Part shown: positions 1 through 35,284 of the stretch, piece by piece
Layout of the letters: every line of letters starts with the position of its first letter
How positions within the stretch are numbered: the first letter of the stretch is position 1
Source of the DNA: Acidimicrobiia bacterium
Lineage (GTDB): Bacteria; Actinomycetota; Acidimicrobiia; Spongiisociales; UBA5794
NCBI GenBank assembly: GCA_033791245.1
Contig: JASJHC010000403.1
Coordinates: 1 to 35,284, forward strand
Direction: 5' to 3'
Length of the DNA stretch: 35,284 nucleotides
The notes under the pieces: generated by a model
What the model saw: the letters and a program-made list of their open reading frames with translations, nothing else
Told to the model about the DNA's origin: nothing
Database searches by the model: none
Position numbers and translations under genes: made by a program

Positions 1-2
1 TT

Positions 3-560
3 GCGCTCTATCGAGTCTTTAGGGTCGGACCCAGCGGAGAGGATGCCTCGATGCTCGACCCGTCGGACATCATTCCGGTGGACTCCAATCTCGCCGAGGA
101 ACTCCTCAACGGAAACACCGAGTTTCTCAGCCTCGACATGCTGCAGTCGCCACAAGCTGCCACGGACGCCGGCATGTCAACGGCGATTCCGGCGATCCTG
201 CTAGTACTCGCAGTCGTAGGCTCCAGTTTTTACCAGACAATTCAGATGACCAAGCGGAACAAGGGCAAAGACAACCAACAAGAGAACAAACAAGCACAAC
301 AAATGCAGACGATCACCAAGATCATGCCCCTGTTTATGGGATTTATTTCCTGGGGCTTCCCGATGGGACTCGTCATGTACTTTGCGGTCTCGAATCTCTT
401 TCGTATTGGTCAGCAGGCGGTCATATTCCGTCTCGACGAGGGCGGCACTGGGTCAGACGCAAGACCTGCAAAGGATGCGGACACTCCCCCAGAGAATCCG
501 CATCTGAGTGGTCCCTCGCCTAATGCCAGCAAGAAGCGCAAACGGCGCAGGAGGAAGTAG
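3..560 (+). CDS. yidC: YidC/Oxa1-family membrane protein insertase, C-terminal part (5' end outside window)
   Basis: The frame is open from the window edge. It has C-terminal TM helices (AIPAILLVLAVVGSSFY; MPLFMGFISWGFPMGLVMYFAVSNLF) and a basic tail KKRKRRRRK. It sits directly upstream of jag-rsmG-parAB, as in most bacteria. Confidence 0.8.
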   Translation, partial: ALYRVFRVGPSGEDASMLDPSDIIPVDSNLAEELLNGNTEFLSLDMLQSPQAATDAGMSTAIPAILLVLAVVGSSFYQTIQMTKRNKGKDNQQENKQAQQMQTITKIMPLFMGFISWGFPMGLVMYFAVSNLFRIGQQAVIFRLDEGGTGSDARPAKDADTPPENPHLSGPSPNASKKRKRRRRK

Positions 561-564
561 GTAT

Positions 565-1434
565 ATGGAGTGGGTTGAAGCAGTCGGTCGGACTGTAGAC
601 GAGGCAGTCTCCGAGGCGATGGAAGCCCTGGGCGAAAGCTCATTAGAGGCCGTGGACGTTGAGGTTGTCGAGGAGCCAAAGAAGGGCTTTCTTGGTATCG
701 GTGGGCAAGATGCCCGTGTCAAGGTGACACCAAGACCAAAGAAGAAGCGCCGGCGCCGTGGTGGTCGTACCAGAGAACGCAGACCACAAGACTCGGACAG
801 CACCGCGTCAACGCAGAAGCCCCGCAAGGGCAACAACGGCGGTGGGGGCAAGGGCGCCAAGCAGCAGCAGAACAAGAGCAGAGACGAAAGTAAGAACCGT
901 CGCAACAAGCCAAAACAAGGCTCATCGGGCGGATCAGGAGCGAAGAAGGTTGCCGTGGATAAGAAGCCTGACGAGAGAGCAGACATCGAAGAACAGGCCC
1001 AGGTCGCACAGGAGTTTGCGGAGGGATTGCTCGTGGCTTTTGGCGTAGACGGAGAGGTCATCACCAAGGTCGAAGACGAGATACTGTTTATCGACATCAA
1101 TGGAGATCAGACAGAGGCACTTGTGGGGCGTAAGGGTGCGGTTGTGCAAGCTGTGCACGAGCTCACTAGGACGGTTATCCAGAGGAAGACCTTTGGAGCA
1201 CCCCGGATGAGGCTTGACATAGCCGGCTACGGCGCTCGTCGCCGCGAAGCGCTCAAGATCTATGCGACTGGTCTTGCCGAAACCGTCAAGGAAGACGGCC
1301 GCGAGGCGATGCTAGAGCCGATGAATGCTGCGGATCGCAAGGTCGTTCATGATGCGATTTCCGAAATCGATGGGGTCCGTTCCTTCTCCGAGGGAGAAGA
1401 CCCCAATCGATCAGTAGTTGTCGCACCAAGCTAA
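565..1434 (+). CDS. jag: Jag/KhpB-type RNA-binding protein (Jag_N, long Lys/Arg/Gly-rich linker, KH and R3H region)
   Basis: ATG at 565 lies 10 nt after AGGAGGA. The N-terminus MEWVEAVGRTVDEAVSEAMEALG is typical Jag_N. The C-terminus (GRKGAVVQAVHELT...NAADRKVVHDAISEIDGVRSFSEGEDPNRSVVV) is typical KH/R3H. The annotated ORF start at 508 overlaps yidC and was not used. Confidence 0.85.
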   Translation: MEWVEAVGRTVDEAVSEAMEALGESSLEAVDVEVVEEPKKGFLGIGGQDARVKVTPRPKKKRRRRGGRTRERRPQDSDSTASTQKPRKGNNGGGGKGAKQQQNKSRDESKNRRNKPKQGSSGGSGAKKVAVDKKPDERADIEEQAQVAQEFAEGLLVAFGVDGEVITKVEDEILFIDINGDQTEALVGRKGAVVQAVHELTRTVIQRKTFGAPRMRLDIAGYGARRREALKIYATGLAETVKEDGREAMLEPMNAADRKVVHDAISEIDGVRSFSEGEDPNRSVVVAPS

Positions 1435-1453
1435 CCACTATGTGTTTACCACG

Positions 1454-1489
1454 TCAGCCCCCATGTTTCACGTGAAACATGGGGGCTGA
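1454..1489. repeat. 36-bp perfect palindrome (TCAGCCCCCATGTTTCAC|GTGAAACATGGGGGCTGA) enclosing parS, followed by a T-rich tract
   Basis: Arms 1454-1471 and 1472-1489 are exact reverse complements. TTCTTTT follows at 1490-1496. It lies 20 nt after the jag stop and contains the rsmG ATG (1479). Confidence 0.9.
1464..1479. promoter_or_regulatory. parS: parS centromere-like site, perfect match to consensus TGTTNCACGTGAAACA
   Basis: The sequence TGTTTCACGTGAAACA is read directly. It is located in the jag-rsmG intergenic region immediately upstream of parA-parB. Confidence 0.85.
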
Positions 1490-2105
1490 TTCTTTTGATG
1501 TAGTAGTCCGAGCCGTCAGCTGGACTGGCACTGAGCTCGATACGAGCCAGATCGCTCTTCTGGAGAGATTCCACCGATGGCTAGCAGAAGAAGCTCTTGT
1601 CGCCGGTGGCCTCGGGCCACTGGAGGAGGACAGGCTCTGGGCTAGGCACATCGCAGACTCGCTTGTCTTTGGGATTGCGATTCACTCCGGGACACGCTGT
1701 CTCGACATAGGTAGCGGAGTCGGCCTTCCGGGGATCCCTTTGGCAATAGCGCATCCTGCGGCCTCGTTTGTATTGCTGGATCGTTCGGGTCGTAGATGTG
1801 ACCTTATGCGACGAGCCGTGGCGGTGCTTGGTCTCGACAATTGTGAGGTTGTGCAACGAGACGTTGCCAGTGTGACGACAAGATTCGAGAGCATAGTTTC
1901 GCGGGCCGCCATTCCCCCGGTAGAGATGGTGATTCACGTGAAACGTCTGATAGCGCCCGGTGGCGTTGCGCTTTTGGCTCTGTCGAGATCCGCAACGGCA
2001 ACAAATCCGCTTACCAAGATCGACCGCCTAGCGAGTTCAATAGTGGTGGTTCCCGCCGATATCCTTGACACTGGCGCAAAGCTCCTTAGGATTGAGGCAA
2101 CTTAA
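1479..2105 (+). CDS. rsmG: 16S rRNA (guanine527-N7)-methyltransferase RsmG/GidB
   Basis: It has the SAM-binding motif LDIGSGVGLPGIPLAI and typical RsmG context and length (208 aa). ATG 1479 is the only in-frame start after the upstream stop at 1473-1475. Confidence 0.9.
   Translation: MGADSFDVVVRAVSWTGTELDTSQIALLERFHRWLAEEALVAGGLGPLEEDRLWARHIADSLVFGIAIHSGTRCLDIGSGVGLPGIPLAIAHPAASFVLLDRSGRRCDLMRRAVAVLGLDNCEVVQRDVASVTTRFESIVSRAAIPPVEMVIHVKRLIAPGGVALLALSRSATATNPLTKIDRLASSIVVVPADILDTGAKLLRIEAT
1930..1945. promoter_or_regulatory. Degenerate parS-like site (TGATTCACGTGAAACG, 14/16 to consensus) inside rsmG
   Basis: Read directly. It has two mismatches, at positions 3 and 16. It lies 450 bp from the perfect parS and next to parAB. 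Confidence 0.35.
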
Positions 2106-2122
2106 TCCCTGGGAGACCATCT

Positions 2123-2908
2123 ATGTCGAGTACCGGCGATGCGACGATCGTCGCAATCGCAAACCAAAAGGGTGGAGTCGGCAAGTCCACTACAGCTATC
2201 AACTTGGGTGCGGGTCTGGCGATCCAGGGGGAGCGAGTCCTTCTTGTCGATCTTGATCCGCAAGGAAACACCTCGTCGGGTCTAGGTATAGATCGGGGGA
2301 GCATCGAACTCTCCACGTATGACGTCCTTATCGACGATGTTGCCCTCGAGGACGTGATCGAGCCCACTTCGGTGCGGGATCTATACATAGTGCCCGCCAC
2401 GATCGAGCTCGCTGGGGCGGAGATCGAGCTAGTTTCTCTCTTCTCAAGAGAGATGCGGCTGGCAAACGCCCTCAAATCCATCCTCGACAGATACGACTTT
2501 GTGCTTATTGACTGTCCCCCGTCACTTGGTTTGCTGACAATCAATGGGCTGTCAGCTGCCAACGAAGTTGCCATACCTATCCAGTGCGAGTATTACGCAC
2601 TCGAGGGTGTGAGCCAGCTGATCCGAAATGTTCAGCTTGTTCAGCAAAGCCTAAACCCTCAACTTGAGGTCGAAGGTGTCATCCTTACCATGTTCGATGG
2701 CCGTACCACGCTGTCGGCCGATGTAGTCGAGCAGGTGCGGCAGCATTTCGGAGAGACCACCTACAAGACCGTAATCCCGCGCACCGTGAGATTGTCCGAG
2801 GCCCCGTCATACGGAGAGCCCATAGAGGCATTCGATCCGATGTCGCGAGGGGCAATTGCGTACAGAGAACTAGCACGCGAGTTTAGGAGGCGTCATGGCC
2901 GCACGTAA
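2123..2908 (+). CDS. parA: Chromosome partitioning ATPase ParA/Soj
   Basis: It has the deviant Walker A motif ANQKGGVGKSTTAINL, plus LLVDLDPQGN and a ParA-type C-terminus. GGGAG precedes the ATG. Confidence 0.95.
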   Translation: MSSTGDATIVAIANQKGGVGKSTTAINLGAGLAIQGERVLLVDLDPQGNTSSGLGIDRGSIELSTYDVLIDDVALEDVIEPTSVRDLYIVPATIELAGAEIELVSLFSREMRLANALKSILDRYDFVLIDCPPSLGLLTINGLSAANEVAIPIQCEYYALEGVSQLIRNVQLVQQSLNPQLEVEGVILTMFDGRTTLSADVVEQVRQHFGETTYKTVIPRTVRLSEAPSYGEPIEAFDPMSRGAIAYRELAREFRRRHGRT

Positions 2909-3743
2909 GGGTGGTTTGGGGAGGGGTTTGGACTCGCTGTTACCGGTAGATCGACCGAAGAGTGGCTTTGGGAACGTGTCGCTGGACGAGGTGGAGCCCA
3001 ATCCACAGCAACCACGGGTGAATTTCGACGAAGACCTGCTCCGCTCTTTGGCAGCATCGATCTCTGAGGTGGGGGTACTGCAGCCGGTGGTGGTGCGGCC
3101 AGAGGGCGATGGCTACGTTCTTATCGCGGGGGAGAGGCGTTGCCGAGCTGCCCGGATGGCGGGTCTGGAGACGATCCCGGCGATCATAAAGGGAACCGAC
3201 ACCGACGAGACCACCAGCCTTGCAGAGGCGCTTATTGAGAACGTGCAGAGAGAGGATCTATCTCCTCTCGAAGAGGCGGCCGGCTACCAGCAGCTCATGG
3301 AAGAATTTGGCTTGACCCATGACGCGGTGGCCGAAAAGGTGGGGAAGAGTCGCAGTGCGATAACCAATACGCTACGTCTCCTCCAGCTCCCGACGGTCAT
3401 TCAGGGAATGGTCGGGCGGGGCGAGCTTGCCGCAGGTCACGCCAGGGCACTTCTCGCCCTCGAGGATCAGGCCTACGCCACACATCTTGCGGAGCGCATA
3501 GCTGCGGAAGGCTGGTCGGTGCGTCAGGTCGAAGAGGCAGTCAGAAAGCGTGCAGGGGAGCAGGCCCCCACAGCTGCCCGGACGGACAAGGTCCGGCCGG
3601 CGGCCATCATTGAACTCGAAGATCGTCTCGGCGAACATCTCGGCACCGCGGTCAAGATCGATCATGGCAAGCGAGGCGGCAAGCTTGTGATCCGTTATGC
3701 ATCGCTCGATGATCTCGAAAGGATCTACGGCATCTTGTCCTGA
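2895..3743 (+). CDS. parB: Chromosome partitioning protein ParB/Spo0J
   Basis: It begins RKGGLGRGLDSLLP, has the ParB box GERRCRAARMAG, and an HTH segment LTHDAVAEKVGKSRSAITNTLRLL. AGGAGG precedes the ATG, and the start overlaps the parA end by 14 nt. Confidence 0.95.
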   Translation: MAARKGGLGRGLDSLLPVDRPKSGFGNVSLDEVEPNPQQPRVNFDEDLLRSLAASISEVGVLQPVVVRPEGDGYVLIAGERRCRAARMAGLETIPAIIKGTDTDETTSLAEALIENVQREDLSPLEEAAGYQQLMEEFGLTHDAVAEKVGKSRSAITNTLRLLQLPTVIQGMVGRGELAAGHARALLALEDQAYATHLAERIAAEGWSVRQVEEAVRKRAGEQAPTAARTDKVRPAAIIELEDRLGEHLGTAVKIDHGKRGGKLVIRYASLDDLERIYGILS

Positions 3744-3763
3744 CACTTCGTCTGGAAACCGGA

Positions 3764-4735
3764 CTATCTGCTGTCTGGGCGCTCGGCTGTGTACAGATCC
3801 ATTAGGCCCTGTGCTGTCAACTTGGTGGCGGTATCGGAGAACTCGGGGAGAGCCACCACGACGGCGGGGGATCTTGTGTTCTTGAGAATGGGGATTGCGC
3901 GCCCGTTGTGCTCTAGTCCGAGCGTGGCCGCGATACTGCTCGCCAACGCTTGTCCCGCTGCTGAGCTGCTGTGTTCGGATGCAAAAAAGTAGACACCGGT
4001 CTCGTCGTCGCGAACCGTGCACAAAGCGAGAACAATGTCGACTCCGAGTCGATTGGATCGCAACGCACGAACCCGCTCGGTAGGCGCCGTATCGATGCTG
4101 CGAGAGAGAAACACGACAGCACCATTGGCCTGGATAATTGTGGAAAGCAATACGCTCGGACCCCAGGTGGCGTCGGCCTCGGATTCATCCCGGCAGAAGG
4201 GGTCGACATAGATTCGCTGACCGGCAATCGAGATGGGAAGATTCTCCAGCCATTGATGATCACGTACGACCTCGCGTCCGTGTTTCCCTGTGACTTTTGC
4301 CATCAGCGCGAGTTCTGCAACCACCTCGGTACCGGTCAGTCCGTCTTCCGCAACACCACGGTTCGACTGGAACTCCAACAGACCACGCAGTGTGTCAGGA
4401 CCAAAGATCCCATCAACGTTGCCGCTGTCGAATCCGAGAGAGTTCAGTTGACGTTGTAGTTCAGCCACGTCATCACCACGCATCATCGGAACGCGGTGAT
4501 AGAGGATTCTGCTCCCGAGGCGGTAGCCGGCACTGACCATGGCTCGCCACGTGTCGGGGCCAACGATGCCGTCGTTCCACAAACCGCGTTTTGCCTGGAA
4601 TGCGGCGACCGCGTCAAAGGTCGCCTGACCAAAATTTCCGACCGTATCGCCGTTTGTCGAGAAGCCGAGCGCGACAAGGCGGTCCTGGATATCCCGGACC
4701 GCCTCGCCATCATCACCAAAGCGATAAAGCCTCAC
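3764..4735 (-). CDS. cwlM: CwlM-like protein: two PG_binding_1 repeats plus a degenerate N-acetylmuramoyl-L-alanine amidase (Amidase_3) domain, no signal peptide
   Basis: Two repeats of the G(D)DV..LQ..L..LGF...DG.FGP.T type are followed by an Amidase_3-like C-terminal half. The start is GTG. It sits beside trxA-trxB, as cwlM does in mycobacteria. Confidence 0.8.
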   Translation of the reverse strand: MRLYRFGDDGEAVRDIQDRLVALGFSTNGDTVGNFGQATFDAVAAFQAKRGLWNDGIVGPDTWRAMVSAGYRLGSRILYHRVPMMRGDDVAELQRQLNSLGFDSGNVDGIFGPDTLRGLLEFQSNRGVAEDGLTGTEVVAELALMAKVTGKHGREVVRDHQWLENLPISIAGQRIYVDPFCRDESEADATWGPSVLLSTIIQANGAVVFLSRSIDTAPTERVRALRSNRLGVDIVLALCTVRDDETGVYFFASEHSSSAAGQALASSIAATLGLEHNGRAIPILKNTRSPAVVVALPEFSDTATKLTAQGLMDLYTAERPDSR

Positions 4736-4760
4736 GGCCTTATCGTCTCACATGTTGCGA

Positions 4761-5087
4761 TCAACCGATGTAATCCGCCAGCTCGGTCTCTAGTTGGCCC
4801 TTCGAGCGGGCCCCCACGAACCGCTTTTGTTCTTGGCCACCCTTGAACAGAATCATGGTGGGAATGCTCATGACCTCGTAGGTCATCGCGGTCTGGGGGT
4901 TGTCGTCAACGTTGAGCTTGGCGACAGTCAGGCTACCGGCCTTCTCTCCTGCCAACTCCTTGAGCGGACCTTCCATCATTTTACAAGGACCACACCACTC
5001 GGCCCAGAAATCGACCAGGACCGGGGTCTCATCACCAATGAGCTCCGAGAAGCCTGCATCGTTTGCTGTAACTGTTGTATCTGTCAT
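4761..5087 (-). CDS. trxA: Thioredoxin
   Basis: It has the active site WAEWCGPCK, is 108 aa long, and shows the typical thioredoxin pattern throughout. Confidence 0.95.
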   Translation of the reverse strand: MTDTTVTANDAGFSELIGDETPVLVDFWAEWCGPCKMMEGPLKELAGEKAGSLTVAKLNVDDNPQTAMTYEVMSIPTMILFKGGQEQKRFVGARSKGQLETELADYIG

Positions 5088-5171
5088 GACATTCGCCCGC
5101 AGGCTGTCACCTCCTGATTGTGAAGATATCGCTGGGCTGGGTGTGCATATGCAACCTACGCCCAGGCGTTT

Positions 5172-6095
5172 CTAGTTTTCCTGTTCGTCGAGCCAGCGCT
5201 CGGCGTCGATAGCGGCCTGACAGCCCATGCCGGCTGCTGTGATGGCTTGTCGGTAAACGTGGTCGGCCACATCGCCAGCAGCAAAGACACCGGGTACGGA
5301 TGTCATAGTATTCTCGCCGGTCAGGATGTAACCCTTGTCGTCCAGATCGATTTGGCTCTCGAAGACCTTGGTATTCGGAGTATGCCCGATTGCGAGGAAC
5401 ATCCCCTCAACCGGTAGTTCCGAAACCTCATCGGTAACCCGATTACGGATCCGGAGACCAGTCATAACCTCGTCACCAAGGACCTCTTCGATGACCGTGT
5501 CCCAGACCATTTCAATCTTCTCGTGTTCCAGTACCCGAGTCGCCATGATTTTAGAGGCACGGAGCTCGTCGCGGCGGTGGATGACGTAAACCTTTGAAGC
5601 AAACTTCGTCAGGAACAACGCTTCCTCTGCAGCACTGTCGCCACCCCCGACGACCGCAATCTCCTTGTCACGGAAGAAGAATCCGTCGCAGGTTGCGCAA
5701 GCCGAGACACCATGACCACGCAGTCGCGTTTCGCTCTCGAGACCAAGCCAGCGAGCAGACGCACCCGTCGAGATGATCACGGTGTCTGCGCTGTACTCAT
5801 CGTCGTCGACCCACAGTTTGAAGGGGCGAGCTGAGAAGTCCACTTTGGTCACGTCGGAACTCATGATCCGGGTTTCGAATCGTTCCGCCTGCTTGCGGAA
5901 GCCCTCCATGAGGTCGGGTCCCATGATGCCGTCGGGGAACCCCGGGTAGTTTTCTACGTCGGTGGTCAGCATCAGTTGGCCACCACGCTCCATGCCTTCA
6001 ATCATCAGCGGCTTGAGGGCAGCGCGTGCGGCATAGACGGCAGCCGTATACCCAGCGGGGCCAGAGCCGACGATAACGACCTTCTCAGTCATCAT
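5172..6095 (-). CDS. trxB: Thioredoxin-disulfide reductase
   Basis: It has the FAD motif [14 protein letters not shown], the redox centre CATCDG, the NADPH motif [12 protein letters not shown], and a C-terminal GVFAAGDV. Confidence 0.95.
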
Positions 6096-6129
6096 TCAAT
6101 CCTTTTCTGTGTGGACCTAGGTCCAAGAT

Positions 6130-6423
6130 TCAGTCCTGTGACGCTTCGCGCGGAAGGCGAAGCCTCCATAAGAACATCCCGACGACCACGAATAATCCAC
6201 CAATAATCGTGTACGACCACTGCATGCCCACAAACCCGGCAAGCAGACGCACCAGGCCGACAACGAGAAAGATGGCAAGAACGAGGCCAAGCAGTGCCGC
6301 AACAATGCCGACCCCTGTCCATTTCGCCCAGCCGGCGACGCGGTCGACGGTCATCACACGAATCTTGTTGGCGGTGGTCTCGAGGAAGTCCGCTATCTGT
6401 GTTGGGTAATCGTTCATCTCCAC
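6130..6423 (-). CDS. Small two-TM membrane protein (resembles the actinobacterial holin-X / phage-holin-3_6-like family; function unknown)
   Basis: It has two hydrophobic helices (GVGIVAALLGLVLAIFLVVGLV; YTIIGGLFVVVGMFLW). It is co-oriented between trxB and the anti-sigma gene. The start is GTG 6423 or ATG 6417. Confidence 0.55.
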   Translation of the reverse strand: MEMNDYPTQIADFLETTANKIRVMTVDRVAGWAKWTGVGIVAALLGLVLAIFLVVGLVRLLAGFVGMQWSYTIIGGLFVVVGMFLWRLRLPREASQD

Positions 6424-6472
6424 ACAGAATAGTCAGGACACCGCTGGTGTCGGTTGTTCGGCGTCTGTGTCG

Positions 6473-7432
6473 TCAGCCTTGTGGGATATCGGGGAGAATC
6501 AGGACAGGAATGGTCTGGACGACTTCGCATTCCGGGTAGTCAACCACGACGAGAATGATCTCGTTTACGTCATCCATCAGGTACGTGACAACAATCCGTT
6601 CCCTGCTGTCATCCCCGTGCAACAAGCCGGTTGCAATGGCTTCGCTTGTGGGCGGAATGCCGAGGTCGATTGCCAATTGGGTGAAGCATTCGCCTGCATC
6701 GATCGTGACCGTCTTGGCGAGCTGGTCGCGGAGCCGAAGATCAGCGCCATCGGCGATGAATTCGTCAATGACCTTCTGGCGGATCTCTTCGGTGAGGTCC
6801 CCAAACCCGATTACAGGGAGAATGTCAGCCAGGCCTATTGCCGAGTCGGTGCTCTCTGTCGCTGCCATGGTGGTTGTGGTCGCCGCCATCGGCGCTGCGG
6901 TGGTTTCGGTGGACGCTGCATACTCGGCGGAGTCGTCGGCAAGGCCACCGGCCAGGATGTCCTCACGATCCTGCGGGACCATCTCAGCCGACGCTGTCGT
7001 TGTATCCATAGCCGCCGACTCTTCGTTGGCCGCAGCAGACGCTGCCGCTGTCGTAACTGCGGCGCTGTCAGAGTCACTGCCCCCCAAAATGTTCGGCACA
7101 ACCATGAAGATCACAAGGAACATGGCGGCGGTCCCGGCCGCGACCGACACCCAGCGACCCCAAGCCACGGTGGCTCGCCGCGGTGCAGGCGAGCGAGTGG
7201 GTACACCAAGCTTGCTTCTGAGGTCAGAGTGGAGCTGTGCGGACTCAGTGGCAGACATATAGACAGCAGGGGCTTCAGCAAGAACCGACAGCGCTAGCCG
7301 TTGGAGCTCGAGGTCCTCGGTGCATTCTGTGCACCCGGAAATCTCCGCTAGGGCGGCGGTTGCAGCCGCTTCGTCGAGGGTTTCCTCGGCGAGCGCCATG
7401 ATGATCTCTTGGTCGTGTTTGTGCATATTCAT
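6473..7432 (-). CDS. Membrane-spanning anti-sigma factor (partial zinc-finger anti-sigma motif, one TM, extracytoplasmic domain)
   Basis: The start overlaps the sigma gene stop (ATGA at 7429-7432). The N-terminus has CTEC within ...AEISGCTECTEDL. It has a single TM helix (WVSVAAGTAAMFLVIFMVV), an Ala/Thr-rich linker and a C-terminal domain. Confidence 0.7.
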   Translation of the reverse strand: MNMHKHDQEIIMALAEETLDEAAATAALAEISGCTECTEDLELQRLALSVLAEAPAVYMSATESAQLHSDLRSKLGVPTRSPAPRRATVAWGRWVSVAAGTAAMFLVIFMVVPNILGGSDSDSAAVTTAAASAAANEESAAMDTTTASAEMVPQDREDILAGGLADDSAEYAASTETTAAPMAATTTTMAATESTDSAIGLADILPVIGFGDLTEEIRQKVIDEFIADGADLRLRDQLAKTVTIDAGECFTQLAIDLGIPPTSEAIATGLLHGDDSRERIVVTYLMDDVNEIILVVVDYPECEVVQTIPVLILPDIPQG

Positions 7433-8001
7433 TCGTCTCTTGGATGTCGCGAACCTGCTCTGAGGTTCCCAAGGGTTTCGGCAAGTACTTTTCTGCCGCG
7501 GAAAAGGCGCGACTTGATTGTTCCTATTGGCACATCGAGGATCTGGGCGGCCTGTTCCAACGCTAGGCCCTGTAGGTCGACAAGGACGACGGCCGAGCGG
7601 AAGTCCACAGGCACCCGTTGCAGCGCCTTTTCGATCTCCGGTCGGAGCTCTACGGCCTCGAATTCATCTCCGCTACGAGGATCGACTGGGTCCGCAATCT
7701 CAGGCAGCGGTTCGGTGCGCCGCCGCTTTGCCTTACGCAACTGGTCGTAGCAAGTGTTGACGGCCACCCGATACAGCCAGGTGCTGAATGCGGCCCGCTC
7801 TTCGTAGCGATCGGCTTTGCGGAAGACCGTTACAAAGGTCTCCTGGACCGCATCCAGGGCGGCTTCGCGGTCCCTCATCATGCGCAGACAGATACCGAAC
7901 ACCCGATCTTCGTGGGCGCGAACCAGTTCATCGAAGGCAGTGACGTCACCCCCGAGATACCGGTTGAGGAGCTGAACGTCCTCTGCGGCTCTGCTTGTCA
8001 T
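7429..8001 (-). CDS. ECF (group IV) RNA polymerase sigma factor, SigM-like by context
   Basis: Region 2 reads FDELVRAHEDRVFGICLRMMRDREAALDAVQETFVTVFRK and region 4 reads LQGLALEQAAQILDVPIGTIKSRLFRGRKVL. I chose ATG 8001 (190 aa). The 60 extra upstream codons of the ORF track are Ser/Pro-rich and unlike any sigma. Confidence 0.9.
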   Translation of the reverse strand: MTSRAAEDVQLLNRYLGGDVTAFDELVRAHEDRVFGICLRMMRDREAALDAVQETFVTVFRKADRYEERAAFSTWLYRVAVNTCYDQLRKAKRRRTEPLPEIADPVDPRSGDEFEAVELRPEIEKALQRVPVDFRSAVVLVDLQGLALEQAAQILDVPIGTIKSRLFRGRKVLAETLGNLRAGSRHPRDE

Positions 8002-8050
8002 GGTGGTGATTCTGGCGCGATGACCGGCCCATGTCATACCGAGTCGAGAT

Positions 8051-9352
8051 CTAGGGCTGGAAAGTGACCTCAAAAACTTGGGTGAAGTACTCGCCGGGGG
8101 CCTGCTCGGGGATGTCGGTGAACCACAGGAGCCAGAAACCACCGTCACGACCTGGTAGCTGCAGGCTGACCGGAGCGTCAAAAACCGTTCCGGAGCCTAT
8201 GGGTTCCCACTCGGCAAACGACGTCGGAACCGTCTCAGCCCACAAGACAGAGTACGAACTATTGGGTGAGGCGCGCAGCTCCATCATCCCCGGGGCGCCA
8301 CTGACGCGGAACGTTATGCCGACCCCATCCTTGAGTAGCGGCAACGGATCGAAATATCGCTCTGTCCTCCACGACGTCCCGAAGTCCCCATCGGTCAACA
8401 GCGGAAGATCTCGTTCTCGCTCGCTTTGGTCCCCGAACGGGTCATAGACCGCAGCCTCTGCCGCGAGAACGCCCGGCGCCGCCTCGGGAAGCGTCGTCTC
8501 TGTTGGCAAGGACGTTGTAGTTGTCACGATCCTGGCCACAGGTGGCGTTGCCGGAAACAGAAAGGGCGAGTCGGGGTCGACGTCGATGACGAGACCGATG
8601 ATCGCGATGACTATTGCACTGACCAGCAGCATGCCTGCGGGTATCAGCCATCTCCATGACCACCCGGCGCGGCGCGGCGGTGGTAGCGAAGAGGGAATGG
8701 CCCGCAGCGCGGTCCCGAGAGCCTTGGCGTCGTAGTCGCCGGATTCAGCGCGTCGGATGGCATCGTCTACCGACGGCGGAAGTCCCTCAACGAGATGGGA
8801 GGGGCGTATGGCAGGGCTGGCAGAGCCCGTTACCGCGATACGGAGTGCCCTCGCTAGGGCCGCAGTGTCCTCGCTTGGCTGATGAGAGCGTCGCTTTCGT
8901 CCATAGGAGCTGAGCTTGGCGGGATGCGCAGCCGAGAAGACGATCGCTCCTGAGTCAATTGAGCCATGGGTGACGCCCGCCGCATGCAGGGCCGCAAGAC
9001 CTTCAGCTAGTCCTGCGGCGTTGGGCAAGAACTCTGAAACGGGGAGAGTTTCCCCTGCCGCCAGCCGGTCGGCGATAGAGACCCCGCCGTTCCACTCGAT
9101 GGCGGCGTGGGCTCCTCCCGAAGGGGACTTGGCGACCTCGTAGACGCCGGCAAGGTGAACATGCTCGACCGTTGCGGCAGCACGAGTTGCTGCGATGAAT
9201 TCAGCCAGGCGCGCCGGGGAGGCGTCGGCGTCGAGTACCCGAACCAGGATGGGGCGGTCGAGTGCGGTATCAGTGGCAAGCCACTCATCGATGTCGCCAT
9301 CGCGCCCAAGTCTTACTTGAGTTTCATATCGGTCGGGGAGTTGTGGTGCCAC
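8051..9352 (-). CDS. Stand-alone MviN/MurJ-associated-type pseudokinase: degenerate Ser/Thr kinase fold, one TM, extracellular beta-sandwich-like domain
   Basis: It is kinase-like but lacks the catalytic motifs: LVRVL replaces VAIK, THGSID replaces HRDLKP, and there is no DFG. It has one TM helix (WLIPAGMLLVSAIVIAIIGLVI). The C-terminal domain has the DGD..TSWRTE.Y signature seen in the mycobacterial MviN ectodomain. Confidence 0.75.
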   Translation of the reverse strand: MAPQLPDRYETQVRLGRDGDIDEWLATDTALDRPILVRVLDADASPARLAEFIAATRAAATVEHVHLAGVYEVAKSPSGGAHAAIEWNGGVSIADRLAAGETLPVSEFLPNAAGLAEGLAALHAAGVTHGSIDSGAIVFSAAHPAKLSSYGRKRRSHQPSEDTAALARALRIAVTGSASPAIRPSHLVEGLPPSVDDAIRRAESGDYDAKALGTALRAIPSSLPPPRRAGWSWRWLIPAGMLLVSAIVIAIIGLVIDVDPDSPFLFPATPPVARIVTTTTSLPTETTLPEAAPGVLAAEAAVYDPFGDQSERERDLPLLTDGDFGTSWRTERYFDPLPLLKDGVGITFRVSGAPGMMELRASPNSSYSVLWAETVPTSFAEWEPIGSGTVFDAPVSLQLPGRDGGFWLLWFTDIPEQAPGEYFTQVFEVTFQP

Positions 9353-9394
9353 TTGGGTCCAGAGGTTAATTCAATGTGGCGGCTGTCTACGGGC

Positions 9395-10132
9395 TCAACC
9401 TTTTATCTGCAGCAGGGTTAGAGGTTCGGGCAGCGTGACAAATCCTTCGTCTTCGTAAAGGCGGATAGCAGAGACGTTGTCCATTTGGGTGTTGAGGAGA
9501 AGGACTTTGGCTCCCGAGGCCCGCGCCTTACGCGCAACAACACGAATGAGCGACCGTCCCATACCGTGACCCTGCCAGTCGGGGTGGACGGCAACCCGCT
9601 GCAGGTAGGCAATCGCGCTACCAAACCCGACAACGGCATATGCAATGGGGATTCCCTCGTTGCCCAATATGGTGAGAGTGGTTGATCGAGTTGTGGCTGA
9701 GATGGCTTCCACGAGGCCGCCTCGGTTGAATCGCCAAAACTCTGGAAAAGCGGCCGCATCGATGTCCAGCAGGTCATCGATGTCGATGTCGTTCTTCTCG
9801 ACTACGAGGTGATCTGGGTGACCCTCCGTTAGGTCTAACGATTTGCGCATGAGGGCCAGGTCCACGTAGCTCTGAAAGCCGGCCTGCAGCCAGGCACGCT
9901 GCGCCGAAAGAGTTAACGGGGGCGAGATGACACCCGTTGCGCCAAGACTGAGCAGACGCGTTGCGCACACTTCAAGGAAGGAAGAGCCCCCTCGCAACAA
10001 ACGCAAGGCAGCTTGGGGTTCGTGGTCGTTCCAGGGGCGGGCTTCTGCCCGCGCCCATCCGCGTCGCAGGGTGAGCCGGCCTGGCCATTCCCCTCGCTGA
10101 CTCACGTTGATGGGCTGGTCGGTTAGCGCCAT
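9395..10132 (-). CDS. GNAT-family N-acetyltransferase with an N-terminal extension
   Basis: It has acetyl-CoA motif A, LQRVAVHPDWQGHGMGRSLI, followed by NVSAIRLYEDEGF. Confidence 0.8.
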   Translation of the reverse strand: MALTDQPINVSQRGEWPGRLTLRRGWARAEARPWNDHEPQAALRLLRGGSSFLEVCATRLLSLGATGVISPPLTLSAQRAWLQAGFQSYVDLALMRKSLDLTEGHPDHLVVEKNDIDIDDLLDIDAAAFPEFWRFNRGGLVEAISATTRSTTLTILGNEGIPIAYAVVGFGSAIAYLQRVAVHPDWQGHGMGRSLIRVVARKARASGAKVLLLNTQMDNVSAIRLYEDEGFVTLPEPLTLLQIKG

Positions 10133-10359
10133 CCGAATCGAATCCTGGTCGGTGTCACAGCGAACCCACCTCTGGCGGTCTCCGCTGGCCCGCGCTGTCG
10201 GCGGTTCGTCTCACACGTTAATAGCGTGTCGCCACACCCAAGCCGCCGACCCAGAAATTGTCATTACTAGTGGTTCAAGTGTCCCCCGGGATCAACCGAT
10301 ATGGAGAATGAAACCACGCAGAGTGGCAGTGTCTGCCACCAGAAGTCACCGGGGATACG

Positions 10360-11448
10360 ATGGAACAACTACCGAATCTTGAGGCCCTTCTCGGCAAACT
10401 TGCCGAGATCGGCGCATCCGACCTACATCTCAAGGTTGGGTCGCCGCCTGCCTACCGGATTGATGGTCACCTGCATTTCTCGGAGCTACCCAAAGTGAAG
10501 CCCGACGACACCCAACAGTTCTCCCAGGAGCTGATGCAAGAGAAGAACCAGGATCTGTTCGAGCAGGATGGAGAGGTCGACTTCGGCTACGGGACCCCCA
10601 TACTTGGCCGCTTCCGTATCAACATTTATCGCCAGCGGGGTTCGATCGCACTCGTGGTTCGTGCAGTCGTTGCTGGCAGCAAAGGTTTTGTTGAACTGGG
10701 ACTCCCCGAAGCCGTTGGTCGTGCCTGCAAGGAAGACCGCGGCTTGGTCATCGTCACCGGTGCCTCCGGCTCCGGTAAGACCACCAGCCTCAACGCAATG
10801 CTCGATGAGATCAACTCGACACGTCGGGTGAGCGTGGTGACGCTCGAGGATCCAATCGAGATGCTCCATCGCGACAAGATGGCCATTGTCAGCCAACGTG
10901 AAGTTGGGGTGGACACAGTGAACTTTCCCGATGGCCTGCGCCGGATTCTTCGTCAGGATCCCAATGTCATCATGGTGAGCGAACTGCGCGATGCCGAGAC
11001 TATCGAGGCTGCCCTGTACGCCGCGGAGACCGGGCATCTAGTGCTGGCGGCGATGTACACGAACGACGCAACAGAGACCGTTAACCGTCTCGTCGAGGTC
11101 TTCGAGCCACATCGTCATCACCAGATGAGGCTCCGTATCGGCCGCAACATGAAGGCGATCATCAGCCAACGGCTTGTTTCCTCGGCGGATAGCTCGGGTC
11201 GGATTCCCGCAGTCGAGGTGTTGACCGAGACGGACCGCACATTCGACTACATCATGGATCCTGAGCTCACCACAAGGCTGGAAGAGGTCATGACCGAAGG
11301 CGCCTACTACGGGATGAAGACCTTCGATCAGTGTCTTCTCGCTATGTTCCGTGACGGTGTGATCACGTTTGAAGAAGCTCTCAACAACGCATCTCATACG
11401 AATGATTTCAGGATGGCGGCGCAGAAGACAGGTCTGCGCACAGCTTGA
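10360..11448 (+). CDS. pilT: PilT/PilU-family type IV pilus retraction-type ATPase (orphan)
   Basis: The N-terminus reads GASDLHLKVGSPPAYRIDG, Walker A is GASGSGKTTSLNAM, the Asp/Walker B region is PNVIMVSELRD, and the His-box region is ETGHLVLAAMYTNDA. Length is 362 aa. Confidence 0.85.
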   Translation: MEQLPNLEALLGKLAEIGASDLHLKVGSPPAYRIDGHLHFSELPKVKPDDTQQFSQELMQEKNQDLFEQDGEVDFGYGTPILGRFRINIYRQRGSIALVVRAVVAGSKGFVELGLPEAVGRACKEDRGLVIVTGASGSGKTTSLNAMLDEINSTRRVSVVTLEDPIEMLHRDKMAIVSQREVGVDTVNFPDGLRRILRQDPNVIMVSELRDAETIEAALYAAETGHLVLAAMYTNDATETVNRLVEVFEPHRHHQMRLRIGRNMKAIISQRLVSSADSSGRIPAVEVLTETDRTFDYIMDPELTTRLEEVMTEGAYYGMKTFDQCLLAMFRDGVITFEEALNNASHTNDFRMAAQKTGLRTA

Positions 11449-11543
11449 CAGAACTGTCCGGATCTAGGACTCAGCAGAAAGCCAAGGCAGGGTTTTCCGA
11501 GTCTTAGGTCCGGCGGCTTTCTCCAGGGCATTACGCTCTGGCT

Positions 11544-12146
11544 ATGCCCGATTTTAACTGCCGCGACTGCGGCGCAACTTTCTCCCTAGCTCAAAATGTG
11601 CTGGACAGGTACCCAGGTTGGACCCCGCGCCAATGCCGTGACTGTCGCGGGGCCAAGACAGGAGCCGGAAATAGCGGCTCGGGGAGGGCCAAGACCGCCA
11701 GAGACGTCTCGGCAGATCCGGCAACCGGCATATTCACCGACGGAAGCTCAGTCCCTAATCCTGGGCCAGGGGGATGGGGTGTGGTCTACGTTGTCGACAA
11801 CGAGATCATCGCCGAACGGCATGGACACGATCCCGATACGACCAATAACCGTATGGAACTCACGGCTCTTTTGGAGGCGCTGCAGCTGATTCCCGAAGGT
11901 ACCGCAATGACCATCTACTCGGATTCGAGTCTGGCGATCCGGACTATCACCGAGTGGGCAGCCGGTTGGGAGCAGCGCGGCTGGAAGCGTAAGTCGGGCC
12001 CTGTAGAGAACCTCGACCTGGTCAAGCAAGTTTACGCCGGCTACCGGAAGCGTCCGGAGCTCGAGTTGAGGTGGATAAAGGCCCATGTTGGGTTCCGCTG
12101 GAACGAGTACGCAGATCAGCTGGCGTCCAAGTGGAGGGACTCATGA
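11544..12146 (+). CDS. rnhA: Ribonuclease HI fused to an N-terminal CxxC...CxxC zinc-ribbon-like segment
   Basis: The N-terminus has CRDCG...CRDCRG. The RNase H DEDD residues lie in FTDGSS, NNRMELTAL, IYSDSS and NEYADQLA. Confidence 0.85.
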   Translation: MPDFNCRDCGATFSLAQNVLDRYPGWTPRQCRDCRGAKTGAGNSGSGRAKTARDVSADPATGIFTDGSSVPNPGPGGWGVVYVVDNEIIAERHGHDPDTTNNRMELTALLEALQLIPEGTAMTIYSDSSLAIRTITEWAAGWEQRGWKRKSGPVENLDLVKQVYAGYRKRPELELRWIKAHVGFRWNEYADQLASKWRDS

Positions 12147-13534
12147 TTCCGAAACGTCTTGATCCGATTCTTGCAGCCGATTCTCCGACCCGGCAGTTGG
12201 GGAAGATATTTGAGGCGGCCGGCCACGAGCTCTACCTGGTTGGGGGGAGTGTGCGGGATGCTTTCCTCGATGCTCCTACGAAGGATCTCGACTTTGCCAC
12301 TGATGCCCGACCCGACCGGGTTCTCGAACTTCTAGATGGGTGGGCCGACAGCATCTTTCGCATCGGCGAGGAGTTCGGGACCATCGGTGCGATCAAGCAC
12401 GGTGAGGACTATGAAATAACTACCTTCCGCAGCGACGTCTACCACGAGGACAGCAGGAAGCCTCGTGTCGAGTTCTCTGACGACATTGAGACAGATCTGT
12501 CTCGGCGGGATTTCACTGTCAACGCCATGGCCATCTTGGTTTCGGGAGCTGCTGAACCGCAGATGATTGACCCATTCCACGGGCTTGCCGACCTCGCCAG
12601 CCGAGTGTTGCGCACACCAATTGATCCGCAGGTTTCATTTGCTGATGATCCTCTGCGGATGCTGCGCCTGTACCGGTTTGTTGCCAGTCTCGGATTTACG
12701 CCGGACGCAGCGGCTGAGGCTGCTGTCGCCGAGATGAGGGATCGCTTGTCGATCGTCTCGGCTGAGAGAATTCGCGATGAGTTGAGCAGATTGTTGGTTG
12801 GCGACTACGTCGCTGACGGTCTGTGGGGGCTGGTCCACAGCCGCCTCGCTGAGGAGTTCGTTCCCGAACTGGCTGCGCTCGAACTCGAACAGGACCCAAT
12901 GCATCATCACAAGGATGTGTTGGCCCACACCATCGCTGTTGTTGCGAAGACGTCGCCAAATGAGACGCTGCGACTTGCGGCTCTCTTTCACGACGTTGGT
13001 AAGCCGGCGACGCGAGAGTTTGGTGCCAACGGTGTTTCCTTCCATCACCACGAGGTGGTTGGGGCCAGGATGGCGCGAGAAAGAATGCGTGGCCTTCGCT
13101 ATCCCAAGGACAGGGTCAAGGATGTCTCGCAGCTTGTCTTCCTGCACATGCGACCGCACACGTTCAAGATGGGCTGGACTGACTCCGCGGTGCGGCGTTA
13201 CGTGCGCGACGCAGGGGAGTTACTGCCTCTTCTCAACGAGTTGGTTCGCTGCGATGTGACCACACGGAGCCGGAAGAGGGCCAATGCGATCTCACGTGGG
13301 ATTGACCGGTTGGAGGAGAGGATCGATACCCTTCGCCAGCAAGAAGAACTTGACTCATTGCGACCCCCCATTGACGGCAATGATGTCATGAAGCATCTCG
13401 GACTCTCTCCTGGCCGTGAGGTAGGCGTGGCGATGAAGATGCTCACCGAACACCGAATCGACCACGGGCCCTTCGATGTGGACGAGGCCTTTCGATTACT
13501 TGACAGTTGGTGGAACGAGCGCGGCGGCTCGTGA
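12143..13534 (+). CDS. cca: CCA-adding enzyme / tRNA nucleotidyltransferase with HD domain
   Basis: ATG 12143 overlaps the rnhA stop (ATGA). It has the PolyA_pol head motif LYLVGGSVRDAFLD..KDLDFAT and RRDFTVNAMA, plus the HD region HHKDVLAHT...LFHDVGKP. Confidence 0.9.
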   Translation: MIPKRLDPILAADSPTRQLGKIFEAAGHELYLVGGSVRDAFLDAPTKDLDFATDARPDRVLELLDGWADSIFRIGEEFGTIGAIKHGEDYEITTFRSDVYHEDSRKPRVEFSDDIETDLSRRDFTVNAMAILVSGAAEPQMIDPFHGLADLASRVLRTPIDPQVSFADDPLRMLRLYRFVASLGFTPDAAAEAAVAEMRDRLSIVSAERIRDELSRLLVGDYVADGLWGLVHSRLAEEFVPELAALELEQDPMHHHKDVLAHTIAVVAKTSPNETLRLAALFHDVGKPATREFGANGVSFHHHEVVGARMARERMRGLRYPKDRVKDVSQLVFLHMRPHTFKMGWTDSAVRRYVRDAGELLPLLNELVRCDVTTRSRKRANAISRGIDRLEERIDTLRQQEELDSLRPPIDGNDVMKHLGLSPGREVGVAMKMLTEHRIDHGPFDVDEAFRLLDSWWNERGGS

Positions 13535-13691
13535 CCAGGTTGTCGTCGGGGGGATAGCGCCGCCGCGGCGGCTCGTGACCAGGTTGTAGTGGTTCTAGAC
13601 GTTGTCCTCGGGCGGGGCGGCAACCGCCGCGGCGGTGCCTGACCGACTTGTCCTGGTTCTAGACGTTGTCCTCGGGCGGGGCGGCACCGCC
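13521..13691. repeat. Three tandem copies (44, 64 and 63 bp) of a GC-rich unit spanning the convergent 3' ends of cca and the downstream minus-strand gene
   Basis: The units begin GCGGCGGCTCGTGACCAGGTTGT at 13521 and 13565, with a diverged copy at 13629. GGTTCTAGACGTTGTCCTCGGGCGGGGCGGCA occurs at 13591 and 13655. The junctions contain the palindrome CCGCCGCGGCGG. Confidence 0.85.
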
Positions 13692-14423
13692 GTTACTCGA
13701 CATGCCGAGGACGCCGATGACGACTAGCCCCATTGCGCCGAGCAGCGCCAGCATGAAGCCGAGACCAAGATGGGCTGCCCTTGCATAGAAGTACATGACG
13801 ACGAACGTGACTGCGCCTGCCGCGATTGCTACCGCAGATCCGGTGATCCGATTGCTATCGAAGTAGGCGAGATACAGTCCGAAGAGTCCGCCGAGGGCAC
13901 CAAAGCCGGCGAGTAGTCGCCCGAGGGGAAAGCTGCCTGGATCCATCAGCCGGAACGGTCCCCAGTTGAGGGCTGCCCCGACCAGGATGAGTACCGCGGC
14001 CGCCGCCATCCCTATCGCGAGGAGGTTGTGGAGCTTTGAATCTTCGAGGTAAGCGGCGGCGGCCTTGGTCCTGAGATCACTGAATTCATCAGTGGGCGGG
14101 AGAGCCACCGGTACCGCTGCGGCAGCCGTCTTGGCTTTGGTCTTCTTCTTGTAGCGGCGTTTTTTGGGTGGTGGCGTGTCATTGACCCCGAGCAGGTCCA
14201 GGAAGAAGGCACCGTTTTCGAGGGCGAGGACAAGGGTCTCGTCATCTGCGACAAGATAGAGCTCCTCCTTGACCTTCTTGACCTGCACGTCTGCGTGTGG
14301 CCAACTGCCGATCTCTGCGTCACCGGCGCGGATTGAGACACGGTTCAGGTCAAGCGTTACTTTGGCATCGAGGGCCGCATCGGGCTCATCGAGGAGATGA
14401 ACGGTTCCATAGAAATCGTGCAT
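13659..14423 (-). CDS. Hypothetical membrane protein: soluble N-terminal domain, Lys-rich linker, four C-terminal TM helices
   Basis: I chose ATG 14423 (MHDFYGTVHLL...). It has a PPPKKRRYKKKTKAKT linker and then hydrophobic helices. I recognised no family. Confidence 0.55.
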   Translation of the reverse strand: MHDFYGTVHLLDEPDAALDAKVTLDLNRVSIRAGDAEIGSWPHADVQVKKVKEELYLVADDETLVLALENGAFFLDLLGVNDTPPPKKRRYKKKTKAKTAAAAVPVALPPTDEFSDLRTKAAAAYLEDSKLHNLLAIGMAAAAVLILVGAALNWGPFRLMDPGSFPLGRLLAGFGALGGLFGLYLAYFDSNRITGSAVAIAAGAVTFVVMYFYARAAHLGLGFMLALLGAMGLVVIGVLGMSSNGGAAPPEDNV

Positions 14424-14499
14424 GGACACCCTTACTTTCAGATCAAGTATGAGAATCGGGTGGATTGGTGCTCTCCTTGAGCACCAATCCATTTCGCCG

Positions 14500-15222
14500 T
14501 TATCTGCGCGGGACCTCTGCCCAAGGGAGGTCCTTGTCGATTCGTGGTTCTCCGGGGAGCCCGAGGACCTGCTCGCCGAGGATGTTCTTCACGATTTCCG
14601 ACGTCCCGCCTTCGATGGAATTAGCCCGGCTCCTGAGAAAGGAGCGGCAGACATCCTCAGGCCCCTCAGGGACGAGGAGCTCGTATGTGTCGTAGAGCAT
14701 GCCGGCGGCACCCAGCAGAGAGACGGCCATTTCGTAGATCTGCTTGGTCAGTTCAGCGAAGACCCCACTTGGCAATGTGGGCAACTGTGGTCCAGACCTT
14801 CTGACCGTTGACTACCCACTCGTCGCCGTCTTTGACGGCACGAGTTGCCAGCGCGGCGACGTCAGATCCGGTTCCGGGTTCCGAGAAGAGCTGATACCAG
14901 ATTTCCTCTCCGGTAAAGAGCGGCCGCAGGTAGCGGTCGAGCTGGTCCTCGTTTCCGTGTGCCAGCAGCATGGGGGCACCCATGCCATGGCCGATGATGT
15001 CAAAGAACGTGGGGCGATGGGCCGTAGCGGTGTTGAGGCGCTCGTCGACGAGGTCTTGATAGCGGTGACTCAAGCCAAGGCCACCCTGCCTTTGGAAAAG
15101 CGCACCCAGGCGAGTCCGAGGTCAAATTGTGCGCCCATGAGCTCGTCGCGATCGCCGGCGGGATCGTGTTCTGTCACAAGTTGATCGAGGAGGCTGCTGA
15201 TCAGTCTCGCTTCGTTGCTCAC
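14500..15222 (-). pseudogene. Acyl-CoA dehydrogenase remnant (one frameshift plus a large internal deletion)
   Basis: Three collinear pieces lie in three frames. The N-terminus runs 15222-15070 (VSNEARLISS...ELMGAQFDLGLAWVRFSKGR). The second piece runs about 15085-14753 (GGLGLS...FTGEEIWYQLFSEPGTGSDVAALATRAVKDGDEWVVNGQKVWTT). The C-terminus runs 14784-14500 (...SIEGGTSEIVKNILGEQVLGLPGEP). Together they give about 245 aa against about 390-400 for intact homologues. Confidence 0.8.
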
Positions 15223-15234
15223 ACGAACACAGCC

Positions 15235-16092
15235 CTAAACGACTACGAGTTCTTTGATACCAACCTTCTTGATGATGTCAGCGAGGCTCTGGAGGTGGGC
15301 CGGGTCGGCTTCGGGTATGTCAGAGAACTGGGGACGAACACCTTGTTGCCGGAATCCGATGAGCTTGATTCGCATTGCGGGGTCGACGTCGTACAACCAA
15401 CGTGCGGTGCGCTCGACGACCTCAGGGGAGTCGTTCTTGCCGGGGACCATGAGGAGGCGAACTTCGTAGAGGCGTTGCCACTCGGCCAGATGCTTGATCG
15501 ACTCGAGGACGGCGGTGTTGTCGCTCCCCGTCATCTCCATGTGCACGGCCGGATCGAGTGCCTTGAGGTCGATCATGGCCCCGTCCATAACCGGAAGGAG
15601 GCGGTCCCAGGTGTCACGACTTGCCGATCCGTTGGAGTCGATGAATGTCGTGAGGTGTCCCAGCTTGTCGGAACACTTGAGAGAGCAAAACAGGTTTGCG
15701 ACGAAATCTGTCTGCAGGGTTGGTTCTCCTCCGGAAACGGTGATGCCGGAGATGAAGTGGGAAACGTCTTCGATCTGTTTGACCAGAGTGTCGAGCTTGA
15801 CCATCTTGCTCAGTGGGGTGCTATCGGATGGGCACACGTCTATGCAAATACCGCATTCTGTACATTGATCTTCGTCGACGACTACTTGCTGGCGGCCGTC
15901 GAACCAGAGAACCATCTCGGGACAAGGTTCGACACAGATCCCGCAACTGTCGCACTCGTTGATGGTGTAAGGGTTGTGACAGGCGATGCAGTTGAAGTTG
16001 CAGCCCTGCATGAACACAACAAAACGGTTGCCCGGTCCGTCGACCGCGCTAAACCGGATTACATCATTGAGGTGCCCTTGGGCTGCTTTCAC
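15235..16092 (-). CDS. yjjW: Glycyl-radical enzyme activating protein (radical SAM, YjjW-like, with two ferredoxin-type Cys clusters)
   Basis: It has VDGPGNRFVVFMQGCNFNCIACHN (CxxxCxxC), then CDSCGICVEPCP and CTECGICIDVCP, and GITVSGGEPTLQ. The GTG start overlaps the upstream GRE gene by 29 nt. Confidence 0.85.
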   Translation of the reverse strand: MKAAQGHLNDVIRFSAVDGPGNRFVVFMQGCNFNCIACHNPYTINECDSCGICVEPCPEMVLWFDGRQQVVVDEDQCTECGICIDVCPSDSTPLSKMVKLDTLVKQIEDVSHFISGITVSGGEPTLQTDFVANLFCSLKCSDKLGHLTTFIDSNGSASRDTWDRLLPVMDGAMIDLKALDPAVHMEMTGSDNTAVLESIKHLAEWQRLYEVRLLMVPGKNDSPEVVERTARWLYDVDPAMRIKLIGFRQQGVRPQFSDIPEADPAHLQSLADIIKKVGIKELVVV

Positions 16093-17614
16093 GACTGAGG
16101 ACCCGCTTTACGTATCTGTCTGTTACGTGCGAGTTCTTCACAGATCCGGCCGCAAATACCGTGCTTCCGTGCCGGCCACCCATCTCGTCGAACTGTTCCA
16201 CGTCGCATTTCCGGACGAGATATCCGGTAATGCGGATGAAACCGTTCGTCGCAAGATTGAACGTGAAGTCCCGCATGCCCTCTCTGAAGGCACCCCGGAT
16301 GATATCTACCATCGCGGAGGGGTTACGACGTACGGTGTCTTCCACGTGAAAGATGTCGCTGACACCTGCGTGGAACAGGTCATGGTGAGGAGCGACGGCG
16401 CGGATGTGGTCGAACATCTCGGGCTCTTCGCCGATGGGGATGCGGGTTCCGGCTGTCACTTCGAGATCGCTGTCGATGCCCGATTGGGAGTGGAGGAACG
16501 CCCTGCCGTTGTTGCCCTCGCAGTACGGCATCGGTCGATCGGCAACGAGTTCGGCGATCCTTGCGGTGATTCGATACGAGAGCTGGTTGGCTTCGTCGTC
16601 GTGTCCGTAGCGGCCTTCTTGGCCGGCGGCTTCCATGAGCAGGTCTACCGCCTCGGCGAGGCCGTAGACACCGTACATGGCAGAGAATCTGTCGAGTTCG
16701 ATGAGTCCCTCGACGGCAAGGAAGTCGTGTTCGAAGAACTTGGCTTCTTCAACCAGGTAGCGGATCCGAGCTTCAATGAGTTCGGAGAGAAGCTCCACAT
16801 AGTGGGGGAGGGTTTCGTCGATGAAGCTATCGATGCCACCTTGGTGGAGTAGAGCAACCTCTTTGAGGTTGAGCCGATTGAGGGTGTGGGAGCCGCCACC
16901 GATCTTCAACGAGTTGTAGCAACTCACTGCTGCATAGTCCTCGCCAAGGTCGCGCACCATCAGCGGATGGTTCACAAAGTGTGGCTTGCCGGTCTCGAAA
17001 ACGGTCAGCACCGCTTCGAGAATCAGTTCGTCTGGGGTGATCTCCGGGTCAACCTTGAGGCTGACGTTCGGTACGACCTGGAGCAGTTCGCGTTCGATAC
17101 GAAACAGAGTGCGGGAGATCCGGCTGTCGTGTGGTCCGAGGTTGGTGTGGACAAAAGCGTCCGGGAGCATGCGGTCGAGGGCTCGCCAGAACAGCTTGAG
17201 CTTCTTGTAGAGAGCATCGTCATCTTCAGCCTCGGCATACGGTTCGAGGATCTTGTCGAAGTCACCCAGATATACCGGGTAACCGGTGATCGATGGCACC
17301 TGGGTGTACATGATGAGAAGGAAGTTGAGGGCCTCGTCGAGGTCGGTTGGGGCGTCGAGCTCGAGGTGTGCGGACCCATTGCGGAGTGCCTTGCCATAGT
17401 CGGGGAGGATGTAGCGACCCCGATACGGTGCGGGCCCTTCGAAGAGATCACAAATAATCTGCTTATTGAGGGCCTCACGAGCTGCTTCGCTCAATGTCGG
17501 GTATTCGAGGACACCCTCAGCCAAACCGGCAAGGTAATGCTTGCGTTGGTGGTAAGTAAGGGTCGGATCGTTGACCACTTGCCGGGTCCGGATCCGAAAT
17601 TCCTCCATGTTCAT
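16064..17614 (-). CDS. yjjI: YjjI-family glycyl-radical enzyme (small, 516 aa, function unknown)
   Basis: I chose ATG 17614, which lies 8 nt after AGGAGG. The resulting 516 aa equals the length I recall for E. coli YjjI. The C-terminal motif FIRITGYLV fits RVxG[FWY]. It is immediately followed by a dedicated activase. Confidence 0.75.
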   Translation of the reverse strand: MNMEEFRIRTRQVVNDPTLTYHQRKHYLAGLAEGVLEYPTLSEAAREALNKQIICDLFEGPAPYRGRYILPDYGKALRNGSAHLELDAPTDLDEALNFLLIMYTQVPSITGYPVYLGDFDKILEPYAEAEDDDALYKKLKLFWRALDRMLPDAFVHTNLGPHDSRISRTLFRIERELLQVVPNVSLKVDPEITPDELILEAVLTVFETGKPHFVNHPLMVRDLGEDYAAVSCYNSLKIGGGSHTLNRLNLKEVALLHQGGIDSFIDETLPHYVELLSELIEARIRYLVEEAKFFEHDFLAVEGLIELDRFSAMYGVYGLAEAVDLLMEAAGQEGRYGHDDEANQLSYRITARIAELVADRPMPYCEGNNGRAFLHSQSGIDSDLEVTAGTRIPIGEEPEMFDHIRAVAPHHDLFHAGVSDIFHVEDTVRRNPSAMVDIIRGAFREGMRDFTFNLATNGFIRITGYLVRKCDVEQFDEMGGRHGSTVFAAGSVKNSHVTDRYVKRVLSRESSPRAPQ

Positions 17615-17710
17615 TGTGAGACCTCCTGGGCGCATGCCCGGACTAATAATCGAGCATCGGAGCCGATTTGTCCAGTGGTCTACTAGAGGTTCCCAGTTGT
17701 CAGTAGTCTC

Positions 17711-19219
17711 ATGGCTCATGATCGTCACCAACACCCGGCTATGAAGACGCCTACCGAAGCACGCATATGGCGTGGTCCCATTTCTCGTCCTTCACGCCGT
17801 GAACTGCTCGCTCTCCTCGCGATTCTTGCCGTGTCGGGCCTGGTGGCTGCCAAATTTGTGGCTGCCGGTGCCCCGCTTGGGCATGACGAGGCGGTCTATG
17901 CCCTCAAGAGCCGCCAGATGAAGTTGGGGGGCACTTCAGCGTGGTACTGGAACGACTATCGATCACCCGGGCTGCCGTTGCTGCTCCAACTGACCTGGTT
18001 GGTTAGGGGCACCGAACCGTTCTTGCGGATGAGTGTGTGGGCGTTCGGTTCTCTGGGTGTGATCCTTACGTGGTTGATCGGTCGCAGCCTGTTTAGTACA
18101 CGGGCGGGTTTGTTGGGGGCTGCTGGGCTGTCACTTGCCTCGCCGTGGCTTGCGTCTTCAACAAGTATTTGGCCCGATGTCCCTGGTGCTGTCTTGGGAA
18201 TGGCAGCGATAGCGATCGTCTTGTTTGCTACCGATGGCGATCGTGTCTCATGGTGGGTTCTGGCTGCAGCACCGTTTGCCGTTGCCGCGGTCCTGGTTCG
18301 TTACGGCGCTCTGGTCCCGATGGGCATCGGTGGCCTGGCGATTCTGATATGGCGGTGGCCGATGCTCCGTCGCGGGTGGCCGCAGCTACTGAGCCTTGCT
18401 TCGATTATCGCGGTAGGGAGCCTTCTGATCCTTTTGGTGCCGGGCGTCACCGGTGCAGCTACCAGTCCGTTGTCTTCGATCAACACTTCGAAGGCGGCGT
18501 CTGACTTCCCAATTACCCAAGGCATTCGCGACTACATCAGGCAGGCCGACTTTGTCGCAGGCGGCTACGTGGGGCTTCTCCTCATATTGGGGCTGGTGCT
18601 GGCTGTCCTCTATGCGAAGAAGGATCCCGGGCTACGAGCCTCCGCGGTATTCGTGTTTTCGGTCACCGGGGCGACTGCTCTTGTTCTGGTCTTGATTCTG
18701 CATGGGGAGTATCGATATTTGGTCCCGGTCTTTCCTTTTGCGTGGATCCTCGGCGGCATGGGTCTCGCCGAAGCATCTCGCAGGATTCCGCGGGAGACGG
18801 CCATGGCTGTTGCCGTCGTACTGGCGATTCTTCTCCCGATCAACGCACTGTCGCACGGTGACTTGGAGGCGGACAAAAATGACGAGCGATTTGGTGACCT
18901 GCGGCTCGTTGCCACCGCGATCGATGCTGAACATGGCTATGAAGAATGCGGAGTCATCACTTCGTATATTCCACAGGTTGCCTGGTATAGCGAGTGCGTA
19001 ATTCGTCGCTTTGAGACGGTGCCGGTGCTCACCTCCCCCTTCTTTGTGGAACCGCAGGCGGATTACATGCTGCTGGTCACGGGAGGAAAGCGCCAGCCTC
19101 AGGGAGAGAGCCTTGATGCCTATTTGGAAACGACCGACGAGGTCTTTATCGAGTCAGGAAACCCCGAGGCAGGCAATCTGGAATACGCGGTCGTATACAC
19201 GTTGCAGGACGATAGCTAG
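17711..19219 (+). CDS. GT-C fold membrane glycosyltransferase (family 39 / ArnT-PMT_2-like)
   Basis: It has about 11 TM helices and a first-loop HDEAVYA motif (the DE motif of ArnT/PMT enzymes), plus a C-terminal soluble domain of about 130 aa. The start could be ATG 17711 or ATG 17741. Confidence 0.65.
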   Translation: MAHDRHQHPAMKTPTEARIWRGPISRPSRRELLALLAILAVSGLVAAKFVAAGAPLGHDEAVYALKSRQMKLGGTSAWYWNDYRSPGLPLLLQLTWLVRGTEPFLRMSVWAFGSLGVILTWLIGRSLFSTRAGLLGAAGLSLASPWLASSTSIWPDVPGAVLGMAAIAIVLFATDGDRVSWWVLAAAPFAVAAVLVRYGALVPMGIGGLAILIWRWPMLRRGWPQLLSLASIIAVGSLLILLVPGVTGAATSPLSSINTSKAASDFPITQGIRDYIRQADFVAGGYVGLLLILGLVLAVLYAKKDPGLRASAVFVFSVTGATALVLVLILHGEYRYLVPVFPFAWILGGMGLAEASRRIPRETAMAVAVVLAILLPINALSHGDLEADKNDERFGDLRLVATAIDAEHGYEECGVITSYIPQVAWYSECVIRRFETVPVLTSPFFVEPQADYMLLVTGGKRQPQGESLDAYLETTDEVFIESGNPEAGNLEYAVVYTLQDDS

Positions 19220-19377
19220 CGACCGTTGCTCGGCTCTTCCTCAGAGGAGTCTTCTTCACTTGCGACCCGGCGACCGCGTCGTTCGAGACCGCGAATCACA
19301 AAGAACGCAAGTCCTATCGGGACGAGGAACATCAAGATCTCGTCCCAGCCACCCTGATGTGCGAGAAGCCAGCTCAT
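19216..19377 (-). CDS. Candidate 53-aa single-TM protein (below the ORF-track length cut-off)
   Basis: My own translation is MSWLLAHQGGWDEILMFLVPIGLAFFVIRGLERRGRRVASEEDSSEEEPSNGR. It has a hydrophobic core, a basic flank and an acidic tail. Its stop shares the GCTAGC palindrome with the stop of the convergent GT-C gene. Confidence 0.3.
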   Translation of the reverse strand: MSWLLAHQGGWDEILMFLVPIGLAFFVIRGLERRGRRVASEEDSSEEEPSNGR

Positions 19378-19557
19378 GTCGGGAGACTACAGCGGGCGGC
19401 AGGCTCAATGACGGCCGCGGCGGCCTATGACCCGGTATTGCCTAGCCAGGGATACAAGCGCTCGAAGGGATTCCAGATGCGGCCATCGCGGTTGCCGTGA
19501 GCGGGTTCATCTTCAGACGTCGTGACGTCGACTGAGCGGTCCTGGCGGCTCCACCCT

Positions 19558-19585
19558 TTGACACTTATGCACATATGCGTATAAT
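19558..19585 (+). promoter_or_regulatory. Consensus sigma-70-type promoter of the arg operon (TTGACA-16 bp-TATAAT)
   Basis: TTGACA is at 19558-19563 and TATAAT at 19580-19585, 26 nt upstream of the argC ATG region. Both hexamers match the consensus exactly. Confidence 0.65.
19565..19584. promoter_or_regulatory. ARG-box-like imperfect palindrome (TTATGCACATATGCGTATAA) overlapping the promoter spacer and -10
   Basis: 16 of 20 positions are self-complementary. The ATGCA/TGCAT-like half-sites resemble actinobacterial ArgR operators (from memory). argR is encoded in the same operon. Confidence 0.5.
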
Positions 19586-19610
19586 CGCCGCTCTTGAAAC
19601 AGAAGGACTC

Positions 19611-20639
19611 ATGAAAACCCGCATCGCCATCTTGGGTGCCTCCGGGTATGCCGGGGGCGAACTTATACGTTTGGTCGATGACCATCCCGACTTGGAAGTC
19701 ACGTTCCTAGGTGCTCACACCAAGGCCGGTGCCAAGCTCAGCGAGGTGCACCCCCACCTGACCGGCGGGGACCGTGACCTGCAGCCAAACAACCCCGACG
19801 CGGTCAATGCAGACCTTGCTTTCCTAGCTCTTCCCCATGGTGCATCTACAGATCCCGCAATGCGGCTGTTGGGCAACGGTGTCAAGGTTGTCGATCTAGG
19901 CAGCGATTTTCGGATGGACTCGCCAGCCCGCTACGAAGCGGCTTATGGGTCGCCGCACCCCTTTCCAGAGGAGCTGGGGAAGTGGCCGTACGGTATTCCC
20001 GAGTTGTTTGGGGACCAGTTGGTTGGTGCTGATCGGGTGGCGGCTCCTGGTTGCTATCCGACCTCGGCGTTGCTGGCAACCGCCCCGCTGCAGAGAGCCG
20101 GGTTGATCGGTGACGGCACGGTGATTGTCGACTCGATGTCCGGTGCGTCTGGCGCGGGTCGTGCCGCCAAGGAGAACCTGACCTTTGGTGCGATCGACGA
20201 GGGAGTCAGCGCATATGGTGTGCTCACCCATCGGCACCGCCCGGAGATCGAGCAGGGCTTGGGCGCAGTCGGCGATGTTGAGCCCACTGTCATCTTCACT
20301 CCGCATCTGGTGCCAATGCAGCGGGGAATCATGTCAACTTGTTACGTCCCGCTGGCCGACGGCACTGACGCGGGAACGATCGGCGAGGTCTACGAGTCTG
20401 CATACGCCAAGACCCCGTTTGTGACCGTCGTCGATCAGTTGCCGATCACCCGCTGGATCGTGGGCACTAACCGTGCTCTGGTGAAACCACACTTTGATCC
20501 GCGCACCAACACTGCCGTTGTGGTCTCGGTGATTGACAACCTGCTCAAAGGGGCTGCCGGCCAGGCGGTGCAGTGCGCCAACCTGATGCTGGGTCTCGAA
20601 GAAACCGCCGGATTGCCGATGGCAGGGTGGATGCCGTGA
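19611..20639 (+). CDS. argC: N-acetyl-gamma-glutamyl-phosphate reductase
   Basis: ATG 19611 follows GAAGGA. It has IAILGASGYAGGELIRL and the active-site region AAPGCYPTSA. Confidence 0.95.
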   Translation: MKTRIAILGASGYAGGELIRLVDDHPDLEVTFLGAHTKAGAKLSEVHPHLTGGDRDLQPNNPDAVNADLAFLALPHGASTDPAMRLLGNGVKVVDLGSDFRMDSPARYEAAYGSPHPFPEELGKWPYGIPELFGDQLVGADRVAAPGCYPTSALLATAPLQRAGLIGDGTVIVDSMSGASGAGRAAKENLTFGAIDEGVSAYGVLTHRHRPEIEQGLGAVGDVEPTVIFTPHLVPMQRGIMSTCYVPLADGTDAGTIGEVYESAYAKTPFVTVVDQLPITRWIVGTNRALVKPHFDPRTNTAVVVSVIDNLLKGAAGQAVQCANLMLGLEETAGLPMAGWMP

Positions 20640-21799
20640 GCGTCACCGCGGCCGCCGGCTTCACCGCAGCGGGAATTGCGTCGGGAATCAAGCCCGCGGG
20701 CAAACTCGATCTGGCGCTGGTCGTCGGAGGGGAGTCGACAATTGGCGCCGCCGTCTTCACCGTCAATCAGGCGGCAGCGGCCCCGGTGACTTTGTCAAGA
20801 CACCACTTGGCGAGTGACCCAACTGTCCACGCCGTACTTCTGAACTCGGGCTGTGCCAATGCTGGGACCGGAGCACCGGGGCTCGTCGCTGCTAGGGGTT
20901 CGGTAGAAGCCGTTGCCGCGTCGCTCGATTGCTCAGTTGAAGATGTCCTCGTCTGCTCCACAGGCGGTATCGGGAAGCCGCTTCCCATCGATCTGGTCTT
21001 GGCTGGCATCCCCAACGCAATTGCGTCGCTCGAAAAGGGTTCCGACGCGGGAACACTGGCGGCTCGGGCGATCATGACCACAGACACGGTGCCAAAGGAG
21101 AGCGTCCGGTCCCGCGACGGGTTCACCGTCGGCGGGATGGCCAAAGGTGCCGGCATGGTCCGCCCCGACATGGCGACCATGCTGGTTGTGCTCACTACTG
21201 ACGCGGTGGTGGATCCGAGTCTTCTGCAAGAGGCGTTGCGGGGGGCTGTCGACGAATCGTTCCACGCCCTCAATATCGATGGATGCCCTTCCACCAATGA
21301 CACCGTCATCTTGCTGGCATCCGGCGACAGCGAGTTCACCCCCACCCCGGGCGTCTTCATACAGACGGTTACCGCCGTCTGCTGGGACCTGGCGAACCAG
21401 TTGGCCGCCGACGCCGAGGGGTCGAGCCGGGTCGTGACGATTGAAGTCCACGGTGCGGTCGACGATGCGACCGCAAGACGGGCCGGCCGCCTCGTCGCCG
21501 ATTCCGCATTGGTACGGTCGGCGTTCTTCGGTGGGGATCCGAACTGGGGCCGACTCCTTGGCGCTTTGGGTGCCACGGACTTGAAGTTCGATCCGGACCT
21601 GTTTGGTGTTGCCTATGAGGGGATAGACATTGCGCGAGCCGGGGTGGCGGTCCCTCACGACAACGTTGCTCTTCACGACGCCATCACGACTGGAGACTTC
21701 AACGTCACGATGACAATCGGTGCCGGCCCAGGGAGCGCCCGAGTAATCACTACCGACCTAACGCCCGAATACGTGACCTTCAACGCGGAGTACAGCTGA
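20636..21799 (+). CDS. argJ: Bifunctional ornithine acetyltransferase / N-acetylglutamate synthase
   Basis: The GTG start overlaps the argC stop (GTGA). The N-terminus reads VTAAAGFTAAGIASGIK, and the autoprocessing site is PDMATMLVVLTTDA. Confidence 0.95.
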   Translation: MSVTAAAGFTAAGIASGIKPAGKLDLALVVGGESTIGAAVFTVNQAAAAPVTLSRHHLASDPTVHAVLLNSGCANAGTGAPGLVAARGSVEAVAASLDCSVEDVLVCSTGGIGKPLPIDLVLAGIPNAIASLEKGSDAGTLAARAIMTTDTVPKESVRSRDGFTVGGMAKGAGMVRPDMATMLVVLTTDAVVDPSLLQEALRGAVDESFHALNIDGCPSTNDTVILLASGDSEFTPTPGVFIQTVTAVCWDLANQLAADAEGSSRVVTIEVHGAVDDATARRAGRLVADSALVRSAFFGGDPNWGRLLGALGATDLKFDPDLFGVAYEGIDIARAGVAVPHDNVALHDAITTGDFNVTMTIGAGPGSARVITTDLTPEYVTFNAEYS

Positions 21800-22707
21800 T
21801 GATCAACACCGGACACTCAACGCCCCACGAGGCCAAACCGCGTATCGCCAAGACGATGGGCAAGGCGCGCATCTTCTCCGAAGCCCTGCCATTCATCAAG
21901 GACTTCCGCGGCAAGACCGTCGTCATCAAGTACGGCGGATCGGCAATGGTCGACGAAGGTCTAAGAAGCACGTTTGCCGACGATGTGGCGATGATGCACT
22001 ACGTCGGAATCAACCCCGTCATCGTCCATGGTGGTGGCCCGCACATCTCAGCTGCCATGGGCCAGCGTGGTATCGAGCCGCAGTGGTTTGAGGGTCTTCG
22101 AGTTACCAACGAAGAGACCATTCGGGTGGTTCAGTCAACCCTCGCTGGGGAGATCAACCCCGACATCGTCCGTCTGATCAACGCTCATGGTTCGGTTGCC
22201 GCCGGTATCAACGGCCTGGACGGGAATCTCTTCGTCGCAAAGCCCAAGGACGAGCGGCTCGGGTTTGTCGGCGAGATCACTGAGGTCAACCCCGGCCTGA
22301 TTCAGAGTCTGCAACATCAGGGATATGTCCCGGTGGTTGCTCCGTTGGCACGTGGTGAAGACGGCAAGGTATATAACCTCAACGCCGACACCGCGGCTGG
22401 TGCGCTTGCCGAAGCGCTTGGTGCACTCAAGGTGATATATCTCACCGATGTCGAGGGCCTGTACCGCGATCTTGGCGACAAGGACTCGCTTATCGCCAGA
22501 ATCGTTCTGGATGACTTGCAGGCTTTGATCAACTCGGGGTCGGCTTCAGCAGGCATGCTGCCGAAGCTCGAGTCCTGCATTTCGGCGGTTCGCGGTGGCG
22601 TCGAGCGGGCCCACATTCTCGACGGTCGGATGCAGCACGCCTTGTTACTCGAGGTGTTTACTCCAGAAGGGATTGGAACGATGGTGACCATAGAGCCGGT
22701 CGTATGA
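21799..22707 (+). CDS. argB: Acetylglutamate kinase
   Basis: It has LPFIKDFRGKTVVIKYGGSAM, VIVHGGGP and NLNADTAAGALA. It overlaps the argJ stop by 1 nt. Confidence 0.95.
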   Translation: MINTGHSTPHEAKPRIAKTMGKARIFSEALPFIKDFRGKTVVIKYGGSAMVDEGLRSTFADDVAMMHYVGINPVIVHGGGPHISAAMGQRGIEPQWFEGLRVTNEETIRVVQSTLAGEINPDIVRLINAHGSVAAGINGLDGNLFVAKPKDERLGFVGEITEVNPGLIQSLQHQGYVPVVAPLARGEDGKVYNLNADTAAGALAEALGALKVIYLTDVEGLYRDLGDKDSLIARIVLDDLQALINSGSASAGMLPKLESCISAVRGGVERAHILDGRMQHALLLEVFTPEGIGTMVTIEPVV

Positions 22708-23174
22708 GTCCGGCAACTGCATCACGACGCCGTCTGATTAGAAAGCTCATTGGGTCGGGATTAATCACGAGCCAGGCGAAACTCGTCGAGATGCTGGAGG
22801 CGGAGGGCTTTCCTGTCACCCAGGCCACAGTTTCTCGCGATCTGGTGGCGATAGGTGCCTTCAAAACTCGCGATGAGGACGGCCGGGTCCACTACAGCAC
22901 GGCGGCAAGCCTCGAGGAGTTGTCGGAGGCCGAGATCAGGCTGCGGCGGGCCGTCAATGACTTTGTGGAAGAGATTTCAGTTTCCGACAACGTTGTTGTC
23001 ATCCACACACCACCGGGAGCGGCCCACCTTGTCGCCGGCGCCATAGATGCGGCCCGGGTGGACGGTGCGATCGGCACCATTGCCGGCGATGACACGCTGA
23101 TGGTTGTTGCTGACGCCGAGGTCGGCGGCAGTGAAGTTGCTTCAAAGATCGAAGAAATGGGAGTTAGAAGATGA
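22704..23174 (+). CDS. argR: Arginine repressor
   Basis: The winged-helix N-terminus reads [40 protein letters not shown] and the C-terminal oligomerisation region contains GTIAGDDT. The start forms an ATGA overlap with argB. Confidence 0.9.
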
Positions 23175-24385
23175 GAGATATCAAAAAGGTTGTTCTTGCC
23201 TACAGCGGTGGTTTGGACACTTCTGTGATCTTGCAGTGGATCAAGGATGAATACGGTGCCGAGGTGGTTACTTACACCGCGGATGTTGGTCAGGGCGAGG
23301 AAGTGGCCGAGGCAGAAGAGAAGGCCATGGCCACCGGAGCTTCTCAGGCCATTGTCGATGATCTGCGTGCCGAGTTTGTGTCCGATTTCGTGTTCCCGGC
23401 GATCCGCGCCAATGCCATCTACGAGGGCTACTACCTGTTGGGTACCTCACTGGCCCGCCCCATTATCTCCAAGGGCATGATGGAGGCTGTGAAAGCAACC
23501 GGCGCCGATGCCATTGCCCACGGTGCCACGGGCAAGGGCAACGATCAGGTACGTTTTGAGTTGGCTGCCTATGCCATCGACCCGACGATCAAGGTCATTG
23601 CCCCATGGCGGGAGTGGGATCTCAAGGGAAGGGCCGATTGCGTCGCCTACGCCGAGGAGCGCAACATCCCGATTCCGGTGACGCCAGAAAAGCCATATTC
23701 GATGGACGCCAATCTGCTGCACATCTCGTTCGAGGGTGGGGTCCTGGAGGACCCATGGGTGGCACCGCCCAAGGGCATGTTCCGGATGACCGTTGATCCG
23801 TGGGAAGCCCCGGACATGATGGAGACGTTGGCTATCGAATTCGAGAAGGGCGATGCCGTTGCCATCAATGGGGTTCGGATGAGCCCTGTTGAGATCCTCA
23901 CCAAGCTCAATACGATCGGTGGGGCGCATGGCATTGGCCGGGTCGATATCGTCGAGAACAGGTTTGTTGGCATGAAGTCCCGAGGTGTCTATGAGACGCC
24001 GGGTGGGACGATCCTGCATCACGCCCATCGTGCGGTCGAGTCGCTGACCTTGGATCGCGAGGTCACCCATCTACGTGATGAGTTGTCGCCCCGCTATGCG
24101 GAGATGGTCTACAACGGGTTCTGGTATTCGCCGGAGCGTGAGGCTCTGCAGAAGTTCATGGACGAGATCCAGCAGCGGGTCAACGGCGAGGCACGCATGA
24201 TTTTGTACAAGGGCAATGTCATTGTCGATGGGCGTCGCTCTGATTCCCACAGCTTGTACGACGAGGCCACGGTTACGTTCGAAGCCGACGAGGTCTATAA
24301 CCAGGCCGACGCCGATGGCTTCATCCGTCTCCAGTCGCTGCGGCTGCGCACCTTTGCCGAGAAGCGTCTCGGAGAGGGCGAGTAG
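23171..24385 (+). CDS. argG: Argininosuccinate synthase
   Basis: It has [13 protein letters not shown] and [15 protein letters not shown]. The start forms an ATGA overlap with argR. Confidence 0.95.
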
Positions 24386-24387
24386 AC

Positions 24388-25740
24388 ATGTCCCTGTGGG
24401 GCGGCAGATTCGAGGAGGGCCCGGCCGAGTTGTTGTGGCGGTTCACCGTCGATCGTTCTGATCGGCGTTTGCTGGTCGACGACATTGAAGGCTCCGTAGC
24501 CCACGCCGCGATGCTGGCCGATGTCGGGATACTAAGTGCGGAAGAAGCCACCGCGATTGCCGATGGTCTGGCCGCGGTGCTGGAGGAGGCCCGCTCCGGC
24601 GAGTTTGAGTGGTCCGATGGCGATGAAGATGTGCACTCGGCAGTCGAAAGGCGTCTTGGTGAGCTCATCGGTCCGTTGGCGGGCAAACTGCATACCGGCC
24701 GGTCCCGCAATGACCAGATCTGTCTCGACTTGCGGTTGTACCTGCGGCGGGCCGCCGATGCACGTGCGGTTCAGGTTGTAGACCTGGTGCGGGTGTTGAT
24801 GCACCTCGCGGAGGAGGTTGGCGATACGGTCGTTGCCTCATACACCCATGTGCAGCAGGCACAAGCCGTGCCGCTGGCGCATCATCTTCTGGCCTATGCC
24901 TGGATGTTGGTACGGGACCGTGATCGGTTCCAGGATGCCTGTTCCCGTATTGACATGTCGCCCCTCGGCGCTGGTGCTTCGGCGGGGAGTCGGTTGCCGC
25001 TGGATCCGGCCAACAGTGCGGAGAGACTCGGCTTCTCTTCTGTCTTTGCCAATTCGATGGATGCGGTTGCGTCCCGGGACTTCGTTGCGGAATATGCCTT
25101 CTGCTGTGCACAGACGATGGTGACCTTGTCGCGGCTGTCCGAGGAGTTGGTGCTGTGGGCAAGCGAGGAGTACTCGTGGGCGACGTTTGATGATGCCTTC
25201 ACGACGGGCTCATCGGCCATGCCGCAGAAGAAGAACCCCGATATTGCCGAGCTGGCCAGGGGCAAGACGGCAACTGTCATCGGGGACCTCACCGGTCTCA
25301 TGACGCTGCAGAAGGGGCTTCCCCTCACCTACAACAGGGACCTGCAGGAGGACAAGCGGGCCGTCTTCCATGCAGACGACACGGTGTCGTTGGCGCTGGC
25401 GGCATTGGGCGGGATGATCGAGAGTGCGGTGTTTCACCCGCCGCAGCCTTCCTCGATGGTGACGGCTCTCGATCTTGCCGAGATCCTGGTGAACCGTGGT
25501 GTTCCTTTCCGGCAAGCCCATGAGGTTGTTGGTGGTCTGGTCGCCGGTTTGGTTGCGGAAGGACGCACACTTTCGGATACCACGGCTGCCGAGCTGGAGG
25601 CGGCCCATTCCCAATTGTCTGCGGACGATCTCGCTTCACTGACTCCGGCCGCCTCGGTGGCGGACCGGGTTACCGCCGGTGGTGGTTCGATGGAGTCGGT
25701 GCAGACTCAGCTGGCTGCCTTGCGCGAGCTGTTCGGATAG
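24388..25740 (+). CDS. argH: Argininosuccinate lyase
   Basis: It begins MSLWGGRFEEGP, has YTHVQQAQAV, and carries the fumarate-lyase signature GSSAMPQKKNPD. Confidence 0.95.
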   Translation: MSLWGGRFEEGPAELLWRFTVDRSDRRLLVDDIEGSVAHAAMLADVGILSAEEATAIADGLAAVLEEARSGEFEWSDGDEDVHSAVERRLGELIGPLAGKLHTGRSRNDQICLDLRLYLRRAADARAVQVVDLVRVLMHLAEEVGDTVVASYTHVQQAQAVPLAHHLLAYAWMLVRDRDRFQDACSRIDMSPLGAGASAGSRLPLDPANSAERLGFSSVFANSMDAVASRDFVAEYAFCCAQTMVTLSRLSEELVLWASEEYSWATFDDAFTTGSSAMPQKKNPDIAELARGKTATVIGDLTGLMTLQKGLPLTYNRDLQEDKRAVFHADDTVSLALAALGGMIESAVFHPPQPSSMVTALDLAEILVNRGVPFRQAHEVVGGLVAGLVAEGRTLSDTTAAELEAAHSQLSADDLASLTPAASVADRVTAGGGSMESVQTQLAALRELFG

Positions 25741-25807
25741 CGGTGCGCCGTCTGCGTTGGGTGACGAGTACCTGAAGCTGTGCGGGGGACCGTGGCAGAA
25801 TGGTCCC

Positions 25808-26167
25808 ATGAGGCGAATCGGTCCAAGTGCGGTTGTGGTGGCGCTCCTGCTGAGCGCCTGTGGCCCGAGCTCCCGCCTTGAGGTTGAGACGAACAGCGGT
25901 GGTGTTCTCGATTGTCCGTCTGAGACCATCTTGTATGCGATGGTCGACGGTGACTCCTCTAAGCCGGGGGCCACCACGCCACTCGAAGAGGCAGCCGCGT
26001 GGATTGGCGGCGAGTTCTTGCCGGATGGCATACCGAGCATCGAGTCCGAGTCTGGCAATGGAGCGATTGTTGTGGTCGTGGATTTCGATGGGAATCGGGT
26101 GGGCCGGGTCTTGATGGTTCACCACGAGACCGGTTGGTTTGTCCAGTCCACCGCGGCCTGCGGTTAG
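25808..26167 (+). CDS. Small lipoprotein of unknown function
   Basis: ATG 25808 gives MRRIGPSAVVVALLLSACGPSS, which has a lipobox (LLSAC). Length is 119 aa. Confidence 0.55.
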   Translation: MRRIGPSAVVVALLLSACGPSSRLEVETNSGGVLDCPSETILYAMVDGDSSKPGATTPLEEAAAWIGGEFLPDGIPSIESESGNGAIVVVVDFDGNRVGRVLMVHHETGWFVQSTAACG

Positions 26168-26513
26168 GCGATTGACATGCGCGACGAAGAAGACATGTCG
26201 GGTTGGTGGATCTGGGGGTTTGGGAGACGTGGCACGTCTACGGCGATCGGCCGCTGGTCGTGTAGGTATGACCGAGCGGCGTCGTGAACAAGTAGTCGCC
26301 GCCACCGACAGCCTGTTCCATTCCGATACGTATTCCCCGAGGAACTCGATCTGATGGCTCGGCTTGCAGGCATGACAAGATTCGGGCGATGGGCAGGTTG
26401 GGACTACGAATCCTTCACCGACGAAAGCACCCAGCATGTCTCGGTCTGGGAGAAGGACGGGGCGCAGCCGATCCCGAAGACGCAGGTTGCGCCGTCGCCA
26501 AAACCAGTTGCGT

Positions 26514-26918
26514 TCATGTCCGTGGGTCCGGCGAAAGCAGATCCCAACGGTTGCCTTCGATATCGAGAAACACCGCGATCTGCCCGTAGGCCTCCGGGCG
26601 CGGTTCGGAAACGAACTCCACCCCCGCGTCGCGCATCCGTTGGTGGGTGGTATCGAAGTCGTCTACGCGAAGGAAGAATCCGACCCGTCCACCGAATTGG
26701 TCCCCAATTCGGTCTGCTTGGCGCTCACCGTCTGCTTGGGCCAGGAGCAGTCCGGTCTGTGCGTTCCGCGGCTTGACGACGATCCAACGTTTCGGTCGTC
26801 CGTCGTTGGTCAGAGAGGGTGAATCGTCTACAAGCTCGAAGTCGAGCACATCGACGAAGAACCTGAGTGCGGTGTCGTAGTCACGCACGATGAGGGTGAC
26901 GAGATCAAGATGTGCCAT
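26514..26918 (-). CDS. VOC / glyoxalase-bleomycin-resistance-dioxygenase family protein
   Basis: It reads MAHLDLVTLIVRDYDTALRFFVDVLDFELVDD...GFFLRVDDFDTTHQRMRDAGVEF...AVFLDIEGNRWDLL, the typical paired beta-alpha-beta-beta-beta pattern. Confidence 0.85.
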   Translation of the reverse strand: MAHLDLVTLIVRDYDTALRFFVDVLDFELVDDSPSLTNDGRPKRWIVVKPRNAQTGLLLAQADGERQADRIGDQFGGRVGFFLRVDDFDTTHQRMRDAGVEFVSEPRPEAYGQIAVFLDIEGNRWDLLSPDPRT

Positions 26919-27285
26919 TGGATGGATACCTCACAGATTCACGGCTTGAGCTGACGCATTGTCTCGCACATCATCCTGACACCGCAACGGTCGGATCTCG
27001 GACACCACGCGGTATTGACCCAGGAGGCTGCCAGCGAGACAATGAACAGGAATGCGAATTGGTCTCCACCCTTGTTCACGTCGTCGCCGAGGAACCCCTC
27101 GGCTTGCCGATACCGTGACGCGTCGCCGGCCCAACCGTCGGCAACTCGAACGCTCCCATGACGCCCGCAAGCGTCACGTAACCGCGGCGAACAAGCACGG
27201 GATGGGTTACAACGGCCTCTAGCTGTCGCGTCCTGTCTCTAGTTTCAAGACCGAGGTCAGCTGTCAGTCGCCGGCGATCCGGGCC

Positions 27286-27410
27286 TCTTGAACTTGCGTA
27301 TATTGCGCCGGTATTTCGGCCCCGTCTACGCAAGAACCCAGGGGCGCCCCGGGTTTCTTGAACTTGCGTATATGCCGCCGGTATCCCGGCGCCGGCTACG
27401 CAAGAACCCA
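27286..27410. repeat. Two tandem 70-bp units, each an extended hairpin with outer stem CTTGCGTA/TACGCAAG
   Basis: TCTTGAACTTGCGTATAT...CTACGCAAGAACCCA occurs at 27286-27340 and again at 27356-27410. In unit 2 the inner stem is CGCCGG-TATC-CCGGCG. The GC palindrome AACCCAGGGGCGCCCCGGGTT lies between the units. Confidence 0.75.
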
Positions 27411-27484
27411 ACGGCGGCGCGGGATGCCGGATCGCGTCATATGATTGTGAGTAGCAATTCACCTGTTCAAGCACTGGGGCCGAA

Positions 27485-27679
27485 ATGGAAACTGAAGAAG
27501 ATCGGTCCGAGCGACACGACCGAGAACGCAAGGAATCGGCCGAGCGCTACGAGATTGAGCGCAAAGCGTCACACGAGCGTGACGCCCGAGAGCGTGAAGA
27601 GTCACGCGAACGTGCCACTAAGCAACGCAAAGAAGATCACGAGCGCCACCGCCAAGAGCGCAAGCAAAGGCCGATGTAG
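27485..27679 (+). CDS. Candidate 64-aa Glu/Arg/Lys-rich protein (coding status uncertain)
   Basis: The ORF encodes METEEDRSERHDRERKESAERYEIERKASHERDAREREESRERATKQRKEDHERHRQERKQRPM. It sits in an otherwise non-coding stretch. Only a weak GGGG lies upstream of the ATG, and I recognised no family. Confidence 0.3.
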   Translation: METEEDRSERHDRERKESAERYEIERKASHERDAREREESRERATKQRKEDHERHRQERKQRPM

Positions 27680-27683
27680 TCGA

Positions 27684-28805
27684 CTAGAGACTGCTGAGAG
27701 CGTCCATCGGGTCGGTGTATTCGTAGCCCAGTTCACTGGCAACGGCCTTGTCGGTCACCAGTCCGCCGCACACATTGAGCCCGTTGCGCAAATGTGGGTC
27801 ATCGGTTAGCGCTTGACGCACCCCTTTGGTTGCCAGCGCCAAAGCGCGGGGGAGAGTCACTGTGTTCAGTGCTGCGGTCGACGTCTTCGGCACTGCCCCC
27901 GGCATGTTGGCAACGCAGTAGTGGACTGTGTCGTCGACAATGTATGTCGGCTCGGTGTGTGTTGTCGGATGTGATGTCTCGAAACACCCACCCTGGTCGA
28001 TGGCCACATCGACTAATACCGAACCAGGCCGCATGCGCGGCACCATGTCTGCGGTGACCAACTTGGGCGCACGAGCACCCTTGACCAGTACCGCACCAAT
28101 CACCAGGTCGGCGTCGATGACCTCTTCGTCCAATGCTGTGGCGGTTGAATAGATGGTGGTGAGGGCGGGACCGAAATGTCGGCCCAGCTTGTCGAGCACG
28201 TCAACGTTGTTGTCGAGCAACGTTACGTTCGCACCCATGCCGAGAGCGACATCGATGGCGTTCTCTCCAACAACGCCACCACCGATGACAACCACATTGG
28301 CGGGGGCGACACCGGCGATTCCGCCGAGCAAGATTCCGGATCCACCGTGCACGCTCTCTAACGCCGTCGCTCCGGCTTGTACCGAGAGACGTCCCGCGAC
28401 TCGAGACATTGGGGCAAGGAGCGGCAGGCCACCGTTGTTGTCGGTGACTGTCTCGTAGGCGATACAGATTGCTCCGCTGGCGACGAGGTCTTTGGCTTGA
28501 TCCGGATCCGGAGCGAGGTGGAGGTAGGTGAACAGGATCTGGTTCTTCCGCAGCATCGCCCGCTCTTGGGGCTGCGGTTCCTTGACCTTCACCACCATGT
28601 CTGCGGTGGCGAATATGTCAGCGGCTGAGGAAATGATGGTGGCTCCGGCTGCTTCGTAGTCGGTATCGGCAACGCCCACACCAAAGCCGGCGCCGGATTC
28701 AACGATGACTTCCTGACCGTGGCGGACCAGTTCACGGATCGAAGGTGGTTTCAGACCAACCCGGAGTTCGGCAACTTTGATTTCCTTGGGCACACCAACG
28801 ATCAC
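27684..28805 (-). CDS. ald: L-alanine dehydrogenase
   Basis: It begins MIVGVPKEIKVAELRVGL, has the NAD motif VVVIGGGVVGENA, and fits the AlaDH pattern over all 373 aa. Confidence 0.95.
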   Translation of the reverse strand: MIVGVPKEIKVAELRVGLKPPSIRELVRHGQEVIVESGAGFGVGVADTDYEAAGATIISSAADIFATADMVVKVKEPQPQERAMLRKNQILFTYLHLAPDPDQAKDLVASGAICIAYETVTDNNGGLPLLAPMSRVAGRLSVQAGATALESVHGGSGILLGGIAGVAPANVVVIGGGVVGENAIDVALGMGANVTLLDNNVDVLDKLGRHFGPALTTIYSTATALDEEVIDADLVIGAVLVKGARAPKLVTADMVPRMRPGSVLVDVAIDQGGCFETSHPTTHTEPTYIVDDTVHYCVANMPGAVPKTSTAALNTVTLPRALALATKGVRQALTDDPHLRNGLNVCGGLVTDKAVASELGYEYTDPMDALSSL

Positions 28806-28894
28806 GGCATCAGCTCCCTGTGGGTTCGGCTACTGCATTAAGATTATCTGGAGAGTGGCCGTATGTGGTTGCGATCTGCTGTGTCGTATCCGGC

Positions 28895-28916
28895 TATTGC
28901 GCAATAATATTGCGCC
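28895..28916. promoter_or_regulatory. Candidate Lrp/AldR operator: TATTGCGC direct repeat containing the 10-bp palindrome ATTGCGCAAT
   Basis: The sequence TATTGCGCAATAATATTGCGCC is read directly. It lies in the 137-bp divergent ald-lrp intergenic region, 27 nt upstream of the regulator start. Confidence 0.4.
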
Positions 28917-28942
28917 GCAGAACCGAAAAGCGAAGGATTATT

Positions 28943-29410
28943 GTGACGTATCATCTCGACCCCACGGACCGAGCGATCTTGGCCGTACTTGGAGATGATG
29001 GGCGTATCAGCAATGTGGCCCTTGCGGAGAAGGTGCACTTGTCCCCGTCAGCATGCTTGCGCCGACTGCGCCGTCTCGAAGACGGTGGTGTCATCGATCG
29101 TTATGCGGCTGTCATCGATCCGGCCAAGATCGGGAAAGCCACCTCGGTATTCGTTGATATCTCCCTGTCGAGCCAGCGTGATGACCTTCTCGACTCCTTC
29201 GAGGCCGCGGTCAAGGACGTCCCTGGAGTGATGAGCTGTCACCTGATGGCCGGCGACGCCGACTATGTCGTTCAGATCCTGTGCGCCGACGTGGAGGACT
29301 ACGAACGGATCCATCGCAGCTACTTGTCTCGGCTGCCCGGCGTGATCAGGCTTCGCTCCAGCTTTGCGCTGCGCACCGTCTGCTCAAAACCCGCCTACGA
29401 GATCGAATAG
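28943..29410 (+). CDS. Lrp/AsnC-family transcriptional regulator (AldR-like by context)
   Basis: I chose GTG 28943, which follows GAAGGA. It has LDPTDRAILAVLGDDGRISNVALAEKVHLSPSACLRRLRRLEDGGVI and an AsnC_trans_reg C-terminal domain. It is divergent from ald, as in mycobacteria. Confidence 0.9.
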   Translation: MTYHLDPTDRAILAVLGDDGRISNVALAEKVHLSPSACLRRLRRLEDGGVIDRYAAVIDPAKIGKATSVFVDISLSSQRDDLLDSFEAAVKDVPGVMSCHLMAGDADYVVQILCADVEDYERIHRSYLSRLPGVIRLRSSFALRTVCSKPAYEIE

Positions 29411-29436
29411 CTGAGCTGGAGCTATTCACCACCCTC

Positions 29437-29814
29437 CTAGTGATGCGTCATCGCATCGGTTCCGGCGATCCGAGCACGGTAGGTGGCGATAGCCCTCTCG
29501 CCTATACGTTCCGGAGGCTCGTTTGTCCGGTCTCCCTGTTCAACGAGCCACTGCCATAGATCCGGTCGAACCGCCATCGAACCGGCGCGGTGGGCACCCG
29601 GGCGCATCAACATAACGAACAGAACTACAAGCAGCCCGATCATGAAGAAGACCGCAACCAAGATGGCGCGGGCAAACGGGTCGCCATGCCATATCTGCAC
29701 CGAACCGCCGCTCGCCTCCGGGATCCGGAAAGCTCTAAACAGATACACAAAGATGTAGACACCGCTGTAGATCAAGAAACTAACCAGTGCAACCAGGGCG
29801 AGCACTCTCTTCAT
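29437..29814 (-). CDS. Hypothetical 125-aa membrane protein (2 TM plus soluble tail), last gene of the four-gene operon
   Basis: The TM helices are VLALVALVSFLIYSGVYIFVYLF and AILVAVFFMIGLLVVLFVML. The start lies 1 nt after the stop of the preceding gene. Confidence 0.55.
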   Translation of the reverse strand: MKRVLALVALVSFLIYSGVYIFVYLFRAFRIPEASGGSVQIWHGDPFARAILVAVFFMIGLLVVLFVMLMRPGAHRAGSMAVRPDLWQWLVEQGDRTNEPPERIGERAIATYRARIAGTDAMTHH

Positions 29815-29815
29815 G

Positions 29816-30343
29816 TCATGGCTCCCTTTCGATGTTGCGGACTGCTTCCTGGTGGTCGGCGTCAGTGGGGAGGACGATGCGTCCCAAAGAGGTTTCTCTA
29901 ATGAGTCTCATCACCGGCCTCGGTAGTGATTTGTACATGGTGGCCACTACTACACAGAGCATGGCCACAGCTAGCAAGGCCGCCCCGAACCCATAGCCAA
30001 GACCGATGGCCCAGGGGCTCTCGTAGAACAACCCGAGGCGGTCGTCGTAGAACCGGTTGCCAACAATCACTGAGACTGCACCGGCGACAATGGCAGCGAC
30101 AGCGAGGCCCAGATAGGTCAGCCGGCTGCGGAGACCGCGGCGAAGGAACCAAGGTTCGCGGAGCCGATACCCGGCCGCATCTATAGCATCGCCGATCGCC
30201 CCGTAGGTGCCGACGACCACATTGTGTTTCCTGCGGAGGCTGCTGTGCGGAAAGAGGCGACGCAGTGCATCTGAGATGAGTAATGCACCCGAGATGAGGA
30301 TTCCCACCCCCATCAGGCTTGGGAAGAACACAGCAATAGTCAT
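29816..30343 (-). CDS. Hypothetical 175-aa membrane protein (about 4 TM), third gene of the four-gene operon
   Basis: It has hydrophobic helices, e.g. IAVFFPSLMGVGILISGALLI, LTYLGLAVAAIVAGAVSVIV and FGAALLAVAMLCVVVATM. The start overlaps the dikinase stop (ATGA). Confidence 0.55.
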   Translation of the reverse strand: MTIAVFFPSLMGVGILISGALLISDALRRLFPHSSLRRKHNVVVGTYGAIGDAIDAAGYRLREPWFLRRGLRSRLTYLGLAVAAIVAGAVSVIVGNRFYDDRLGLFYESPWAIGLGYGFGAALLAVAMLCVVVATMYKSLPRPVMRLIRETSLGRIVLPTDADHQEAVRNIEREP

Positions 30344-32931
30344 GGCGATTCCGGTTTCTGTCGATCGACGAATCCGAGTGTTCCATCGACAAGCACGGAG
30401 TCTCCATCGTTGAGGACGCGGGTCGCTTGGGGAACGTTGAGGACGGCGGGTAGTCCTAATTCACGAGCCACGATGGCGGCGTGGGAGAGCGGCCCGCCCG
30501 TTTCGAGGACGATCGCACCGGCGGTGAGGAACAGGGGCGTCCAGGACGGGTCGGTCGCGTGGGCCACCAGGACGTCGCCGCGCTCCAGGGCAACACCATC
30601 GGCCAGCGACGCAATAACACGGACCGCGCCGGTTGCTTGCCCCGGACTCGTCGCCCAGCCTTGGAGTCGGTTGCCGGTCGGGGCCTCGCGGAGCTCGATG
30701 TTGTCGGGTCGTCCCCTGAACCAGTCTGGGAGCGGGCCCGCCGCATTGCAGACGGTGGCGGTCTCGCGACGGGCCTCCAGTTCGTTCTTGTCGACACCAC
30801 ACGATCCGAAGAGCATTCCCTCGAGCTCAGCATCTGTCAGGTATCCGACGAGGTCAGGGTTGGGGAGTTGGCGCGACGCGGCGAGCCGTCTGCTGGCTTC
30901 GAGAATGGTGCGGCGTTCTTCTCCACCGAGGACAAGAAGGGCACTCTTGGCCTGTTCCCGAAGTTCGAGGAAACGTGTGGTTTCGGCAGTCTGGCGTCGT
31001 AGCCAGCGTGCCCGCATGTCTACGAACTGGCCTGTGAGGATGCGCGTTCTCCGCCACTTCTTGTCGGAGGAGAGATGCTGATACAGCCTGGAGAATGCAT
31101 CGTCATCGGTTGATGTTGGTGTCGGACGTGGCGTCGCTTGCCGGTCGAGATTCTGGAGTTGGTTCCAGATCCAGACATCGTCCTCGGTCCACGATACATC
31201 TCCGTATACGGCTTTCGAGCCCATGGCTCGCAGCACGACGTCGAGGGCATTTAGAAACTCGGGACCTTGATCAGGAAGCGCTCCGATCTTGGTGCGCAAT
31301 CCAGATGGGGACCCGTTGATGAGTGCTCGAATGGCGGGAGTTCCATGGCTATTGAGCACGGCGGCCAGGCCGGTATTGCGATCACCCCGCAAGGTGCTGG
31401 TATTCATTTCTTGTTGGGTGAGCATCTGTGCCCACGAGACGGCTTGGTCTTCGGTCATCCAGCGTTCCAAGAGCAGCTCCAACGCACGATAAGTGGCTCC
31501 GGCCGCACTGGACGCTCCTACTTCGGCGGTGTAGCCCCGCCAGGCAAGGTCTCGGATCCTCTGTCGATAGGCAACAAGACTTCTGACCGGCAGGGTCGAG
31601 ATATCGATGTCGAGCTGGGCAATTGCCTGCGCCGCGGCCGCGGTCAGCTGCACTTCGTCGAAGATCCGTTTGTGGGCTTGTCTGGAACGCAACGCGGCGA
31701 AGAGATGAACCCCACTTGATTTCGCACCAGGGTCTTCGGCGATGGTGTGGCCGAGATACTGGCGTTCCACCTCTGCGGGGTCTCCGCCTGGCAGTGATGC
31801 AGCAACTGCGCAGATAGCGGAAAGGTCGAGCACTGCTCTCCCACGGAACCGAGAGACGAGGGGACGGTTGTCTGGCGGGGTGTCTCCACCAAGATCGGCA
31901 AAGGTGGAGCGGAATGCGTTCTCCAGCATGGGGGCGTTGATCGTCCACAACAGTGGAGACACGACTCCGGGGAGCATCTCAATGACACCGTGTGGTGTGT
32001 AGGTGGCCTGATTGTGGTGGTCGCTATCGAAACCATCATCGATGCTCGATGCTGCGACAGGATCGGTGATGGGGCGTACCTGCAGTAGAGATATCCCGTT
32101 GCTGTCGTAAGCCCACTCGATGTCTTGGGGGCGGCCGAGAGACGATTCGATTCGTAGCGCGAGACGGGCCAGATCCTCTAGGAAGATCAGTTCGTCCGGG
32201 TTGGTCGCCGAGACGATTTCGAGGGTGTCCTTGCGGATCAGGAAATCGGAGGGAGTGACCTTCCCGGATACCAGGGCCTCGCCCATTCCGCGTACCGCCT
32301 CGATTCTGATCAGGTGCTCGCGGCCTCCGGGGTCCTTGGTGAAAGCGACGCCGGACCACTGTGGATTGACTTGTCGCTGCACTACCACACCCATGGCGAG
32401 GCTCTTGTGCGAGATTCGATGGCGACGTCTGTAGGCACGAGCCGCCGGCATCCACAGTGATGCCCAGCAGCGCCGTATCGCGGTTTCGAGTTCGGCGATC
32501 GTCGTCACGTCGGTGACGGTCAGGTATTGACCAGCGAAAGATGCCTCCACCATGTCCTCAGCTGTCGCCGACGAACGGACCGCAACCGGACCGCCGCTCA
32601 ACAGAGTGTCTCCGATACGCTTGATGGTTGCTGCCACGGTTTCCGGCAAGGGTGCCGCCAGGAACGTGCGCTCAATAGCAGCCGCTTCCGCAACGAGGTG
32701 ATCTGGCTTGGGGAGAGCTGACGTTCGAAGATCCTCGACCAGAAGCTGCAGGCTGTTGTCGGAGACAGCCTCGTTGTATGCGGCTGTGGTCAATACTGCG
32801 GTTGCGGGAATCGGATAGCCATGAGCCAGCAGCAGATCGAGACCGGCCGCCTTGCCGCCGACGGCAAGCGGATCGTGTCGAGATCCGTCTAGGAAAGTGA
32901 ATAGAGGAGCTTGTCCCCTGGTGGCGATCAT
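30340..32931 (-). CDS. PEP-utilising-enzyme-family dikinase: N-terminal PPDK_N/ATP-grasp, large central domain, C-terminal swivelling His domain (architecture like rifampicin phosphotransferase)
   Basis: The N-terminus has AVGGKAAGLDLLLAHGYPIPATAVLTT and VAVRSSATAEDMVEASFAGQY. The C-terminus has GQATGAVRVI...GDVLVAHATDPSWTPLF..AGAIVLETGGPLSHAAIVARELGLPAV. Length is 863 aa. Confidence 0.85.
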   Translation of the reverse strand: MIATRGQAPLFTFLDGSRHDPLAVGGKAAGLDLLLAHGYPIPATAVLTTAAYNEAVSDNSLQLLVEDLRTSALPKPDHLVAEAAAIERTFLAAPLPETVAATIKRIGDTLLSGGPVAVRSSATAEDMVEASFAGQYLTVTDVTTIAELETAIRRCWASLWMPAARAYRRRHRISHKSLAMGVVVQRQVNPQWSGVAFTKDPGGREHLIRIEAVRGMGEALVSGKVTPSDFLIRKDTLEIVSATNPDELIFLEDLARLALRIESSLGRPQDIEWAYDSNGISLLQVRPITDPVAASSIDDGFDSDHHNQATYTPHGVIEMLPGVVSPLLWTINAPMLENAFRSTFADLGGDTPPDNRPLVSRFRGRAVLDLSAICAVAASLPGGDPAEVERQYLGHTIAEDPGAKSSGVHLFAALRSRQAHKRIFDEVQLTAAAAQAIAQLDIDISTLPVRSLVAYRQRIRDLAWRGYTAEVGASSAAGATYRALELLLERWMTEDQAVSWAQMLTQQEMNTSTLRGDRNTGLAAVLNSHGTPAIRALINGSPSGLRTKIGALPDQGPEFLNALDVVLRAMGSKAVYGDVSWTEDDVWIWNQLQNLDRQATPRPTPTSTDDDAFSRLYQHLSSDKKWRRTRILTGQFVDMRARWLRRQTAETTRFLELREQAKSALLVLGGEERRTILEASRRLAASRQLPNPDLVGYLTDAELEGMLFGSCGVDKNELEARRETATVCNAAGPLPDWFRGRPDNIELREAPTGNRLQGWATSPGQATGAVRVIASLADGVALERGDVLVAHATDPSWTPLFLTAGAIVLETGGPLSHAAIVARELGLPAVLNVPQATRVLNDGDSVLVDGTLGFVDRQKPESP

Positions 32932-34646
32932 GGTGCCACCGCCGCGGCCGAAACGGTGAACGAGTAGTCGACGATCGTTACTCCGGTCCAGTCAAGGCCA
33001 GCCAGCCGCACTCCGATTTCGCTGCCACCGGTGTCGACAATCTCGACGAAACCGAACTGTCCGCCGCCAGGGAACGCACCTTCGCTATAGGGACCACCCT
33101 TGGCGCTTCCGGGCCGGTCGAGCGCCGCGGCGTGTAGGAGAGGGAAGGCTGCGTTCCCTGCGGCGGAATAGTCGGTGTTGGTGCCGTCGTCGATCGCCAC
33201 CATGTGGGCGTCGCCGGCAACCATCAAAATGTTGTTGATGTCGTGATCTGCGATGAAGTTGGCGAGACGCACCCTTTCGCTGGTGTAGCCACCCCAGTGG
33301 TCCGCCCCCGGTTCGGCAGCGGCAATCCAGGGGACAGAGCTGACAACAATCGTCAGACTATGGGTGGAGGCGGCAGCGAGAAGTTGCTCTTGGAGCCAAC
33401 CGAACTGGGTCGTCCCGAGCATCGTCTTGTCTTTGCTGTCAGTGATCGTGTTTGGATCGCGCATCGAGCGACCATCGAGAAGGATGAACTGAACACGACC
33501 GATACTGAACGTCTGATTGATTGACTCGGCATCAGGCAGGGGGTAGTGAGGCACATAGGAGGTGTAGGCATCGCGGGCGAGGCGCCGGGTCGGCGCGGTT
33601 CTGTCGCTGTCGTTGCCCCCGTAGTCGTGGTCGTCCCACACATAGGCGACCGGCACCGAGGCGAGCAGCGCCGCCTGCGCTGGCTGGGTCAGCGTCTTGT
33701 CGAACGATTCGGTGAATTGTGCTGCGGTTTCCATGTAGTCGGCGTAGAAGAAGTCGCCGGGCACCAGGAACAGATCGGGTTGGGCCTGCAGGATGGTGTC
33801 GTATACAGCGCCGTTGGAGCCGAGCCGAGCGCAGCTGCCAATCGCAACGGTGAAGCTGGCAGCTTGCGATGAGAAGGTGTGGAAAGAACCGCTCCGTTCT
33901 GGACGGAGTATGTCGTCAACGATGAAACTGTAGGTGTAGTTGGTCTTGGGGATCAGTTGGCTCAGCTCGAAACGCCAAACTCCGTCGGTCCCTGCGCCAT
34001 CGATGCTGTGGGATCGACCACCGTCATCGGTGACCACCGCGGTTGTCGTGTTGGCGTCTTCGACCCTGGCAACGATGGTGGCTGAGGTGTCGGTGACGCC
34101 ACCGGTCCACAGCCAGGTCACCGGGGAGTCGGGAAGTGCGGTGCGGTCCGACTCGGGATGTGAAGGCCCGTAGCCATGGTCGTAGAGAGATTGGGCAATC
34201 ACGCTCCCGGTGAATAGCACCATGATCACGACAGTTGCCAGGAAGACGATCGAGGCGACGGACTTGGTGCGGTGCCAGGCAACGAGAAATGCCACCGCGG
34301 GGACAAGGAACACCGCGGCAGGTATAAACGCCAGGAGTGGTTGGTGTTGCAGTGCGGCGAAGACGCCAAGCGAGGCGGCCGCGACGACGAGGATCCCGCC
34401 GCCGATCCCTTCCCAATGCCACGCCACGACGGTGCCGATGGCAAGGATGACGAGGGTGAGCAACTGCGCTTGACGTTCCCACAACTCGAGATCGGGGCCG
34501 TGGGGGAAGCCGACGGTGACGGCGAGCATCACAAAGACCGACACCGCAACCACCGCCCAGGTGCGGGCGAGGCGGCGTGACAGCTGTTCCACACGGTCGG
34601 TTATCGCAACGGCGTGGAGTCCGTGGTCGTTCTCCGACTGGGCCAT
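32928..34646 (-). CDS. PhoD-family alkaline phosphatase/phosphodiesterase fused to an N-terminal five-TM domain
   Basis: The first ~150 residues contain five hydrophobic helices, and the first is preceded by SRRLAR. A PhoD_N-like beta domain follows. The metallophosphatase motifs are IGSCARLG, LVPGDFFYAD, VWDDHDYGGND, ILLDGRS and VAGDAHM. GGAGGGA lies upstream of the ATG. Confidence 0.85.
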   Translation of the reverse strand: MAQSENDHGLHAVAITDRVEQLSRRLARTWAVVAVSVFVMLAVTVGFPHGPDLELWERQAQLLTLVILAIGTVVAWHWEGIGGGILVVAAASLGVFAALQHQPLLAFIPAAVFLVPAVAFLVAWHRTKSVASIVFLATVVIMVLFTGSVIAQSLYDHGYGPSHPESDRTALPDSPVTWLWTGGVTDTSATIVARVEDANTTTAVVTDDGGRSHSIDGAGTDGVWRFELSQLIPKTNYTYSFIVDDILRPERSGSFHTFSSQAASFTVAIGSCARLGSNGAVYDTILQAQPDLFLVPGDFFYADYMETAAQFTESFDKTLTQPAQAALLASVPVAYVWDDHDYGGNDSDRTAPTRRLARDAYTSYVPHYPLPDAESINQTFSIGRVQFILLDGRSMRDPNTITDSKDKTMLGTTQFGWLQEQLLAAASTHSLTIVVSSVPWIAAAEPGADHWGGYTSERVRLANFIADHDINNILMVAGDAHMVAIDDGTNTDYSAAGNAAFPLLHAAALDRPGSAKGGPYSEGAFPGGGQFGFVEIVDTGGSEIGVRLAGLDWTGVTIVDYSFTVSAAAVAP

Positions 34647-34765
34647 AGCGTCCCTCCGGCGTTGCCGGGAGCCGTCCTTATCACCAACGTACGTCGGCAG
34701 GTCGTGGCGGGGATAGGGGACTTACGTCCCGATCGGATGGGGCCGCGGCATTTCTGGATCAATAC

Positions 34766-34794
34766 TTGACACGACTAACAGCATTAGTTACATT
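34766..34794 (+). promoter_or_regulatory. Candidate promoter of the SRPBCC gene (TTGACA-17 bp-TACATT)
   Basis: TTGACA is at 34766-34771 and TACATT at 34789-34794. It lies in a locally AT-rich patch 35 nt upstream of the chosen start codon. Confidence 0.5.
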
Positions 34795-34811
34795 AACTAA
34801 ACAAGTTAGTT
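34774..34811. promoter_or_regulatory. Two operator-like palindromes, ACTAA-N5-TTAGT (34774-34788) and AACTAA-N5-TTAGTT (34795-34811), centres 22 bp apart
   Basis: Read directly. The first lies in the promoter spacer and the second between the -10 and the RBS. The inner half-sites also form TTAGTTA-cat-TAACTAA. Confidence 0.5.
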
Positions 34812-34828
34812 ACGAGGAGGAGGACACC

Positions 34829-35275
34829 TTGAAGAAGCTCACCACGGAGATCATGATCGAAGCCCCGACATCGGTCGTATGGGAGACGCTTGCCGATCTG
34901 GACGAATACGAGGAATGGAACCCGTTTATCGTCTCGATCGAGGGTCGGGTCGAAGAGGGATCGCAGCTAAGGGCCCGCATGCAGCCACCGGGTGGCATGG
35001 CGACCACTTTCAAACCGACGGTGACGGCGGTTGAGCACAACCGGTACTTCGAATGGCTTGGCCATCTCGGAATCCGCGGCCTGTTTGATGGCCGGCACCA
35101 GTTCAAACTCGAGGAAGTGGGCGAGGGGACTATGTTCACCCAAAGCGAAGAGTTCACCGGGATTCTGGCACCGCTGTTGATGAGGCTGATCGGGTCTAAG
35201 ACCGAGGCCGGATTCGAAGCGATGAACGAGGCACTCAAGACCCGGGTTGAGCAGGTTGTTGGCGAAAGAGGCTGA
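34829..35275 (+). CDS. SRPBCC (START/Bet v1-like, polyketide-cyclase-type fold) family protein
   Basis: I chose TTG 34829, which lies 4-5 nt after GAGGAGGAGGA. This gives MKKLTTEIMIEAPTSVVWETLADLDEYEEWNPF..., a typical SRPBCC N-terminus. Confidence 0.8.
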   Translation: MKKLTTEIMIEAPTSVVWETLADLDEYEEWNPFIVSIEGRVEEGSQLRARMQPPGGMATTFKPTVTAVEHNRYFEWLGHLGIRGLFDGRHQFKLEEVGEGTMFTQSEEFTGILAPLLMRLIGSKTEAGFEAMNEALKTRVEQVVGERG

Positions 35276-35284
35276 TGGGAAAGA

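Follow-up and report, generated by a model that had tools for sequence, protein, structure and literature searches.

A conserved yjjI-yjjW pair encoding a predicted glycyl-radical enzyme and its activase in an uncultured Acidimicrobiia bacterium

The Acidimicrobiia are usually treated as an aerobic class. A pair of overlapping genes resembling a glycyl-radical enzyme and its radical-SAM activase, found in the genome of an uncultured member of this class (assembly GCA_033791245.1, contig JASJHC010000403.1), raises the questions of whether such a unit is functional in this lineage and what kind of reaction it might catalyze. An earlier note, based on the 35,284-nucleotide stretch analysed here (hereafter, the window), had assigned the pair to the YjjI and YjjW families and described the substrate and reaction of the YjjI family as unassigned. 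The latter statement agrees with the sources searched: no functional paper on yjjI and no report of glycyl radical formation for any member of the family were found in the literature searched, no PDB match to a solved structure of the family was obtained by single-sequence or profile search, and the name YjjI is absent from a 2026 review of glycyl-radical enzymes. YjjI is among the last glycyl-radical enzymes of Escherichia coli without an assigned reaction. The comparative analysis described below indicates that the Acidimicrobiia pair is very probably a functional, vertically inherited yjjI-yjjW operon that operates by a glycyl-radical mechanism.

Both genes are located on the reverse strand, yjjI (16064-17614) encoding a 516-aa YjjI-family glycyl-radical enzyme and yjjW (15235-16092), which starts with GTG, encoding a 285-aa YjjW-family radical-SAM activase. 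YjjI matches TIGR04040 with 694.8 bits (cut-off 498.3, E 5e-209; model positions 2-497 of 497 covered) and PF11230 (DUF3029) with 661.8 bits (cut-off 23), and YjjW matches TIGR04041 with 322.7 bits (cut-off 250.2, E 2e-96; model positions 2-275 of 276 covered), scores that place the family assignment of both proteins far beyond chance and bear out the identities proposed earlier together with the accessions given for them. A longer, 556-aa ORF from the GTG at 17734 was rejected as the gene, the homologues beginning at the Met of the 516-aa protein. Proteins 88-98% identical to YjjI are present in public databases, and the named ones, from Acidimicrobiia, are labelled "YjjI family glycine radical enzyme". 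The E. coli K-12 proteins YjjI (b4380) and YjjW (b4379) are the founders of TIGR04040/PF11230 and TIGR04041, respectively. E. coli YjjI has the same length of 516 aa and is 46% identical to the Acidimicrobiia protein, E. coli YjjW consists of 287 aa, and the two species share the gene order, the RxTGY glycine motif and VSCYN cysteine loop of YjjI and the three cysteine motifs of the activase.

The glycyl-radical motif identified in the earlier note was located in the C-terminal segment FIRITGYLV, where R461-I-T-G464-Y465 (16220-16234, reverse strand; G464 codon 16223-16225) fits the family motif R-[IV]-[TS]-G-[YF] and is predicted to form the tip of a beta-hairpin (strands 459-462 and 465-468). 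G464 is invariant in an alignment of 60 YjjI sequences and retained in 27 of the 29 sequences of an alignment of divergent members; in the remaining two, the C-terminus is scrambled in the alignment, and these sequences are probably frameshifted or truncated. A candidate thiyl-radical cysteine had been suspected within AAVSCYNSLKIGGG. This segment contains C232 (codon 16919-16921) in the loop V230-S-C232-Y-N234 (16913-16927, reverse strand), the predicted thiyl-radical site, which lies at the tip of a second predicted hairpin (strands 227-231 and 234-237). C232 is invariant, being retained also in all 29 divergent members, and the family loop is V/A-S-C-Y-N. YjjI contains only three other cysteines, at positions 55, 365 and 470; C55 was considered as a second catalytic cysteine and rejected, since divergent members have H, D or Y at this position. 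C232 and G464 are the only catalytic candidates conserved across the family.

The AlphaFold (AF2) model of YjjI (pLDDT 91.4, pTM 0.90) contains a full ten-stranded barrel (strands 67-70, 115-118, 156-159, 183-188, 212-215, 240-249, 310-317, 373-376, 421-424 and 449-454) together with the Cys hairpin 227-237 and the Gly hairpin 459-468. The predicted protein would thus have the fold that defines the glycyl-radical enzyme superfamily, an alpha/beta barrel of ten strands whose Gly and Cys finger loops face each other. The top Foldseek match of the model is the class III ribonucleotide reductase NrdD (8p2s_B, E 8.8e-18, TMq 0.75), and next in order come PflD, YbiW, propanediol dehydratase and PFL; the probability was 1.00 for NrdD, PflD, PFL and the dehydratases, and the PDB entries 8id7 and 8id0 are also among the matches. 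With the PFL-type enzymes (PflB, PflD, YbiW, glycerol and propanediol dehydratases, HypD and CutC), YjjI shares the superfamily fold at E 1e-14 to 1e-10, but it is about 250-300 residues shorter, matches neither PF02901 (PFL-like) nor PF01228 (Gly_radical) and, with its loop S-C232-Y-N, lacks both the Cys-Cys pair of PFL and the Cys-x-Glu of the eliminases.

NrdD, the nearest solved fold, shares with YjjI the ten-stranded barrel and a C-terminal Gly loop of the RxxGY type. This resemblance raises the possibility that YjjI works as a minimal reductase of the class III type, which would remove a hydroxyl from a ribonucleotide or a related compound at the expense of formate or a thiol, as NrdD does. 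Several details fit such a role: PF13597 (NRDD) produces a marginal partial match over residues 195-356 (27.8 bits, cut-off 26.2), the motif I-[CH]-D-[LM]-x-E-G near the first strand resembles the HDLD motif of NrdD, and hhalign places C232 opposite C384 of E. coli NrdD, albeit with a match probability of only 24%, because of which the residue equivalences beyond the Cys loop are uncertain. However, the sequence identity between YjjI and NrdD is only 13-15%, YjjI is 130-200 residues shorter, and none of the NrdD NCBIfam models matches it at E <= 0.01. Characteristic parts of NrdD are missing as well: no ATP-cone Pfam domain was found in YjjI, nor any Cys cluster in residues 430-516 that could correspond to the C-terminal four-Cys zinc ribbon; the Met of the NrdD1 type (M382) is replaced by V or A; and the second redox cysteine, C175 in the first barrel strand of E. 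coli NrdD, faces a gap in the same low-probability alignment, with the variable C55 (H, D or Y) offering no substitute. Furthermore, the activase of YjjI is larger than that of NrdD and is of the YjjW type, with a ferredoxin insert, rather than of the NrdG type, and E. coli carries nrdDG elsewhere on the chromosome. As E. coli nrdD mutants cannot grow strictly anaerobically, YjjI does not substitute for NrdD. YjjI is outside the NrdD family, and a reductase activity of this kind is very unlikely.

The architecture of the activase agrees with the earlier description of a CxxxCxxC cluster accompanied by two ferredoxin-like clusters. The radical-SAM motif C31-x3-C35-x2-C38 (15979-16002, reverse strand) lies within matches to PF04055 and PF13353, and the two CxxCxxCxxxC motifs (C47/C50/C53/C57 and C77/C80/C83/C87; 15832-15954, reverse strand) are covered by matches to Fer4_7, Fer4 and Fer4_9 over residues 46-90 and represent putative sites for auxiliary [4Fe-4S] clusters. 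The second-best profile, that of the PFLE_PFLC and eliminase activases (TIGR02494, 151 bits), belongs to the PflA/CutD-type side of the activases, with which YjjW shares the ferredoxin insert. As noted earlier, yjjW starts within the end of yjjI, the overlap of 29 nt (16064-16092, reverse strand) being identical in length to that in E. coli K-12 and representing the commonest yjjI-yjjW arrangement (63 loci), which suggests translational coupling. YjjW adjoins YjjI in all 119 loci with enough sequence; an apparent absence of YjjW in the complete Acidimicrobiia chromosome L026 was rejected as an artefact of a masked N run.

Family membership, combined with established glycyl-radical enzymology, suggests the following mechanism for YjjI and YjjW. 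Under anoxia, the [4Fe-4S] cluster bound by the CxxxCxxC motif of YjjW would cleave S-adenosylmethionine reductively, with electrons probably reaching the radical-SAM cluster via the two ferredoxin-type clusters, and the resulting 5'-deoxyadenosyl radical would take a hydrogen from G464 of YjjI, leaving a stable glycyl radical. In each turnover, the radical would move to C232, which sits on the finger loop facing that of G464 in the middle of the ten-stranded barrel, and the C232 thiyl radical would take a hydrogen from the substrate. Because YjjI contains one universal cysteine and has neither the second redox cysteine nor the zinc ribbon or ATP cone of its nearest fold, class III ribonucleotide reductase, the reaction is most likely redox-neutral, catalyzed by a lyase, isomerase or eliminase, and not a reduction of the NrdD type, an argument that holds only if no outside small-molecule reductant (formate, for example) acts without a second cysteine.

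The genomic setting bears on whether the pair is functional at all. The window opens with yidC-jag-rsmG-parA-parB, in keeping with the housekeeping region proposed in the earlier note. Unlike its E. coli counterpart, the Acidimicrobiia copy lies near the chromosome origin, between a divergent gene upstream of yjjI (17711-19219) with a match to PMT_2, that is, a GT-C type glycosyltransferase as previously recognized, and an acyl-CoA dehydrogenase pseudogene remnant 3' of yjjW and outside the unit (14500-15230, reverse strand). The latter, rightly described as a dead fadE, consists of fragments matching Acyl-CoA_dh_M and Acyl-CoA_dh_1 (14500-14784 and 14753-15073) and lacks about 145 internal residues compared with the intact gene in L001; the gene is absent from L002-L007. 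The location had been regarded as unexpected, an assessment at odds with the naming of the near-identical database proteins and with the synteny found in eight related genomes (argJ-argC, a variable gene, yjjI-yjjW, a membrane protein, CCA enzyme and RNase H).

A decaying neighbour could indicate that the yjjI-yjjW pair itself is a decaying or silent relic, and the 67% identity of YjjI to the protein of the Firmicute Anoxybacter fermentans implies horizontal transfer at some past time, so that a recent acquisition without a role also had to be considered. However, both ORFs are intact and full-length against the models, and synteny is maintained across the eight genomes. Compared with L001, YjjI is 94% identical, whereas argJ, argC, CCA enzyme, RNase H and T2SSE are 72-90% identical. 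Across seven orthologues, dN/dS is 0.03-0.08 for yjjI, and it is 0.06-0.16 for yjjW, with dS near saturation in both cases; purifying selection on both genes is strong. The promoter, operator-like site and Shine-Dalgarno sequence discussed below are conserved as well. The GC3 of the two genes (0.70-0.71) is within the range of the neighbouring genes (0.65-0.73), and recent horizontal transfer was rejected given no sign of it in GC, GC3 or synteny. Decay or recent acquisition without a role is thus largely refuted already and can be considered exceedingly improbable.

The pair also proved to be the clean two-gene unit that had been suggested. All-against-all clustering of ORFs within 6 kb in 130 loci revealed no third gene conserved with yjjIW, only clade-specific neighbours such as ABC ATPase, FtsE, SmpB, M23 peptidase and membrane proteins. 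An EamA transporter is encoded upstream of yjjI in three loci only. The absence of metabolic neighbours is the rule for the YjjI family in Actinomycetota. The yjjI-yjjW pair is common in Acidimicrobiia and, apart from the question of the family's substrate, ordinary.

The upstream region contains several candidate expression signals. The Shine-Dalgarno sequence AGGAGG (17622-17627, reverse strand) is located 7 nt 5' of the yjjI ATG, and GGAG or GGA is kept at this position in orthologous loci. TGGACA and GATTAT, separated by a 17-nt spacer (17646-17674, reverse strand), constitute the sole promoter-like match in 14400-17900 and a putative working promoter; the TGGACA(A) element is kept 5' of yjjI in many Acidimicrobiia loci. 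Phylogenetic footprinting of orthologous yjjI promoters identified a 17-bp palindromic operator-like site (17671-17687; TCTAGTAGACCACTGGA on the gene strand, consensus TCYAGYGGAnCACTRGA) that overlaps the -35 hexamer. When up to one mismatch is allowed, the window contains no other match, and 1.3 Mb of loci contain 16, of which 10 are found 60-109 nt 5' of yjjI (in 8 close relatives); given this near confinement to yjjI promoters, a widespread regulon motif was rejected. The site is clade-specific and sets this copy apart from the FNR-activated E. coli gene. An NrdR box was also considered, but in the palindrome the half-sites (TAGTG...CACTA) stand in the opposite order to those of the NrdR consensus. 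The palindrome over the -35 element is probably where expression is controlled in this clade. The T-N11-A dyad, together with LysR genes beside yjjI in related genomes (L009, L014, L018, L033, L042, L049 and L062; about nine loci with LysR adjacent to yjjIW by ORF clustering of the 130 loci), suggests a LysR-type regulator, although the 35-kb window contains no LysR gene. At gathering thresholds, Rfam searches of the whole window were empty, and an RNA element or riboswitch upstream of yjjI was rejected after a further search at E <= 1 over 17500-17850 gave no match either. As for regulation in other bacteria, a link of E. coli yjjI to NsrR had been mentioned in the earlier note, yet no paper containing both terms was found in the literature searched; what is documented is direct activation of E. 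coli yjjI by FNR (PMC3688515) and anaerobic induction of yjjI in Yersinia (PMC3792023).

The nature of the substrate can be approached through conserved residues and gene contexts. Many invariant Arg, His, Asp and Asn residues of YjjI lie in or beside the predicted barrel strands, positions that would bring them into the active site. These residues, the high conservation across the family and the lack of a conserved pathway gene suggest as substrate a common metabolite that is polar and probably phosphorylated. Contexts outside Actinomycetota weakly suggest a nucleoside-derived pentose, and a more specific reading, which refines the substrate part of the above explanation and does not contradict it, is that YjjI is specific for a pentose derived from a nucleoside, or for its phosphate (ribose phosphate or a ribonucleoside, for instance), which would undergo radical C-O or C-N cleavage or dehydration, the product entering a DeoC-type aldolase step. 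Such a reaction would resemble those of YbiW and PflD, in which an aldolase acts after the glycyl-radical enzyme has opened an anhydro-sugar phosphate (PMC13450708), and would suit an enzyme whose nearest fold is that of a ribonucleotide reductase. E. coli, Edwardsiella and the gammaproteobacterial contig L051 carry deoCABD beside yjjI and in divergent orientation to it; the nucleoside transporter NupC directly follows yjjW in L046 and L051; and a NupC-family gene of L047 (TIGR00804, 472 bits) precedes yjjI on the same strand, with 70 nt between its end and yjjI. In L050, where YjjI identity is down to 41%, genes for a RihC/RihA-like nucleoside hydrolase, an adenosine deaminase fragment and a PfkB ribokinase-like kinase are followed by yjjW and then yjjI, all in one direction.

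On the other hand, the enterobacterial contexts are of common ancestry and amount to approximately one observation, the NupC of L047 being 74% identical to theirs; deo genes are common, so that adjacency could be due to chance; and Proteus carries yjjI without deo genes. Comparable contexts are missing from about 120 actinobacterial loci, from Anoxybacter, Halanaerobiales and Cetobacterium and from one archaeal locus: no nucleoside genes are near the Acidimicrobiia copy, and the only hit of tblastn searches near actinobacterial yjjI for deoABCD, nupC, pfkB and rih was a deoA-like gene in L014, about 5.4 kb away from yjjW. Specificity for a nucleoside-derived pentose is accordingly possible but doubtful. 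A broader conjecture, offered tentatively and at similarly low likelihood, is that YjjI descends from NrdD and works as a redox-neutral radical enzyme with a single cysteine, opening or dehydrating a nucleoside-derived pentose or its phosphate in a hitherto unrecognized anaerobic branch of nucleoside or ribose catabolism feeding an aldolase such as DeoC, with a LysR-type switch at the -35 palindrome in Acidimicrobiia.

The Acidimicrobiia copy adds little beyond what E. coli already offers. New here are the selection on both genes, the clade-specific palindrome, the LysR neighbours in some relatives and the nucleoside or ribose genes that adjoin yjjI in Gammaproteobacteria and a further lineage. 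In Acidimicrobiia, yjjI-yjjW stands alone and under strong selection. The comparative results narrow the hypotheses on YjjI: its scaffold resembles that of NrdD, its mechanism would use one cysteine and is probably redox-neutral, a link to nucleosides or pentoses is possible, and regulation that responds to a small molecule is suggested. If the reaction were assigned, radical enzymology would gain a new class, and a gap in the anaerobic metabolism of Enterobacterales, Firmicutes, Fusobacteria, Actinomycetota and some Archaea would be closed.

The yjjI gene of the window lies on the minus strand, from an ATG at 17614 to a stop codon at 16064 (516 aa), with a Shine-Dalgarno sequence, AGGAGG, 7 nt 5' of the ATG. 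A GTG at 17734 that would open a longer reading frame was rejected as the start, given that homologues share the Met at 17614. The yjjW gene follows on the same strand, from a GTG at 16092 to 15235 (285 aa), the two genes overlapping by 29 nt. YjjI matches TIGR04040 over its full length with 694.8 bits (cut-off 498.3) and PF11230 with 661.8 bits, the match to PF13597 (NRDD) being marginal and partial; YjjW reaches 322.7 bits with TIGR04041, above the cut-off of 250.2. The activase carries the motif C31-x3-C35-x2-C38 and two CxxCxxCxxxC clusters (C47-C57 and C77-C87). The extent of the pair, its family identity and the accessions of the family models, the overlap, and the CxxxCxxC motif accompanied by two ferredoxin-like clusters, all put forward in the earlier note from the sequence alone, were confirmed. 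By every testable criterion, the two proteins are members of the YjjI and YjjW families, and YjjI stands outside both the family of the class III ribonucleotide reductase NrdD and the families resembling the glycyl-radical enzyme PFL, though NrdD is its nearest fold.

The two genes form a constant unit. Among 130 yjjI-carrying loci from genomes and metagenomes, yjjW adjoins yjjI in all 119 with enough sequence for adjacency to be counted. In 63 loci, more than for any other arrangement, the two genes overlap by 29 nt, as they do in E. coli K-12, and clustering of all flanking ORFs of the assembled loci found no third conserved gene beside the pair. YjjW looks truncated in the complete Acidimicrobiia chromosome CP070681 (locus L026, around 9650-9750), but this proved to be an artefact of a stretch masked with N in the database entry.

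The earlier note regarded the presence and location of this pair as unexpected, which comparison with related genomes does not bear out. Public proteins 88-98% identical to YjjI exist, and the named ones, from Acidimicrobiia genomes, are annotated as 'YjjI family glycine radical enzyme'; the closest genomes to the window are Acidimicrobiia metagenome-assembled genomes. Eight related loci (L001-L007 and L037) have in common the gene order argJ-argC, variable gene, yjjI-yjjW, membrane protein, CCA enzyme, RNase H, T2SSE and GNAT. Within this block YjjI shows the highest conservation, with 94% identity to its counterpart in L001 versus 72-90% for the housekeeping neighbours. Synonymous sites are near saturation, and dN/dS stays at 0.03-0.08 in yjjI and at 0.06-0.16 in yjjW; the GC3 of both genes equals that of their neighbours. 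Given these public relatives, the synteny, the conservation, the dN/dS and the GC3, we conclude that yjjIW is functional and vertically inherited here, and that the pair is not a relic and was not recently imported.

The left end of the window (51-3743) holds yidC-jag-rsmG-parA-parB, followed by the genes of trxB, a sigma factor, a GNAT protein, a T2SSE ATPase, RNase H and the CCA-adding enzyme; together they make up the classic actinobacterial origin-proximal block. Over 1-35284, cumulative GC skew increases near-monotonically, consistent with a single replichore adjoining oriC. The T2SSE/PilT-type secretion ATPase gene (10360-11448, plus strand) is solitary, lying between the GNAT gene and RNase H with no further pilus or secretion genes nearby; at 83-90% identity in related loci, it is among the most conserved genes of the block. 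An acyl-CoA dehydrogenase pseudogene with an internal deletion of about 145 aa and a stop separates yjjW from the gene of a membrane protein of 277 aa; it occupies 14500-15230 on the minus strand. The copy in L001 is intact (about 400 aa) and the gene is wholly absent in L002-L007, so that a gene loss is caught midway right beside a strongly conserved operon. On the other side of yjjIW are argC-argJ-argB-argR-argG-argH, an alanine dehydrogenase, an Lrp regulator, a PEP-utilising enzyme and PhoD. In Actinobacteria, argD and argF usually lie between argB and argR; neither was found in the arginine cluster of the window (19575-25740), where argB (21799-22707) abuts argR (22704-23174). No tRNA or Rfam elements were found in the window.

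The gene divergent from yjjI varies among the related loci. In the window (17711-19219) and in L037, it encodes a PMT_2 (GT-C) membrane protein, while in L006 (6272-7906) and five related loci, including L001, its place is taken by an unrelated polytopic membrane protein of 544 aa. Whichever of the two is present, the promoter region of yjjI is retained. The only promoter-like match in 14400-17900 is a putative promoter on the gene strand (minus, 17674-17646), with TGGACA and GATTAT separated by a 17-nt spacer. Its -35 element is overlapped by a 17-bp palindrome (17671-17687) of consensus TCYAGYGGAnCACTRGA, which forms a clear phylogenetic footprint: it is retained in the same position in orthologous loci, even though overall identity across the intergenic alignment is just 49%. 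Allowing up to one mismatch, the palindrome occurs 16 times in 1.3 Mb of loci; 10 of these occurrences are located 60-109 nt 5' of yjjI, in 8 close relatives, and in L002, L003 and L053 it is present twice, at a spacing of about 48 nt. Its consensus contains a T-N11-A dyad, which suggests a candidate LysR-type site. No LysR-type regulator gene was found in the window; in other Acidimicrobiia, such a gene is divergent from or adjoins yjjI, and the promoters of these loci have in common the elements AGGTTAtCG, CCAaTGGACA and gCATAnTGG. The dyad and these neighbouring genes together make LysR-type, ligand-responsive control of yjjI plausible, a reading that for the window copy would hold by extension from its relatives. 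A second Acidimicrobiia clade (L010, around 7900-7960, L011, L013, L029 and L023) has tandem 7-bp direct repeats just 5' of the yjjI promoter, 60-110 nt upstream of the gene, in 3-6 copies and with a unit that differs by genome (TACGGAA, TACCGAC, ACGGACA); an array of regulator-binding sites and a tract prone to slippage are both possible readings. As to other bacteria, the earlier note had linked E. coli yjjI to the NsrR regulon, a link for which the literature search found no paper and which is not supported: the documented control is direct activation by FNR (PMC3688515). Anaerobic induction of yjjI has been described in Yersinia (PMC3792023); also documented is a co-expression with nar genes (PMC3228777).

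No PDB entry matches YjjI by sequence, even by family-profile search. An AlphaFold2 model built from a 60-sequence alignment (pLDDT 91.4, pTM 0.90) comprises ten barrel strands and two hairpins with C232, the predicted thiyl-radical cysteine, and G464, the predicted glycyl-radical glycine, at their tips. The barrel is therefore predicted to be full rather than half, which answers a question that the earlier note had referred to structure prediction. In Foldseek searches, the top ranks are occupied by class III ribonucleotide reductases, the best being that of Prevotella copri (8p2s_B, E 8.8e-18, TMq 0.75), with those of S. thermophilus and phage T4 also present, followed by PflD, YbiW, diol dehydratases and PFL. 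Alignment with E. coli NrdD by hhalign, at a low probability of 24%, pairs C232 with C384, the thiyl cysteine, and V230 with M382. In an alignment of 29 sequences, 21 of them divergent cluster representatives of 480-560 aa, C232 is present in all and G464 in 27, the two exceptions having a scrambled C-terminus and being probably frameshifted or truncated. At the position of C55, some members have H, D or Y instead, and those with His read IHDLDEG there, resembling the HDLD motif of NrdD.

The zinc-ribbon cysteines and the ATP cone of NrdD are absent from YjjI, as is any counterpart of NrdD C175. Because of these differences, the universality of C232 and the replaceability of C55, the structure and conserved residues point to a one-cysteine mechanism. 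YjjW would generate the radical on G464 from S-adenosylmethionine, the radical would pass to C232, and C232 would take a hydrogen from the substrate and later give it back, the reaction being probably redox-neutral overall. The residues R67, H156, N183, N215, T244, R247, H375, Q377 and R461 are invariant, polar or charged, and located in or beside predicted barrel strands, which suggests that the substrate is polar and probably anionic.

Most gene contexts of yjjI are uninformative on the substrate, and outside Actinomycetota a nucleoside theme recurs. In E. coli, Edwardsiella and the gammaproteobacterial contig L051, yjjI and deoCABD are divergently oriented; a NupC transporter gene follows yjjW in L046 and L051, and in L047 one directly precedes yjjI in the same orientation. 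Locus L050, with a YjjI only 41% identical, has the co-directional order nucleoside hydrolase, adenosine deaminase fragment, PfkB ribokinase-like kinase, yjjW, yjjI. Sugar phosphates are the substrates of YbiW and PflD, in a step that precedes an aldolase (PMC13450708). Given this precedent, the nucleoside contexts and the NrdD-like fold, a nucleoside-derived pentose is a reasonable candidate substrate, if a rather unlikely one: the enterobacterial contexts are not mutually independent, and nothing similar is seen in actinobacterial loci.

The YjjI family is compact, with only about 500 clusters at 50% identity matching among 1.84 billion representatives, and about 20 full-length clusters among the 150 matches listed. 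Conservation across phyla is high: the window protein is 67% identical to that of the Firmicute Anoxybacter and 46% to that of E. coli, and an archaeal member shares 41% identity with it. The latter, a 532-aa homologue, is encoded on contig L132 (JGI 3300037598, 8001-10364) among archaeal neighbours (eIF-1A, NMD3, RIO1 and eIF-2B), so the family reaches into Archaea. On this contig, AdoMet decarboxylase and alpha/beta hydrolase genes precede YjjI and a 247-aa activase follows it; this activase gave no Fer4 hits, and the ferredoxin insert may not be universal. No assignment of a reaction or function to YjjI was found in the accessible literature up to mid-2026. E. coli is the better organism in which to approach the function of YjjI, and what the window adds is comparative constraints only.

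Follow-up and report, generated by a model that had tools for sequence, protein, structure and literature searches.

The four-gene operon described here lies in the window (the whole 35,284-nt stretch of Acidimicrobiia DNA that was analysed) and is one variant of a wider, undescribed cassette family of uncultured Acidimicrobiia/Actinomycetota. The fixed core of the family is a dikinase (g2) with two small membrane proteins (g3 and g4), and the phosphatase, here the PhoD-family protein g1, is the variable part. The cassette may run a phosphorylation/dephosphorylation cycle on a membrane-resident, probably lipid, compound, with the kinase inside and the phosphatase outside the cell; this reading is favoured tentatively, at a probability somewhat short of even.

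Four minus-strand ORFs were recovered by an ORF check exactly where the original prediction had placed them (29437–34646; Table 1). They are joined by three junctions, not four as first counted, of the types then described (two ATGA overlaps and a 1-nt gap): ccATGAtc between g1 and g2 (32928–32931), ATGA between g2 and g3 (30340–30343) and TGAcATG between g3 and g4 (gap at 29815). Because the genes overlap, co-translation of a complex is suggested. Internal promoters and terminators showed no excess over expectation in the operon, and g1–g4 gave no matches to the anti-phage defence models of PADLOC-DB at E ≤ 0.01. The context is a housekeeping, oriC-proximal one, the neighbours in the window being jag, rsmG, parAB, trxB, RNase H, the arginine operon, alaDH and Lrp.

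Table 1. Features of the operon and of the region upstream of g1 (positions within the window)
Feature	Position (nt)	Strand	Description
g1	32928–34646	−	572 aa, membrane-anchored PhoD-family metallophosphatase
g1 DUF7670 anchor	34152–34646	−	residues 1–165; 5 TM
g1 PhoD catalytic domain	32931–34151	−	residues 166–572; predicted outside cell
g2	30340–32931	−	863 aa, RPH-architecture ATP-dependent dikinase
g2 ATP-grasp	32032–32931	−	Pfam PPDK_N, residues 23–243
g2 central substrate-binding domain	30676–32031	−	
g2 C-terminal swivel phospho-His domain	30343–30675	−	Pfam PEP-utilizers, residues 783–853
g2 catalytic His817 codon	30481–30483	−	within GGPLSHAAIV
g3	29816–30343	−	175 aa, 3-TM membrane protein
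g4	29437–29814	−	125 aa, 2-TM membrane protein
g4 WHGDP loop (codons)	29677–29691	−	invariant; predicted outside
g4 cytoplasmic tail	29440–29583	−	residues 78–125; conserved; extended segment and two helices, predicted
Inverted repeat GGGACGTAAGTCCC (GGGAC-GTAA-GTCCC)	34717–34730	.	84 nt upstream of g1 ATG
CGTACGTTG box	34685–34693	−	47 nt upstream of g1 ATG; TACGTT −10-like hexamer (TANNNT type)
Hairpin CTCCCGGC-AACG-CCGGAGGG	34652–34671	−	includes g1 Shine-Dalgarno GGAGGG (34652–34657)

Related loci were collected with g4 as the anchor. The g2-g3-g4 trio was present in 25 of 26 true genome hits; in the metagenome scan g3 was found in 55/55 and g2 in 37/38 informative loci (those with enough upstream sequence). 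This recurrence bears out the claim of a tightly coupled operon co-conserved elsewhere and, since g2 is co-conserved with g3 and g4 in dozens of loci, chance adjacency is excluded. The expected conservation of the whole four-gene arrangement was confirmed for the unit of dikinase, g3 and g4; PhoD is not a fixed member and proved to be one of three interchangeable phosphatase partners. Flanking genes differ from locus to locus.

Among 35 non-redundant, fully informative cassettes, 17 had a DUF7670-PhoD gene upstream, 14 had a PAP2 gene, three had a TM-anchored DSP-PTPase (one passed the automated census, and lineages L091-93 and L085/95/111 were assigned in addition) and one had none. All 14 PAP2 genes are convergent and lie directly after g4, and are therefore not co-transcribed with the g2-g3-g4 trio. 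No split cassette carried two phosphatase types together. The three types are mutually unrelated, and the census makes a strong case for non-orthologous displacement, with three unrelated folds in one functional slot. A charge bias weakly suggests that the DSP-PTPase faces outside. The intact cassette L006 had no phosphatase within 7 kb and L022 had none in 1.4 kb; in type IV loci an MMPL lipid transporter gene lies co-directionally upstream.

PAP2 enzymes are recognised by the signature KX6RP – PSGH – SRX5HX3D on a 6-TM core with an outward-facing active site (PMC7413402). All three motifs were found in the convergent partner genes of related cassettes, and Pfam PAP2 was annotated in L004, L005, L034 and L037; the 35-kb window held no PAP2 gene. 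The partner is of the integral-membrane type and is closest to undecaprenyl-diphosphate phosphatases, PgpB and LpxE, at scores far below the curated cut-offs (SepP NF047884, 39–42 bits vs 250; YbjG-type NF008813, 26–30 vs 229; PgpB NF007975, 22–35 vs 261). Assignment to the undecaprenyl-diphosphate phosphatase equivalogs was rejected on these scores, which denote resemblance only. In an outgroup (L034, L037/L038 and P0359), g3, PAP2, DUF7670 and PhoD are fused in that order in a protein of ~930 aa, encoded each time after a g4-like gene and a dikinase gene. The L037 fusion has a TM parity of 3+6+5, with the PAP2 motifs in the TM3–TM4 loop; from this parity and the known orientation of the PAP2 site (PMC7413402), both phosphatase sites of the fusion are placed outside.

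Membership of g1 in DUF7670 (PF24709; residues 24–129, 42 bits vs a cut-off of 29) and in the PhoD-like phosphatases (PF09423; residues 269–488, 104.4 bits vs 27) was assigned at the Pfam gathering thresholds; no publication naming DUF7670 was found. For PhoD, the Fe3+/Ca2+ ligand set of B. subtilis PhoD (Cys, GDxxY, WDDH[DE], N[ND], GDxH; ligands as named in PMC4223295) was also sought, and is present as C272, GDFFY 297–301, WDDHD 337–341, N345-D346 and GDAH 478–481 (ligand residues C272, D298, Y301, D338, D339, N345, D346 and D479). The motifs GD..Y, WDDH[DE] and GD.H are each kept in 112/112 homologues. Five hydrophobic segments with a positive-inside pattern precede the catalytic domain, which is predicted to be extracytoplasmic, as originally proposed; the TM parity of the g3::PAP2::DUF7670::PhoD fusions agrees. 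Of what had been said about the N-terminus, the 5-TM domain in place of a Tat signal peptide was confirmed; the twin arginine of SRRLAR is not a family feature, and a Tat signal is unsupported because RR occurs in the N-tail of only 77/112 homologues. The Tat-exported PhoD equivalog (NF058638, 38.1 bits vs 1000) was rejected for g1 on its score, the 5-TM N-terminus and this RR count. B. subtilis PhoD (PDB 2YEQ) and the PhoD-family phospholipase D of S. chromofuscus share the fold family and the Cys-type Fe3+/Ca2+ ligand set with g1 (PMC4223295), and all are extracytoplasmic, g1 by prediction. Unlike in B. subtilis PhoD, the 5-TM DUF7670 anchor takes the place of a cleavable Tat signal in g1, with the twin arginine not conserved; g1 lacks the C-terminal cap helix of the Bacillus enzyme and, in contrast to both relatives, its gene overlaps a dikinase gene. 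Members of the PhoD family act on envelope phosphodiesters, teichoic acid and phospholipids (PMC4223295).

The RPH-like domain order and 863-aa size first ascribed to g2 were upheld by the Pfam PPDK_N and PEP-utilizers matches and by Foldseek: g2 consists of ATP-grasp, central domain and C-terminal swivel phospho-His domain and, when its AF2 model (pLDDT 83.9) was used as query, Listeria RPH was the only full-length match (5HV1, E 6.8e-37, ~920 columns). Identity to the RPH-Lm structures is ~22% (20–23%). Residues K27, R119, T138, R658, E659, K662 and H817 of g2 align with the RPH-Lm catalytic residues, which are K22, R117, T136, R666-E667-K670 and H825 (PMC4844700). In an alignment of 48 family members, R658, E659, K662 and H817 are each present in 48/48, K27 in 47/48, R119 in 46/48 and T or S at position 138 in 45/48, and the RPH catalytic residues are kept across all four cassette architectures. 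Because the RPH architecture and all the catalytic residues are kept, the expected chemistry would be ATP + X-OH → AMP + Pi + X-O-phosphate via the swivelling phospho-His817.

The best NCBIfam match of g2 is rifamycin-inactivating phosphotransferase, followed by PEP synthases, with all equivalogs far below cut-off (RPH: NF041857, 292.6 bits vs 999, and NF000283, 207.5 vs 1700; PEP synthases: NF005057 (PpsA), 276.7 vs 598, and TIGR01418, 273 vs 739.75). Members of the validated RPH clade A are >42% identical to RPH-Lm (PMC4844700). The conserved rifampin-binding signature blocks were not found in g2, residues 292–653 being unalignable to RPH-Lm by phmmer, which aligned residues 13–291 and 654–856. 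Judged from its sequence, g2 is probably not a rifamycin kinase, since it is ~22% identical to validated RPH. PpsA and pyruvate phosphate dikinase were rejected as well: g2 has no C-terminal PEP/pyruvate-binding TIM-barrel domain (no Pfam PEP-utilizers_C match, the His domain lying at the extreme C-terminus), and PpsA and PPDK structures cover only ~375–520 of ~900 columns in Foldseek.

Listeria RPH-Lm (PDB 5FBS/5HV1; NCBIfam NF041857) has the same three-domain order as g2, with a large helical central domain, and a similar size (867 aa vs 863 aa); RPH is a soluble resistance enzyme that works alone, but g2 comes with two obligatory partners in the membrane and with a phosphatase encoded nearby. 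In diversifying, the RPH superfamily has come to use many hydroxyl acceptors (PMC12167813). HpeHI (a hydroxyphenylethanone kinase), MarK and PigC/HapC/RedH share the ATP-grasp, swivel-His and RPH-like substrate-domain chemistry with g2; among them, HpeI has a structure (9GOJ) that matches the ATP-grasp of g2, and scores against the RedH and PigC equivalogs are far below cut-off. Unlike g2, these are cytoplasmic catabolic or biosynthetic enzymes without membrane partners or a paired phosphatase.

Neither g3 nor g4 matched a Pfam or NCBIfam family or resembled a transporter family. By hydropathy g3 has three TM and g4 two TM segments. On hydropathy and the TM parity of the fusions, g3 is predicted to be N-out/C-in, with a basic cytoplasmic loop of ~50 aa (residues 24–76) and a conserved C-terminal tail. 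It adjoins the dikinase in every intact cassette and is fused N-terminally to PAP2::DUF7670::PhoD in type III loci (E 4e-12, 1e-8 and 3e-12). The best conserved gene of the cassette is g4 (55–93% identity across loci vs 44–72% for the dikinase), and within the whole family no element is better conserved than its tail; an exhaustive profile search returned only 69 clusters, and distant g4-like genes (P0384, P0377 and L034) also adjoin dikinases. Its AF2 model has TM segments at 2–28 and 46–70 and helices at 84–97 and 101–123. Seven of the top nine Foldseek matches of this model were RHH DNA-binding proteins (CdbA, MatP and CopG; rmsd 1.9–4.5 Å over 36–48 residues), all non-significant (best E = 2.0). 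A g4 profile search against PDB sequences gave no RHH protein among its matches (best E 0.87), and Pfam gave nothing.

The inverted repeat upstream of g1, noted originally, is real: GGAC-N3-5-GTCC occurs at −78 to −87 in 7/9 orthologous upstream regions of type I, against a background of 0.146 per kb, and L012 has a one-mismatch variant. Its distance from the −10-like box, which lies downstream, is about 24 nt. No type II, III or IV cassette has the repeat upstream, and it is probably an operator/activator site specific to PhoD-led cassettes. The CGTACGTTG box, a putative promoter element, is found at −42 to −53 in 8/9 type I loci and is the sole occurrence in each. Together, the repeat and the −10-like box suggest that the PhoD-led version has a transcriptional control of its own. 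The sequence of the hairpin CTCCCGGC-AACG-CCGGAGGG is kept in most type I loci; RNAalifold predicted eight pairs, and the structure stays a prediction because no pair (0 of 8) shows compensatory change.

In the favoured cycle, the basic cytoplasmic loop of g3 and the conserved tail of g4 would hold the soluble dikinase at the inner membrane face, and g3/g4 would let it reach a hydroxylated compound resident in the membrane, probably a lipid or other amphiphile such as a polyprenol. This compound would be phosphorylated with ATP at the inner face, and its phosphorylated form would pass to the outer face, for which g3/g4 or, in some relatives, the MMPL transporter are possible routes. There the phosphatase would strip the phosphate; kinase and phosphatase would thus share one compound from opposite sides of the membrane. 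The phosphate might serve as a handle for export; alternatively, the cycle might recycle the compound, the neutral alcohol returning across the membrane to be phosphorylated again inside the cell. A phosphorylation cycle on an envelope precursor, offered originally as an alternative, fits the evidence best, the identity of the substrate itself being our inference. It had also been remarked that no described system was known to pair a cytoplasmic dikinase with an external phosphatase and dedicated membrane proteins, and indeed no such composition was found described.

Hints of a lipid substrate are the integral-membrane PAP2 partner, the MMPL gene of type IV and the action of PhoD enzymes on teichoic acid and phospholipids. 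Several observations speak against the cycle: the characterised substrates of the RPH superfamily are small soluble or amphiphilic compounds (rifampin, phenolics, bipyrrole aldehydes) and include no lipid (PMC4844700, PMC12167813); PAP2 lies outside the transcript of the trio, and L006 and L022 have no nearby phosphatase; the association of g2 with g3/g4 is deduced and the topologies are predicted; and g3 and g4 total only five TM helices, few for a translocator. The cycle works like that of undecaprenol/undecaprenyl-phosphate (DgkA; BcrC/UppP/PAP2), in which a kinase phosphorylates the lipid at the inner face and outward-facing membrane phosphatases take the phosphate off again, as proposed here; this is an analogy and not membership, and a polyprenol would be only an example of a substrate. 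DgkA belongs to a kinase family unrelated to g2, and the genes of its cycle form no cassette. In the Gram-positive undecaprenol kinase/phosphatase cycle, the undecaprenyl-phosphate phosphatase is unassigned (PMC5723303). A more specific version, in which the membrane-docked RPH-type dikinase is itself a lipid kinase (e.g., for a polyprenol carrier) and the interchangeable outward-facing phosphatases act on the same lipid, is a serious candidate but rather doubtful.

Salvage by metabolic trapping, an unlikely explanation, would have the outer phosphatase free the compound of an extracellular organophosphate, which would enter via g3/g4 and be trapped by re-phosphorylation by the dikinase. Vitamins and nucleosides are salvaged by this logic, with a periplasmic phosphatase, a Pnu-type facilitator and a cytoplasmic kinase. 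The anatomy (phosphatase outside, small membrane proteins, kinase inside) is equally compatible with salvage, and interchangeable broad-specificity phosphatases would suit a generic dephosphorylation step; PhoD enzymes are classical phosphate/organophosphate-scavenging exoenzymes (PMC4223295), and known RPH-family substrates are small molecules (PMC4844700, PMC12167813). However, lipid phosphates are the characteristic substrates of integral-membrane 6-TM PAP2 enzymes (PMC7413402), the type IV cassettes are accompanied by an MMPL exporter and not an importer, g3/g4 resemble no transporter family, and no Pho-regulon or nutrient-uptake genes were found consistently near the cassettes.

Signalling or regulation is improbable. 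The swivel-His domain would phosphorylate a protein (g3, g4 or another), or g4 would be a membrane-tethered regulator with an RHH-like tail, the phosphatases being sensing or unrelated. The conservation of the g4 tail, its non-significant RHH matches, the conserved operator-like repeat upstream and the fact that some PPDK-derived enzymes (e.g., VadK) became regulatory kinases are in keeping with this. The profile search, however, found no RHH protein, and type II, III and IV cassettes lack the repeat but have g4 as well. Moreover, R658, E659 and K662 do not vary, which is what small-molecule phosphotransfer would lead one to expect, and the replacement of one another by three unrelated phosphatases would be left unexplained.

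Producer self-protection or pro-drug export, in which a toxic metabolite would be phosphorylated inside, exported in inactive form and reactivated outside by the phosphatase, is very improbable. In streptomycin self-protection, a cytoplasmic antibiotic kinase (APH-type) and an extracellular phosphatase act by way of streptomycin-6-phosphate, and the genes lie within the biosynthetic cluster. The cassette shares the inside-kinase/outside-phosphatase logic of this system, RPH-type kinases inactivate an antibiotic (PMC4844700), and an MMPL exporter adjoins in type IV; the kinase here is an RPH-type dikinase, not an APH-type one, and no cluster is present. The streptomycin-like reading, raised originally, is unsupported because biosynthetic genes were found neither in the 35-kb window nor around related loci, as far as their neighbourhoods were annotated or inspected; in addition, the gene order around the cassette is conserved and of housekeeping type (RNase H, PPIase, arginine operon, alaDH), and the cassette is spread over many Acidimicrobiia lineages with differing flanks, a pattern not typical of a resistance gene linked to a cluster. 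An ordinary Rph rifamycin-resistance kinase or PEP synthase with PhoD and two membrane proteins as chance neighbours, to which the best NCBIfam matches and the best PDB matches (Listeria RPH entries) would point, is already largely refuted by the sub-cut-off scores (RPH, 292.6 vs 999; PpsA, 276.7 vs 598), 21–23% identity to RPH-Lm vs >42% in clade A with a central domain unalignable by sequence, the C-terminal His domain without a PEP/pyruvate-binding domain after it, and the co-conservation of g2 with g3 and g4.

RPH-like dikinases form a large, mostly unexplored superfamily (PMC4844700), of which a subfamily is defined here by a fixed pair of membrane partners outside Pfam/NCBIfam. The cassettes place DUF7670, and two families without a Pfam or NCBIfam model, in a functional context for the first time, and they counsel caution against annotating such metagenome genes as rifampicin-resistance determinants or PEP synthases. 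Three phosphatase folds in one slot, together with the four-domain fusion, lead to the testable prediction of one membrane-accessible substrate handled at opposite faces. If this substrate is a carrier lipid, the finding would bear on polyprenyl phosphate recycling and on the undecaprenyl phosphate phosphatase in Gram-positive-type envelopes (PMC5723303). Were the dikinase indeed a lipid kinase, Acidimicrobiia would gain flippase-independent recycling of a carrier lipid or lipid export by a phospho-handle, and the RPH superfamily its first lipid substrate and its first membrane-complex form.

The four genes of the original prediction were recovered as minus-strand ORFs at the positions listed in the table: a DUF7670-PhoD phosphatase gene (g1), a dikinase gene related to rifampin phosphotransferase (RPH; g2) and two small membrane-protein genes (g3 and g4). 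They are coupled as tightly as had been proposed, through ATGA overlaps at 32928-32931 and 30340-30343 and a 1-nt gap at 29815. By simple scans, no promoter-like site was found on the operon strand within the four-gene unit and two terminator-like sites lay inside it (3.5 expected by chance), so that neither showed a surplus over chance. g3 and g4 matched no family in Pfam or NCBIfam. A defence-system identity was dropped, as g1-g4 matched no PADLOC model, and so was a mutual paralogy of g3, g4 and DUF7670 (hhalign probabilities below 4%).

Features of the operon and of the region upstream of g1; type I loci are those which, like the window, carry a DUF7670-PhoD partner
Feature	Position	Strand	Description
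g4	29437-29814	minus	125 aa; membrane protein
g3	29816-30343	minus	175 aa; membrane protein
g2	30340-32931	minus	863 aa; PPDK_N and PEP-utilizers domains (Pfam)
g1	32928-34646	minus	572 aa; DUF7670 domain, then PhoD domain (Pfam)
Hairpin CTCCCGGC-AACG-CCGGAGGG	34652-34671	minus	covers (sequesters) the g1 Shine-Dalgarno; kept in most type I loci
CGTACGTTG box	34685-34693		in 8/9 type I loci, single occurrence in each; holds a TANNNT-type -10 hexamer
Inverted repeat	34717-34730		at -78 to -87 in 7/9 type I loci; one-mismatch variant in an eighth

The part of the operon conserved elsewhere is g2-g3-g4. Dikinase homologues with identities from 72% down to 46% were followed downstream by g3 and g4 in each of six neighbourhoods, regardless of the flanks. 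Scans of genomes (GTDB) and metagenomes were then anchored independently on g4. In the genomes, 27 loci were recovered, all from uncultured Acidimicrobiia/Actinomycetota MAGs; one was spurious and one a remnant, and the other 25 carried g2-g3-g4 in identical order. Of the 72 metagenome loci, 55 had 700 nt or more of upstream sequence and all 55 carried g3; 38 had 1500 nt or more, and 37 of these 38 carried g2. Gene junctions in related cassettes were mainly -4 overlaps or a few nucleotides. The best conserved gene was g4 (55-93% identity where g2 was 44-72%); its WHGDP loop is invariant and its tail conserved. Only 69 g4 clusters emerged when 1.8 billion representative proteins were searched exhaustively with a profile; distant members (about 100 aa) retain TM2 and the tail, and their genes sit immediately upstream of a dikinase in all three contexts looked at. 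Assignment of the tail to the RHH domains was dropped (no sequence support, non-significant fold matches) and stays a hint only. The closest public relative found was the metagenome contig L040 (RCND010004696.1, 11976 nt), whose g2 and g4 proteins are about 98% identical to those of the window. Loci L016 and L030 have Acidimicrobiia-type cassettes and synteny in MAGs labelled Gammaproteobacteria, a label that probably reflects binning contamination. At L039 (6001-10113) two ORFs make up the dikinase: one of 641 aa with the ATP-grasp/central part, and one of 502 aa comprising the swivel domain and then a g3-like first TM segment. PAP2 comes next, where the contig ends. The arrangement reflects a frameshift or else a real two-component form fused to g3.

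Of the proposed set of PhoD, dikinase and two membrane proteins, the core was thus fixed, but PhoD is swapped for PAP2 or DSP-PTPase elsewhere, and the cassettes were sorted into four types by phosphatase partner. Type I (window, L001, L002, L003 and others) has the order DUF7670-PhoD, dikinase, g3, g4. In type II (L004, L016-L032 and others), dikinase, g3 and g4 are followed by a convergent 6-TM PAP2 gene immediately 3' of g4, with the complete signature KX6RP, PSGH, SRX5HX3D. Type III (L034, L037/L038, P0359; L039 partial) consists of a g4-like gene, the dikinase and one fusion of about 930 aa, g3::PAP2::DUF7670::PhoD. Type IV (L085/95/111, L091-93, L086) has an MMPL transporter, dikinase, g3, g4 and a TM-anchored DSP-PTPase (convergent in L102) with the motif VHCGAGVGRTG (PF22741, 96 bits against a cut-off of 27). 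An automated census of non-redundant cassettes informative on both sides gave 17 PhoD, 14 PAP2, 1 DSP-PTPase and 1 without a phosphatase; the filter left out two further DSP-PTPase lineages, which bring that class to 3 when counted in. None of the split cassettes in the census carried two phosphatase types. A supposed group with neither phosphatase was dropped as a class, since it consisted of cassettes with DSP-PTPase, a third phosphatase type, and of decayed ones.

In a neighbour-joining tree of the dikinases (200 bootstrap replicates), types I, II and IV formed one clade (99%) and type III another (100%). Type I was not monophyletic (2% support) and type IV sat inside type II; the phosphatase partner has therefore changed several times around a fixed core. 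These added taxa and bootstraps displaced a single reciprocal loss of PhoD and PAP2, read from an unbootstrapped tree. A restriction of PhoD to dikinases at least 50% identical was also rejected, as L071, L077 and L098 have PhoD at 46-48%. Because three unrelated folds fill one slot, and a fusion joins g3 to two of them, there is strong genomic evidence that the kinase module is functionally linked to a phosphatase.

Several neighbourhoods were recorded in addition. In L095 (2136-4475), L091-L093 and L111, a gene of the MMPL family (RND-type lipid exporters) is co-directional with and just upstream of the type IV dikinase; the MMPLs of the two type IV sublineages are only 29-49% identical, so this adjacency is conserved over considerable divergence. 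In the type II locus L004/L005 (6360-7004), a GNAT (Acetyltransf_3) gene overlaps the dikinase start at the place that PhoD holds in type I, with two DDE_3 transposase copies on the flanks and two tandem PAP2 genes downstream. The DUF7670-PhoD gene of L036 (5246-9878), 43% identical to g1, lacks any dikinase within 8 kb; a 922-aa ORF without a Pfam family overlaps it on the upstream side, and an ABC/FtsX transporter comes after it. ABC transporters of the MacB/FtsX type are found beside the cassettes of L006 and L037 as well. In L035 (8001-12641, on a 3.6-Mb Acidimicrobiales contig), DUF7670-PhoD faces, in convergent orientation, the genes for a shorter dikinase (685 aa) and a membrane protein of 281 aa. 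The latter may be a fused g4/g3 relative because it holds weak g4-like (YVVLYLYRW) and g3-like (FVPVLLGLGILL) motifs. Decayed cassettes were found in one lineage (L068, 7163-8369; L070, 6633-7461; L014, 7431-8369; L069): g4 is intact, and an N-terminal piece of g1 (residues ~10-54) runs straight into the final ~50 residues of g2 in L068 and into mid-g3 in L070 and L014. In L014 there is also an N run, as well as a divergent PAP2-like gene downstream. The locus was reassigned from a deletion to a scaffold gap; N runs are absent from L068 and L070, which show that true deletion remnants do occur in its lineage.

The dikinase scored far under the cut-offs of all curated NCBIfam equivalogs, among them RPH (292.6/999), RedH (288.7/1350) and PpsA (276.7/598). 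By sequence, only its ATP-grasp (13-291) and C-terminal part (654-856) aligned to Listeria RPH (RPH-Lm), and residues 292-653 did not. The AlphaFold2 model (pLDDT 83.9) was matched over its full length by RPH-Lm structures only (E 6.8e-37, ~920 columns, 20-23% identity); PpsA and PPDK structures matched the ATP-grasp and swivel parts alone. The RPH-Lm catalytic residues defined by mutagenesis, K22, R117, T136, R666-E667-K670 and H825 (PMC4844700), have counterparts in K27, R119, T138, R658-E659-K662 and H817, kept across the family and in every cassette type. The likeness to RPH expected for g2 thus held for fold and catalytic residues, and not for the sequence of the central domain or the family scores. 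Validated rifampin kinases share >42% identity with RPH-Lm, and distant RPH clades are predicted to retain phosphotransfer with an altered substrate (PMC4844700). Judged by these comparisons, g2 is a dikinase of RPH architecture and very probably neither a rifampin kinase nor a PEP synthase.

Topologies were predicted from hydropathy and the positive-inside rule. g1 has five TM helices, N-in and C-out, with a basic N-tail, a conserved basic loop (W[HKQ]RT[KR]) and acidic segments (PHGPDLE, YDHGYGPSHPE); g3 is N-out, C-in with a basic cytoplasmic loop of ~50 aa, and g4 has both termini inside and WHGDP outside. An independent check comes from the type III fusion of L037. Its TM count is 3 (g3), 6 (PAP2) and 5 (DUF7670), and its PAP2 C1 and C2 motifs are located in the TM3-TM4 loop. 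Since the active site of PAP2 enzymes is on the periplasmic side (PMC7413402), g3 would end inside, DUF7670 start inside and PhoD lie outside. Both approaches thus predict the extracytoplasmic PhoD domain behind five TM helices that had been proposed. Every PhoD metal ligand (PMC4223295) is retained in g1. A Tat signal was dropped, as the twin-arginine of SRRLAR is not conserved (77/112 homologues). An outside orientation is weakly predicted for the DSP-PTPase.

Three elements upstream of g1 were kept while the rest of the intergenic sequence diverged (see table). The GGGAC-N4-GTCCC inverted repeat picked out in the original prediction is real, given its placement in type I loci against a background density of 0.146 per kb; it is absent upstream of types II-IV. 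The Shine-Dalgarno hairpin was rejected as a structured regulatory RNA (no covariation, compensatory change in 0/8 pairs). The sole sigma-70-like promoter match in the region, TTGACA-17-TACATT (34766-34794, plus strand), drives the divergent SRPBCC gene and is overlapped by a perfect palindrome, TTAGTTA-CAT-TAACTAA (34784-34800). The palindrome is probably a TetR operator, since in L001 and L013, too, this sequence block is kept in front of the SRPBCC-TetR operon; with these elements at 34766-34800, the mechanical SRPBCC ORF, which opens with the TTG at 34766, almost certainly begins too early.

The window covers a housekeeping region close to the origin (jag, rsmG, parA, parB, trxB, a sigma factor, RNase H, CCA-adding enzyme, a GT-C glycosyltransferase, an arginine operon, alanine dehydrogenase and Lrp). 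Only 26 nt (29411-29436) separate the g4 stop from that of the convergent Lrp/AsnC gene (28820-29410), whose mechanical start (196 aa) is probably too far upstream because orthologues have 155-157 aa. An 8-bp inverted repeat 3' of g4, GAATAGCT...AGCTATTC, was dropped as a terminator (z = -0.78 against shuffled sequence, not significant). Four consecutive ORFs, 13659-14492 (minus), 15127-16098, 15986-16852 and 16886-17686 (all plus), have no Pfam match and adjoin the GT-C (PMT_2) glycosyltransferase gene (17711-19219); no family was assigned either to the two ORFs next to the sigma factor gene (6473-7432 and 8051-9352).

Read from sequence, the cassette combines an RPH-type dikinase that is catalytically competent, a pair of dedicated membrane proteins and, next to them, a phosphatase anchored in the membrane and predicted to be exofacial. 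In the reading judged most likely, dikinase and phosphatase would act on one common compound from opposite membrane faces, and g3 and g4 would serve as a docking site for the dikinase or bring it within reach of that compound. There are hints that the compound is a lipid or amphiphile: the PAP2 partners are of the integral-membrane type, nearest to undecaprenyl-diphosphate phosphatases, PgpB and LpxE (far under cut-offs), type IV cassettes come with MMPL transporters, and substrates of PhoD-family enzymes include teichoic acids and phospholipids (PMC4223295). A Gram-positive precedent exists in DgkA, which phosphorylates undecaprenol, with no phosphatase assigned to the opposing step (PMC5723303). 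On the other side, known RPH-family substrates are all small molecules (PMC4844700, PMC12167813), the PAP2 partner is not co-transcribed with the dikinase-g3-g4 trio, and the intact cassette of L006 has no phosphatase within 7 kb. A new lipid phospho-cycle is considered rather improbable. The cassette may instead run in a salvage-and-trap direction or have a regulatory role, both judged less likely than the reading above. The producer self-protection shuttle first proposed is unlikely, and is weakened because biosynthetic cluster genes are absent from the 35-kb window and from the annotated or inspected neighbourhoods of related loci.

In full-text literature searches, neither DUF7670 nor a PhoD/PAP2-dikinase pairing (including PhoD, PAP2 and dikinase together) was found described, nor were RPH homologues that have membrane or phosphatase partners, in line with the earlier remark that no system of such composition was known. 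The enzymes are new members of known superfamilies. What is undescribed is the system, a dikinase with two membrane proteins outside Pfam and NCBIfam and a swappable membrane-anchored phosphatase, and the cassette is a variation on the known logic of a kinase inside and a phosphatase outside.
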